Shown in pieces: positions 1 through 64,000 of a stretch of 64,000 nucleotides of DNA (position 1 is the first letter of the stretch; each line of letters begins with the position of its first letter). The notes beneath the pieces were generated by a model. That model searched no databases and was not told the origin of the DNA. It saw only the letters and a list, made by a program, of their open reading frames with translations. Source of the stretch: Selaginella moellendorffii (taxonomy: Eukaryota; Plantae; Lycopodiophyta); NCBI RefSeq assembly GCF_000143415.4, contig NW_003314261.1, positions 2,429,266 to 2,493,265 on the forward strand. Direction: 5' to 3'. The position numbers were made by a program, and so were the translations under genes.

Positions 1-3000
1 AGGGCGTCTTGCATTTGCCCTAGAGGGATTGGCGGTAGTGGCGGCATTGGCGCGGCGGCCTCCTCGTCCCAGGCGCTGCGTTCCTCGGCTCGGCGGAGGA
101 AGAGAGTGGCGCTTTGCTGTGGATCGCCGCTCCTCGGTCAGTATTTCGATTCTACTTAGATCCTTAGCTTAGGCGCTCCTAGAGATTGGATTGGAGAGTC
201 GGATTTCCTTCCTCTGTGGAAAATGTGGAAAATCTCTGTCCTGAGCGTTTCTTGCTTCTTTGTGTGGCAGGAAGAGCGTTATCGTTGAGCTGCCACGTTC
301 ACGGGAAACACTATTCACGACCGTCAAGTAAAAAAGTTTTTTTTTTAAATGGTAGTCTCACTCCTTTATTTCTCAGCGAGGGTGTCTTGCGCGGATCCTG
401 TCTCTCCGGCAGAATCTACAGCGGCCTCGACGGCAACCGCTTCGAAGGATTTACTGGAGCCTAGCAAGGCAGATCACAGCATGGAAGAGCAGACCATGGA
501 GATTGCCAAGCAAATCCAGGTATGGACAATGTTTCGCCCGTCAAGCGAGTATAGATTTTAATGTATGGCGTCGGGTAGATGTTGTGGGCGTGCAAACTCA
601 GATTGCTCCTTGCCTATTTTACCCGCGAGCGAACTAGTTTTTCCTCCGTGGTTCGTATACGTCCTGCACAACTGACGCTTTTAGTCATCAGCACCTTTCT
701 GTTTCGTGCTTGCTTAACTAACAGTGGAGACTTAGTGGGACTGTACTGTATCTGATTTATTTCGCTCTCTCTCGTTTTGCAAATCATGTTTTACTTATTC
801 TGTTTAACTTCAGGCTTTTAGAGATGGAAGTTTGAAGTTGAAAGAACAGGATGCCGCGCTTCCCAAAGTTGTTCCTCCCCCGGGTGATGGCCAGCGTATC
901 TACGAAATCGATCCGTACCTTAAAAACTACCGAGATCATCTAGAGTACAGGTAATTGCAAAAGTTTTATGTGGTGAAATGTGTCTTAAAGCTGGCTGGCG
1001 GTTTTAGGTACTCACAGTACAAGGCGAAAGTTGATGCGATCAACAAGCACGAAGGAGGCCTAGAGGCTTTTTCGAGGGGCTATGAGAAGTTCGGCTTTAA
1101 TCGAACGTATGCTTCAAAGCATCTTTAATGGTGTGATTGACTAGGATATTTGTCCGGATATTTTATTCATGCTGTCTTTGCAGTGCCGCTGGTATCACGT
1201 ATCGCGAGTGGGCACCCGCAGCGAAATCAGCATCTCTCATGGGGGATTTTAACAACTGGAATCCAAATGCAGACATGATGAAAAAGGTGCGACAAAACGC
1301 TTTAGTTTTGCTGCTCATACCTTGGCCGAGTTTTTACAGAACGAGTACGGAGTATGGGAGCTTTTCCTACCCAACAATGCAGATGGTTCTGCTGCGATTC
1401 CTCATGGGTCCAGAGTGAAGGTATGGCATTTTCTGTCGTAGCATTTGTCGACTGTGTAGTGTATCTATCCTACAGATTCACATGGAAACTGCATCTGGTG
1501 TTAAAGATGCTATTCCAGCATGGATCAAGTTTGCAGTTCAAGCACCGGGCGAAATTCCCTACAATGGAATTTATTATGATCCTCCACCTGAGGTTTACTT
1601 TCTGTTTTATCCCACGTCCGATGTTGTGACTCTGCCCTACCACAGGAACGATATGAGTTCAAGCATCCACGTCCTAAACGGCCCAATTCCTTGCGAGTAT
1701 ATGAAGCTCATGTTGGAATGAGCAGTACGGTTTGTATCTCTGACTTCAAAAATAAAGTCCTTTAGAAGCATGAATCTCTCTGTTTGCAGGAGCCGAAAGT
1801 AAACTCTTACTCTGCGTTTAGAGATGATGTGCTACCTCGAATCAAAGGGCTCGGATACAATGCCGTGCAGCTCATGGCGGTTATGGAGCACGCGTACTAT
1901 GGGAGTTTCGGGTAAATTTCGACAGTGGAAGGCATTGTTGTGGCTAACGTCGTGTCATTTGTTGCAGGTATCACATCACAAACTTTTTCGCTGTGAGCAG
2001 CAGATGTGGAACTCCTGACGAGTTGAAGAGTTTAATAGACAAGGCTCACGAGCTTGGGCTTTTTGTGTTGATGGACGTTGTTCACAGGCAAGTGACGGTT
2101 CTCTTTACTTTATTTTGACTGACGACGTTGGAGACAACAGCCACTGCTCAAACAATGTGCTGGACGGGCTAAATATGTTCGACGGAACTGACTCGCAGTA
2201 TTTTCATTCTGGAGCTCGTGGATATCATTGGATGTGGGATTCGCGGTTATTTGATTACAGTAGCTGGGAGGTACGCACTACATAATGGACATAGTACAGG
2301 CGTGCCTTTTTATTCTTGTCTCTTTTAGGTGTTAAGGTTCTTACTTTCTAATCTTCGATGGTGGATGGAAGAGTACAAATTTGATGGATTCAGATTTGAT
2401 GGCATCACTTCAATGATGTATACACATCATGGATTGCAGGTTAGTGTTCTGTCATATCTCGACAGTTTCGATTCATTTTTTCTTTTTTTTGTGTATCAGA
2501 TGACTTTTACCGGACAGTACTCAGAATATTTTGGAATGACTACCGATGTGGATGCCGTGGTTTACCTTATGCTTGCCAACGATTTGCTTCACGCATTGTA
2601 CCCGCAGACGATAACCGTTGCAGAAGATGTAACTTTTATTTTTTCTTTTTCCCCTGTTGTACTAATGCACTTTTTGGTATGTATATCAGGTGAGTGGAAT
2701 GCCGACATTATGTATTCCAGTTGCCGATGGTGGCATAGGTTTCGATTATCGGCTCCAAATGGCTATTGCTGACAAATGGATAGACATATTGGAGAAGTAA
2801 GATTCCTTGCAACTTGATTGGGGTGATTTACACTTTCTGTGTTTTCTTTTTCTTTTGTTTTTTTTTCAGATTAAAAGACGAAGAATGGAACATGGGGAAC
2901 ATCGTGTTTACATTAACCAATCGTCGATGGATGGAAAAATGTATTTCGTATGCTGAAAGTCACGACCAAGCACTCGTTGGGGACAAAACTTTGGCTTTTT

Positions 3001-4045
3001 GGCTGATGGACAAGGTAAATGCTAGATTCATGTTTGCTGTCACCAATGCACTTGATGAACAGGATATGTACGATCATATGGCTCTCGATCGTCCCTCTAC
3101 TCCTCGGATCGATCGTGGAATAGCTCTTCATAAGATGATTCGATTGATTACCATGGCTTTAGGAGGAGAAGGTTATCTTAACTTTATGGGGAATGAATTT
3201 GGACACCCAGGTAATCGTGGATGCTACTGTAATTTGTTTCTTTGTTTTTAACTCTTTCTCGTTGTGTACAGAGTGGATTGATTTTCCACGGTCTGATCAA
3301 AAGCTTCCTAATGGGAAGTTTGTGCCGGGGAACAAGAACAGTTTTGATAAGTGTCGCAGACGTTTCGATCTGGTACGTATCGTATTAATTGAAATAGGAG
3401 TTTCTTACGCGCTTGTTGTGGACGTTGCAGGGTGATGCGGACTACCTAAGGTATCGAGGCCTTCAGGAATTTGATCGCGCGATGCAACAACTCGAGGCAA
3501 AATACGAGGTACGGAAAGCGGATCAAATGAACTAGACCTATATTGCCTTTCTTGTGACCAGTTTATGGTAGCACCTCACGAGTACGTCTCCCGGAAGAAC
3601 GAAGGCGACAAGATCATTGTGTTTGAGAAGGGAGACCTGGTGTTCGTGTTTAACTTCCACTGGCAGAAAAGCTACACAGACTACCGTGTCGGGTGTCTCA
3701 AGCCGGGGAACTACAAGGTATGCCGCTTCCAGCTTCTTTCGTCTTCCTCATTCTCGTTTTGGTTAGGTTGTGTTGGACACTGACGAGCGACTATTTGGTG
3801 GATTTGGAAGGCTAGATCATTCGGCGGTCTTCCACACAAATGTGAGTCCAAAACAACACAACTTGGTAGAGGCTGATCTTTTGGATTTGATCAAACAGGA
3901 GGGGTGGTATGACGATCGACCACAATCGTTCCAAGTTTACTCTCCCTGCCGCACTGCTGTTGTCTACGCGCCGGTAGTTCCCGAGAGTCAATCCGTCGAT
4001 GAACCGCTGGAGGCGCAAACCAGCATTCCCATTCATAACTTGTGA
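1..4045 (+). CDS. SBE2: Starch branching enzyme (GH13, SBEII-type), multi-exon; 5' end probably starts before the window
   Basis: Exon peptides [31 protein letters not shown] (catalytic Asp), [41 protein letters not shown]; stop at 4043-4045. Confidence 0.95.
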
Positions 4046-4154
4046 CTTCGCGCCTAAAATTTGTATTTCAAAAAGATTCTTGGTATATTACTTTTGCTTA
4101 TCGGAATCGAACCTCGACCAAGTTGTGTTTTAGGGTTTATCGCAGAGAGTGGCG

Positions 4155-4946
4155 ATGGCGGATTCTTCGTGGGACGATGCCGCTCTCATCACCGCTTTCA
4201 ACTCCGCGGTCGGGAAATATCAGGTGAGAAGCCGATGCTCCCCCCCGATCAATGCGGATCTTATCGATTCTTTCTTGCCAGGAGAGGCATAGCTCGAAGG
4301 AGTCCGATGGAAAATCTTCGTAAGTTATTCCAGTGTGCGATCGTTTGATCCTTGTTTCTTGCGTTTCTCTAGACACCAGGAGAAGATCGAGAGTGCAAGC
4401 CAGCAAGATCAAGCGGCGGCGGAGGGATCGTCCCAGCACGCGGATTCTTCGTTCGTGGATCCTTCTTCATACTATCCATATCCATATCCACAGCCTCATC
4501 CCTCATATCCATACCCGGCATTTGTGTATCCAGTCCCTGCCTATGCTTGCGCTCCTCCGCCAAGCCATTGCTGCCACCACTCGTGCTGTCACTCGAGCTC
4601 TACTCAATCTTCTCGCTCGGATGATCCATCTTTCGAGACGCTCAAGCTCGCAATTCTACAATCTCTCTCGCAGCTACCACCAGGTACAATTTTTCCATTT
4701 GTTCTTAGCTTTTCTTGCGATTCTTCCAGTCGTTCTAGATTCATTCTCACGAATTCTCACGAATTCTCACGCGTTTTATTGTTTTGTTTCTTAGACAAGC
4801 AACTATCGCTCGAGGACAATGCCGAAGTTCTCATCGCTTGGTTCAATGCAGGATTTCGCACTGCAAGGTATGCAAAGCTCAAGAGGAGTTTTGGTTCCCT
4901 CACTTCGCGATCTTTTCCGTGCAGCCACTTGTACAAACAAGCATAG
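4155..4946 (+). CDS. Survival-motor-neuron (SMN)-like protein, multi-exon
   Basis: N-terminal MADSSWDDAALITAFNSAV (Gemin2-binding WDD motif), Pro/Tyr-rich middle, C-terminal LIAWFNAGFRTA (degenerate YG box). Confidence 0.75.
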
Positions 4947-5226
4947 GTTACTTTAAAGACGATCTATAAGATTAGCGAAAATCAAAAACCATGATCCGTC
5001 CATTTCGGTGGATCCGACGCGGCAAGCATCCAACGGTGATGTGGTTGCTCGTTATTTTTCTCTCTTTTCCGTGGCTTTCTCTCTCACAGATCGCCATCAC
5101 GGGTAGTACCCATTTCTCTTTTTCTAATTTATTGGGCCGAGCGTTGGTTGGATCAGGGCTTTCTTCCTAGGGTTCGTGGCGAGAGAGCGCGGAAGTGGAT
5201 GATCACAACGACGCTGATCCTCCAAA

Positions 5227-5779
5227 ATGGTACTCCTTTCCTTTTTCTTTTGCCTACATTTACTCCAAATCTCTTAATGCTGCAGACCAGCGAGTCGAAA
5301 AAGGAGGCTTTCAGGAAATATTTGGAGGCGAGTGGAGTGCTCGATTCGCTAACAAAAGGTCTGTTTGTTTTTCCTCTCTTCCCTTGGTCTGATCAAGCGA
5401 GTGTGTGTGGCAGTTCTTGTCGCTCTGTATGAAGAGAATGATAAGCCTCCTCTAGCGATAGAGTAAGTCTTTCATCGCTCTTCCTTTCTCACATTACTCT
5501 GATCCTCTACGTGTTCTCATTCCAGTTTCATTCAGCATAACTTAGGCGGTTACACGAATGAGGAATACACCAAGCTCAAGGGTGAGAGGGACGAGCTCCA
5601 GCTTAAATACAATGAGCTAGTCGCGGCGCACGAAGAGCTTGGTAGAAAGGTAGAACTCGCCTACGGATTATCAAGTCGAGACTCATATGCTTCCTTTGGA
5701 TCCACAGTTTGAGGAGCTCCAATTGCAGCTTCCTCCTCCCGAGGAGGCACCCCCAGTTGAAGGAGCTCCACCAGCATAG
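5227..5779 (+). CDS. c-Myc-binding protein (MYCBP/AMY-1)-like, multi-exon
   Basis: ATG|gt intron, then TSESKKEAFRKYLEASGVLDSLTK VLVALYEE..KP motif and a coiled coil; stop 5777-5779. Confidence 0.85.
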
Positions 5780-5896
5780 GAGATCAAAATCACAGGGTCA
5801 CTAGTTCTTTTGAATCATAACACGCTCTAATACATTTGGATGGAGAAGCTTAAACCTTTTGTGTATATCGTCTTGGAAAGAATCTAACTTGAAAAT

Positions 5897-8140
5897 CTAA
5901 GCTCGCAATGGCTGTGACGAGCTTCCTTCCACCAAACTTAAATACTCGGCAATAGCATTGCCTTCTAGAGTTACTTCTAGATCATACTCCTCGTAAGCAT
6001 CTCCTGTCACGTTCCCTGCCATCTCATCTTCCATTTCTACATCGCGAACTTGTGCTTGATCCTCCTCGGCAGCAGCCCCGTGTTCTTGTGCTTGTTCCTG
6101 TTGTTCTTCATCTTCTTGTCCTTCACCCATCACTGCCGCTTCATTGCTACTGTTTCCCTCCGCAATAAGCTTTTCCAAGGCCTGGGCCACACCACCCGAT
6201 GACTGAAGAGCAGCGGTGGCTGTAACACACGACATGAAAAACTCTCTAAAGTCCACCACTCGTTCATGAATTTACCTCTCTCCCTGGAGAAGCCCATTTG
6301 CATCAAGGCTGACACGTCGGCGTTGCTAACCCCCCTCCGCGTCGTGGAGGAAGAAAGCACCGACTGCAGAGCTTCCAGATGCGCTGGATTGGTAAGAATG
6401 TCGATCGCCAGGCCGGTGTTATTGTCAGTTTGCTTGAGCGCTTCAGCAATCAGAAGCTTGTCATATCTGACGAGAACAAATAGAAAACGAAAGCTCAGCT
6501 TTAGAAGTCACCAAGAGCTTACCCAAGGGGGACTAGTTCATTTAGCTGCTTCAAATCCACTGCCTTGCCCGATCTGGTTTTCCCGTAACGCCTTTGCTCG
6601 CTTTGACGCATGATTAGAACGTGTTAGTTAATAATGCCACGAATTCTCACCGTGCTCACCGCAAGTTCTCTCTGTGTTGTTTGTCTTCGGCACGTTTCCG
6701 TTTCTCGATATCCCTTTGCTCCATGACAAACTCCACAGCACGGTCCACATCTTGCCCCGACACTCTCAAGCCCCGCTTCGCTTCCTTCGTAGTGAATCCC
6801 ATATCAGCTAGTATTACCAAAGATTCATCAGGTACTTGCAGCTGTATAAAAGATTAAACTTTCAAGGGTCACAAGTGACAGGAAAATCGTACCTTGAGAA
6901 ACTTTTGCTGGGCGGCTTCAAGCGACGCGCGTGCAGCGTCGACGAGTCCACTGTGGAATGCCACAACGCCTTCTAGCAGCTCCAGCCGAACATATCTACG
7001 AAAGCAAAGAGAAGAAAGATATCAGACCATGGGTCTAAAAGCCAAGACACGAATCCGAAAGTAAAAGATAATGAGGCACCAGAAAGAAAAAAGAAAAAAA
7101 AACACGAAGGACTTTTGCACGCGACCAGTCTGACTCCAAAGACCATACATAGCGAGCTCTGGACAGAATCCTCCTTGTAAAACACGCAAGCGCTCCAGAT
7201 TTGCGCCGTGCGCACGTTTGAGCCCTCTCCGTGCTTCGGCCAGTCGCTCTTTAGCAACACCGAGTCCTCCAATGTCACGCAACATGAACAAGCACCACAC
7301 CATGTCAATTTGTAAGAATGGCAGATTGTCGACATGCTGAAAAGAAGTGTAAAGTCTCTAGACGAAGGAAGAAGTAAACAGTTGGGTATTACCTCGATCA
7401 TACTCCTGTCGCACAATAAAAACGATTCCTGTGGAAAGAGAGTGAGGGAATTATCTCAAGCATTGCTAATCCTTACCTCTGCAAATGCCAGGACTTCCAA
7501 TGCTTCCCTGTACTGGCTTGCTTCGATGAGCTTCCGGGCCTTTGCATGAAGTATCAGACCCATCACGAGAGCCCTGAGAAAACAAATTCATACGAACACA
7601 AAGGTGGTCAGTGCTTGCATGATCCAACTCAAGCCCACCTTCTATCACTGTCACTTTTGAAATGCAAAGCTTCGCCATTTTGATTGAAAAGAGAGAGATC
7701 GTAGTCACCCATCGATGAGAAATCTTCATTGCTTCTGCTGGCCATTGCCTCCGCAGCAGCTCTGCCAGAGCACGAAACCACGCTTTCAAAGAACCGATCG
7801 ATGCAAAAGGAATTGTTTCCCACCTGATCCTTGCGAGCCGCTCGGCTTTCTCACACTCGCGAATCACCGGCGCCGCTTGCTCCCTCCCAATCCGGGTCAT
7901 CAGCAGCTTGGAATTCGCATGTAGCCCCAGATCGCGCAGATTATCGGCGTCCCTGAGATTCCTGCCCGCACTGATGAGATTGATCGACTGGACATCGAAA
8001 CCTGACACCCGGGACGCCTCTGCGCGCAATTCCGCGACGCTCCACCTCTGGATCGGGACGCGGAGGATGCCGGACCAAGCGCCAGCCACGCGCAGCGCCG
8101 ATTCCTCGCCATCGCCAGCACTAGCACCATCACCCCCCAT
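5897..8140 (-). CDS. NEDD8 ultimate buster 1 (NUB1)-like UBL/UBA protein, multi-exon
   Basis: N-terminal ubiquitin-like INLISAGRNL, MVWCLFMLRD..HGANLERLR, UBA repeats (LADMGF, LMQMGFSRE), C-terminal GDAYEEYDLEVTLEGNAIAEYLSL. Confidence 0.85.
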
Positions 8141-8592
8141 CTTCCAATAAACCCTAATCGCCAAAGCCCTATTGCAAACTTTTTACTCAAGGGTAAAGAT
8201 GAAAACCCCGGGTAAAATTTCTGTCCCATGTACCACACATTCACAGAACATTGCTGTATCTCAGGGAGGCACATCAATGTAGCTTCTTTATAGACAATCT
8301 ATCTCATAGATAGCCTTTAGAGGCTTCCTTTAGAAACTCTATTAGACTAGAACACTCTTTTGTAAGAGAAAACTAAGAGAATGTGATCCTTCCTCTCTAT
8401 TTTCTTCAAATGTACATTAGCTACATCGCCTCGGATTTCTCAAACTAGATTCTTTCCCTCGTCTAGAAACACAGTTACGGTTAGAGCATACTTATTAAAA
8501 TATCTCATCTCAATCTATGATTTCTATGATCGATGAAGAAAACGAAGAAGGGAGTAGTAATATAGCAGTAGTAGCATAGTAGCAGTAGCGAT

Positions 8593-9280
8593 TCACGGAT
8601 TGAACAGCTTGTTGCCACACTTGCACCTCCAGCCCTCGGGTTTGTAGTTGGAGTACTCAACACTGACCTGTTGGTGGTGTTGGTGGTGTTCTTGGTGTTC
8701 TTCTTGTTGGTGTTCGTGTTCTTGACGGTGTTCTCGGCGATGTTCTCGCTTCCGTGGTACGACCGGGGATTTGCGCTCGATGGGCGTGGGGACTTGCACT
8801 GCCTGGCACGGGATGCATCGGTTGCATTTGTTCTGGCAGCTCGGAGGCCGAGATCCGATGTTGCTGCTCATCTCGGCCAGGCTTTGCTGGCTCGCCTGGA
8901 CGGCCTGGCATGGAGTGCACGAGTCACACTTGTTGATGCAGCTCGGGGGCCGCGATCCGATCCTCGATGCTGCTGTTCTTCGCGCTGCTGCTTGCTGCTG
9001 AGAAACGAACGGAAACAGGAAAAGAAACGGGGAAAAACAAAGTAAGTTTCTCGATCCACAGAGTTTTTGAAAGGTTGTTTCACTCACTTGATTTCTTACT
9101 TGCAGTGAGGAGGTGTCATGAGGTCCTACAAATCCATTCTCCCAAGCTACAAGAACCAGAAAGAGGAAGAGGTTTTGTCCGAAAGTTTTCAAGGAGGAGA
9201 ATTTTTTTACCTGGCCTGCCCGTTGTCTCGCAGCAGCTGACCAAAAAAATGAAGAGAATTGTGCTCAACTTCACCAACAT
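8593..9280 (-). CDS. EPIDERMAL PATTERNING FACTOR-LIKE (EPFL1/2-type) secreted Cys-rich peptide with a duplicated N-terminal module
   Basis: Signal-peptide exon MLVKLSTILFIFLVSCC; GSRPPSC..C..C.PC.AVQ occurs twice; C-terminal YSNYKPEGWRCKCGNKLFNP. Confidence 0.9.
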
Positions 9281-10745
9281 GCTACACTGGCATCCTTGTT
9301 ATTAATGAGAGAAGGAGAAAAAAGAATCAATCTCTCCTGTTTTCTTTTTCTTCCTTCCCTGTTCAAGATGCTATTTGTCTGCCCTGCCTCCTGCTCCTGT
9401 TTGTTCCCTTCTGCTGCTGATTTCTACCCAAGAGATCATGCATATATGGAATGAGCTCCAAAAACAATTACTGCCTACAACAGAAGAGGACACACCATAC
9501 AGAGAAAGACAGAGAAAAAAACTCCCAAACTCTCAAGAAACGCTATGATCTCCCCTTGAAGTCATAATAACTGGCACATCCAACCTTTCTTCTCCTCCTT
9601 CCAAGCCCCGTTCCTTCTTGCTGCCAGTCTTTGCATCATGTCTCCCTCTTGGGCTGCCTTGCCACATTGAACAAACAAAAGAACACAGACTTTAATCAAC
9701 ACCAATCTGATGACAATTGGTTACCAGCTACTAAACCATCTTTCCTGGATCCTAATATCACTGCTGAGCCTCCTTTCTTGCACCTGTGCCTTCACATTGT
9801 TACACCATGATGCAATGCAGTGTGTGTGCTGAATCCAGACAATCCACTTGGGCTCCCTAAAGCTACAAAATTTAACAAACTTCACCTGATCATCTCTCTC
9901 CTTTCTTTCCTCCTTCTTTATACACTTTTAATCTAGTTTTTTTCCCTCCTCACCAACACCCAGTCTCTGATTGATTGATTGATATGTGTTGTATGAATCT
10001 GTCTCTGGGGGAGCTGTCCTTTTCTCATCTGACTCAACCTAGAGGTTAGCCACTGGGCCACCTATTCCATAGGCTCCTCTAGTGTGTACCTCTCCTTTTC
10101 ACATGTTTTATCTTATTGCTTATTCCCAAATCTGTGTATAAAAAGAGCTCATGGTATAAGATACACACCAGCAATCTTGCTCTACATACCTGCTGCAGTT
10201 GCTTGTGTATAAATAGCGAGAGCATATATGGGTGTGAATGGGACATGCTACTGGTGGGAAACTTGAGCCTCAAAAAAGCACACTTTCAGACACATTCAGA
10301 TTGCAGGCCAACACAACATTGAAATTCGTGCCCCTCTTCTTCTATATTGTGTGAATCTCGAGCCCTACAATTTGTACCTAAAGACAGGGCAGAAGAAATC
10401 GAAATCGATTTATCCTGAGCACCAGAATCTGTTCACACTTCCAAAATTTAACTGCCACAGATGCGGTGACTTTAGGGTTGCCACCTTTTTTGTTACCATA
10501 AAAAGCAGATAAGATACACATTGATTTACTGTTCACACTGGAAGTGCTCTCCTTTTATACGCTTCATTAGAAAGAGAAAGCTGTCGCCGTTAGCACCAGA
10601 GGTAGATTCCGACCACCACACTGTTAAACAGCATATATAAAAATGCCTACGCGCTTACGCTGTAATTGCGAGCGAGCGAGAGAGAGAGAGAGAGGAGAGA
10701 TGGCGAGCCACAAGGTTGTGCTATGCAACCTCCCCATCCTTTAAA

Positions 10746-13688
10746 TTACGAGACGGTGCGTCCATAGCTCACAGCCGCGATGTAGAGGTTCTTGGACCAC
10801 TTCTCCTGCGAGGAACAATGGCGTGCGTCAGTAAGATCCCAGAAGAGAAAACAATTAAGGCAGTGTTGTGGACCTTCACATGCGTGCTAGGAAAGGCCGA
10901 TGTTCTCAGTGTCTCCTGTGTCTCGTCGGCAGGCTTTCTCCGCGGCACGCTCAATACGAATGCTGCTTGATCCCAAGTTGCCGCAGTGGCGGTGATGCGA
11001 TATCCACAATCCCACCGCCGGTGGATGCCTTCGCTGGGATAGAGGAAATCCAGCTCCACTACCTGTGTAATGCATATAGCGCTGTCAAACAAGTGTGCGA
11101 AGCCCGAATGGATTAACAGACCTGGTCCGTGAAACCAGCGTTTCTCGACATGACCACTCCCCAGCGGGTTCCAGCGGTCGCCATGGAAGTCACGTAAAAC
11201 CCTTCCCTCCACTTTTTGTTGATCCACTTGAACGGAAATGAATCGCTCACTTTGTACGATTGTTGCGTGTATGGTGTCCCTGCGGGGGAAACACGCGTCA
11301 GCGACAATGCCAGTGGCCATCAATAACAGCGACAATACCTTTTGACATGACAACCAGCGAGCTGCCGTTGTTGGCTCCTGCAATGGCACTAATGTAGAAG
11401 TTTTTCTCCCATTGTTCCATGATCCACTCCTGCCGAGGAGAATGAGCTATGAAGATTACTAAAGTTAAGCAAGATGTGCTAACCTTGTGAAGGAAGACGT
11501 TGGAGAGCTCGTACACTTGAGATTGAAAGCCTGTTCCCGCGTCCATAATCAGCGCCCAGAGATTTGAGCACGAAGCCACGCTACTGATGTAAAGCCCATC
11601 CTCGTTGCCTTTCTCCACATGTTGAGCTAATCGAGAATCGGCTACATTATAGTGGTACCTATAAAAGCAACAAAAGCTCCAGCTTCAGAGGCATACCATT
11701 AAAAACAGTTTTTACCTCTGCTTCATCGCCCTGCGTGCATTGTAGACGGTAATCCATTGAGTTGCTGGAAGCCCAAGTCGGATTTTCTTTTTGGGCTGAT
11801 CGTCGTCATCTTCTTCCACAGCCAGCCTATTTCGTTTCTGACCAACCTGAGAACGAAACAAACCTTATGACCAATACGATCAAAGTTAAAAACCGCATAC
11901 CTTCAATGCACCTTCCGTGCTAATAGGCCTGACAGCGGGGTTAGGCCCCAAGACGCCGTCAAAAAGACTGATAAGCTTCGCGTAGTTTGGTGCTTCATCG
12001 AACTTCATATTTACAACGATTTCCAAAAACTGCTTGAATGGAGGCGGGCAGAAACAGCACAACATCTCCGGGGATGTGGCCATTTTCTTTTTGCAGACCA
12101 GAAATCCTTTATTGTCTCCCTATAAAAGCGCCCATGTAAAACATAAAACTAATATATTAAAACAGCCTGACCTGGTATCCTTGCCAAGGAAGCCGACCAC
12201 GAAGGAGAAACACCAGCGTGTATCCAAGAGATTCCAGATCATCTCGTCTACTGCCAGTACGACCCAAATGTGCATGCACGCTTGCATACCGCACAGTTCC
12301 ACTGCAACAAAGAGAGAAACTTAGAACGCCTAGTCTTTGACAAGCACCTGTACATACCGAAAAACATCGGGTCTCTGGTCATAATCGACATGACTCCCAC
12401 TTTCTGGCTCTCTCCATTTTGTTGCTGGAGCAGAACGAACAAAACGTTAACATGAAAACATAACTTGAAGTGAAGTGCCTACCTAACCCTAGATCCACAA
12501 GGAACAACTTCTTCTCGTCAACAGTACCAGGTTGACCTAGCAAGAAATTCTCTGGCTTCACATCTCCGTGAACATAGCCCCGCGAATGCATTTTATCAAG
12601 TATCGAAATAGCCTCCACCGCAATACAGGCAACCATTTCAGTAGACATGCTGTTAAAAAAATTGGCAGATTAGGACGAGAGAGGCGAAAGAGCTACTTAC
12701 GCTTGTCCTGACGAGTTCCACACATCCCACAAGCTAGGCCCAAGCATGTCCATAACCATTACGTAGTAATCTCCTTGACGCCCCTTATGGTGCACTCGAG
12801 GCACGCCATAGCTGCCACCAAGTGTACTGCAAACATAAAACACGATAGCTTAGAAACAAAACACAAAGAAAAAAAAAGCCAAAACAATGCTACATACGTG
12901 TAAACTTGCCACTCATACGGAGGCCCATAGTTGCATCCTTTACTGCTTCTGTGTTCAAACTTCAAAGCAACCTGACAACATCTTTGATCAGCCGCTGAGA
13001 AAAGAGCCAATCCAACTGAGCAAATCTTCGAACAGTCTACCTCAACAGCCTGAGGGCCTGTACGTTCCGAGCCGCCACTAAGCCTCCGTCCTACATATAC
13101 TTGACCAAAGCCACCTTTTCCAAGCTTCCTCTCGATCTTATATACAGGAGAGCCTCCAACTTGGACCTGCAAGCCACAAACTCGTATTAGCTTTGCCCAC
13201 ATTTTGTATTTCGCGAAAGGACTTACTCTCTCCGGAAGCGGTGACGCGTTCTCTTCGCCTTCGGCAACCTTGTCCCCGCTTCTCCCAGCGCTCTCCTCCT
13301 CCATCTGGTGCTCTTCCCTTACGGCAGCAGCCCCACTCCCCTTTTCCAAGTCAGGAAGCTCCTCTTCCTCGCCCTGATCAGCGGCAGCGGGCTCCGGTGG
13401 TTGCACCAATGCCTGCGGCCGAGCAGCGACTTGTTTACCCCTGCCTCTCCCACGACCCCGGGCAGCCTTGGGCGCTGCGGCACGCTTGCCTCGTGGCCTC
13501 ACGGCGGCGCCTTGTTCCTCCTCTTCTTCTCGTCGAGCGGCAGTAGCCCTCTTCCTCGGAGTAGCAGCCGCTGCCGCCGCGGCAGCAGCCGCGCCCCGCC
13601 TCGTCGTCCTTCGTGTGGTGTTGGCCGCCTTGTCCTCTACACGCGTGCCAGCAGCTGGAGTGCGCGCCCCGCTACGCAGCTCTGGCAT
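10746..13688 (-). CDS. Plant-specific casein kinase 1-like (MLK/PPK/HD16 type), multi-exon
   Basis: MPELRSG start, [30 protein letters not shown]-terminal repeat domain ([30 protein letters not shown]), ends GRTVS. Confidence 0.95.
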
Positions 13689-14489
13689 TCTCCCTCACCC
13701 ATACACACACCTGAGCCCCAAAATCCTGCCCCTACTGCGCACATATCTCTCCGGAATCGTGCTCCAGCAGCATTACCAGCAGCGCTGCTCGATCTGCCAC
13801 GCGCAAACCCTTGCGCGATTGGAATCTTTTCCCAGATCAATCGGTGGAACCAAACCCTCACCTCGGACGCTGCGATCTTTCTTTCTCGCCAGCCAGATCC
13901 TAGCCGAGGATTTCACGCCCGGTGCGGCAGATCCCTCGCCGCTCCTCCCGATCGATCGCACTCCCGCAATGCCGCGCCCCGGACGGAAACCCCCGTCCCT
14001 GTCTTGCCTCTCTCTCAAACCCTACCCTAGAGCCAAGCAAGGGACTTTCTTTGGGTTTTCTCATTTGTGGCACACTGCTACCTATTATCCACATACATTG
14101 TGAGAACAGCGCGATTGCGCCCCACCCTCACACGCGTGGTCCGCCGCTGCTGTGCACCAATCGCGCGGTTTGGCACGGATTAACACTAACTTTTGTTACC
14201 GCCCTGACCCGGTTGACGGCGCGAAAAATGGGCGGCCAGGATCCGCTCTCGTCGACGTAACTTCCCGCCCGTGGATCACCGTTGTAACGGCCAGGATGGG
14301 AGAAATCTCTATCCATCAATTCCCACGCGTGTGGCATCTTTTGCCCGTTCGATGCAGCGCTGACCTCTGTTGACTAGGGCTCTCAGTTCCACCGTCCAGA
14401 ATAGAATGTTTATCAGTCAATGGTCAATGGCTCTTCGGGATTTAAACTTTGTAATCAATCTACCGAGAAGCTAGGGCATTTCTTTATTC

Positions 14490-15849
14490 ATGAAGAGAGC
14501 GTCGAGCAATCTCGTGAGGAAAATCTCGTCGGCGGTGGAATGGAGCACTCTCGTCGATGGCCAGAATAGAGTGACCGGCGCCTCGCTCACTCTGATCCGC
14601 GAGCGTGCGCATCTCAAGGTAAGCATTGGATCGATTGAATAGATCGATATTTCGATATGTTGTGATCTCTCTTTCGTTCTACCAGGCCGAGCAAGTTCGT
14701 GCTGCCGGCGGTGCTAAAGCCACATCGTGCCTGCTGGGAGTCCCTCTTGGTCACAATTCTTCCTTCTTGCAAGGTCCCGCATTTGCCCCTCCTCGCATTC
14801 GCGAGGCTATCTGGTGTGGTAGTACGAACTCCACCACCGAGGCAGGTACTTTGTTTTGGGATTGAGCTCTCGCTCGAAACCCATATGTGCTCAACATCCC
14901 TTTTTATTTTCTGTACAGGCAAGGAGCTTGCGGACATTCGGATCTTGACGGATGTAGGGGACGTCCAAATCCAAGAGATGCGAAGTTGCGGTGTGGAAGA
15001 CGAAGCTCTGATGCAAATCATCAGTGATTCTGTCAAGCTCGTCATGGACCAGGTATCTTCGCATATCTTTGCTCTCTTTGAAGTTTCCAACAAAGCACAG
15101 ACTAGAGCACGACTATTAACCCTTTTTTTCCCTTGATTTTGGCAGCCCCCACTGACGCCTTTGATTCTGGGAGGCGATCATTCCATCTCGTATCCCGTGG
15201 TGCGTGCTGTTACAGAGCATCTCGGCGGTCCTGTCGACGTGTTACATTTGGATGCTCATCCGGATATCTATCACGCTTTCGAAGGAAACAAGTTCTCTCA
15301 CGCATCCTCGTTTGCGAGAATCATGGAGGGTGGCCATGCAAGGCGGCTACTACAGGTGTGACGATGTTGGTTCTATCCTCTCTCCCGACTATTAAAATCT
15401 GTGGATGGTGACTTTTTTTGTTCCAGGTTGGACTACGATCGATAAACAAAGAAGGGAGAGACCAGGGCCAAAAGTATGGAGTCGAGCAGTACGAAATGAG
15501 ACACTTCAGCAAGGACAAAGAAAAGCTTCAAAATCTGGTAATTTGATAGCTTGCTCTAGCAAGTAGTGACTGTTTGCTGCTTTCTCAGAAACTTGGTGAG
15601 GGCGTGAAAGGAGTCTATATCTCGATCGACGTCGACTGCCTGGATCCGGCTTTTGCTCCCGGCGTCTCCCACATCGAGCCCGGCGGCCTTTCTTTCCGAG
15701 ACGTGATGGACATCGTCCAGAACCTCGAAGGCAACATTGTTGGCGCGGACGTTGTCGAGTTTAATCCACAGCGGGACACTGTCGACGGGATGACCGCAAT
15801 GGTCGCAGCCAAGCTCGTCCGCGAGCTCACAGCCAAGATGTCCAAGTAA
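14490..15849 (+). CDS. ARGAH: Arginase (plant ureohydrolase), multi-exon
   Basis: GGDHSIS, LDAHPD, SIDVDCLDPAFAPG Mn-binding motifs; ends RELTAKMSK. Confidence 0.95.
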
Positions 15850-15855
15850 AGCTCC

Positions 15856-18567
15856 TTACCAGTAATCTCCGCACGAGCAAGATCCATCTACGAAGTGGTG
15901 AAACCGGTGTGTGTCTCTCACCACGATCTCTTTGTTCACTATTTTGGATATAAACTTGGTTGCGTTGTGACAGTCCTCGCAGACTCGAAGGTTTTTCATC
16001 ACTCTCACCGTGTCAGTGGAAGAGCTCATCACTCCCAGAGCGATGGCGAGCCTCTCGCTGTGCTGGCACAACAGCCGCTCCTTCTCGGCCTCGTCCACCT
16101 TTCTCAGAACAAGCCTCGTGTCCGGGACGTAGCCGATCTCTCGAATCTCCGCGTGAAGCCGCTCGAGCTCCCGGTAAATCTCCTCGCTCCTGGGATGAGA
16201 CCGATCACCTGCGACGAACTCGTGGACCCGGCTCTTGATCTCGATCCAGCTCTTCCCGGCCTCCTTCCTCAGTCCTCTCGACTCCATCTCGGTTCTAACT
16301 TCCGCGGCCTCGTCCCATTTTCCAGCTCCGGCAAGGATGTTGGACAGGACGACGTAGGCACTCTCATCACCAGGATCCAGCTCTCGGACCATCGAGTTTG
16401 CAAGCCGGCCTCGATCGACATCGCGGTACTTCCGGCAAGCTCCGAGCAGCGTCTTCCACACCAGGACAGTGGGCTTCACGTCCATGCATCGTATCAACTC
16501 CTCGGCGTCCGCGAGCCAGCCAGCCCGTCCCAGCACGTCTACGGCACAGGCGTAGTGATCTTCGCTGGGGGCGATGCCATAGCTCTGCCTCATCGACCGG
16601 AAGATCTCCCAGCCTTCGTCCGCGAGACCCCCGTGGCTGCAAGCTGACAGCACGCTCACGAAGCTCTGCTCGTCCGGCCGGGATCCCTCCTGCTGCATCC
16701 TCCAGAAGAGCTTGAGCGCTTCTCCGGCGAGCCCGTTCTGGGAGTACGCAGCGATCATCGCGTTGAAGATCACCACGTCCCGCTCCACCGCCACCTTTTC
16801 GAAGATCTCCCTGGCGGACTCGAGGCTCCCGCAGCGTCCATACATGCTGGCCAGCGCAGTGGCGACGAAGAGGTTGGACTCCATGCCCGAGTGGCGGAGG
16901 TGGTCGTGGACGATCTCTCCTTCCGTCAGTGCGGCAGCGCCAGCGCAGGCATCCAGCACCGCGACGCAGGTGATCTGGTTTGGAGCCACGCCGTGGAGAT
17001 CCATCCTCCGGAAGAAGCCGAGCGCGCGCTTGCCGTGGCCGTGCTGGGACAAGCTCGAGATGATCGCGTTCCAGGACACAACGTCGTGACGATCCTCCAT
17101 CGCTCCTCGCTGGAATGACGCTGCCGCCTCGTCGATCGCTCCACAGCTCGCGTACATCTTCACCACCGCGGTTCCAATCGCAGGCTCCGAGGCGTAGCCG
17201 CAGGAGACGATACGGGAGTGGAGCTTCCTCCCTTCGGCCATCGCTCGAGCTTCTTCCGGATTGCTGGCCACCGCCTCGAGCAAGTTGAGGTACGTCGCTC
17301 GGACCGGCGCCATTCCCTCGAGCTGCATCCTCTGGAACAGCTCGACCGCTCGTTTCATCTGACCCTTCTGCGAGCTTCCAGCGATCATCGTGTTCCAGGA
17401 CACCGCGTTGCAAGGGATCCTCTTGAAGAGATGGCGAGCTTCCTCCGGCGATCCACACCGCGTGTACATGTCCAGCAGCGCGTTCCCGAGGACGATATCT
17501 CGATCCAGCCCCTTTTCCAGCGCGCAGCCGTGGATCATCCTTCCAAATCGCAAGCTCGAGCAGCCGGTGCTGGCATTGACGAGCGTGACTTTGCTTGGCG
17601 AGATCCCCTCGTGGAGCATCCTCGCGAAGAGAAGCGCTGCCTCGGACATATGCCCGTGCTGGGCATACGCCCCCAGCATCGCGTTCCACGACACCACGTC
17701 CCTCTCGGCAGCTCGATCGAAGACCTCCTTTGCTTGATACAGATGCCCGAGCCGCGCATACGCGCTCGCGAGAGCCGTGCTCACCACAAGCGTTTGTTCC
17801 AGTCCACTCTCCCGGACAATGAAATGGATCGCCTGGGCTTGCCGAATCGTCGCGCAGACGGTGAGGGCGATGACGAGAGTGATCCTCGCGGGCCTCACGC
17901 CCTCGAGCTGCATTCTCTGGAAGAGCTCCAGCGCTATGCCCAAATCCCCGCTCTGGGCATTTGCTGCGATTGCCGCGTTCCACGATACTAAATCTCTCTC
18001 CATTTTCTCGAAGAGAAGCATCGCACTCGCAACGCAGCCGCAAGAACCATAGATGTGGAGGAGGAGATTGGCGAGCACCGATTTGCCCTTTAGGCCGCTT
18101 TCCACGATCCAGGCGTGGATGCTTCGCCCCTGCGAGAGATCCCCGAGCCTGGCGCACGCCTTGAGCACCGCGAGGAACGTGACGGCGTCGCATCGCACGC
18201 CTTCCTGCTGCATCCGGTGGAACATCCCGATCGCGCGCTTGGCCTGGCCGTGCTCTGTGTAGGCGGTGATGATCGTCGTCCAGGATGCCTCGTCCCTGAC
18301 CTCCAATCTAGAAAAGACCTCCTCGACGTCGCCCAGGCTCTCGCATTTGAGATAGAGACGCAGGAGATGGTTGCCCAGCTCCTCCTCGAGGCCGAGGCTG
18401 ACAATGCGCGCGTGGATCCTCCGGCCCTGCGAGAGCAATCGATCATCACCGGCGGCGCGAAGGAGGCGGACGAGATGCGCGGGCCTGGTCGCGCCGCTGC
18501 TACTGGAGGGCAAATCGGCCGCGGGGGCTGGCGCTGCTGCGCCAAGGCCCTGGCAGCACCGAGCCAT
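15856..18567 (-). CDS. PLS-class PPR protein with E and DYW deaminase domains (organellar C-to-U editing factor), intronless
   Basis: PLS repeats (VSWN..I), HSERLA and CEDCH zinc ligands, C-terminal CSCGDYW. Confidence 0.97.
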   Translation of the reverse strand: MARCCQGLGAAAPAPAADLPSSSSGATRPAHLVRLLRAAGDDRLLSQGRRIHARIVSLGLEEELGNHLLRLYLKCESLGDVEEVFSRLEVRDEASWTTIITAYTEHGQAKRAIGMFHRMQQEGVRCDAVTFLAVLKACARLGDLSQGRSIHAWIVESGLKGKSVLANLLLHIYGSCGCVASAMLLFEKMERDLVSWNAAIAANAQSGDLGIALELFQRMQLEGVRPARITLVIALTVCATIRQAQAIHFIVRESGLEQTLVVSTALASAYARLGHLYQAKEVFDRAAERDVVSWNAMLGAYAQHGHMSEAALLFARMLHEGISPSKVTLVNASTGCSSLRFGRMIHGCALEKGLDRDIVLGNALLDMYTRCGSPEEARHLFKRIPCNAVSWNTMIAGSSQKGQMKRAVELFQRMQLEGMAPVRATYLNLLEAVASNPEEARAMAEGRKLHSRIVSCGYASEPAIGTAVVKMYASCGAIDEAAASFQRGAMEDRHDVVSWNAIISSLSQHGHGKRALGFFRRMDLHGVAPNQITCVAVLDACAGAAALTEGEIVHDHLRHSGMESNLFVATALASMYGRCGSLESAREIFEKVAVERDVVIFNAMIAAYSQNGLAGEALKLFWRMQQEGSRPDEQSFVSVLSACSHGGLADEGWEIFRSMRQSYGIAPSEDHYACAVDVLGRAGWLADAEELIRCMDVKPTVLVWKTLLGACRKYRDVDRGRLANSMVRELDPGDESAYVVLSNILAGAGKWDEAAEVRTEMESRGLRKEAGKSWIEIKSRVHEFVAGDRSHPRSEEIYRELERLHAEIREIGYVPDTRLVLRKVDEAEKERLLCQHSERLAIALGVMSSSTDTVRVMKNLRVCEDCHNATKFISKIVNKEIVVRDTHRFHHFVDGSCSCGDYW

Positions 18568-18672
18568 AAACCCTAATTGGCGCCAAAAAATTTAAAATTT
18601 GAATTAGCCCTAAGCGTGGGGTTATATGTGGATATTGAGAATGCGGATATTCTCTCCATTGGCGATAGGACG

Positions 18673-19849
18673 ATGCCTATCTTGCTACATTCCTCGCCTT
18701 GCTCGAGCAGAGGTAGTGGTGGCTCTCAAATTTCTTTGAGGGCTTTGGATGGCTTTCACAATCTCGCCAAGTTTGAGCCGAAAAGGAGCAGTGGCAAGCG
18801 CATTGTTTGCCAGGGCGAGCAGCAGACTAGGCGTGTGCTGGTTTTGGAAACAATCTCAATTGCGGGTAAGTTTGTGGTAAAATTCCCGTAAAATCTCTCT
18901 CAACTTCTTCCAGATTTGCCACTGTTTCCTTTCCAATGGTTTATATTTTGTGGTTTGTGTGATCAAATGTAGGAGCTACAATGTTGGCTGCGGGGAATGC
19001 CAATGCAATATCAAGCAGCCGGAGAGCAGTATTTATGCATTTGGAAAATTCGTAGAGTGCATTACAATTGTGTGTATATACAGTTGAGGTCGGAGCAAGT
19101 TCCTGAGAGCGATTATACAACACTTCCAAATGGACTCAAGTAAGCACTTTTCTCTATCTTTTTGCTGAAAAACCTGAAATTTTGCCAAAGGTATTATGAT
19201 GTAAAAGTTGGAGGCGGGAATCCTGCGGTTAAAGGATCACGAGTTGCGGTAAAATGATAAAAAAAATCGAGATTTTTATTTACCTTGTGTGATTATCTTT
19301 TCCCAGATCCATTATGTTGCCAAATGGAAGGGAATAACATTCATGACTAGTCGTCAAGGAATGGGTGTTACAGGTGGAACGGTACAGAGTATTATTTATC
19401 TAAAACCTTGATAACTCTCATGTTTTATATTTTCTTTTTGTGCAGCCCTATGGTTTTGATGTTGGATCATCTGACCAGGGACTAGTGCTTAAAGGCCTTG
19501 ATTTGGGAGTCCAAGGAATGAGAGTTGGAGGAGTGGTACTAGTATTTTACCACAAATTTCTCAAATGATTTTACTTTGCCTTCTGTTGCTTAGCGCTTGC
19601 TTATTGTTCCACCTGAACTAGCCTATGGAGACAAAGGAATTCAGGAGATTCCTCCAAATGCAACACTCAAGGTAGAAAAACTTTTATCTTGCTTTTAATC
19701 TATATTCTTTTTAAATCATTTTTCTGATCCAGTTTAATGTTGAGCTTTTAAGCATTAAGCAATCTCCTTTTGGGTAAGTACTGTGAGTTTTTAAAAAAAT
19801 TTAATTTTTTTTAATATACAGCACTGGTGTCAAAATTATCGAGGGGTGA
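18673..19849 (+). CDS. FKBP19: Thylakoid-lumen FKBP-type peptidyl-prolyl isomerase (FKBP19-like), multi-exon
   Basis: Exons LPNGLKYYDVKVG, HYVAKWKGITFMTSRQGMGV, PYGFDVG, LKGLDLGVQGMRVGG, PPELAYG, ends VKIIEG. Confidence 0.85.
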
Positions 19850-20178
19850 TTTTATAACAAATTATTTATTCATTAAGAACATTGAATTATTTATATAAAT
19901 ATGTACTTTGTATCAATTTATATAATTTTAAGCTTCCGGTTCAACAACCTTCACACAGTTAGCTTCTTGAGTAGAGTCATTATCTGCTTCGTCGTCGTGT
20001 TTCACAATGCCAACATTAATTTCTAATTTATGTATGTAATTTTTTAATAGCATTGATGATTTGATGAAATACCAAAGGTTATCAATGATAGTCTGGTGCA
20101 ATGGTTTATATACTTAATATAATATAAATATAGTTTTTATTTCTTTTTAAATAAGTATAATTTTGGGTTATTTCACAC

Positions 20179-20352
20179 TGTGAGTGCATGGAATATGGAA
20201 AGGGAATACAGAAATGTGCATATCAATTAACCCAAAAACCCTAGCTTATATACAGGAGCGAGTGGTCCGGATTGAAACCAATCCGACGGCTACCAAAATC
20301 CACTACGCTAATATTAGTATACGGCATCGTAGCCGTACACTTGGCCCTCACA
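20179..20352 (-). repeat. 3' LTR (174 bp)
   Basis: TGTGAG...CTCACA inverted termini; identical by eye to 25015-25188. Confidence 0.97.
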
Positions 20353-20367
20353 TCATCCCCTCCTCTC
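20353..20367 (-). other. Polypurine tract
   Basis: Minus-strand GAGAGGAGGGGATGA directly before the 3' LTR. Confidence 0.85.
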
Positions 20368-20384
20368 GGAATAATGGAAGGCCG

Positions 20385-23300
20385 TCAGGGTTCTCTTGTA
20401 GATGGGCCGGGATCTGGAGGAACGTCAGGAGGAGGCATCGGTGGATCTGTAGACGGTATTAACTGCTCCTGATCCCTCTGTATGAAGCGTTTTAACCGCT
20501 GCACATGCACAATCTCCGGAGGATCAGCCTGCTGAACGTCATGCCGAACCTCATAAACTTGTGGTCCAACTTGCCGCAACACCCGATACGGTCCTTTCCA
20601 CTGCGCAAGGAGCCCCTTAGATAAACCACGCACCGTAAGATGGGGAAAACGGACTAACACCAAATCATCCACTTTGTACTCCGCTGGTGGACGATGATGG
20701 GAATTGTAGCGCCGTTGTTGTCCCACTTGTACGCGGCCTAAGTGTTCAGCAGACTCTGCTCGGACAAGTGGAAGAATGCTTGTCAAATATTGATCCCATG
20801 ACCTAGCATCAGGAGCTCGTGGCAATCGCGAAGGTAAACCTAGCTCTGTTGGTAATATTGGATCATGACCATATAGAAGTTTATATGGTGAAGCACCAAC
20901 AGAACTCTGCACCCCTGTGACATAAGCATACGAAGAGACGGCAAATAACCATCCCAATCCGAATGTTGAAAGTTCACATACTTCACAATCATCCCTTTGA
21001 ATGTCCGAACGAGCCGTTCCACCAGACCGTCTGATTGTGAATGATAAGCACTCGTAAAAGTGTGGCGTATCCCCAACCGAGATGTCAAAACATGAAATAC
21101 CTCAGCCATAAATGCAGGACCATTATCCGAAAGAATCCGTTCTGGACAAGAATGCTGGAACACCACTCGATTGAGGAGGAAGTATCCAACAGCAGTTGCA
21201 GAGGCACTAGCAAGAGCACCAACTTCCACCCAACGAGTCAAGTAGTCAGAAGCAATAATAACATACTCATTGCCAGCAGTAGATCGCGGAAAAGGTCCCA
21301 TAAGATCAAACGCCACCAACTCAAACGGACGAGAAACTGCAATTGACTCCAACCGTCCTTCCGCAGCACAAGGGGGAGTATTACGAGCTTGGCACCAAAC
21401 GCAGCTACGCACATACCGGATAATATCACGTCGCATCTCTGGCCAATAGAAAGATCTGCGCAACTTCTCGGTGATACGACGGTGTCCCATATGCCCACCT
21501 AGAATAGGAGAATCATGGTAGGCATGGAGAAACCGCGGAATAAACACCGAAGGCACCACCAGCCGTAAATGAGCATCAGGATCCGTCCCCACAAAATAAA
21601 GAAGGCCATCTTCAAGGCGATATTGAGAATGTAAATGCCGAAAAGGCAAGTCATCAGCAAGTGATGCAGGATTCTCAAACCCATCTCGAAGCCTTCGAAT
21701 CCACGGCTCAATCTTTTGAGCCTCGCGAACCTCATCCAGAGAAGGTAGATCTTGCTCTACGCCCTGTGGACACTGAACGTCAAGGACAGCAACCGCCGAC
21801 GGCACAGAATCCTCATCTAGAAAATCCACAGATGCTGGAACAACAGGTTCATCAGAAACATGAGAAGTGAGTGGAGAAGGAAGAGGAGCTCGAGAAAGGG
21901 CATCAGCATCAGCCATAGAACTCCCTGGGCGATGAACAACATCGAAATCATATATCTGAAGCTTCAAAGCCCATCGAGCCGTACGACCAACCAGGTTCTT
22001 CCGCTTCAATAATGAAGTAACAGCAGCATGGTCACCTTCAAGTAACGTCCGAGAACCATGTAGATAGGCATGAAGTTTCTCGAAACCCCAGACTGCTGCT
22101 AAACACTCTTTCTCCGTCGTGGAGTAGTTCATCTCCGCTGGTTGTAATGTACGGCTTATGTATGCAATGGGATGGCGCTGACCAGGCACACTCGAGCTCT
22201 CTTGCATCAACACACCTCCAAGACCAATGTCAGAAGCATCCACGCGCAAAATAAAAGGTCGAGTGTAGTCAGGATATGCCAAAACCGGAGGAGTCGTCAA
22301 TAGCTCTTTGAGATTCACGAACGCCCGCTCACAATCGGGAGACCAGATGAAAGATGACGTTGATGACTTCAGCAACGCTCGCAATGGTAAAGTGCGATCG
22401 GAAAGATGATCCACAAAACGACCGAGATACTGCACCTTACCCAAAAAGCGCTGCACATCATTCACACACTTCGGAGTAGGGAACTTTAGAACAGCCACAA
22501 GTTTGTCAGGATCAACTTGCAAACCCTCACGAGAAATACGGTACCCAAGATAAGTTGTGTCCTTGGACCCAAACACACACTTCGACCGCTTCAGCTTTAA
22601 ACCAACGTCGCGTAGCCGATCCAACACTTTACAAACATCACGAACATGCTCCTCCCACGTCCCCTCCGAGTGGATCAAGACATCATCAATGAAGTCAGCC
22701 GTCACCTCTGGCATATCGCAAAGAACCTCGTCCATCATTCGCTGAAAAGTTGCTGGAGCATTGTTCAAACCAAACGGCATCACCAAAAACTCGTACAAAC
22801 CAAATGGTGTACGAAAAGCAGTCTTAGGAATATCGTCTTCAGCCATCGGTACTTGCCAATACCCAGAAGCAAGATCTAGCTTGGTGAACCAACGACTTCG
22901 CCCCAGACGATCCAAGAGATCAGCAGTGTGAGGAAGAGGGTACACGTCCGGGATCGTCACTTCATTTAATGGACGATAGTCGATGCAGAAACGAATACTC
23001 CCATCAGGCTTCGTCACAAGATGAGGTTCACATGCCCAAGGACTCCGCGACTTCCGAATAACACCCTTCTCCAACATCTCCTTGACGTTTGCACGTAAAA
23101 TCTTGATCTCCTTGGGTGACCGACGACGAACAGGAACCTTGATTGGACGAGCATCCCCGGTTGGAATGGGATGACGTGTGGCAATCTTGGCCCCAGACGA
23201 TAGGTCAAATTCAAAGAGATCAGAATACTCCTTCATGAGCTGATCAACAGCTGCAACACAAAGATCATCGGAGGGATCGGAAAAGGGAAGAGCAGAACAA

Positions 23301-23872
23301 GATGGAAACACAAGAGGAAATAATGGGGGAACAAAAGTAATGGAAGCAGAGGTAGAAGTAGAGGGACGAAGAGGTACAGAAGTGAGAGGAATGGATGAAA
23401 CATAAGGAAGTATGAGACAAGGGGGAAAAGCCTCAAAGTCACACTTGGCATGATTGTGCTGCAACCAATCCATACCAAGAATGAGGTCAAAAGCTTGACT
23501 CGGCACCACCCGCAACGACTGCAACTCAAGCTCGAGATCGCCCACACGCACAACCAGGTCCGCCTCATCTCGTGCACATGCATGTGTACGGCCGTTGCCA
23601 TAAAGAATGAAAACTGGATCCGCCGCACGACGCAAGTGTAGACGACAACGTGTGGCAACAGGTCGAGCAATAGAAGATAAACTCGAACCTGTATCAACCA
23701 ACACGGAGAGAAGAATAGGAGACCTCTTGTTATAAAAACGAGCTTGGAAAGTAAACACTGGATGAACTGGTGCCGAGTGAACCCCTTGATGATACTCCCG
23801 AAAGAAAGATGGAGGGGTCACTAACTTATTCGCGCAAGGTCCCTCCATTACTCGCGCGACTCCTCGTTTCCC
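20385..23872 (-). CDS. pol: Pol polyprotein (protease, RT, RNase H, integrase), interrupted by a 1-nt frameshift near 20930
   Basis: LVDTGS protease; FTKLDLASGYWQ, MPFGL.NAP and FIDDVLI in RT; VDASD RNase H; HHCC and DLMGP/SDNG/VER integrase; GPY motif lies in the shifted frame 20385-20957. Confidence 0.93.
23809..23872 (-). promoter_or_regulatory. -1 programmed ribosomal frameshift signal (G GGA AAC plus H-type pseudoknot)
   Basis: Slippery heptamer in the gag frame 23872-23866; 6-nt spacer; 9-bp stem 1; 8-bp stem 2; pol is in the -1 frame. Confidence 0.88.
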
Positions 23873-24780
23873 GAATGCACCTCGGTATCCAAACCTTCCA
23901 CCGCAGCAGCACCAACGGGACGTTGCTGACGCCAAGGTCTCCACCCAGGAAATGGAGGTCGCCAATCCGGAAAGCGCCGACAACGCCGATAAGTATGACC
24001 AACTTCATCACACGCCCAGCAACGAATGTCACGGCCACGACCACGTCCTCGCCCTTGTCCTTGGACTCGAGTAGCAGCAGCATCAACCTCCATGGGAACA
24101 GGACCATCATTCATAGGAAGTGGAGCTGAAGGACGTGTAGCAAGAAGTGGAAGAGGCGACGTCTCATAACGTTGTGCCAAGCGAAGAGCATCGTCAAGAG
24201 TGGCAGGAGCAAGTGCATGCACAAGTCCGACAAGATCTTGACGAAGTGCTGGCCACAGCATTCCTAGCTTGATCCGCTCCGACATATTTGGCTCCGCACG
24301 AAGCAAAAGACTTCGGAAACGAACGCCAAATTGCATCACCGACTCAGATGGCCCTTGGCGAAGACGATGCAATTGTTGGAAGGCATCATCACAATCGTCG
24401 GCGTGTCCGAAGGCGCGTTTGAAGACGTCCGGAAGAACACTCCAATCGCCACGAGTAGCTGCGCTCAATCCATTGTACCACTGCAATGCCGTCCCTTGAA
24501 GACATGTGGGGAACTCACGCAAACGCCGAGCATCATCCCAAGAATGATATGTGGCAATCACCGTGAAGTGATCGAACCAATGGTACACATCATCCCCAGG
24601 ATTCCCACGAAAGAACTCCGGCCGAACGCGAGGATTGGCACCAAAAGCAGGAGGAGTTGTACCATGTGCCGTGAACGCCGCCATCAACTGAGTTTGGTTG
24701 TTCAATTGCAGGCGCATAGCATCAAGCAATTGAACCAACTGCTGCTCTAGAGTCAAAGGAGGAGATTGCGGATCGGCCAT
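23848..24780 (-). CDS. gag: Gag polyprotein
   Basis: Capsid-like PEFFRG..W, LRQGPSESV motif, PVPMEVD, CCHC zinc knuckle CWACDEVGHTYRRC. Confidence 0.93.
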   Translation of the reverse strand: MADPQSPPLTLEQQLVQLLDAMRLQLNNQTQLMAAFTAHGTTPPAFGANPRVRPEFFRGNPGDDVYHWFDHFTVIATYHSWDDARRLREFPTCLQGTALQWYNGLSAATRGDWSVLPDVFKRAFGHADDCDDAFQQLHRLRQGPSESVMQFGVRFRSLLLRAEPNMSERIKLGMLWPALRQDLVGLVHALAPATLDDALRLAQRYETSPLPLLATRPSAPLPMNDGPVPMEVDAAATRVQGQGRGRGRGRDIRCWACDEVGHTYRRCRRFPDWRPPFPGWRPWRQQRPVGAAAVEGLDTEVHSGNEESRE

Positions 24781-24997
24781 GAAAATGAATGAGAAAGAAA
24801 GAGCAAAAGAAGAGAAATGACAAAAAAGCTAGAAAGAAATGGTAGATCTAGACAATGCAAAAAGCTAGATCTAAACCAAAATCCTGAAAGGAAAGAACAA
24901 AAGAAAGGAAATGGAAAAAGCTAGATCTAGACAATGCAAAAGCTAGATCTAAACCAAAATCCCAAATCCAAGCACTCTCCAGGGACAATCAAAGGTG

Positions 24998-25013
24998 CCC
25001 CTCACCTCCACCA
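24998..25013 (-). other. Primer binding site, tRNA-Ala-like
   Basis: Minus-strand TGGTGGAGGTGAGGGG 1 nt after the 5' LTR; complementary to a ...CUCCACCA tRNA 3' end. Confidence 0.7.
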
Positions 25014-25014
25014 A

Positions 25015-25188
25015 TGTGAGTGCATGGAATATGGAAAGGGAATACAGAAATGTGCATATCAATTAACCCAAAAACCCTAGCTTATATACAGGAGCGAGTG
25101 GTCCGGATTGAAACCAATCCGACGGCTACCAAAATCCACTACGCTAATATTAGTATACGGCATCGTAGCCGTACACTTGGCCCTCACA
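25015..25188 (-). repeat. 5' LTR (174 bp)
   Basis: Identical copy of 20179-20352; minus-strand TATATAA inside. Confidence 0.97.
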
Positions 25189-25731
25189 ACACTTATTTAA
25201 TGTCTTCCTTTTTTATATGATTAAGTCTTTTAAATACACAAGAACTATTATTTACTCAGTAGTAATAATCAACTAAATAACAATTAAATTATATAAAATG
25301 TATCAGATAAATATATTTCATAATGATATTTTCTTACTCAAATATAATTTCAATAAAGTCTACCAAAAATAATAGATTTAGCAGCATTTGGGATTTTGGA
25401 ATGATATTTGTTTAATATATTTAATATATACTTATCAAAATCATAACATTCTATGAAAATTATAATGCCACCATCTGCAATGACTTGTAAAACAATGTTT
25501 GCTATAATTTTAACTTTGATAACATATTAATTTCTTTTGTTTTAGTATAATACAAAATATATATTTGGATGTACTTGATGAAGTACATACAAAAATCATG
25601 TTTGGTAAATTATAAACAAAATAATTTCCTATAGAATTTATTTTTGATTAATCAATAATTCTAATCAGTTTTAGAGAGCTTGAAATTTGGAAAAAGAATT
25701 TTAGTTATTATCATATTTTATAGTAATTTTA

Positions 25732-28700
25732 TCACAAAGTTCTATAAGTTTCTAAACAAAACTTTATCATGTCTTTAAGCTCGTTGTCTGGGTTTCTGAA
25801 AAGATCTACCTGTCTTGTTTCGTTGTAGGTGATTAACATCATCCGCACCATTTCAAAATTAAACCTCTTGATGTTTTTAGGTAGATCATTCTCATGAGTG
25901 ATGAAGTAGCTTTCATTGAGTTCCCTTTTGGTTTTCTCAAGCAAGCTTTGCAAATATACTAATGCATCTTCTTCAGTTGCACCTGGATGTTCTTTCATGT
26001 AGCAAGAAACTCCTTGTGTTGGTTGTCCAAGTTTCATCTCAATCTAAAAGAAAAAGAAACTTTTAATACTTACAACCCAAAATCTATGAAAGAGAACCTT
26101 ATATGTTTGGATGTCATTGCAGAGCCTAGAGATGATTCGATCAAGCTTGAGAGGCCTACTATCATAAATAGTGTTTAATATTTCTTCCGTTAGAGGCTCC
26201 CCACAAAATAATATGCTCATAAGTACATGGACCCAAGTGGAGATGCTAACTTCAGCATTCTCCATGTACTCCTCAAAACTTGGTATGTATCCTTCAATTT
26301 TCCAACGAGCATCAGCAATCTCGGATTTTATAAGTTTTGTGTACTGCAAAGATTAATGTAAACAACAACCCATATAAAAAAAATGTGATACTTACAATTC
26401 CAGACAGGTATTTGCAAATAAATTCTGGAGACAGATTTTTATGTATTTTGGATGCTGCCTCGGTCATAACAAGAACGGTATTATAGAATTCTTGAAAGGG
26501 AATCCTATATTCTAGAGGAAGTTCATGCGACAAAGAGATATCCCACCTGAAAGACCAAAAGAGGAAGCAAAGAGTTATTAAAACTTCTAAAAGTTGATGC
26601 ATCTAACCTTTCAATCACATTTTGGAGACGATCTAGCTCTTCAATGCTTGTTGCACAGTCCATAAGATCATCAAATAAAGTGTTCAGACAACAAGCCTTT
26701 GAGAAGAAAACTCTCAACTGGGCAAATTCTTGCTCATGGAAAGTTGCACAGATCACATAGTAAATATAAGGGAGCATATCAATATTCGCTGTTAATCTGG
26801 TAGATGGTACATCTTCGAAGCGCGATGAATGCCACCAACTAAATGGAAAAACACACCAAGTCAAACATTAGAATTAGCCACTTGGCTAAGAAATTCTTTT
26901 TGCTTACTTGACCAATTCTGTCAGTTCCGAAGGTTGATACGATTGACATTGTTGAGCATACCGATTTGCAAGCTCTAGAAACACTTTGTTATTCACTAGA
27001 GGCAACCTGTAAAGAGATAAACAAAGTTATGGGATTTTAGAGGTTTATATGGATACTTGCCGATAAATAGTCTTAGCAATCCAAAGATCATCCATGCCAT
27101 AGTGCTTGATATAAGCATTATTATAAATCCTCGGCAAGCAGTCATGGAATGGATTTGCTAGCTCAAATGCCACCTGTAGAAACAACAAACACATGAGTTT
27201 CCAAGCTATCTGAATCTCATTACCTCTCCCATGAGGTTTTTCTTCGTTGCCCATTTATCCATGTGAGCGCTGTCAACATTCAGTAGATAATCGTGGGAGT
27301 ACTTGAAAGTCTTTGTAAGAATCGCTTCGTTCGGGAAATCGACCTGGGAAGCCCGATGCAAGTTGAGCATTTCAGAGACCCCATGTGATAATTCGCCAAC
27401 AAAGCAGCAAAACTTGTCTCCAGGCAGCCAGAACTGGTTGAATGCATCTGTAGGGAGTTTCATACTTTAGTGAATTACAGATTCTTCCACCAAAAGACTA
27501 TTTTTACCTGGAGATACATTGTATCCATGCATCCGAAGGATACGGAATGCCATTGCTGTGTCGTCTATGTCATTGACTAAGCATGTAGATCCCCATCCGA
27601 TTCCTTCGTTTGTCCAAAAGCTGATACAAACACAAAAAGAAGAGCTTCGTAAGTATTATAAGTACCAAGGCATTGTACCTGTACACATAGTCGAGGACGG
27701 CTTTGATCTCATCTCTGAAGAAGACGTCAATCCCCAGCCGCTCAATGGTGTCGACCACCCATAAACTTTCGAAAAGATCAATGGGGTAATGGCAAGGAAC
27801 TGCAAAATAAAGTCGATTAGCGCAAAGGATTGAAGAAAACAGCCAATTTACCAGCATAGTTTTGATCTTCCATAGCATTTTGCAAGTATTGCAACGATTT
27901 CCTGTCCTTGGTCTTCAAGTAAACACATGCTGTTGACGAAGGCGAGCTCAAAAAGGATCCATCTTTAGACTGGAGCTTGAGGATCTTCTGCCAGTCGATC
28001 TCAAGGTCTTGAAGGCCTTCCAAGGAGTATAACAACGTCGTGGGAGCGGAATGGATTTTATCCAAAGGAATCCTGGGCGAACACCAAACGTCTTCAACAC
28101 ATATGTTACATGTAGAGGAACTCACTTAGCCAATTTCTTCTTGGTGGAAATCTCCAGCAGCCTTGTGAACTCTGTCTCGTACGGAATATCAAGGCCCAGC
28201 TGCTTGGCTTCGTGGAGCATCATTGGGAACGTCACCTCGAAACCTGACAAGAGATCTCCATCGTCTTGCTTGAGCTTGATCATGTTTTCACGCAAAAACT
28301 TCGTGCCTGTGATCAAGAATCAGAGGCGATTAGATGTAATAACCAGAAGATCAGAAAAGAAAAGTTGTAGAAGCACACCTTGCGCAATGCTGTTGTGCCC
28401 GATGTCCCAGGTCTTGAGCGTGACCAGGCATGAGAGCGTGGATAATACTCTGTCATAGAGTTGCAAGTGACGATCATCACCCCATGATCCATCCGGAAGT
28501 TGACTGTTGATGATCCACTCCAGGGCCTCTGGGAACTCGGGAAGAGAGGAGTCGGACTCGGACGGGATTCGAGCCACCCAGGCAGTGTCGTAAGCCGAAG
28601 GACTAATTTCCCCCTTGCCACTCGCGAGTTTCATGAGCCATCCCTTCACTTCCGCGACGAGCAGCGAGGTTTCTCTGGTATCAAGCTCCTCGACGCGATC

Positions 28701-29088
28701 GCCAGGGACGTGGAGAATGCCTTGGTATGGCAGCTGCTTCTTCTTTTGCCGCTTCTCCTGTGAACAAGTAGGAAGAAATCAGCTCCACTCAAGCTCGAAA
28801 CGACGGTGCTTGGACTTACTGGAGCCTCAGCTAGCTTCGTGTTTTCCAATGTCGGTGAGTTGGAAGCACAACAGCTAATAGTGATCGAGGAGGCTGCATT
28901 TAAGAGGCCGAGGTTAGTGCAAAGCCTAAACGACAACTGCTCCGCTTACTTGAGTTTTTCCGGAATCGCTTCGCGTGTGCGTTGCTCTTGAGATTAGTCC
29001 CATTGATGAAAACTCCAGATAACTGGCCGGACTTGAGGCTTCCGCTGATGCCGGTCTGTTGAAAGCTGCTGAACAAAACCTTTGCCAT
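25732..29088 (-). CDS. MDS: Bifunctional class II/class I diterpene synthase, miltiradiene synthase-like, multi-exon
   Basis: Transit peptide [10 protein letters not shown]; [21 protein letters not shown] and PCHYP (Tyr/His dyad of normal-CPP enzymes), DIDD, DDLMD, NDIQTYK(I)E. Identity with SmMDS is recalled from memory, not searched. Confidence 0.9.
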
Positions 29089-29368
29089 CGCAAAAGCTTT
29101 GCCTTCCCCTGCCTAGGTGAGACTCTTCCTGTCTGTCCCCTAGATTATAAGCTCTTCCGGTCGTGCTCTCACTGCGGCCTTGATTCTGTCCCTTTAAAAG
29201 GAACGAGCCCGTGCAGCTCGTAACCACTACGGAAGTTTGACTGTCGGTTGCGATTTCAAAGGCGTCTCCTGTAAGAACGGTCGTTACTGATCGAAGAACT
29301 ACAGAGTGAAGCACGGGCTGACCTTTGGAGAATAAAGTTACTTCTTCACCATGAGGCTCGATACGGAA

Positions 29369-30730
29369 TCAAAGCTGGTCTATCTTGACGAGTTCCTTGA
29401 TCATAAACAGTATCGCGGATGCTACCTCCATGCTGAAGCATTTTCGCTGCAGCGTCCAGTGTGCCTGGGAAAGAAAAAAGAACACAGTCAAATTACTGTG
29501 CCGCAAACTGTGTTTCATGTGTAAACGAGGGTTTGACGTGCCTAAATACTTGCGGGCTGCGTGTTTGGTGGTGTCTTGTTTCGCTTGGAGCCGTGACTGA
29601 AAGAACGATATGAGGCCAAAAAAAGAGACCAAGAATAGCTCCCAGTTTCGACACGGCTCCGGTTCACGAATAAAGTGTCAGCCACCCCTAGACTAAAATC
29701 TGGAAAATGAGAGAAAAAAAAAAGCACCTCTGCTGTTCTTGGTTGGAACGAATTTGCTTAAGTAAAGTCTCAAAGATCATAAACTGAATGGACGGATTGC
29801 TGACCTACCTGTCAACTTTTCATGAAAAAGCTTACCATCATCAAAGTTGGCAAAACTCCTTTCCAAAACCCTGCTTCGCTGACCTGAAATTAAGAATTCG
29901 GTCATGAGAATTGGTGCGCTTCTTGTAGCTTACAGTATAAAATACTCCCGGCTGGATAGTAATCTTTGTGTCTAAGAAAACCATAGACTTGATGAGTTTT
30001 TTAAGGGAAATTAAGAATTCGTTTGGTGCGCTTGTTGACAAAGCTCGTTGCATGCAGTGTAAAATACTCCCCTATGTTCACATCGTCGTCGACGCTTGCC
30101 TTTGTGTCTAATGAAAAGCATAGACTTGATGACTTTTTAAGGAGAAATCCACTTGCATTCTTGTAACGATCACCCAAATCGGATTCGCGAAAAGTTTTTA
30201 TTTATGATGTTAGTAAGCAAGGAAAATATTCTCACCCAGCAGCGGCTGCCACAGGAAAGAAACAATACCGACGGAACCATCGCCAACACCCATCCTTCCG
30301 TTCTCTGCTGCAGCAAGCTCTGCCGCATTCCGAAAGATCTCGTAAAAGTAGTAATACACACCCTGGAAGCCAAACTTGCCATGGATCCACAGTGTAAACT
30401 TGACGAAAGTAATCTACCTACGGGTATAAACCCCCCCGGCCTTCTTCACTCACAACCTGGAAGAATAGACGAGAAAAAATCAGAAAGTTTAGAGACCCAA
30501 AGAGAGTTGTAAAAACGAAGAATCTAAATCACAAACCAGAAAACATCCCCGGGACGAGTGCATTTGCATCCTTTTCTTTCCAGTTCTGTTGTCTCGTGTT
30601 CACCTGGAAGAAGAAAAAAGTCATTTTTTCCTTGTACAAATGGAGAAACCTATTGAAGAGGGTATGTGAGGAGCTGGGCGACGAGACCACCGCCAGCTCC
30701 AGCCAGTCCATTGATCACAGCATCCGACAT
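29369..30730 (-). pseudogene. Peroxisomal NAD carrier (PXN/PMP38) pseudogene
   Basis: MSDAVINGLAGAGGGLVAQLLTYPLQ* (in-frame TAG), VNTRQQ, QGVYYYFYEIFRN, NPIWVIVTRMQ, GFWKGVLPTLMM, SNPSIQFMIFE, SRLQAKQ; frameshifts and deletions. Confidence 0.8.
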
Positions 30731-31354
30731 GATCAGTGCGATCGCCGACAGAACAAAAACGTCAACGGCTGACGGCCAGTGAAGGTTCCCGCCGGCCGTC
30801 AGTGACGGGGCCGCATCTTCGTGGATATACCCGTTGACTCGTTTTGACCGGTGCGACAAGCCAAAAGAAAATTCTGCCGCGTTCTTGGGCTGCGGTTCTC
30901 ACACTCCCTGGGAAGTAAAATATTGAGAGAATTTATCCCGCGAGCTTCGGGGAAGGAGCGCGATTTTTCTGCATTTCCTAGCTGCCATTTACAAGACTCC
31001 AACGCGATAAGTGACAAATGCGTCTACTACGTACCTTTGAGAAAAGAGAAACGCGCTTCTCGCAGGAGATCGCTCGCCACTCGCCAGGTGGATGATGCAG
31101 GCTGATCCTTCGAAGCGGCTTATAACTAGGCAATCACTCCGTCCATCATCAGCTGCACGCTCACAATCACGCAAGAGAGCTTAGAATTCACAGGAGAGGA
31201 AAAAAAGAGGGATTTTTCTTGCTTGTCCAAGCAAGAACTTAGCGTGTGTACCTGGAGTGATCGATTCTCTCCCTGGATGCCTTCTCGCAAAGTGAGCGTC
31301 GTCTCAACGTTGTATGACGTTCGCGTCCTGCACAGACTGATCGACAAGTTTAGC

Positions 31355-32437
31355 ATGGATCCGCACCAGTACAGCAAGGCGAGCAGCAACTTATCATCAT
31401 CGCCCGAGATCGCGAATTTCCCACCGCAGCCACAATCGCAGTCGCAGTCGAGCGAGGACGACAGCTTCCCCTTCTACCGCTTGGACATCGGGAGGAAAAC
31501 GCGGCAGCAGCGTCGATCAAAGCGATTGTTTGAGTGCCAAGTTCTCCAGCAGCAGCCGCCGCCGCTGCAGGACCACCACCTCTACCAAGTCTCCAGCCCC
31601 GACGAGGAGGCAACCAACGACGACAGCTTCCAGAGTTCCAAGCGGCGGAAGAAGTTCGTGGGAGTGAGGCAAAGATCTTCCGGTAGGTGGGTTGCTGAAA
31701 TCAAAGACACCGCTCAGAAAGTCCGACTGTGGCTTGGAACTTACGATAATGCAGAAGATGCCGCTCGCGCTTACGACGAGGCCGCCAGCTTGCTGCGCGG
31801 AGCGAACTCCAGGACCAACTTTGCGTCCGCCGGCACGCCTTTCTCTCCGTGCCAAGAGGAGGAGCTCGACGATCACACTCCGGCAATGCTGGAGGCGATT
31901 TCCATCTACAACAGCAACCAGGAGTTTACGGTCAGTTCAGGAAATCCTCCACTGACTTCACTGTCAATGACTAAAGTACCTGAGCTCATCGTCGACTGCA
32001 CAAAGTCGTCGTCGTCGTCGATGCTCGAGAATTGCATCAGCTCCATGAGCATCGCTCCTCAGGAGGAAGAGCTCATCCCGAGTCCGCTCCCGCCGGACGT
32101 GGTAGCAGCAGCAGCCTGCTTCCAAGGATTTTTCTCGGTGGCTCAGCAGGAAACTGGAAGCTTGGTGAGCAAGGACGCGGACGACGATGCGATGATACAG
32201 ATCAGACGCAGGAAGTACGAGCGGCAGTCATCGGCATCACTGTATGCAATGATCGGAGCACACGAACTGCAAGCAACACTGGCAGGAACGTCACCGCTGG
32301 TGGACAACAGCAGCATCGACACGACTTGGAGCGTGACTGACAGTAGCAATCTCAATCTTTTCGCTACTCTTCCGGACGAGGTTGACGAGGTAATGGTCAG
32401 GCACGAATTACCGGAGGACAGCCTTTGGGACTTTTGA
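31355..32437 (+). CDS. AP2/ERF transcription factor, ERN1/RAP2.11-like, intronless
   Basis: [50 protein letters not shown]; C-terminal [13 protein letters not shown] motif. Confidence 0.9.
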
Positions 32438-32583
32438 GATTTCTATGACTGACTGATACCATTCTTTCACTCATTCTTTCAATCATTCTTTTTCTGTTAG
32501 AATCAACAAGCAAGCAAGCAAGCAATGTGATAAAAACTTTGACATTTGGCAAGCATTGAAAGTTGCAAAGCATAACACGTACC

Positions 32584-35542
32584 TCAATGAGAGTGCGGAG
32601 CAAACAATCCTTGCTCCCTTATCTCCTTGAGCCACAGATTCCAGTGACAGCTCGACTCTAGTGTCGATGCATTGCCTACCACGACGAGCCCTCGCCTTGC
32701 TCGAGTTATAGCAACGTTCATCCGTCGAGGATTTGCAACAAATCCCAAGGCACCATGATCGTTAGAACGGACAGTGCAGAAGACAATCACCTAGAGAAAC
32801 AAGAGTGTAAGCCCAGAGAACAAATTTTGAGGACCGCCTAGTCAATCACCTCTTTTTCCCTGCCTTGAAACCCATCCACGGATTTTATTTCCAGCTTGCT
32901 AAAGTCCTCTGACTGCGTAAGAAACAGGTCTTGCAGAAGTTTCACCTGTTGTCACTCATTGTCATGTCCAAAAGTTTTCCAATCTAAAATCTATTTAGTA
33001 CCTGAGCACTGTAAGGTGCTATGATTCCAATTCCTGCGCATCCGCCTTCAATATCACCACCCGAAACCAAATCTTTCACGGTCTTCACCACCTTTAGAAG
33101 ATCGTCACTTTGAGAGAGAAGCATAGAGACATCCAACAAGAATGCCAAACCTGGAGTGCCTCTACTTCATTCTGCCATGAGCTATCATGCCGCATAAGCT
33201 CCTTGCTATTAGAACAATTCACAAAAGCTAAGGGTTTCTCCACATTCGGCCAGTCGTAGCTATACATATTATCAACGTTAGAGCAGACAAATGTCAAGAA
33301 GCACAAGCCATCTTACCCTTTGGGTGCCATGCGCTCAGCAGGTAATGGTTGTGAGAAAAGCTTCCCTTCGTAGAAATTCCTTGACGAGAATCTAGCCAGT
33401 GCAGGATGCATTCTGTGCGAGACTTGAATATCAGTTTGGTTGAAACGAGAAACTATATAGAAAACACGACGCTTGCCTGTATTGAGAGTCAAGCAACATT
33501 GGGGTCAGTCCACAAGCTTGCATATGCTCGAACAAACTGACTTCAAGGCCACACTGTAAAGATAATCAAGTTTAGAGCAGTCTTGGAACAAACGCGCGAA
33601 TCACCTTGACGGCCTCCTTCGAGACAACAGTAGGAGGAAGCTGTGCAGGATCTCCAACCAAGACAAAACAATCAGCGCCACTTCTCAACAGTGGAATGAG
33701 CGTTGCCGGTTCCGTTGCCTGTATAAGAATATCAACGTAAAACCATTGAAATGTAATTCTTTCACAACGCACCTGGGTTGCTTCATCGATGACGCATGCA
33801 GTAAATCGCAGGCCATCCAGGACTGGATCACCTGCACCGATGCATGTTGCTGCTACTACGTCGGCTCTATTCGGAAGAACAAGCTTAGTTCCTGACGAGA
33901 ATAGCCAAAATTCACAAACCTGGAGATGACTTCTCGACAAGCTCGACCTTCCAACTCAGTTGCTTCCTCCCACAAGGAACCAGGGGTGTCTTTGTTTTTA
34001 TTTTGCCTCCGAGTTTTCGCCATTTGTTTGATTTCAATAGCTCTCTTCAGAAGCGGATGCACAGATACCCGTGCTTCAAGAGTGACAGCTCTCAGCTCCT
34101 CTTTCACCTAAGCTCGACTTTAGAACTTGTTATGCAAGAACTAAAGAATGCTCATCACCTTAACGGGTTGGCCGATTCTTACAGCCGCTAAGCCTTCAGA
34201 CAAGAGACCTTCGAGCAGGTTGTCAACCGCAATGTTACTGTAACGCGTATGTAAGAATCAAAAATTAAAAAATTAAATAGGAATCATAAGCATAGGACGC
34301 ACCTGTCGGCACAAGCAAGAACTTTGCCTTGTCCAGATCGACAGTGAATCCTAACAAACTGGACCAGAGTTTTGGTTTTCCCTGTTCCTGGAGGCCCTTG
34401 CCACAACGTAACTTTTCGGCACAAGGCAGCTTCGACTGCGGCTTTCTGGCTGGTGTTGAGACCTGTCTCCTTGAGAAGTTTCCGGTACGAGCCTTTGAAA
34501 GTCCCCAGCCTGGTACCACTGATGCGATTTGGCAAACCATTTGCTACATGAACGTCGTGAGAAATGTCGTTGCTGCTGCTGGTCAGCGTGCCAAAAAGTG
34601 TCTCCGACCTTATTTCTACCTGTCCGGCACCCATTACCAAGCCTTTGACAGCACTGGCAGCCTCATTCCAACTAAAAGCTTCCACTGCGCTCGGAATTTC
34701 CTTCTTCTTGGCCATTTCTGGAGGTCGTCCTCTCTCAGTGTGGTAGGACGAGAAGTGCTCAACGGCCAAGACGCAGCGCTCGTGAGACACCGAGTTTGCT
34801 GAAATGTCTAGGCGCCATTGACCTCGAGAGCTGATATCCTGTCCAGCGTTTTTCAAAACTGCAACTCGTAGAAACCTGAAGAACGTATTATATTGTAGTT
34901 TCAACACGACGGCTTGGATGTCTACCTTTGAGCTCTTTCCATAACCACGCCCTCTACAGGATCTTCATCACCTTCTAAAGGATCTTTCTGGCTAATAGCA
35001 ACAATGTTTCCCTGAAATCGCAAAAGTCAACTAAAGCCAGACTTGATTGAGGCGAAGCACCTGACTGAACTGATGGTGTCTCGGCAAAAATCCACTCCCG
35101 AAGTCCAGGAAGAAACGAAAAATCTGGTGCCTGAAACACATTTGACGGGGGTGTCATAAGAAAAAGTCGCGAGTTTTCGCACCTAAAAAGCATCTTCTCC
35201 TTACGCACCGATAGATTGAAAAGCGCGTAGCCTTCGTCTTGGAGCCTCTTCTTCGGCCATACTTTAAGTCTTTGTTTCATCTGCTGCATCTCTTCATTCT
35301 GAAAGTTTAAAGCCAAAACGTGATTGTAATAAGAAAGTTTTACAGACAAAGCCCACCATTTCTGCATCTAATGCTTTGGTGAAGCGCGTGCGATAAGATT
35401 CCAGTACCAAATGCTTGCGCTGCTGTTTCTCAGCTCTCCGCCTTGTTCCTCCTCCGTTACTAGAAATATTACTCACATGTTTGGTACTCCGCCCGGAATC
35501 AAAAGAAGCACTACAATACGAGTCGAGGCGAAGTAGCGACAT
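32584..35542 (-). CDS. Superfamily-1 Upf1/IGHMBP2-like helicase, multi-exon (start uncertain)
   Basis: QGPPGTGKT, IDEATQ, GDPAQLPP, QYRMHP, SVDGFQGREK, RRMNVAITRAR. Confidence 0.88.
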
Positions 35543-35660
35543 TGCACAGGAAAGCCGCTATACACCCTAGAACAGGGTGTGAGTTTTATGTTTTCCTGTA
35601 CAAACACAAACATGAACACGATGTCTTTCGAAAATAATAATGGACGTACCTCCGGTAGTA

Positions 35661-38600
35661 CTATTCCACAAAACTGAGCAGAAACCCGCTCACAATTCTC
35701 CTGCCCAGCTCGTTCGGTATGTGCCGGCACAGTCTCCCATCGATGTAGGCAATTGCGCTTGATATAAAAAAGTTGCTTATCGTCCTTTTGAAGCTCGGTC
35801 TTGGCAGTTGAGGAGGTTCTTGAGTGACTACCGCTTTAGCAGGTTCAGGAGCTGCTTTCTCTGACCCTCCTTGCAGATGCAACAGCTTTCTTGTGTACTG
35901 TCTTAAGCCTCTGATTGCAAAAATCACCAGCAGCTGCTCGGATAATGAGATAACGGCGGGGACAACTTTTCTTTCACTTTCTCCACGCAAAAGTCGCATC
36001 GACCTCACTGCGGCTATCGATGCCTCTCCAGCAAGAAGGCCTTCACTGATCAAAAAGTTTTTCACGCACGCGACGATCTCGTTCAGAAGCATGCTGTTCG
36101 GTGGCAAATTTTTCAGTATCACCTGCAAAAACCATTACTTTCTCAACAGAGGAATGACTATGCATACCAGGTCTTCCATGACCTTTACTTTGAGATAGTC
36201 TTGTTTGAAAAGCGCGTCCAACATTGCTTGAATATATCCTTCAATATAAGCCTGGAAGCAACAACAAACCGTCACAACCCATTATACTCAATAGAAATTT
36301 CGGCACCTCATCTGTGCCAACGCTGCGATCTAGTTGGATACGTCTTGTAGAACCGCCTTTTATGACGGCTTTTTGAAGAACGAGTGGCTCCATCGCCACA
36401 TTAAGAATCCCGCGTCGAAACCCGTTAACCTGCATGCATCGAAACAATGTCAAGTGTGTCTAAAAAAAAGCGTTTGTGTTTACCATGCCATCGAAGCCGT
36501 TTGTCTCAGCCCCCTTGAGGACGTTATCCGATAGCTCCGTCACTACAGCGAAAACAATGTTGGATCCTGCCTTCTTCACCTGAAAAGAAAGCTGTGCGTT
36601 AAGCAAGGCTGATTTTAAACACGCTTTCATACAGTATTCTCAAGATCCCCAAGGTAGCGGCTGGTCCCTCCCTGTCCTCTCTTTCTCAAGCCTCTACTTA
36701 GTAAATTGAACATGCCTGTCAAAATATGCAATTACACATGCAATGTGAGATCAAGATAACGTAGCGTACCCAAAGTAAGTCCCTGTAAATCAATTGATCC
36801 ATTGGCAGGATCGAAAAACACATCAAGAGAAGAAGCTGCAGAGTCGTCAAAAAGTGATGAAAATCCAGGAGGGAGGAGTTTGCTCCCTCTTGCAATGTAG
36901 ATGGCTCTCATGGCGTACCTGAAAACAAACATCTCCAGGTTATTCTTCCCATATATTGTTACGTACCATGAATAATGCTGAAAACACTTCATCACGAGCT
37001 GCTTAAAAGTCAAAAGAGCATGAGAAAGCAGGACTCCGTTCAGTTCTACAGTAGCTCCTCGAACGGATGGCAACTGCAATACCCTGGATCAACACTAGTT
37101 CCTGGTTAAAAAGAAAACCAACCTTTATGACGGTATGGAGCAATGCACGAAATGTTTCTTGAGCTGAGGTATAGTCTGCACGAGGATGACCAGGTACAAA
37201 ACTTGCAACAATCTGGAAAGGCAAAAAAAAATTTGAATGTGAAACTGTTAAGTGAATTAGACCTTGATCGGATGTATTTCAAATCTCTCGAAGTAGATCT
37301 GCAAGCTACTGCCCGTTGTAGAGAGTGAGGTCCGATAGAAAGGCACGAACTTCATTAACGTGTCCTCGTCGATGTTCAAGTCAAAAGCCTGGATATCTAA
37401 GTGAATAAACAAGTTATAGCCAGCGATATGGGTTACCTGTATCAATATGGACGCATATTTCGCTTGGATGGGATTAGCTACCAAGTTCGAAAGTACAAAA
37501 GCAGCATGCAGCGCAGTCGTCGTACTGTTGAGGCGATCGTGATCGTGAATTCGAAGCATTGCGGCAAAAGGAGCTCCTTGCCATTTCATGTCAGCACCAA
37601 GGCTCTGCTTACACAAAAATGTACCAAAGTGGCAACTAAACTCGAAGCTGACACGAACCTGAACTCGAAGTTGACAAATAGCATGGTCCGATGTAACGAA
37701 TGTTTCAATTGAAGAAGAGGCTAGAATGGCGCATAAAAACGGCGTAAAAGGAGAGCTGCCAGATAGCTCTTCTGCGGTTAAATCTTCGATCCTCTGCAAA
37801 AGAGCATTATCCATGGATCGCTAGTTAAAAAGGACAAACCTGCTTTGACGCCTCTAACATGATAACTTTGAAGGTTGGGATTTTCAGTTCCACCTTGCAA
37901 CGTGGAATGCTCAACTCTGATTCCCAATAGCTCTTCTTTGTGCTGTCCACCTTCTGACATACTCGCAGAACACGCGTTGGTCCATCCGCATACACTTCAT
38001 ACCCCATATCTAGTAAGTCGTCAGGATCATTTCCTCCAGCATTTCCTTGAAATGGAAGCTGCAGCGAGAAACCTTTGCTACGATGAGAAGCGGCAAAAGA
38101 TTTCCACGCTTTAACTTTGTCAAGGTTTATTTCGCTGCACGCTTGTGTTCCTATCAATGAAAAATCATGAACATTCTCCTACTGAAGCATAAATATATGT
38201 TACCTGCTATAGAGACAACAAGCCTATGAGGCAAACTTAAGTCGTCCCACACGTAATCCGCAGATGCCATTGCTGGAAGAGTATCAGGCTCGGGCATGTC
38301 CTGCATTGGCACGAGTTAGAATGCTCCTACTAAGATAATCATGCATACCTTCTGGTGAAACGTGATGGAACTTGTATGAAGCCTGTTTTCAATGCGATAT
38401 GGAACAGCTTCTCTCGAGTGCAATCGGAAATGAATAATCAGCGACGAGTCTTCCTCTTCCACATAAACCACTGCAAATATCCACTTCTTGTCTTCCACAA
38501 AACCGGGGCTTGAGCTCCGAAGCTTTAAGAAAAATGACCCAAGTGAGGCAGCACATATGCGACCGGACCATCGCCATCCTGCGTCTTTAAGTCGAAAACG

Positions 38601-41600
38601 CAAAGACAATGTTGAGCAGTCCAATGGCTTCTCTTCTTTGTCCGAGACGTCCATTTGCTGTGCATGAACAGCTGCGTTGCACATAGGATCGATAGAAACA
38701 TAATGACTCTCCTCTTCCTGTTCAACGTAGAAAGTTAAATGCAATTTCCAGAACTCACGCACCTCGAGCCCAGCTTGACAAACAAATATTGGCTTGGTAG
38801 ACTCATTTGCCACGGTATATCTTGCCGCTAGCCTCACTATATGTGACGGGTCAGAATCTTTTTGGGATGGAACGTGTACTCGTATTCCCAACTGAATCTT
38901 GTCCAGTAAGTACTCTGTACGTACACCTAAGCTCAATTCTGATGATCCTGAGAGGGCGTTCAAGTCGATCCAAGATGGTTGAGAACTCTCCTCTTGTCTT
39001 TTCATCAGAAGATTGCTTGACCTGAGTTATCGAATATTAACAGCCTCAGTATCGTGAGAGAAAATGAACGCAGAACATACTTGGGAAACCAGGACATGAA
39101 TGAGCCTGGAATTAAGGTATGGGTCGACGTAGATGGTGGCCACTGTAAATTTTGTACCCGCCTTCCTTGCCTGCCTCAAATGTTAAAGGCTGAAGAGAGA
39201 AAGTTACACATACCATCTAGAGGGCGCTTTGGCAGCGCAAACAAGAATCGGAACTTGACTATCATTTTGCAACATATATTTGGTAAAAATAACCAGCTGC
39301 AAGGACAAGGATGAGATTCAAGACAAAGCGTCAAAGTTTTCAAACCTCCAAAACGCCATCCTCAGCTCTGTAGACTTTCAATGTAGCCAAATGTAAGCCA
39401 TCTTTAAAAGCAAGCTCGATATCAATATCCTTGACGCTTCCTCCTTTCTTTGCAAGCTCTTGAAAGCGCTTATGACCAGAGCTAATGTCAATTGGATGGC
39501 TGACAAATCCGTGGTCATCGACCTTGATGACCAAAAACAACGCATTCAAGTCAGCATACAGCAGCGCTTTCCCACCTCTCCCAGCAACTGAGACTTCGTT
39601 CGGGTTACCGTCAAGAGCTTCTTTAGTACCTACACCACGACATGTCAGACGAAATCACAACAATGAAGTGCTTACTATTAATCCGGACGTAGACTCCAGA
39701 TGATAGAAAATTGTAGATTTTCAGTGTCGGCAAGAGCAGTAGTTCCTGTTGCTCTTGCCATGCAATAAGAGAGCGCTTTTGCTGTTGATCGCCACTTAAT
39801 CTGGTCACCGGTACCTGTCTTCTTAGCGTTCGAATCAGGAAGTTTACTCCTGCCGTGCTGGTTCCAGAAGCATTGACAGCTTTGCAAAATACAGAGCCGA
39901 AGGATGACTCCAGGCTTTTGCTTTTGAGAGTCTTCTTGAAATTATATTGCAGCTTGTCGAACAGTCCCGAAACTCGTACAGCTTTGGCTCCCTTGACGTC
40001 TTCTGACCAGTCATACGTTGTTCCATCTGCGACACTTTCTGGTCTTATAGACAACAGAAAATTACCTGCAAAAACTCTCACTAACATAGACAATAAGAAT
40101 TGCAGTTGTACTTACCAACATTAAACGACAACAAAGCTTTTTTCATCTCCCCTTCCAGATTTAGCGCATCAAATGCACCCATGGAATCGTCAATAATATC
40201 TCCATCTTTAAGGCTTACTATCGCTCCACCTTCGCCTTGCTTCGGCCGACGACATCGTAGCTGAAGCACCAAACCCGTAGCGTTGTGAATTTTCACCATG
40301 GGAGATACAGTTAAGAAAATCCCGTCCTGAGAAGAACAGTTCAAAGCTTTTGAGCTCGGTTGATGGAAAACTCATGTACCTGGCTTTGTTTAGAAACGTC
40401 AATAACAACTATTGGACCAGGCGCATTCACACGAGATCCTGCAGTATAACAAGGTCAGCGTGAAACGAAAATAACTCTAAACTTGCGGACCTTGAAAAGC
40501 CTCAAGGCGTGTTCGACCAGCAAAAACACCAGGCTCGCCCAGCGATACGTTCATACTTGAAGACAAACCAGTGCCAGCCTTTTCAAGACTAATAGAAACT
40601 GAATGAGAAACCTCCGCAGGAGTTGTACCCCGTCGAGAGCGTACATGTCTTTGAAGAGACAAAGTAAATTCAATAGAACGCTGACACAAACCCACGCATA
40701 CCTCATCAAGTAAGAACTTGTTTGCCAGGAATTCACTTTTCCTTCTTCCCCTGCGCCGCTTTCACGATCGAAACGGAACAGAACGTTAAGTCCAGTCTGA
40801 TTCTCGATCTACAGTCAGTCATAAGGAAGTAAGGCATTGCTACAGTCTCCTGTATAATGTTACCTGGCACCTGTTCACCAACACAGGAGAATGCTTTATA
40901 GTGTAAGGTCCAGCCAAGTCCATGACACCGATCAGAAATAAGCAAGCATCCAACGAAAGCTCACTCAACAAAACTTCCACCTTCACAAAGATGAAAATGT
41001 ATCAACCATAAAGACACAAAATCCATAGCCTATCTAGAGGCTTTGTACCTTTTTAAACCGGCAAAACAAAGATACTGGAAACTTCCTTTCATTGCGTGCT
41101 AGACGAGAGCTTCCAATAATCTCCATCATGACAGGATTAACGATTGCTAGCCTGAAAAGTGGTGAGTGAGCAAGTATAATTTGCACAAAATATAATCACC
41201 ATGAACTGGTTTGCGCCTCGTAGTGCTCAATAATAGAACTACATCCACCAATAATCCTAGCCTTTTGGGAAGAGGCTTGTGCCAACCCTTGTACTTCTTC
41301 CAGTCGAACTCGAACGAGAGGAAGCAAATGAATAGCTCCGGCTGCTTCATGCAGTAGCGTGACATAAATCGATCCTATGTCGAATCTTACTTCTGGTATA
41401 GTAGTAGCACTGGCGACGGCAGCTTTAGCTGTCACATTTTCTTGAACGGTGGTACGCTGTGAAAATAACACAATCGGTTCAGCGACCACCTCTATTTTGA
41501 AAGCGTTTCCCGGATAACTGGCAACTACAGGAATTCCGTCAGCCAACGCCAATCCTTGCTTGCTTTTCTGGTTAATCAGATGAACCAAATGGCTGAAGAT

Positions 41601-44600
41601 GCCATTATAAACGTTGATCTCCTCGTCGCTAGATCGATATGGTATACACTGCCAAAGTTCCCAAGGGCTATCATTCGTCGAGGATATCTGAAGCTGCCGT
41701 GACCCCTGTTCATAATGAACCCGAAGAGGTACGCCACTAGAAGTTTTGGCATAAAGAGAAACCAAGGAAAACCATTGTATATCCTTGTTCTTCTCGTGAA
41801 ATTTAACCTGCGTGAAGAGAAAATCAAGATATGATGGAGTGTACAGTTCAAAAAAACCTTAAATAAAGCTCTTTCCCCTGCCACTGAGTAATGCCAAGCA
41901 CCGCCTAAATGAAACTGGCCTTGAGACGAAGAGTCCTCGACAGAAAGATAAAGATGTTCTTGAGCGTCCTTCAATGCGACAATTGCCCCTGAAATGAAGT
42001 ATTGAAGCTTATGAGAACAAAACACTAAAGCTTACCATCAAGAATTGTATCACGTAGAATCTTTTCAACGTTTTGTCCACTAGGCTTATGAATATTTGCC
42101 GTTTTACTTTTGGATAATGATATATGGCTTAACGGCGTCCCAATGCTTACTAGCATCTGAAAATAAAAGTTGTTAGTGCAAAAGCGGAGTTTCTGTACCT
42201 GTAGTTCATAGGTTGTCACTGCAATATTCAATCCACTGACAGCTATCTGTCCTCGCCAAGACTTTTCCCATTTGGGATCCACACCTTTCCTGCATTGTCT
42301 ATTTAACGTAGCCGAGACCGTCAAGTTATCCAATAAACAGTTCATGTCGGAGGCCTTGTCGTCGTCCTTATATGAAGTATCGCCATGAAAGCTTTCCGTA
42401 TCACTAGAGCTTTCACCAGTGTCGTTGAAACCAAACTGTGGGACCCGACCATGAGACCTCTCGTTTAGACGTTTCTTGTCAGACCTCAAACTGATCGCCG
42501 TGAACTGGCTTACGGCCGCTTTGATCTTGTAAGATCCTTTTGCAGATGTGATATCTGCGTGAGCACCAACCACAAAAAGTACGCCTTCCGCGGTCTCTGC
42601 AACATAAAATTTGACTTACAATCACCAGTTAAGAAGAGACTTACGTGTGCCAGCTGCAGAAAGAACCACCGAGAGTCGAGAAACTTTGAAAGACATTAAG
42701 CCCTCCACACCAAAGTCCTCTTCCACTTGCAAAAACTCGGGAGGAGTTGATTGTGATCGAGAAGGGGCTACCACCAGCTGTCTTCCTTCAGGAAATGAAT
42801 ACGAACGTTCAAGCTCGCTAGCGCTTGCACTTGCGCCATCAACAGAAGTTATCACCCGTTCAAGCTTTTTCCCGACACATTCAGCATAGCTGGCTACAAA
42901 GTTGAGAACATCAACTGTAGCAATAGTCTCGAATATTGCTAGACCGGCCTGCATCAGAAATGGTTAGCTCAGACAGTAAGATAAGTAGTTTACCCGTACC
43001 TCTACTTCAACTGACAAGCCGTCATTGAATGTCAATACGACGTGCATGCTCTCTGCTGTCGATGGATGTTGCTTCGCTTTTGCAAGAATTTGCTCCAGAT
43101 GACAACCTGCTGTGGATATTAATCCCACGTCAATTGTTGTTGAACAGCAAAACTTTTCAACTTCGGCAGCAGAAGCTTCGGATCCGTCGAAAGCAAGAGT
43201 AAAATGATCCGCACAAAACGTTTTGAGAGAGGATTTGCACTGTCCCTTCAATACCTGCTCGAAGTTCATATTTGTGGGAACAATGGAGATCTGCATCTTC
43301 TGGAACTTCAAGGAAATACCTGTAGAAGACCAGCTACCGGCTGTAAAATCAAGGCATAAGCTGTTTACGGCCAAAATTCCAATTCCCAGGCTCGTTTCTG
43401 TATCCCCCGATTGTCGACTGGCTTCCAAGTCGCCAAAATAAACCTTGAAGGTTTGAAGGTTGAAGCTAAGATCGAGCAAAAAGGTTTCATTTGTAGAAAT
43501 TGCATCATTGTCACTTTCACTCTCGGTAGTCGAATCGTACAGGTGCGAAGCAGCATTCTTAGCAGCCTCGAAGTAACAAATAAGGATCTGCAGAAAAAAA
43601 ACAGCTTTCTTTCACTTCGATGAGAAACAGGCTTAAAATAGGTACCTGGACAGCAGTTGTCGCTTTGCTGATGTCCAAGCAGACGTCAAAAGACGGTGCT
43701 GCCAAGCCAGCCGTCAATGTCACGGACTTGAGAGATTCGAAGAGCGACGTGCAGTTTTCCCTGGATAGAAGACAGACTTAGCAGGATGAAATAACAGAGA
43801 GGAAAGGAAAAACCAACATACCTTTGAAATGAAGACTCCACCGTTACGTTCAAAGGCCCAACAAAACTTTCCGACTGCGTGCTGAATCTACTGCCATTTA
43901 TGTACACAAGTAGGTTGCTTGCAAAACTGTCACGGTCCAAGTCGTCTTTTCGCGTAGGCGGCTGTTCTTGTAAGCGAAGAGGCCTTATCCACTGGTTATG
44001 CTCGACCGCAGGCCAAAGTGCGAACTCGATGTAGCCGACGTCTAAAACCAACGGCTTCAATTTCACATTTTGGATTGGCAGCTCAGTTTCCGATACTTCC
44101 AACGTCAGTCGAACGTTCTCAACAACGGCCGTGAGTTGCAATCGAGTCTCGGGAACAGCTGAAAAAACCAAGCTTCGGCACAACTCCATCTGTTCCCTAT
44201 AAACACTATGTGCAGAGGTGCTAGCCTTGTGTATGTCTTTAGATGACGATTGTCCAGAGTGCTCGAGTTTTCTGAGTTCCGTCAAGATCGGAAGAAGCTT
44301 GGAAAACATGGCATACCTGAAGCTCATGTCCACTTTTCCTACAGTAACGATCATACTTGTGTCTGGCAGTCGATTGTTTTCCGGCGCAGTTCCATAGAAG
44401 ACCACCAGGAAAGGCCCCACCAAGCTATCCAAAGATCTCTGTATCTTCTTGTCATCGCTGTAGTGTTTCCACAACTTCGTTTGCCAGTTCCGAGTTTCCT
44501 CATAATTTCTGGAGGCGTGCTTCTCTTGAAGACCGACATTGTATTTCTGTAGCGTTCTAGCTGCTTGCTGATGTTCGAAGGGCGAACTTGAAAAGAAAAG

Positions 44601-46319
44601 AAACCCACTCGATGCTCTGTCATTCCAACGTAGCCTACATTCCGTACTTGTTTCGTATGAAAACTTCCCTCTGCCTTCGATGCTTTTGCTCAGTATTTCT
44701 CCGCGTAAGCTACCTAGAACAAGTACTGTTTCCCTCCGATCCTTGTTTGAACGGTAGGCCACGGACATTTTCTTCCATCTGAGGCAAACCGATACGTCTC
44801 CAGCACCTACGAATACCAGAGAACCCCGGCTAAAGTCCAACGAAAAATCCTGGCTTTTTCTGTCACTTGTCTGCTGCTCTTCCCATTTTTTCTCAACTGC
44901 ATCTCTGTCATATCCTACTGCCCTTAGAAACCCGGCCCATTTTCTTTTCAGAAAACCCTGCGAAACATCGTCTTGCTTCACTGCATTGGATTCCTTCAGA
45001 AAAACTCGTCTCCGTGCAATACGACGAGCAAGAGCCACTGCTTCAACTGGTAGCTTCTTCTCAAGCTCAGCGACGGATGATGATAACTTCTTAAAATGTT
45101 CTGCCCGATCCAGACGTTGAGATTTACTGCACCAGCCAACATTCTGAAGCCAATCACCATAAAGCGAACAGTAACGCCGACGGAGGATACCAGCTTCAAA
45201 GCTATCACTTAGTCTTCGTCTTGGAGACTCGCGTAAAACCTTTGACACTGCCCATGCCCAAAGCTCTTTCGCGTTTCTACAACCGGGAGACGATATTCCA
45301 CCGCTGCTCGAAGCGGACGTAAGCCTCCCTGACGGCCCTTCCAACTCAGCCAGCAGCAGCAAAACTAAATCCAGCTCGCTAGAGTCCAGTCCCCCTACTG
45401 CCTCTGGGATACTCACTGTGAGTCCACAGAAAGAATCCTCCCAAACACCAAACGAAAGCCAAACCATCACCATCAACACTGCATTTCCCTCGTCACCCCT
45501 GACTTGCTCTTGCCGGCGGCTGTCTCTGAAAGTAAGGCTTACACGCGACGCGCTGCAAGCTTTCGTAGCCTTTTTCCGACTGTATACCACCATGTTGCTC
45601 AATGACCCAAACATGCTTCCCTTGAAAAATCCGCTCGGCATTTCTTCTCCGACAACCAGCTGCGTAGACGAAATACAGGCTTCGTAGCCTTGACGAGACC
45701 TGAGAGAGATTTTCGCATCGTGTAGCTCGACTTTCACAGCTGAGAGCAAGAACGATATCAGCAAAAGTAGGAAGAAACCAGTGCGGTTTTCCTCCTTTAG
45801 TTTTGCTCTCGAGTGCTCGGTAGCACCCTGTGTTGGCCAAGAAAAAAATAGTCACTTTCGATAAAATTGAAAGGTGAAAAATACCTCTGGATCGATTGAC
45901 GCGAGCTTTTCCAATCGCTGGCGAGCGCCACGATCCGCAATTGTATTTTTCCAATATGAATCCTCAGGATCTCTGTAGAACTTCAATGATTTCTCTATAA
46001 AAAAAAAAGCCTATAGCACTGACCGTGCAGAGCATTCGGCATCGAGGCCCTCGATGACAATGGCGATTGCCGGCGACCCGATGAGTGAGAATGCAAGCCT
46101 CGCAGACGCAATTGAGGCCCGGTGCAGGACGAGAGGCGAGGATAGCAGCGCCTCGGCATTGACAGCTTCCGGAATCAGCTCAAACTTACCGAGACGGAGC
46201 TCCACACCAGACAAGCTCCACGAAATATCCATCGCGCAGTCATCCGCGCCAACAATCCAGCGCCGGAGCGGCCTCAACGCCGCCCGCCGGAGGCGCTCGC
46301 GCCAGCGCCATCGCCCCAT
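35661..46319 (-). CDS. VPS13-family bridge-like lipid transfer protein (plant VPS13X-type), very large and multi-exon
   Basis: Chorein-like N-terminus (LRPLRRW), W.WA/RRRY..LY motif, WSGRIC..LG, PYRIEN and DGPTRVLR, YFERFEIHPIK, C-terminus YIDGRLCRHIPN..RRIVSGFLLSF. Confidence 0.82.
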
Positions 46320-46493
46320 CACTCCAAAACCCTCACCGGGCGCCCATAAGCCCTAGAAAACGTGGCGCATTGTAAGCATTACATGTGGACTGGAGGAGTC
46401 GGACATAGATTTTGACGACAGAGAAGAAAAACAATTCTTGTTTGCTCGCTGGTACCAACGAGAAGAATAACAACCATACAAAAATCATAGACA

Positions 46494-48882
46494 CTATCTC
46501 TCTGGTTTGATCATCCATCTAATTCGGCAGCCACGATCTTCCAGTTGCTGATAGCGAGCGTTGATAGAATCGTTCAGCAAGGCATTGCAGAATAGCTTTG
46601 CTTTCTTGAGGCAAACACACGAAAGGAGTGCTGCCGCGAGAACTTCGATGGAAACATCCCCGATCTGGACGAGCTTCACGTTTTGCAAGCAGCGAAGATT
46701 TCCCAGCATCACGAGTGCAGCGTTGGAGATCCGGCAATACGATAGATTTAGCTGGTAAGAGAAGAAAGACGACCGTATTAAGCTTTTGAGAAGAAAGACT
46801 TGGAAGAGTTTGAACCTGTTGGAGATTTGGAAAACAGTGGACGATGGAGGTCATTCCCCGATCGCCAATCCCGCAGTGTTTGAGATCGAGCTCTACAAGG
46901 TTCTTGAATTCCGGGAGTTTTTTCTCCAGGCCAACTCCTTTGCAACCCCGGATCTCGAGCTGCTGGAGATGGCTGAGCTGCGAAATGGAGACGATGGAAG
47001 CGTCCGTGATGTTTGGACAGTACGAGAGGTTTAGAATTCTCAACTTGCGGCAGCCAGCGGCTATGGACGCAACTCCCGCATCACCAACATTCCCCGACCT
47101 GTACGTAGATAAACAAAAAAGTGAGACTTTTATGCTGGCACTCCGGGAAATCCACCTGTATAAATCGAGCTCGATCAAGTCGGAGCAATTCCTTCCAACA
47201 TGCTCGATGCCATTGTCGCTGACCTTGCAAAACCCGAGCTTGAGAGTCTTCAAAAACTTACACTTCGCAATACATTCCAGTCCTGCATAAAAAAAACCAC
47301 CTCTTTACTCTCAGCTTTGAGCTACACTCATACCTGCGTCATCGATGTTGCAATCGGTCACGTCCAGTTCTTCCAAGCAGCTACACCGCTCCATCAACAG
47401 TGGAATGTTGTTCTCTGTTAGAATGCGGCAAGCTTCGATCTTTAAGCTGACAAGTCCCGCGCTCGACCTTGCGATGTTGCAAGCAGTAATCTCCGTGAGG
47501 TCGAGGCAGCAAGTAAGATCAAGCTTCCGGAGGTTTTTGCAGCCATGGAAAATGGAAGCCATGCCAGAATCCGTGACCCCTCTACACTTGCTCAAACTTA
47601 AGTCGCTCAGCTGAAGACAGCAAGAGCCCACGAAGCGAAGCCCGTCGCCGGCGATCTCACAGCCAGCCAGCTTAAGTGTTTGGATCTGTGTGAGCTTTCC
47701 AACTGCTTCCAAGAGCTGGCCAGTTATCTGCGATCGTTTTTCTCACGAGTATAAGAACCAGACTCTACAGCGAACTTACAGGCGAGCAAAACCCGAGCTT
47801 TAGAAACTGCAAGCTTCGCTTCGAGAGAAACGAGATTCCCACATTGGTCACGCTTCTGCAGCAAGAGAGATCCAGCTCCTGAGAAAAAAAAAGCAGACTA
47901 AAACGACCGTCTTTTAGAATCGTCGTCGTACATACCAGCAATGATGTACTTGTACGGGTCAATCCCGCGTCTCCAACGTTGGAGCACGCAGCCAGATTCA
48001 ACACTCTCAGAGACGGCAAGTTTGATAGACACCTGACGCCGTCATCCGTGATCTGAATGAAAGCACGGAAACGGTAAGCAAAAAAAACGAACAGATTTTT
48101 TTATCAGATCAACCAAACTCGAAAGACACAAGAATCAAACCAGCAAATGAAAACAAGAAAAAAAAACAGTGAATTTTCTGGTTAGATCAACCACAGTCTA
48201 TGCTAAAGGAACCAAAGATGACAACACAGGAAAAAAGAAATGAGAGAGAGCTTCCGATACAGACCTCTGTGTAGGAGACGTCGATGGTGGTGAGCTCTTT
48301 ACAGTTGGAAGCAAGGAAGCAAAGCCCAGCATCCGAAATACCAACACAGCCTTTGAGCACGACGACTTGGAGCTTCTTGCAACCGGCTGCCAGGCATCCC
48401 AATCCAGCGTCCGAGATCATGTAACACCCCGTGAGATCGAGCTTTCGCAAGTTTCCCAGCTGACACACGGCCGCCAGCTCCAAGTCTCCAAGGCTGTTAC
48501 AGCACCGCAAGTCGAGCTCCACCAGCGCGGAGCAGTCCCTCGCGAGAGCAACAATCCCGGCGACCGTGAATCCTCCCATGCGAGCCAGGCCGAGCGATCG
48601 TAGGCGCGTCCCAGCGAGCTCCCCGACAAGGGCGAGATCCTCGTCCGTGATCTTGATGCACGAGGACAAGTCGAGGCTCTCGATGCCGGTGTGCCGCGCG
48701 AGAGCTCTCGGGAGGAGCTCCGAGTTGAAGAGGCGCATGGTTTTCTGGGACTCGGCCCCGGCCGCGTAGAAGCGCTTGCAAGTGAGACGCCACGATTTCC
48801 TGTCCACCACCTCGTCCAGCTTCTCCAGGATCTTGACGAGGAGATGGTTGCTCAAGCTCCAGATGTCGGCCTCGAGTCTCAT
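46494..48882 (-). CDS. F-box/LRR-repeat protein (FBL3/RAE1-like), multi-exon
   Basis: F-box LSNHLLVKILEKL..DRKSWRLTCKRF followed by many Cys-containing LRRs (L.L..C..ISD.GL). Confidence 0.9.
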
Positions 48883-49824
48883 CTCGGGTTGAGAAAACTT
48901 TGGAGATGGAGCGATGCTGGTACAGATCTAGAAAAAACTAAGGAAGCAAATCCAGCTCCAGTTAGCTCGGGATCACGCGCGAGTATAGAAACAGGAACTT
49001 ACCCGATGGTTTAAAGAGTGTCTCGCCCAACTCGTCAACTTTCTACCGAGATGCTCCAAGAATCACTGAAACCATCTATTCCTTCTTTGATTTCTTGGAG
49101 AGAACTGCGAAGAAAGAAGAAACGTAAAGAACTACTTATACGAGTGCAACACACGCGAGAGACAAGAAAAAAAAAGAGAAAACAACGAGAAAAAAATTCG
49201 GAGGAGAAGCACACAGCCTACATTTTATTTTAGCCCACGAACTTAAGAACCATCCGGCTAGGCCGAGCAAGAAGAAGAGCTAGCGATGGATCGAATAGAT
49301 GCCATGATCAAGGAATCCCATTTCGCCCACCTGAGACATCGATCGAAAGGGAAAGAGGAGAGCAAAGCAAATGGATTGATTGGTGAGTGAGCTCGTTGCT
49401 CGGCCAGGGCGCAACCGAGGAAGAAAGCATCCACAACCATCCCTAAAGCCCCAAACGCGGGCAACCGTCGGATGGGGCGCATCCCACGGCCACGGTCCGC
49501 CTGCGCAGGCGCAAAGCTCGTACATGGTGGAGGCCTATGGCTCGCCTTCCTCGCTCGCGTCCTTCTTTCTCCAAAAGCAACTCGGGGGAGTAAACCACTC
49601 TTTAAAAATGGCTTAGTTAACTCAATGACTTGTGTTTCATGACAACGACCTACTTAAGAAGAGTATTCCTGCCAGTACCCGACGTGTACGTTGGCATTGG
49701 CATTTCTGCCAATTTGCCGTTACATTTGACTCTGGCTTTTTACACGTTTTTGAAATCTTTATATAAAACACAAAAGGTGGACTGAAATTATCCAAATTCC
49801 AACGTAGTGGCATTTGGGAGATCT

Positions 49825-51142
49825 CACCGTTTGATTGAATACGGTAAATGCCCAGAAATGTCATCTGGAAGATGCAAAGTATATCTTTGACTCTAAGTTT
49901 CTCCAAGACACTATGTCACACACCATCATGTTGGTCGCGTATGGAAGCCACAAGAAACCCGATAAGGCAAGACGGATATTTGAGAAGAGATGTAGTTCTC
50001 TGGAAAAGCATTATTCGCGCACTTGCCGGAAGCAGGCATCTGGAAGACGTAAAAGCCATGTTTGGGAAAATGCCTAGGCCTGACGTGGTGTCTTGATTCA
50101 AGTGTAAGCGGCGAACGGGCGGCTGAAAGAAGCCAAGGAGTACTTTCACAAGATGCCCGACAGGAACGTTGTTTCCTGGTCGAGATCCCAATCCCTTCCT
50201 GTGGCAGCGGCAATGATCCGCCGCAGCAAAATTTCCCTTCGCCCTTCTTGATGGCGAGGAATGGGACTTCCTCTGCGGCAAAAGAAGATGTTTGATCGAA
50301 TGCTTACGTCCAAGTAGCGAAGATTCATGGAGCACAAGAAATGTTTGATGCGATGCCGGAGAAGACCGAGGCGAGCTGGAATTTTTTTTCTCGCTAGCTT
50401 GTCATGTGGATCAAGGAAAGAACTTGTTCGGTAAAACTCTCGTTTCTCGGCTTTCGCTTTGCTCAGAGCAGCGAGGAGGAGGAAGCTAGAAACGCGAGCA
50501 AATGCCGGGCCGCAAACACGATGATCACGGCCTACTCGATGAATGGAAACTTGTGAGAGGCTGCCGCTCCAGAGCTCTTCCAAGCCATGGCTCACAAGGT
50601 GGTGGTGGCTTGAACGCTGATGACACGGCCTACGAATGCTCGCATAGCCGGTAATGAAAGCATTCCACGATATCAAGTCCCTGTGGCAAACATTTTTTGG
50701 GCTCGATCCATATCGCCCACCTTTCAAAACGCGCGAAAGATCTTTGGCAAGCGTCCATGAAAGCTTACTCAAATAAACAAGTTGCCAGAGATTTCCGCGA
50801 TAATTACACGCTCCCGCAAAACGAAACAGAGAGCTGGAACAAGCAAAGTTTACTTTTCCGCCAGACATGGTTTCCAGAAACATTATGATGCTACTATTGG
50901 AAAATGGATCTGGACAGGCCGGGGATTGAACCCAAGACCTCCTACACCAGGTGCTTGCCCTGGTTGTGTATGTGTGCAGCTTAGTTCTAACAGCTACGTC
51001 CAAGGCGGTCGTCTCGGAGAGGCAGAGTATATCTTCCAGAGCTCTCCAGAGATTGACAAGTTCTCATGAAACACTGCAACTCTTGAGAGGAATTGAGTTT
51101 GCATCTTCCAGATGACCTTGCTGGGCATTTTATCAAACGGTG
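49825..51142 (+). pseudogene. Degraded inverted paralog of the PPR gene at 54925-57291
   Basis: Collinear peptides (HLEDAK.IFD, AYGSH, IIRALAG, KMPRPDVVS*, NTMITAYSMNGNL*, IFQSSPEIDKFS*) with stops, deletions and an internal inversion. Confidence 0.88.
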
Positions 51143-51657
51143 GTAGGAACTTCGATCATCCTCTTGGCCTGGAGAAGGATCAAACGCTTGGGTTACTGGC
51201 AAGCCAATGAGCATCAAGTATTTGCTCAATGGTATGCTCCTTATGTCATGGCTGGATCGTGCTGGGGTCGAGGATAGAATCAATCAGGCCTCTCCCAGAT
51301 CATTAACGTACCCAACTTTGTCAAAAGATCCCGAGATGTAACTGCAGGTGCACTAAAGTCGATAGCATTGCTGATATTGAGGGAAGATTCCTAGTGACGC
51401 AGATGAAGTATGCAAGAGCATCAAAGTCGATAGCATTGGACACTGTCGAGGAAGAAAAAATGAAAGTGACAATTACCAGACGGTAGTTTTCACGGGAGAG
51501 GCCTTTGAAACACCGTTGCAGTTGGTTGCCACTGCAGGACTTCGCCATGAAAGCAACAGGGAGAACGCACTGCTACTTAATACACGGGAGGAAGTGCTTA
51601 TAATCACGGGGCTGACGTGAAGTGTCTCGGGCAAGCAGGAAAGGCAAAGTTTCTGCC

Positions 51658-54600
51658 ATGTCAAAGTTTCTGCTCTGCAGCTTCCAACACACTGGCATCA
51701 GTGGAATCTTCAAGTCCGGCCAGTTATTTGGAAGCAATCTCAAGACCAACGCACAAATCCGGAAAGGAAGCTTAAGTAAGTTGGGCATTTTTCTTTCAAG
51801 TTTCGCACTAAACTGGCCTATTAGTGCAGCTCCCTCGATTAGGATTACCTGCTGTGCTTCCAACCCATTGAACTTTGGAAACACGAAGCCTGCTGAGGCT
51901 CCAGTAAGTCGAAGCACCATCTTTCCAAGCTTGTGGAGCTCATTTCTTCCTACTTGTTCGCAGGAGAAGCGGCAAAGGAAGCAACAGCCATACCAAGGCA
52001 TTCTTCACGTCCCTGACGATCGCATCGAGGAGCTTGATTACAGAGAAACGTCGTTGCTCGTCGAGGAGGTAAAGGGATGGCAGATGAAACTCGCGAGTGG
52101 CAAGGGGGAAATCAGTCCTTCGGCTTACGACACTGCTTGGGTGGCTCGAATAGCGTCCGAGTGCGACTCCTCCCTTCCCGAGTTCCCGGAGGCCCTGGAG
52201 TGGATCATCAACAGTCAACTTCCTGATGGATCATGGGGTGATGATCGTCACTTGCAACTCTATGACAGAGTATTATCCACGCTCTCATGCCTGGTCACGC
52301 TCAAGACCTGGGACATCGGGCACAACAGCATTGCGCAAGGTGTGCTTCTACAACTTTTCTTTTCTGATCTTCTGGTTATTACATCTAATCGCCTCTGATT
52401 CTTGATCACAGGCACGAAGTTTTTGCGTGAAAACATGATCAAGCTCAAGCAAGACGATGGAGATCTCTTGTCAGGTTTCGAGGTGACGTTCCCAATGATG
52501 CTCCACGAAGCCAAGAAGCTGGGCCTTGATCTTCCGCACGAGACAGAGTTCACAAGGCTGCTGGAGATTTCCACCAAGAAGAAATTGGCCAAGTATGTGT
52601 TGAAGTTGTTTGGGGATTCCTTTGGATAAACTCCATTCCGCTCCCACGACGTTGCTATACTCTTTGGAAGGCCTTCAAGACCTTGAGATCGACTGGCAGG
52701 AGATCCTCAAGCTCCAGTCTAAAGATGGATCCTTTTTGAGCTCGCCTTCGTCAACAGCATGTGTTTACTTGAAGACCAAGGACAGGAAATCGTTGCAATA
52801 TGCTATGCAAGTTCAAAACTATGCTGGTAAATTGGCTGTCTTCTTCAACCCTTCGTGCTAATCGACTTTATTTTTGCAGTTCCTTGTCATTACCCCATTG
52901 ATCTTTTCGAAAGTTTATGGGTGGTCGACACCATTGAGCGGCTGGGGATTGACGTCTTCTTCAGAGATGAGATCAAAGCCGTCCTCGACTACGTGTACAG
53001 GTACAATGCCTTGGTACTTATAATACTTACGAAGCTCTTCTTTTTGTGTTTGTATCAGCTTTTGGACTAACGAAGGAATCGGATGGGGATCTACATGCTT
53101 AGTCAATGACATAGACGACACAGCAATGGCATTCCGTATCCTTCGAATGCATGGATACAATGTATCTCCAGGTAAAAATAGTTTTGTGGTGGAAGAATCT
53201 GTAATTCACTAAAGTATGAAACTCCCTACAGATGCATTTGACCAGTTCTGGCTGCCTAGAGACAAGTTTTGCTGCTTTGTTGGCGAATTGTCACACGGGG
53301 TCTCTGAAATGCTCAACTTGCATCGGGCTTCCCAGGTTGATTTCCCAAACGAAACGATTCTTACAAAGACTTTCAAGTACTCCCACGATTATCTGCTGAA
53401 CGTTGAGACCGCTCACATGGATAAATGGGGCAATGAAGAAAAACCTCATGGGAGAAGTAATGAGATTCAGGTAGCTTGGAAACTTATGTGTCTGTTGTTT
53501 CTACAGGTGATATTCGAGCTAGCAAATCCATTCCATGACTGCTTGCCAAGGATTTATAATAATGCTTATATCAAGCACTATGGAATAGATGATCCTTGGA
53601 TTGGTAAGATTATTTATCGGTAAGTGACATTTATATAAACCCTTGTTTATCTATCTCTCACCATCTCTCTTTTGTTTAAGGTTGCCTCTAGTGAATAACA
53701 AAGTGTTACTAGAGCTTGCAAATTGGTATTCTCAACAATGTCAATCCTATCAATCTTCTGAGCTAATAGAATTGACCAAGTAAGCTAAAACAAATTTCCT
53801 AGACTAATGAATGATTCTAATATACGAATTTGATGTGTTTTTTATTTAGCTGGTGTCATTCATTGCACTTTGAATATATCCTGTCTACCAGATCAAAAGA
53901 AAATATCAATATGGTCCCTTATATTTATTATTTAATTTATGGAACTTAGAATTTAGCCAGTTGAGAATTTTCTTTACAAAGGCATGTTGTATGGGCATGT
54001 TAATTGATGATATCCTAGATAGTGCAACAAGCATTGAAGTGATCAATTCTGTCCAAAATGTGATTGAAAGGTTGTATGCATTAACATTTTAAAAATTTTA
54101 CTGACACTTTCACTTATCCAGGTGGGATATATCTCTATCGCAAAAACTTCCTCTAAAATATAAGATCCATGTTCAAGAATTATATAATACCATTCTTGTT
54201 ATGACTGAAACAGCTTCCAAAATACATCAAATTTTATCTTCAAAATTCATCCACAATTATCTTTCAAAAATTGTAAGCATTTCTACTTTATTTTCCTATG
54301 ACTTCATAGTGTTGTTTTTTATACTAGTACACGGATCTTATAAAATCCAGAATTTCTGCTCACTGCAGAATTCAAGGATATATTCCAAGTTTTAAAGAAT
54401 ACATGCAAAATGCTGAAGTTAGCATTTCCATTGGGAGTCCTGTACTTATGAGTATATTATTTTGTGGTGAGCCTCTGACAGAAGAGCTATTAAACACTAT
54501 TCATGATAGCAAGCCTCTCAAACTTAATAATATAATATTTAGGCTTTGCAATGATAATATAAAAGGTAATATCTATATTTAAATTTATATACAGATCACT

Positions 54601-54903
54601 AAATGTGTAATTTTTTTATTGATATGAAGCATGGACAACTAGCACAAGGAGTTTGGTGTTATCATCCAGGTGAAACTGAAGAAGATGCTTTATCATATCT
54701 ACAAAGTTTACTTGAGAAAAACAAAAAATAACTCAATGAAAGTTATTTCATCACTCATGACAAAGATTTACCCAAAAATGTCAAAAAGTGAAATTTTGAG
54801 ATGGTGCGGATGGCTAATCACCTACAATAAAACAAGACATGAGGATTTAGTATTGAAAAAATTACAAAGTTTTCTACATCAGCTAAAAACATTAGAAGGT
54901 TAA
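51658..54903 (+). pseudogene. Diterpene synthase pseudogene (inverted paralog of MDS)
   Basis: Same exon layout as MDS. Intron after KKKLAK is collapsed and lacks its AG (about 52593-52614); extra G at DKWG (about 53430); indels and stops in 3' exons; DIDD and DDILD still recognisable. Confidence 0.9.
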
Positions 54904-54924
54904 CTTTGGTCGATTTATACAGTA

Positions 54925-57291
54925 TCAAAGCACCTCCTGTGTCATCCCACGTTTCCTCTCCAAAATGTTGGACAGCAACACATATGGGGCAGTCGCCGAT
55001 GGCTCCAGTTGGAAGCTCCGGAGAGCGGTGTCGCTCCCTCGCTCTACGTCGCCATGAACTTCACAAGCACCGAGCAATGTGGAACAAATCGCCGCATCAG
55101 GGACAAAAGGCATGTTGTTCATCAGATCTTGAGCTCTCCCAAGCTGTCCTGCGCGACTGAGATTATCCACCATTCCAGCGTAATGGTCTCTCGACGGGAT
55201 CAATCCATGGTCGAAGCTCATAGACGTGAAGCACTGGTGGCTCTTCTCCAAGCAGCCAACGTGACTAGATGTGCTAAAGACTGCAGTGAAACTTATCTCG
55301 TCGTAGGAGAACCCCTCCATAGCCATCTCTTGAAAGAGCTCGAGAGAGCTTTCGTGGTTTTTCTTGGAGTATGAGCCAATCATTGCATTCCATGCTGCTA
55401 CGTCCAGCTCAGGCATTCGATCGAAGATAGCTTTGGCCTCCTTGAAGCAGTCTTTGGAAGCGTAAGCCTTGATCATCGAAGTCCAGGCAAGAACATCTCG
55501 ATCGAAGCAAAGAGTGTAAAAGGCTTTTCTTGCGTCACTCAAGAACCCTTGATCCGCATATCCATAGATCATAGTGTTCCACGAGAACTTGTCAATCTCT
55601 GGAGAGCTCTGGAAGATTTTCTCTGCCTCTTCGAGACGACCGTCTTGGACGTAGCCGAGCATCATAATGTTCCTGGAAACCATGTCCGGCTGCGGCATGG
55701 AATCAAAAGTAAACTTTGCTTGTTCCAGCTCTCCGTTTTCAACGAAGGCGAGGATCATCACGTTTCGCGAGAGCGTGTTCTGCTCGGGCATCTCGCGGAA
55801 AACTTTGACAACCTCTTTGATCTGCCCGTGCTGCGCGTAAGCTTTCATCATGTGAACCCAGGATCCAAGGTCCCACTCGGGCATTCTCTCAAAGATCTTT
55901 CTCGCGTTTTCCACCTCTCCAATGCTCGCATAGCCGGACATGAAAGCGTTCCACGATATCAAGTCCCTGTAAGGCGCAGCATCAAACATTTTTCGGGCTC
56001 GATCCATATCGCCCACCCTCGCGTAGGCCGTGATCATCAGCGTCCAAGCCACCACCGTCTTGCGAGGCATGGCTTGGAAGAGCTCTCGAGCTTTCTCGAC
56101 GAGAGCACCTTCGGCATACCCGTGGATCATTGCAGTCCACGACACTGCATCCTTGAGGGGCATGTCCTCGAATAATCTCCTTGCCTCACGCAAGTTTCCA
56201 TTCATCGAGTAGGCCGTGATCATCGTGTTCCAGCTTGGGACGTCGCGCCGCGGCATTCGCTCGAATAGTTTTCTAGCTTCCTCCACCTCGCTGCTCTGAG
56301 CAAAGCCGGAGATCATCGAGTTCCAAGACACGAGAGTTTTCCTCGGCATTCTGTCAAACAAGCTCTTTGCTTGATCCACATGACCATACTGAACATAACC
56401 AGCGAGTAAACAATTCCAGCTCGCCTCGGTCTTCTCCGGCATCGCATCAAACATTTCTTTCGCTTCATGAATCTTCGCGACCTGGACGTAAGCCGAAACC
56501 ATCGCGTTCCAGGAGATTACATGCCTCTCGGGCATTCGATCAAACATCTCCTTCGCCTCCGAGAAATTCCCACTCTTGGCAAAAGCTGTCAGCATAGTCG
56601 TCCAGGAAACAACGTTTCTGTCGGGCATCTTGTCAAAGTATTCCTTGGCTTCTTTCAGCCGCCCGTTCTCCGCGTAGGCTTGAATCACGGCCGTCCAAGA
56701 CACCACGTCGGGCCTCGGCATATTCTCAAACATGGCTTTGGCATCTGCTAGACGCCCGTTCCCCGCAAGTGCGCGAATAATGCTGTTCCAGGAGACTACA
56801 TCCGGGTTGGGTATCTCCTCGAATATCAGTTTCGCCTTTTCGGGTTGCCTGTGGCTTCCATACGCGGCTACCATGATGTTGTAAGAAATAGTGTCCTTGA
56901 GAGGTATAGTGTCAAAAATGCGTTTGGCATCTTCCAGATGCCCTTGCTGGGCATTTGCTGAGAGGAGCGTGTTCCAGCAGACAGTGCTGGGATCCTTGAT
57001 CGAATCAAAGATCTTCTTGGCCTCTTCCAGATTCCCGTTCAATCCATACACCGAAACGAGCTTGCGGACAAGGATTGCGCTGGGGTCGGGGATGGAATCA
57101 AAGACGCGCTTGGCATCCCGCGGGCTGCCGCATTTGCCATACATCTCCAGCAGCAGAGTGGCGAGATGGGCGCTGTGGGAATGCGCGCTGCCGCGCACGA
57201 CCGCGTGGATCCGCCGGGCCTCTCCCAGATCCTTGGAGCTCCCACACGCCCTGATCTCGTGGGCGAGCGAGTGGAGGTCGGTTCCCAGCAT
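54925..57291 (-). CDS. PLS-class PPR protein dominated by short (S/SS) motifs, with E domain and no DYW; intronless
   Basis: About 20 tandem 31-aa repeats (SWxxMxxxYA..G...EAK..FD.MP); E-domain TLLGAC..HG..PYVLLSN; ORF open. Confidence 0.92.
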   Translation of the reverse strand: MLGTDLHSLAHEIRACGSSKDLGEARRIHAVVRGSAHSHSAHLATLLLEMYGKCGSPRDAKRVFDSIPDPSAILVRKLVSVYGLNGNLEEAKKIFDSIKDPSTVCWNTLLSANAQQGHLEDAKRIFDTIPLKDTISYNIMVAAYGSHRQPEKAKLIFEEIPNPDVVSWNSIIRALAGNGRLADAKAMFENMPRPDVVSWTAVIQAYAENGRLKEAKEYFDKMPDRNVVSWTTMLTAFAKSGNFSEAKEMFDRMPERHVISWNAMVSAYVQVAKIHEAKEMFDAMPEKTEASWNCLLAGYVQYGHVDQAKSLFDRMPRKTLVSWNSMISGFAQSSEVEEARKLFERMPRRDVPSWNTMITAYSMNGNLREARRLFEDMPLKDAVSWTAMIHGYAEGALVEKARELFQAMPRKTVVAWTLMITAYARVGDMDRARKMFDAAPYRDLISWNAFMSGYASIGEVENARKIFERMPEWDLGSWVHMMKAYAQHGQIKEVVKVFREMPEQNTLSRNVMILAFVENGELEQAKFTFDSMPQPDMVSRNIMMLGYVQDGRLEEAEKIFQSSPEIDKFSWNTMIYGYADQGFLSDARKAFYTLCFDRDVLAWTSMIKAYASKDCFKEAKAIFDRMPELDVAAWNAMIGSYSKKNHESSLELFQEMAMEGFSYDEISFTAVFSTSSHVGCLEKSHQCFTSMSFDHGLIPSRDHYAGMVDNLSRAGQLGRAQDLMNNMPFVPDAAICSTLLGACEVHGDVERGSDTALRSFQLEPSATAPYVLLSNILERKRGMTQEVL

Positions 57292-58199
57292 TGCATAGCA
57301 TGGTATAAAGAATATACACAAAATATTCATGTTGCTGTTAATTTTTCGTTTGTAGTTAAGCAACATATTTCTTTGTCTTGTTTAGATTCAGTTGGAAAAA
57401 TATTTTGTTCAAAGACAAGCTCCAACTCCTTGAGGTTGGCAGCAGCATGATCTTGAAGTTCTTCCACTTAGATCTCGCACAGAGGCCAGAGCCTCCAAAG
57501 GTTTTCCAGCCCTTACTGCTATGGGAAAACACTTCCAACCTTCACCTATTGGAAGATTCGACTTGATCCTCTCCCCTCCACATAGCCACTGCAACAATGC
57601 TCATTAGGTTCCAAGTTAAGTGAGTCCGGTCCATGAGCAATCCAGCCACCTTGGCAATGAGCTCTTCATCCCCAAACCATGACACGCTCTCCACATAATC
57701 CGTGGTCATGGGGATCACTTTGGAGTCACAGACACTTGCAAGCTGATCAAACTTACTTCGATTATTACTTCAAATATTGCTTTGATTCCTTGGAAGAGTA
57801 GTGCTCTCCTATGGAACTCTCAGGAGGAATCAAAGTAATCTTCCCAAGTTTGAGCAGTAAAGATCTTCTTGCAAGTAAGAAATACATGTACCTTTCAAGC
57901 CTAGTAAACTGGCCACTCCTGATCTGTGTTAGTGCATTCATCACGATTTCCTGATCCCACAGTGTAGACTTGTTCATCAACAGCTTTCCCCATGAACAAT
58001 GACATCAGGCCTTTGTTCAGTTTTGAATTCCTCTTCCAAAATCTATCTGCAGCTGATTTTCCACCTTGCTTGTGAGCTGCATGCTTGTATTGAGCTCGTT
58101 ATATGCTGCAATCTTGGAAATTAGCAGCTATTTGCTGTTTGAAAACAAATAGTTTTTTTAAGTTTCTATAAATTATAACCAGCCTTTTCCAATTGAAAA

Positions 58200-58800
58200 T
58201 TCTTATAAACAGTGTATTCGTCATGAGCAAGAAAATTGAAATTCACGGTAGATGTGGTAACATCAAACACACAGCTCAAATCTTCCATGGTATGCCCAAG
58301 AGGGACAAGTTCACCTGGGATCTTTTGCTGGTTGCCTACTGCAAAAACGGGCATTTTGATGAAGAGAGGAGATACCCAACCCGCACGATGATTGTGGTCA
58401 CGGGCATCTGGAGTCTTCTCTCATGCTCTTCCACGCCATGCTTGTGAGGAACTTACACTACAATCCTCTCCGGCTACGTCCACTGCGGTCTCCTGAAAAA
58501 CTTGGAGCTCTTCTTCCTCAATCAGATGCCACAGCATGATCTTGTCGTCAAAACGCTGCTCCTCGCCTACACCCAAGGCCAACGCCCTGAGGAAACCAGA
58601 TGCCTTCTTGATTATGTAGATGCCGTGTGTGGATATTCTCAGTGCGGCCTCCTGGACGAAACCGCGAGAATCCTCGACAAAATGCCAGCCTGGAATCTTG
58701 CACATTCCATGCAAGGGACTCTGACCGCCTTTCACGAAATGGCAGACAAGAACTTGGTGTTGTAGAATGCTCATATCTCTCTCACAAGGAGGTGTTTGAA
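58200..58800 (+). pseudogene. PPR gene remnant
   Basis: GRCGNIKHTAQIFHGMPKRDKFTWDLLLVAYCKNGH and GYSQCGLLDETARILDKMP in broken frames. Confidence 0.7.
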
Positions 58801-59470
58801 ACAATGCCCCTGTCTAATCAGAAGCTAGAAACTAGGTATATTATATTATATATTAGTTTTCTAATTTTAAAGGTAAAACTGATGGTATATTATTATTTTG
58901 CTGCGTGTAATAGTAATGTTATTTCTATTTATTAATCTAATTAATCAAATGGAAGTTTATAATTATAAACATGTTTATAATTTATAAATACAAGATTAAT
59001 ATCATTAAATATCAACCATTAGATGGTAAAATAAACTAGAATATACTAGGACGTATTTAAAAAAGTTTATAAATTATAAACATATTTATAAATTATAAAT
59101 GCAGGATTAATTTAGCCAACCTTGCCAGGACAGCAGAAAGTAGTGAGAATGATAACCAGGAGGACGTGGACGACTATGGCAACTTGTTCATGGCCACTAG
59201 TATCCAGTAGGTTGCAAAGAACACACTTGGCATAGAAGCAGAGAAGTTGTGTTAAATGGTAAAATATTTTAGAATATTCAAATATATTCTAAATATATCC
59301 TTACCACCTTTACAGGTTTGCTTAAGCAAACTAAAAGAGAGAGTCATTGTTCTTTAATTTTAAAATTATATTAAGAAAACAGTATTTTATCTAAAATTTG
59401 ATTATTTTATATTTATGGGGAAGTAATATTTAAATCTAAAATAATAAACCATAATTAATCAAATATATTC

Positions 59471-59640
<170 letters not shown>

Positions 59641-59990
59641 CACTTTAATCAAAAATTGCAAAAATATGTTTAAAATATCATAGCTAGGTTCTTGTTTTCT
59701 AGCGGCAGCACACGGCCAGTGCCATGGCCAGGCTGATGCGCCAGGCCGCAGCGCTTAGGTTTGTCAACCAGATCTGAGTTTCAGGCACGAAGATAAACCA
59801 ACAGCCACAACTAGTCATAGCCAAGTGAGTGCTTATATTGCAGCCACACAGCTTGATGGACTGTGAGAGTTCTTTCAGGGCTAGGCGATGATCAAGATGT
59901 CCAGGTTCTTTATCACAAGTCTAGGCGTTGGAAATCCTTCACCCAAGAAAAGCAGCCTTTTATTATTATTTGATAGAACTGAATAACAGT

Positions 59991-61040
59991 CTAGAGTTGG
60001 AAGGTCCCTGATTTTTCTGGAGGAGGGATCCACCCAATTCCATGGTATCTAGCACTCAACCATCCCCATTCTGCGTTTGCGGCCATCCACACCTCTACCC
60101 CATTCACATAATCCATGACGCCTTGCTTCCTGGCAAGCCCACTTGAAATGATCTCCTGCTTTGTCCCGATGAACTCCTTCTCCAAATCCTCCACCATGCT
60201 CGCCAACATGGCAATCGCCTCGTTCAAACCACACTTGTGAATGCTGGCGAGAATGGGCACGGCGTTGAGGTAGTTCCCTTTCGCCCACTCCTTCCTGAAC
60301 GAGATCAAGTCATTGTGGAGCGCAATGTGGTGCGTCCCAATCTCCTCAACCTTGCGTATGAGAGGATGATCCAGCACGCCACGCTCTTCCAGCCCAAGTT
60401 GCAGTAAACCATCAAGCATAGCAAAGCAAGGCGCAACACCAGATGTGATCTCTCTCAGCCACATGTACGTGTCCAGGTTGGGAACGATTTGCTTGTGAAG
60501 CCAGTTCGATTCAATCTCAAACATGTCGAGCACCTTGGTCATAGAATTCATGAATCGGCCGGATTTGTCCACTAGATGGAGGGACAGTTCTTTCAAAACC
60601 TCAGATAACATCTTCACTTGCCTCAGCAGCTCCTGATTCTTGACCAGAAGTGCGGCCTCGTCAAATCTTCCCTTGAAAACCATCTTGTATGCGGTTGCCA
60701 CGTTCCTCATGTCCGACGAAGAGATCTCAGGGTTATCCAGAATGTCATCTGCAAGAAAGAGCCAAGCGATGAACTTTGCAACGGGAACAATCTTCTCGTA
60801 TGAAATGCTCGGGTATGCATAAGCTGCGAGCAATCCAAGCCTGCTCTCTCGAATAAACACAGATTTCTCGCTTCCAGGTTGCAACTTCAGAAACTCGTCA
60901 CACCACACATTGATCTCAGCGTCGGCCTTTGCATCATACAGCGGATTCAGCGCTGGAGAGGCCAGAAGTTTATTACTTGCTGGTGGAATGGAGTAGCTTT
61001 TCTCCGCTGCAAAAATGCTCACAATGGATAGAATAGCCAT
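59991..61040 (-). CDS. Microbial terpene synthase-like protein (MTPSL, SmMTPSL1-like), intronless, about 349 aa
   Basis: Single alpha domain with DDILD, LREITSG (pyrophosphate-sensor Arg), NDLISFRKE (NSE), and W....RY. Confidence 0.93.
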   Translation of the reverse strand: MAILSIVSIFAAEKSYSIPPASNKLLASPALNPLYDAKADAEINVWCDEFLKLQPGSEKSVFIRESRLGLLAAYAYPSISYEKIVPVAKFIAWLFLADDILDNPEISSSDMRNVATAYKMVFKGRFDEAALLVKNQELLRQVKMLSEVLKELSLHLVDKSGRFMNSMTKVLDMFEIESNWLHKQIVPNLDTYMWLREITSGVAPCFAMLDGLLQLGLEERGVLDHPLIRKVEEIGTHHIALHNDLISFRKEWAKGNYLNAVPILASIHKCGLNEAIAMLASMVEDLEKEFIGTKQEIISSGLARKQGVMDYVNGVEVWMAANAEWGWLSARYHGIGWIPPPEKSGTFQL

Positions 61041-61891
61041 TAAGAAAACACAACACAATTTCTAACCACGACTTCTCGGTATATATAGAGCTATTCTCGT
61101 TAGAAGCAAATTCCAAATCTATTACAGTTGCGATGTTGCCGAATTTTGCGAAAATACCTAGGAAACATCCAAAAGTCAGGTTTGAATTGCTGATTTTAAA
61201 ATATTCAGTCATAAAATGTTAAGCACATAGTATTGACTTAAATGGTAGTGAATGAAGCTAGAGTATATTACCGTCTAACCACAACTTCTGGGTATATATA
61301 AAGTTATTCCTGTTAGAAGCAAATTCCAACTCTACTATAGTACGTTTGCGATGTTGTTGATTTTTGCAAAAATACTTAGTAATCTGCTTTTCTATATTGA
61401 TATATATAATATACATTTAGATTAATCTATGTTAATGTATAAACGTTCTTAAACATGAATTCAATTTAGCCCGCTGGTCTTATTCAATTTGTGTTTTGGC
61501 ATGTGAAAGCTGATAAATAGGCTGCTCAAAATACTAAGCACTATGCAGAGATTTAAATTGCCCCATGCTTTTATGTAACAAAAAAGGTTGAAAAGCACTT
61601 TACTCTTTGCTAGCATCTCCACATTTTGTAACACTACCTTCTCAAGCTCAACTGTTACTGTGGACAAATACTATTTTGTTTTTAATCTAGTTTTCTATAC
61701 AAATCTTTTGAACTACAATATATATTCCAGCAATTTGAAGAAGTGGGTGGTGTATGGAGGTAGTCCTACCAAACACTAGAGGAACCAACCCTCTCCCTCT
61801 CCCCCTGGACCAACCCTTTTTCATTTCGTGGAGGTAAGAATTACTAAGAGTTAGAGGTAAATGGAAAAGAAAATTACCAATTAGTGAAAAT

Positions 61892-62573
61892 TCAGCGTTT
61901 ACTGGGCTCTTGGGTGGAGTTTGTCGATCCGACCACTTGGGCGATGAATTCCTGGCCAATTCCCGCCCCATTCTTCCTCTGGGAGAAGATCCGGATTCGC
62001 CCAACATCCGGATTCGCGATGCGGGTGAAGGCTTCGTAAGAGAGATCGAAGGAATTAGCGTGACAGCCCGGGCAGAGATCCACGACCCGGACGGTGACTG
62101 TAGCGTCGTTCGACCGGCATCCTCCAGCGCCAGAGACCGCGCCCTTGCAAGTGATATCGAAGTAGGCGCCGCAGAGGCCATTGAAGATATCGGGGCTGGC
62201 TGCCGCGATCAAATTTCCGGCTGGAAAGGGCCCGCGATCGAAGCCATAGCAAGCCGATGCTGTGATCACACACAAGGGGCAATCAATCAGTTGGTCGAGA
62301 GGAAGAATTGATTGAGCGCTTTGAATCGAGGAACTCACGAACGTATTCCGTGTAGAACGTTGCCTCGCCATTTCCTCCTCCGCCGCCTCCGCTACACCAG
62401 TTACACTGGCTTTGGCACCCATTGCCGCAGTAATCCGCGGAGCATCCACAGTAGCCCCATTGGCTGCAACACATGTTGTCTCCACAAGGGCGATTGCGAT
62501 CACACTGCTGGGCGGTGGCCACCATAGCCGCCGCTACCAGCAGCGAGAGGAGGAAGATCAAACGAGGACTCAT
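61892..62573 (-). CDS. Secreted hevein (CBM18) + EG45/plant-natriuretic-peptide-like DPBB fusion protein, 2 exons
   Basis: Signal peptide; [23 protein letters not shown]; Gly hinge; intron 62338-62260 (GTGAGT..CAG) joins [14 protein letters not shown]; [23 protein letters not shown]. Confidence 0.88.
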
Positions 62574-62969
62574 ACTTTTTTAGCGAGGATAGACCGTGGA
62601 TATGATTTATAATATGGATGTATGTAGCTAGGCTCGCAAAGTTGGAATAGAACTCTACAACCATATATATTAATCATTCCTCTTTGATTGAAAATTTCTT
62701 TGGGCGGGAGTTCCGGCGATTATACACCGTGTTGTCCACCGTTGGATCAAGGGATTTAAAAGCTCGAGGAGAAACGAGGGTTAGGGTTTATGCGCACCCA
62801 AGTTCTACTGCAGCGTCGTCGTGCTCGCTTTGCGGCCGCGCCGAGGTACGCTGTGAGTTTTTATCAGTGCGTAGATTCACCGTCGAGCCAGCTGCTTGAG
62901 GCTGCGCCTTAGATCCATGGCGCTTTCTCCAATGATCTGGCTCACATTTCTTGCCGTAGATCGCTTTTA

Positions 62970-64000
62970 TTACGAAGTCTTTGCTCGATCCCTATGGATT
63001 GCTTCTGTCCGTATTGTTTTCCTGCATTTCTTGCATTGCCCGTGACCGCAGCACTGCCTCCTGCTCGCTTTTTGGTAGAGCATTAAACATGAAGATAGAT
63101 TTGTCCCCAATGTCATCCTGGCAGTGGTTTTTTTCTTTAGAAGATTTGAAAGGAAGCAGAGAAGGTCTACCTTTATTGGTTGTGTGAATTTCCTGCCAGC
63201 GAAAACCGCAAAGAGACCCATCCAGGCCGCCAGTAGACCTTGCTTTACGTTGTCATCCATCGCTCCCGACTGATATGCCGCAATGAGTTTTTCTTATAAG
63301 AACTTTGTGCAGGCATGAAAATGGGATGCGTACCAGGTGACCCAAGAGCAAGGATGGTATCACGAAGAAGAGGAGTGCCGCCTCTAGTTTTCCATAGCAC
63401 AATCCTGACGAACGAGCCATAAGTGGTGGTGAGTTCCATTTTTTTTTTCTTTCTGAAAGGAGAGCTCAGTGTTACCTTCTTTGAAAACCAGGCCTGTGAG
63501 TGCTGCAAAGAGAGGCCCGACTGCCCAAACCGCAGCGGGATTCTCCACAACGAATTCCACCAGACCCCTGTCAGCTGGAGTGGCGAAGTTGGATGCTACA
63601 AGTATAGAACCAGCCACTCCGACTGTCCATAGGACTTGCAACGCTCGCTTCAGTGGAGTGACGTAGATGTGTATGAGCAGCAGGGACACCCCGAGTGACC
63701 CGGCTCCAATCGAAAAAAGTAAGTCTTGATAAGTTGAGATCACAGACTTGACAACATTGTCTTCCGGTAGGAACGCCGTAGACGCTACCGCGACAAATGT
63801 AGCTGCCGATGTTACTAGACCAGCTCTGTACAAGAAGACCTGGAGACACAAGGAAATCATGTCACAGTCCACAACGGGTAAAAGTCGGTGGTGATGGAAG
63901 TAAGTGACACCAAATCTCAAGAAAAAGGACGATGGTCGACGAAGATTCAGGCATTACCTCGCGCACGTCGGTCGAATCAATCGACCAGGGGCCGTAGACA
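62970..64000 (-). CDS. DUF2301 integral membrane protein (chloroplast/cyanobacterial type), 5' part outside the window
   Basis: VYGPW, LYRAGL, LLLIHIYVTPLKR, VGPLFAALTGLVFKEG, RKFTQPIK.DIGDKSIF; the exact stop is uncertain. Confidence 0.82.

What the first reader, a model, noticed from the sequence alone, without database searches (positions are those of the whole stretch)
23809..23872. Complete retrovirus-style -1 frameshift signal (slippery heptamer plus H-type pseudoknot) in a plant gypsy element
Seen: on the minus strand gag reads TCG GGA AAC, giving the heptamer G GGA AAC (XXXYYYZ) in the correct phase, and pol is exactly the -1 frame (TTC GGG AAA CGA). A 6-nt spacer GAGGAG follows. Stem 1 is UCGCGCGAG (23859-23851) paired with CUUGCGCGA (23838-23830), 9 bp with one G-U. 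The loop segment AUGGAGGG (23848-23841) pairs perfectly with CCCUCCAU (23816-23809). The gag UAA stop lies inside the structure. Known: this architecture drives -1 frameshifting in retroviruses and other RNA viruses, whereas many plant LTR elements use one gag-pol ORF or other strategies. Inference: a functional recoding element sets the Gag:Gag-Pol ratio.
Basis: partly seen in the sequence, partly recalled or inferred. Interest (0 to 1): 0.8.

Follow-up and report, generated by a model that had tools for sequence, protein, structure and literature searches.

The report
Frameshift pseudoknot in a spikemoss retrotransposon
A young jumping gene, most likely from a spikemoss, carries a complete retrovirus-style "slip back one base" signal between its shell-protein and enzyme genes, which likely sets the ratio of the two products; the signal is textbook in viruses and animals, but the papers searched do not describe it in a plant retrotransposon.

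Summary
G_GGA_AAC is the only canonical slippery heptamer in the 157-nt gag/pol overlap and is in phase. A 6-nt spacer and an H-type pseudoknot follow (9 bp + 8 bp). None of 1,500 shuffles match the pseudoknot, and it ranks 1 of 447 heptamer sites in the window. It lies in a 5,010-bp Ty3/gypsy element with identical 174-bp LTRs, a 4-bp TSD and no chromodomain. This fits the Selgy lineage of Selaginella, already tabulated with overlapping gag/pol. Family contigs show no indel at 3% or more across the junction, so the -1 layout is family-wide. No compensatory change was seen, junction RNA coverage was negligible, and this copy's integrase is broken. Best reading: programmed -1 frameshifting (0.8), untested. 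It is a new member of a known kind and was not found described for plant retrotransposons in 8 searches.

The parts
25189..25192 (-). target-site duplication, 5' copy (GTGT)
25015..25188 (-). 5' LTR, 174 bp, TGTGAG...CTCACA, identical to the 3' LTR
24996..25013 (-). primer-binding site starting TGG, 1 nt after the LTR; tRNA-Ala-like by recall only
   Evidence: tRNA identity not tested against a tRNA set
23848..24780 (-). gag, 310 aa, Retrotrans_gag domain, one CCHC knuckle at 24021-23980, ends in UAA
23866..23872 (-). slippery heptamer G_GGA_AAC, in phase; only canonical heptamer in the 157-nt overlap
23860..23865 (-). 6-nt spacer GAGGAG
23851..23859 (-). stem 1, 5' arm; its first 8 nt (UCGCGCGA) are a palindrome
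23846..23850 (-). UAAUG: gag stop overlapping a pol-frame AUG (7th pol residue after the slip, 51 codons before the protease DTG)
23841..23848 (-). stem 2, 5' arm; core 6 bp are 23846-23841; 23847 varies U>C in 18-22% of family depth
23839..23840 (-). 2-nt interstem (AC)
23830..23838 (-). stem 1, 3' arm
23817..23829 (-). loop 3, 13 nt; holds two common family variants (23823, 23825)
23809..23816 (-). stem 2, 3' arm
20385..23866 (-). pol in the -1 frame: protease, RT, RNase H, integrase with SH3-like end, no chromodomain; frame break in integrase near 20930
20356..20367 (-). polypurine tract
20179..20352 (-). 3' LTR, 174 bp
20175..20178 (-). target-site duplication, 3' copy (GTGT)

Best explanation
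This is the gag-pol junction of a young Selgy-type Ty3/gypsy retrotransposon, where an in-phase G_GGA_AAC heptamer and a predicted H-type pseudoknot likely make a minority of ribosomes slip back one base and produce Gag-Pol. Shown: the element, the -1 frame relation, the heptamer, the spacer and both complementary stems. Inferred: the pseudoknot folds (stem 1 of 9 bp, stem 2 with a 6-bp core extendable to 8 bp) and pauses the ribosome with GGA and AAC in the P and A sites; both tRNAs re-pair on GGG and AAA; translation continues ...HSGN-RGVARVM... into protease, RT, RNase H and integrase. Most ribosomes would unwind the structure and stop at UAA five codons later, giving a 310-aa Gag in excess. 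The slip would occur after Gag residue 305.
For: Geometry exact. 0 of 1,500 shuffles and rank 1 of 447 heptamer sites. Only canonical heptamer in the overlap, in phase. Rough pseudoknot energy -23.7 against -14.1 for the best nested fold of the same 51 nt (loop penalties recalled). No indel at 3% or more in 23770-23910 among 2,256 (X1) and 1,116 (X8) contigs laid, both runs from one sample. The five variants at 15% or more in both runs fall upstream of the heptamer (2), in loop 3 (2) and at the outer end of stem 2 (1); none fall in the heptamer, spacer or stem 1. With the stem-2 variant the pseudoknot still scores -32.7. Selgy is tabulated as GAG overlapping PROT-RT-RH-INT in 17 elements (65%). 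Distant Ty3/gypsy loci carry the same heptamer in phase at a -1 junction: 10 GGGAAAC and 2 AAAAAAC among 71 metagenome loci, and 6 more GGGAAAC among 44 further loci. PEG10 uses GGGAAAC plus an H-type pseudoknot (PMC13622457).
Against: No experiment. No compensatory base-pair change was seen. The 23847 U>C variant (18.3% of depth in X1, 22.1% in X8) breaks a stem-2 pair with no partner change listed. Five variable sites are too few to prove selection on the stems. The frequencies are contig-depth weights from one sample. Stem 1 shows decay changes up to 12.0% (X1) and 14.9% (X8). The distant loci are 40-47% identical in RT-RNase H, are kin to one another, and do not group with this element in my tree. 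In one search, 7 of 16 other -1 loci had no canonical heptamer, and 24 loci used a single ORF (15) or a UGA stop (9). No DNA was available for the three nearest relatives. This copy's integrase is broken.
Confidence: 0.8

Rival explanations
1. Stop-restart translation: ribosomes end Gag at UAA and restart at the overlapping AUG (UAAUG), making a free Pol that starts 51 codons before the protease active site.
For: UAAUG is present at 23850-23846 in the pol frame. UAAUG overlaps drive reinitiation in some viruses, and the SART1 retrotransposon reinitiates using downstream RNA structure (PMC10275272 passages).
Against: The AUG reads ACG in 18-22% of family depth. No UGGGA (TURBS motif, recalled) in the 110 nt upstream. 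It leaves the in-phase heptamer and 6-nt spacer unexplained. The structure surrounds the stop rather than lying downstream of it. None of the 12 relatives printed with GGGAAAC or AAAAAAC shows a UAAUG at the stop. Pol is normally packaged as a Gag fusion (established knowledge).
Confidence: 0.07
2. A short intron spanning the junction removes the stop and joins gag to pol; the heptamer and stems are relics or secondary.
For: 51 GT-AG pairs of 45-250 nt restore the frame; the best use the donor AAG|GTTTGG at 23894 with YAG acceptors at 23821, 23767 or 23758. Unchecked scan notes report small introns in other retrotransposons of this genome. Splicing sets Gag:Pol in plant copia elements (PMC5580714).
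Against: That many pairs is what short motifs give. The best candidates are 43-51% A+U and match 6 of 9 donor consensus positions. Splicing does not explain the retained signal. RNA coverage was too low to test it.
Confidence: 0.05
3. The stems mainly serve genome dimerization or packaging through the palindrome UCGCGCGA, and slipping depends on the heptamer plus stem 1 as a simple hairpin.
For: The stem-1 5' arm forms a perfect 8-bp homoduplex (-13.7 kcal/mol); it is 1 of 15 perfect 8-mer palindromes in the element. Stem 2 tolerates a common mismatch.
Against: Position 6 nt after the heptamer is what a stimulator needs. The 6-bp G-C-rich stem-2 core has no common variant (2-5.5%). Packaging signals usually lie near the 5' end (established knowledge).
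Confidence: 0.05
4. Chance: the -1 offset is a lesion in this copy and the stems are fortuitous.
For: This copy has another frame break in integrase. Stem 1 could come from duplication of one palindrome.
Against: No junction indel at 3% or more in family contigs, whereas contigs do differ by an indel at the integrase break (31 in X1, 13 in X2). 0 of 1,500 shuffles. The Selgy overlap is lineage-wide.
Confidence: 0.03

Closest known systems
Selgy lineage, non-chromovirus Ty3/gypsy of Selaginella moellendorffii (Neumann et al. 2019, PMC6317226; passages and Additional file 5 read)
   Same: 5.0 kb, 4-bp TSD, no extra domain, gag overlapping PROT-RT-RH-INT, host genes clustering with S. moellendorffii proteins
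   Different: The parts read give only 'different but overlapping frames', with no direction, slippery site or pseudoknot. Additional files 1 and 3 (element table, reference proteins) were too large to read and may bear on this.
PEG10/Edr and PNMA3 (Ma3) -1 frameshift signals of domesticated Ty3/gypsy genes (PMC13622457, PMC5009743; passages read)
   Same: PEG10: GGGAAAC plus compact H-type pseudoknot setting gag:gag-pol. Ma3: classical heptamer plus H-type pseudoknot, about 20% frameshifting.
   Different: Those are tested mammalian host genes. This is an untested signal in a recently mobile plant element; no sequence homology of the stems was tested.
Retroviral G_GGA_AAC/pseudoknot signals (SRV-1, FIV; names recalled) and plant-virus pseudoknots such as beet western yellows virus (PMC5009743 passages)
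   Same: Heptamer, 5-9 nt spacer, H-type pseudoknot; plant ribosomes already do -1 frameshifting on viral RNA
   Different: Host-genome retrotransposon; 2-nt interstem; stems longer than the compact polerovirus pseudoknots (recalled); Rfam gave 0 matches.
Plant LTR elements of the 2003 survey (Gao et al., seen only as summarised in PMC5009743) and Tcn1
   Same: Separate gag and pol frames occur in a few plant groups; Tcn1 is overlapping in 149 elements (60%)
   Different: In the 2003 survey both plant types had pol in +1; here it is -1 with a full signal. The frame of Tcn1 was not found in the passages read.
SART1 non-LTR retrotransposon, UAAUG stop-start (PMC10275272 passages and reference title)
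   Same: UAAUG overlap between ORF1 and ORF2 with nearby structure
   Different: Here a heptamer precedes it, the AUG is polymorphic, and the element is an LTR type.

Membership tests
Ty3/gypsy LTR retrotransposon | LTRs with TG..CA ends, PBS, PPT, TSD; domain order GAG-PR-RT-RH-INT | tested here: met
Selgy | host Selaginella moellendorffii | tested here: met
   3 of 5 window proteins looked up are in the collection and cluster at 90% with proteins named S. moellendorffii
Selgy | 4-bp TSD (96%), length 4432-6724 bp, no chromodomain or aRH | tested here: met
   GTGT, 5,010 bp, Pfam shows no chromodomain
Selgy | GAG overlapping PROT-RT-RH-INT in a different frame | tested here: met
Selgy | PBS for tRNA-Ala (90%) | tested here: inconclusive
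   PBS begins TGGTGGAGG; the match to tRNA-Ala is recalled; no tRNA gene in the window
Selgy | RT-RH-INT phylogeny groups with REXdb Selgy references | not testable with these tools
   reference FASTA too large to read; my tree had no named Selgy member
SM-Fogey (chromodomain-less Selaginella element) | single ORF, 233-bp LTR, 5-bp TSD, tRNA-Met PBS | tested here: not met
   PMC3350952 section 5
-1 programmed ribosomal frameshift signal | X_XXY_YYZ heptamer in phase within the overlap | tested here: met
-1 programmed ribosomal frameshift signal | 3' structure 5-9 nt downstream | tested here: met
   6 nt; predicted stems beat 1,500 of 1,500 shuffles; folding itself not probed
-1 programmed ribosomal frameshift signal | structure conserved by compensatory change | tested here: inconclusive
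   no compensatory change among 34 variant rows; one stem-2 pair broken in 18-22% of depth
-1 programmed ribosomal frameshift signal | measured -1 product dependent on heptamer and structure | not testable with these tools
   needs reporter, ribosome profiling or mass spectrometry
UAAUG termination-reinitiation | conserved AUG overlapping the stop | tested here: inconclusive
   present in this copy, ACG in 18-22% of family depth

The most novel reading that the evidence does not exclude
The first -1 frameshift signal described in a plant LTR retrotransposon is also a switch. Its palindromic stem-1 arm can pair between two genomes, so dimerization would dismantle the pseudoknot and turn off Gag-Pol synthesis on RNA destined for packaging. 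In about four-fifths of copies the overlapping UAAUG could add a second, restart route to a free Pol.
Probability: 0.1. Interest if true: 0.75.

Novelty: new member of a known kind. Interest (0 to 1): 0.42.

Why it matters
How plant LTR retrotransposons keep Gag in excess over Pol is mostly explained by splicing or left open. The 2003 survey, as summarised in 2016, found plant elements with split frames only in +1. A complete -1 signal in an abundant, recently active lycophyte family would be a clean test case for -1 frameshifting on a plant genome's own element. It comes with natural variants (6-bp against 8-bp stem 2, AUG against ACG) as built-in controls. It would also give the mechanism behind the overlap already tabulated for Selgy. 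The mechanism itself is textbook, which caps the interest.

Tried and rejected
No whole genome is held for this window, so full-length family copies could not be aligned. Rfam: 0 matches at E up to 5. Viral contigs: no relatives with the single protein or the alignment. Gag search: 1 weak hit, 29% identity. The 50%-cluster search gave no closer relative than P0006, 53%. P0006, P0021 and P0014 have no named source and no DNA could be had. Their predicted proteins start 11-35 residues before the protease motif, which fits separate ORFs but does not separate mechanisms. No RNA holder listed. Two raw RNA runs, about 12% of each read, gave 33 and 52 reads over the element with junction depth 0-0.3, too little to test expression or splicing. 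Loose-end lines of heavily decayed copies disagreed between X1 and X8 at 23848, so I drew nothing from them. Summed contig depth was not used as a copy number, as the tool warns. Nested folding z-score was uninformative. In one search, 75 of 116 sequences were set aside (59 without a protease motif in the RT frame, 7 without RT start, 6 without a long upstream ORF, 3 at contig ends); this filter also dropped 9 of the 12 heptamer loci found. In one search I left out 3 of the 34 variant rows, each resting on one X4 contig and at most 0.2% of depth elsewhere. Gao et al. 2003 could not be read. SM-Fogey was rejected as the family. Earlier scan notes had nothing on this stretch.

Full report
Observation. 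On the minus strand gag reads ...CAT TCG GGA AAC GAG GAG TCG CGC GAG TAA, and the -1 frame reads ...FGKRGVARVMEGPC... into protease. My perfect-stem pseudoknot search scores it -35.4 kcal/mol of stacking. None of 1,500 dinucleotide shuffles reached that (mean -5.7, best -29.4), and it ranks 1 of 447 slippery heptamers in the window, the next scoring -23.7. It is the only canonical heptamer in the 157-nt overlap. With recalled loop penalties the pseudoknot comes to about -23.7 against -14.1 for the best nested fold. Nested folding alone is unremarkable (z 0.39), and Rfam has no match.

The element. [quoted passage not shown] Gag is 310 aa (Retrotrans_gag, one CCHC). Pol has protease, RT, RNase H and integrase with an SH3-like end and no chromodomain. 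The integrase frame is broken near 20930, and other family contigs differ by an indel there, so this copy is young but probably not autonomous. Three of five neighbouring proteins looked up cluster at 90% with proteins named Selaginella moellendorffii. Additional file 5 of PMC6317226 gives for Selgy: 114 elements, 4-bp TSD (96%), mean 5,044 bp, tRNA-Ala PBS (90%), GAG overlapping PROT-RT-RH-INT in 17 (65%), no extra domain. The fit is close, but phylogenetic membership could not be tested. SM-Fogey does not fit.

The family. 113,782 and 103,461 contigs of two runs from one sample laid on the element, with changes dominated by C>T and G>A, as expected from methylation decay (inference). On 23770-23910, 2,256 (X1) and 1,116 (X8) contigs showed no indel at 3% or more, so the -1 arrangement is family-wide. 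Of the 31 variant rows analysed (34 listed), 28 are C>T or G>A. Five reach 15% in both runs: 23880 and 23874 upstream of the heptamer, 23825 and 23823 in loop 3, and 23847 in stem 2. Heptamer rows stay under 8%. The 12 stem-1 rows are all decay-type, 10 at CpG, at most 14.9%. The 23847 U>C variant (18.3%, 22.1%) has no listed partner change. It trims stem 2 to a 6-bp core with a 4-nt loop 1, still scoring -32.7. So the core pseudoknot survives in the common variants, but covariation support is absent and the sample of variable sites is small.

The stop overlaps a pol-frame AUG (UAAUG, 23850-23846), 51 codons before the protease DTG. UAAUG overlaps drive reinitiation in some viruses, and SART1 reinitiates (PMC10275272). 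The same 23847 variant turns this AUG into ACG, which argues against it being essential. The stem-1 5' arm is the palindrome UCGCGCGA, able to form an 8-bp homoduplex. Splicing is formally possible: 51 frame-restoring GT-AG pairs, none compelling, and unchecked scan notes report introns in other retrotransposons of this genome. RNA data were too thin to decide.

Relatives. The nearest protein is an unnamed one at 62% over RT-RNase H; the rest of the 120 listed are 37-51%, and those with names are nearly all animal. In a FastTree of 163 RT-RNase H pieces the element groups with P0006 (0.944), then P0021 and P0014 (0.995); deeper nodes are weak. No DNA was available for these. Among 71 metagenome loci, 10 have GGGAAAC and 2 have AAAAAAC in phase at a -1 junction, mostly followed at once by the gag stop and a G-C-rich stem. 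Six more with GGGAAAC appear among 44 loci from MAG contigs, probably eukaryote contamination. Others use one ORF (15) or a UGA stop between gag and pol (9). The signal is therefore common in this broad Ty3/gypsy neighbourhood but not universal. My tree cannot say whether the plant copy inherited or re-invented it.

Mechanism. Most likely (0.8) the pseudoknot pauses the ribosome on G_GGA_AAC, both tRNAs slip to GGG_AAA, and a minority of ribosomes make Gag-Pol while the rest stop five codons later. Sequence layout and family conservation of frame are shown; folding, pausing and slipping are inferred. Rivals: stop-restart 0.07, splicing 0.05, dimerization-centred role 0.05, chance 0.03.

What is known. 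Papers seen: PMC5009743 (passages; first 300,000 of 449,034 characters held): G_GGA_AAC among the most shifty heptamers, spacers 5-9 nt, PEG10 and Ma3 signals, and in the 2003 survey the only two plant types with separate frames had pol in +1. PMC6317226 (passages, Additional file 5; files 1 and 3 unreadable). PMC5580714 and PMC12786077 (passages): plants mostly single ORF or splicing; frameshifting named as a general strategy, with no plant example in the passages seen. PMC13622457 (passages): PEG10 GGGAAAC plus pseudoknot. PMC2864245 (passages): no occurrence of 'frameshift'. PMC3350952 (passages, section 5): one occurrence, not about recoding. Gao 2003 not read. Eight searches (listings only except where named) showed no description of a -1 signal in Selgy or another plant LTR element; subscription journals and Repbase entries are outside this library.

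Verdict. A real, well-formed signal of a known kind in a known lineage whose overlap was already tabulated. The specific signal and its plant setting appear undescribed in what I could search, and it is directly testable. Interest 0.42; new member of a known kind.

Noticed in passing
L001, L003, L004, L007-L010, L013, L049 (also L002, L006, L012 by eye), gag-pol junction: A separate group of Ty3/gypsy elements has gag and pol in one frame split by UGA, exactly 22-23 codons before the protease motif; 8 of 9 have C right after the stop and most have CAG 9-11 nt on. Looks like a conserved stop-readthrough signal; 11 labelled members fall in one 18-member clade with support 1.0.
   Followed up: partly
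L020, L078, L084: -1 junctions with a G_GAA_AAC-like site instead of a canonical heptamer, just before the gag stop.
   Followed up: no
window 20925-20935: Frame break in integrase in a copy whose LTRs are still identical; family contigs differ by an indel here, and loose ends also cluster here.
   Followed up: partly
window 24794-24990: The leader between PBS and gag holds a partly repeated segment with four TAGATCTA palindromes; a candidate dimerization or packaging region.
   Followed up: no
window 25811-29158 and 51590-54839: A 3.3-kb segment present twice in inverted orientation, 84% identical overall and up to 98% in parts; two ORFs in it had no Pfam match.
   Followed up: no
window 21666-21877: RNA reads from two runs pile up here on one strand with many differences and a shared loose end at 21877, suggesting a transcribed fragment of a diverged copy at another locus.
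   Followed up: no
window 15856-18591, 54925-57381, 59991-61061, 31130-32437: Host genes: a PPR-DYW gene, a second PPR gene with a decayed inverted partial copy near 49846-50561, a microbial-type terpene synthase and an AP2/ERF factor.
   Followed up: partly
L072-L115: 44 eukaryote-type Ty3/gypsy loci sit in contigs of bacterial and archaeal MAGs, probably host contamination of those genomes.
   Followed up: no

What the first reader, a model, noticed from the sequence alone, without database searches (positions are those of the whole stretch)
61892..62573. Hevein chitin-binding domain fused to an EG45/natriuretic-peptide-like DPBB domain rather than barwin or chitinase
Seen: signal peptide, 8-Cys-type hevein core, Gly hinge, then [14 protein letters not shown]...IAAAS...CG....ITC...[10 protein letters not shown]...DLSYEAF..IA.PD.GRIRI, and a ~30-aa C-terminal tail. 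Known: hevein domains normally precede GH19 chitinases or barwin (class I PR-4), while the YVPSACYG and DLS.EAF signatures belong to expansin-like EG45/PNP proteins, which are usually single-domain. Inference: a chitin-targeted wall-loosening or antifungal protein built independently of PR-4. The tail could be a vacuolar sorting propeptide. The gene lies about 850 bp upstream of, and co-oriented with, the MTPSL gene.
Basis: partly seen in the sequence, partly recalled or inferred. Interest (0 to 1): 0.7.

Follow-up and report, generated by a model that had tools for sequence, protein, structure and literature searches.

The report
Known spikemoss hevein–expansin-like chimeric lectin gene
This is a real, expressed two-exon Selaginella moellendorffii gene for a secreted protein that joins a chitin-binding hevein module to an expansin-like (EG45-type) barrel; the gene and its domain combination were already catalogued in 2019 and 2023, but its function has never been tested.

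Summary
A minus-strand gene has exon 1 at 62573..62339, a 79-nt GT..AG intron at 62338..62260, and exon 2 at 62259..61892. It encodes a 200-aa precursor: signal peptide, hevein domain (PF00187, 39.6 bits), Gly hinge, DPBB_1 domain (PF03330, 51.5 bits) and a roughly 26-aa tail.

- **Splicing:** assembled contigs from four public runs of four studies skip exactly 62260-62338, so the two exons are joined in RNA.
- **Not barwin:** there is no Barwin Pfam hit. The closest relatives are EG45-like proteins at 45-57% identity. The predicted fold is closest to expansin domain 1 (Z 15-16), against about 12 for barwin-like proteins.
- **One correction:** the hevein module has 10 cysteines, not 8.
- **Not new:** the model's mass (20,944 Da) equals that of Smo437354, published in 2023 as "hevein fused to PF03330". 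A 2019 lectin survey tabulates hevein/RlpA-like DPBB proteins in Marchantia, Sphagnum, Physcomitrella and Selaginella (one copy), and hevein/barwin only in seed plants.
- **Family context:** I recovered moss relatives with 1-3 heveins, and independent fusions in a fungus, a slime mould and a rotifer.
- **Earlier scan work:** a follow-up on another piece of this genome (s1-430337) reached the same verdict.

An antifungal role (chitin anchoring plus non-hydrolytic wall loosening) is inferred, not shown.

The parts
62574..62688 (-). 5' UTR (upper bound uncertain). It contains two upstream ATGs, at 62677 and 62664.
   Evidence: RNA-like contigs end at 62688 (X1, X2) or 62598 (X8).
62511..62573 (-). 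Start codon and signal peptide (about residues 1-21, [21 protein letters not shown]).
   Evidence: Translation. It aligns with the signal peptides of the moss homologues. Smo437354 was predicted Sec/SPI in PMC10378081. The cleavage site is inferred.
62394..62504 (-). Hevein / CBM18 chitin-binding domain (residues 24-60), a 10-Cys variant. Ser37, Trp39, Tyr41 and Tyr48 align with the hevein sugar-binding residues.
   Evidence: PF00187 at 39.6 bits. Sequence alignments to WGA, pokeweed lectin-C and hevein.
62367..62393 (-). Gly-rich hinge (SGGGGGGNG).
   Evidence: Translation. pLDDT below 50 in the model.
62339..62366 (-). First strand of the DPBB domain (EATFYTEYV plus the first base of the Pro codon). 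This is the end of exon 1.
62260..62338 (-). Intron, 79 nt, phase 1, GT..AG.
   Evidence: Skipped exactly by contigs of 4 runs from 4 studies. The same intron position occurs in a moss genomic contig, L001.
61973..62259 (-). Rest of the DPBB_1 (EG45-like) domain: six Cys, with conserved Thr72, Asp139 and Asp150 (precursor numbering).
   Evidence: PF03330 at 51.5 bits. Invariant columns. Fold matches to expansin domain 1 at Z 15-16.
61895..61972 (-). C-terminal tail (…[26 protein letters not shown]) with an N-glycosylation sequon. Candidate C-terminal sorting propeptide.
   Evidence: Translation. The motif SG(I/V)GEE..I.QVV is shared with a Selaginella paralogue and moss homologues. pLDDT is below 50. 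The tail is a separate exon in moss L001. The function is inferred.
61892..61894 (-). Stop codon.
61517..61891 (-). 3' UTR (lower bound from the longest contig).
   Evidence: Contig X1 record 1 starts at 61517.

Best explanation
SHOWN: this is an expressed two-exon Selaginella moellendorffii gene, identical to the JGI model Smo437354. It encodes a 200-aa secretory-pathway precursor with a signal peptide, a 10-Cys hevein (CBM18) module that keeps the sugar-binding Ser and aromatic residues, a Gly hinge, an EG45/PNP-type DPBB_1 barrel with six Cys, and a disordered conserved tail. It belongs to a family found in liverworts, mosses and this lycophyte, and not seen in seed plants, where hevein is paired with barwin instead. 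INFERRED: it is a defence chimerolectin. The hevein module anchors it to chitin in fungal (or arthropod) walls. The expansin-like barrel keeps the Thr/Asp/Asp groove residues of expansin domain 1 and shows no conserved second acidic residue of the kind a GH45-type hydrolase needs. It would therefore bind and non-hydrolytically loosen the chitin/glucan network, weakening hyphae or exposing them to chitinases. The acidic-hydrophobic tail with an N-glycan sequon may act as a C-terminal vacuolar sorting propeptide, as in prohevein and cereal lectins.
For: Gene structure and splicing. Identity: nr protein P0001 is 100% identical over exon 2. The piecewise mass of 20,944.3 Da equals the published 20.944 kDa of Smo437354. 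Domains: Pfam. The hevein motif [19 protein letters not shown] aligns to WGA, pokeweed lectin and hevein. EG45 affinity: 45-57% identity to EG45-like proteins, with conserved G.ATFYT.YVPSACYG and [18 protein letters not shown]. Fold: expansin domain 1 at Z 15-16, rmsd 1.7-1.8 A over about 99 residues, ahead of kiwellin (12-13) and barwin-like proteins (about 12). Family: proteins with 1-3 heveins plus DPBB_1 in Sphagnum, Ceratodon, Physcomitrium and metatranscriptomes, some as uninterrupted ORFs on cDNA-like contigs. Published table. Precedent for expansin-type barrels acting on chitin: loosenin-like proteins bind alpha-chitin more than cellulose and alter mycelial density (PMC9888185), and expansin-like proteins aid chitin depolymerisation (PMC11036043). 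The same pair of domains was also found in a fungus, a slime mould and a rotifer, which suggests the two work together.
Against: There are no binding, activity, localisation or induction data for this protein or any family member. Angiosperm relatives (PNP-A) are described as apoplastic signalling proteins, not wall-loosening agents. The hevein part of the model is only moderately confident (pLDDT 64-74), and the extra disulfide is inferred. The tail has no diagnostic sorting motif. The absence of a catalytic base was judged from alignment conservation only.
Confidence: 0.6

Rival explanations
1. Pro-peptide model. As with prohevein, the precursor is cleaved at the Gly hinge. This releases a small 10-Cys hevein-like antimicrobial peptide as the active agent, and the DPBB domain acts mainly as a carrier or folding partner.
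For: It has the same overall layout as prohevein/PR-4: signal peptide, hevein, hinge, barrel, tail. The hinge is predicted to be flexible. Free 10-Cys hevein-like peptides are a known class (EAFP2 matched). A Physcomitrium gene annotated as a hevein precursor is induced by Fusarium solani (PMC9933782), though whether that gene belongs to this family was not determined.
Against: The DPBB domain is more strongly conserved than the hevein module across the family, with many invariant columns, so it is under selection of its own. Single-domain paralogues keep the barrel and lose the hevein.
Confidence: 0.15
2. Signalling model. The barrel works like angiosperm PNP-A, as a secreted ligand perceived by a receptor kinase. 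The hevein module tethers or gates the signal in response to chitin.
For: The nearest named relatives are EG45-like/PNP-type proteins. PNP-A is described as an apoplastic stress signal.
Against: No receptor or active-peptide region was examined here. The fused and unfused bryophyte/lycophyte proteins form a clade separate from the angiosperm proteins (98/97 support). Recurrent CBM18+DPBB fusions in non-plants argue for a carbohydrate-directed role.
Confidence: 0.12
3. Self-wall model. The protein acts on the plant's own wall like an expansin, and the hevein module binds GlcNAc-containing plant glycans rather than fungal chitin.
For: The fold is closest to expansin domain 1. Transcripts occur in many runs from 8 studies without a known infection.
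Against: It lacks expansin domain 2 (CBM63): no such domain was found in Pfam or in the fold search. Hevein domains are chitin-directed wherever characterised (established knowledge).
Confidence: 0.08
4. Enzyme model. The DPBB_1 barrel cleaves chitin or peptidoglycan glycan chains by a single-Asp, lytic-transglycosylase-like mechanism.
For: Pfam names PF03330 'lytic transglycolase'. MltA appears among weak fold matches. Asp139 and Asp150 are conserved.
Against: The best fold and sequence matches are to non-hydrolytic expansins. MltA matches are marginal (E about 0.04).
Confidence: 0.04
5. Gene-model artefact. A hevein exon and an EG45 exon belong to two separate genes.
For: None remains.
Against: Spliced contigs in four runs from four studies join the exons in frame. 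Homologues exist as uninterrupted 210-aa ORFs on cDNA-like contigs. Two database models agree.
Confidence: 0.01

Closest known systems
Smo437354 of Selaginella moellendorffii (PMC10378081, 2023), and the 'hevein/RlpA-like DPBB' class in Supplementary Table 3 of Van Holle & Van Damme 2019 (PMC6362431)
   Same: It is the same gene. The mass is identical (20.944 kDa), as are scaffold-level uniqueness, the Sec/SPI signal peptide, PF00187 + PF03330 and the expansin templates. One copy is listed for Selaginella.
   Different: Those papers only catalogue and model it. They do not note its EG45/PNP affinity, the 10-Cys hevein variant, the conserved tail, the conserved intron, the two subfamilies or the RNA evidence.
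[quoted passage not shown]
   Same: DPBB_1 domain with six Cys. Shared motifs are G.ATFYT.YVPSACYG and [23 protein letters not shown], at 45-50% identity.
   Different: The angiosperm proteins are single-domain (about 130 aa), with no hevein module and no C-terminal tail. They fall outside the bryophyte/lycophyte clade.
Class I PR-4 proteins (prohevein, WIN1/WIN2, AtHEL): hevein + barwin
   Same: The same design: signal peptide, hevein, hinge, a DPBB-fold domain and a C-terminal extension. Both are probably defence proteins.
   Different: The barrel here is PF03330, not PF00967. There is no Barwin hit at E<=1, and barwin-like structures rank below expansins and kiwellins (Z about 12 against 15-16, rmsd 2.9 against 1.8 A). 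Hevein/barwin is tabulated only in seed plants.
Expansin domain 1 (BsEXLX1, Xa/Ss_EXLX1, EXPB1) and fungal loosenins
   Same: These are the best structural matches (Z 15-16, and 11.8 for PcaLOOL12). The Thr/Asp/Asp positions of the groove are conserved. Loosenins bind chitin.
   Different: There is no CBM63 domain 2. The targeting module here is an N-terminal CBM18.
Kiwellins
   Same: Plant DPBB defence proteins with a similar fold (Z 12.3-12.9).
   Different: About 21-27% identity, no family-level sequence match, and a different N-terminal module (kissper rather than hevein).

Membership tests
Hevein / chitin-binding type 1 (CBM18, PF00187) | Profile match above the curated threshold | tested here: met
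   39.6 bits against a cut-off of 27.8, E 6e-10.
Hevein / chitin-binding type 1 (CBM18, PF00187) | Eight canonical Cys plus the Ser/aromatic/aromatic/Tyr sugar-binding residues (hevein S19, W21, W23, Y30) | tested here: met
   All 8 Cys align. S37, W39, Y41 and Y48 occupy the binding positions. Two extra Cys make this a 10-Cys variant.
Hevein / chitin-binding type 1 (CBM18, PF00187) | Actual binding of chitin or chito-oligosaccharides | not testable with these tools
   Needs recombinant protein.
EG45-like / DPBB_1 (PF03330) | Profile match above the curated threshold | tested here: met
   51.5 bits against a cut-off of 28.8, E 1e-13.
EG45-like / DPBB_1 (PF03330) | Six conserved Cys and the ATFYT / PSACYG / VDLCPGC / DLS..AF motifs shared with named EG45-like proteins | tested here: met
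   Invariant and near-invariant columns in 11- and 69-sequence alignments.
EG45-like / DPBB_1 (PF03330) | Double-psi beta-barrel fold | tested here: met
   Model pLDDT of about 90 in the barrel. Z 15-16 to expansin domain 1.
Barwin / PR-4 (PF00967) | Profile match to Barwin | tested here: not met
   No hit at E<=1 for this protein. Only moss subfamily B shows sub-threshold matches, at 13-18 bits against a cut-off of 21.
Barwin / PR-4 (PF00967) | Barwin as the closest fold | tested here: not met
   4jp6 and 7ksn score Z 11.9-12.1, rmsd 2.9 A and 22% identity. They rank below expansins and tie with kiwellins.
Canonical expansin | Two domains: DPBB domain 1 plus CBM63 domain 2 | tested here: not met
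   Only a disordered tail of about 26 aa follows the barrel. The fold matches stop at the end of domain 1.
Plant natriuretic peptide (functional PNP) | Receptor-mediated signalling activity of the active region | not testable with these tools
   Only homology to EG45-like/PNP-type proteins was shown.
Kiwellin | Family-level sequence match and the N-terminal kissper region | tested here: not met
   No Pfam or PDB sequence match. The fold match alone gives Z 12-13.

The most novel reading that the evidence does not exclude
The hevein-EG45 fusion is the ancestral land-plant counterpart of class I PR-4. It arose before mosses and vascular plants split, and it works as a chitin-anchored, non-hydrolytic loosener of fungal walls. 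In seed plants it was either replaced by hevein-barwin, or barwin is a divergent descendant of its barrel. Three observations fit this reading: the complementary phyletic pattern, the faint Barwin signal in moss subfamily B, and the shared 10-Cys hevein and intron position between Selaginella and mosses.
Probability: 0.15. Interest if true: 0.5.

Novelty: already known. Interest (0 to 1): 0.22.

Why it matters
The finding itself is a correct re-discovery of a catalogued gene, so it adds little. The open questions around it are modest but real:

- No member of this liverwort, moss and lycophyte family has been assayed.
- The family appears exactly where class I PR-4 (hevein-barwin) is absent.
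- The same two domains also occur together in a fungus, a slime mould and a rotifer.

A demonstration that an expansin-type barrel aimed at chitin weakens fungal walls would define a new mode of plant antifungal action. It would also clarify how the PR-4 layout evolved.

Tried and rejected
- **Barwin membership:** rejected by Pfam and by fold ranking.
- **Gene-model artefact:** rejected by spliced contigs.
- **Tandem paralogues in the window:** none. tblastn finds only this locus.
- **Literature searches:** hevein+EG45 found no paper. Hevein+DPBB and hevein+natriuretic peptide+expansin found only unrelated papers. The relevant papers came from a hevein+Selaginella+domain architecture+lectin search.
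- **Single origin of all plant fusions:** not resolved. Subfamily B sits on a long branch with no supported placement. The fused state needs about 5 changes on the DPBB tree, which has only 110 columns and many open forks.
- **Joint tree or profile comparison with barwin sequences:** not done, because no barwin sequence was fetched.
- Exons were searched separately by reference. Full-length work used the database protein P0001, which lacks the first 16 residues. The precursor mass was summed piecewise.
- **RNA status of the runs:** they are recorded only as 'RNA?'. Their RNA nature is inferred from their small assembly size and the exact intron skip.

Full report
**Observation.** The finding's coordinates (61892-62573) are the coding span of a minus-strand gene.
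- Exon 1 (62573..62339) encodes [23 protein letters not shown], then a Cys-rich module [37 protein letters not shown], a Gly hinge, and EATFYTEYV.
- A 79-nt intron (62338..62260, GTGAGT...CACAG, phase 1) follows. The split codon C|CA gives Pro.
- Exon 2 (62259..61892) continues SACYG...[35 protein letters not shown], then a tail and a stop.
- Pfam scored each exon separately by reference. Exon 1 matches Chitin_bind_1 (PF00187) at 39.6 bits (cut-off 27.8). Exon 2 matches DPBB_1 (PF03330) at 51.5 bits (cut-off 28.8). There is no Barwin match at E<=1.
- Full-length analyses used the database protein P0001.

**RNA evidence.** Twenty public runs hold the stretch. I laid contigs of four runs from four different studies on window 61500-63000. 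Each has one contig that skips exactly 62260-62338 (CT..AC on the + strand, GT..AG on the gene's strand) with at least 255 nt on either side.
- These runs are recorded only as 'RNA?'. The precise loss of a canonical intron shows they carry spliced transcripts.
- The transcript spans about 61517 to 62598-62688, so it includes the ATG at 62573.

**Identity.** The exon 2 product is 100% identical to an nr protein, 'EG45-like domain containing protein [Selaginella moellendorffii]'. This is P0001, 184 aa, with PF03330 + PF00187.
- P0001 starts at Met17 of my model and so lacks the signal peptide.
- The upstream ATG lies within the transcript, and the extension aligns with the signal peptides of moss homologues.
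- The mass of the 200-aa model, summed piecewise, is 20,944.3 Da. This equals the 20.944 kDa listed for Smo437354 (scaffold 0, Sec/SPI) in PMC10378081.
- That paper states that in this sequence the hevein domain is fused to a 'lytic transglycosylase domain (PF03330)', and it modelled the protein on expansin templates.

**Which kind of barrel?** Three lines of evidence separate it from barwin.
- By sequence, relatives are EG45-like proteins: a single-domain Selaginella paralogue (74%), moss and metatranscriptome proteins (54-61%), and angiosperm EG45-like proteins (45-52%). They share G.ATFYT.YVPSACYG, six Cys and [18 protein letters not shown].
- Against PDB sequences, only bacterial and fungal expansins, papain inhibitor and an RlpA-like loosenin match. 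Barwin and kiwellin do not.
- An AlphaFold2 model of P0001 built from 69 sequences has a barrel pLDDT of about 90, a hevein pLDDT of 64-74, and a hinge and tail below 50.
- Foldseek ranks expansins first (E 4e-8), then kiwellins (about 1e-5), GH45 (1e-4), barwin-like proteins (1e-3) and cerato-platanins (1e-2).
- VIA-align gives expansin domain 1 Z 15-16 (rmsd 1.7-1.8 A, 31-34% identity), kiwellin 12.3-12.9, and barwin-like proteins 11.9-12.1 (rmsd 2.9 A, 22% identity).

**The hevein module.** It aligns with WGA, pokeweed lectin-C and hevein. The Ser and three aromatic positions are kept as S37, W39, Y41 and Y48. It has ten Cys rather than eight. The extra pair (CG-C and C-x-x-C at the end) is shared with moss homologues, so a fifth disulfide is inferred.

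**The family.** A profile word search and an exhaustive profile search, followed by my own domain HMMs, found 24 of 277 fetched proteins with both domains. None is from a seed plant.
- Subfamily A has the 10-Cys hevein in 1-3 copies and a tail ending ..I.QVV. It includes the Selaginella gene, Sphagnum troendelagicum and many metatranscriptome proteins, some as uninterrupted ORFs on cDNA-like contigs of about 1.27 kb.
- Subfamily B has a canonical 8-Cys hevein and the motif IVDRCPNGCSGGRAFDLS. It includes Ceratodon and Physcomitrium. NCBI names the Physcomitrium protein 'WIN2' although it is DPBB_1.
- A moss genomic contig has its first intron at the same codon position and a second intron before the tail.
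- On a DPBB tree, all subfamily A proteins plus several single-domain moss and Selaginella proteins form a supported clade (98/97). The Selaginella gene is sister to its hevein-less paralogue (95/76). This fits an old fusion followed by later losses of hevein. Subfamily B is unplaced.
- The same pair of domains also occurs in Gonapodya (fungus), Physarum and a rotifer.

[quoted passage not shown] It lists none in ferns or seed plants. 'Hevein/Barwin' appears only in Picea, Arabidopsis and Glycine.
- The main text of that paper does not discuss this class.
- An earlier follow-up in this scan, on another piece of the same genome, reached the same verdict (s1-430337).
- The finding is therefore correct but already known.

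**Mechanism (inferred).** I read this as a secreted or vacuolar defence chimerolectin, with a CBM18 anchor on chitin plus an expansin-type barrel.
- The positions matching BsEXLX1 T12, D71 and D82 (residue roles from my own knowledge of the expansin literature) are conserved as T72, D139 and D150.
- No further acidic residue is conserved that could serve as a GH45-type base, so a non-hydrolytic action is the most likely one.
- There is precedent. Loosenin-like proteins bind alpha-chitin better than cellulose and change mycelial density (PMC9888185). Expansin-like proteins promote chitin depolymerisation (PMC11036043).
- The tail is disordered, conserved, acidic-hydrophobic and carries an NST sequon. 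It resembles C-terminal vacuolar propeptides of cereal lectins (my own knowledge), but no motif test exists.
- The rivals are hinge cleavage releasing a hevein-like peptide, PNP-like signalling, action on the plant's own wall, and lytic activity. They are listed with their refutation tests.

**Context.** The co-oriented downstream neighbour (59991..61058) is a microbial-type terpene synthase (PF19086, 111.6 bits), 834 bp from the stop codon. A PPR gene follows.

Noticed in passing
window 62570-62688 (minus strand): There are two upstream ATGs in the putative 5' UTR, at 62677 and 62664. The 35-codon uORF from 62677 ends in a TGA that overlaps the main ATG (ATGA at 62573-62570). In one run the contig ends at 62598, so many transcripts may start downstream of both uATGs.
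   Followed up: partly
window 62659-63313 (+ strand): There is a divergent neighbouring transcript. Loose ends at 62846 continue with the sequence found at 63314 onward, implying a + strand GT..AG intron at about 62846-63312. Unspliced contigs covering 62817-63000 also exist. The two genes are head-to-head with at most about 100-200 bp between them. However, unitig ends here may only reflect graph branches.
   Followed up: partly
P0001 (nr model of this gene): The NCBI protein model starts at Met17 and so lacks the signal peptide. The JGI model (Smo437354, 200 aa) fits the transcript and the homologues better.
   Followed up: yes
P0089 (Physcomitrium patens): NCBI names this protein 'wound-induced protein WIN2', a PR-4/barwin name. 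Its barrel nevertheless matches DPBB_1 (40.3 bits) and matches Barwin only below threshold (13.2 bits). The model also looks truncated at the C-terminus.
   Followed up: partly
P0152, P0222, P0242, P0269: CBM18 (1-4 copies) plus DPBB fusions also occur in Gonapodya prolifera, Physarum polycephalum, the rotifer Rotaria sordida and an unnamed metatranscriptome protein with a transmembrane tail. These look like independent inventions of the same pairing.
   Followed up: partly
L001:2670-3786: This is a metagenome contig of a Sphagnum-like moss. A prokaryotic gene caller split one three-exon hevein-DPBB gene into three 'genes'. The first intron is at the same codon position as in Selaginella, and the tail is a separate exon.
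   Followed up: yes
window 59436-59661: There is a long imperfect (TATATA/CA)n-type simple repeat just downstream of the terpene synthase ORF.
   Followed up: no
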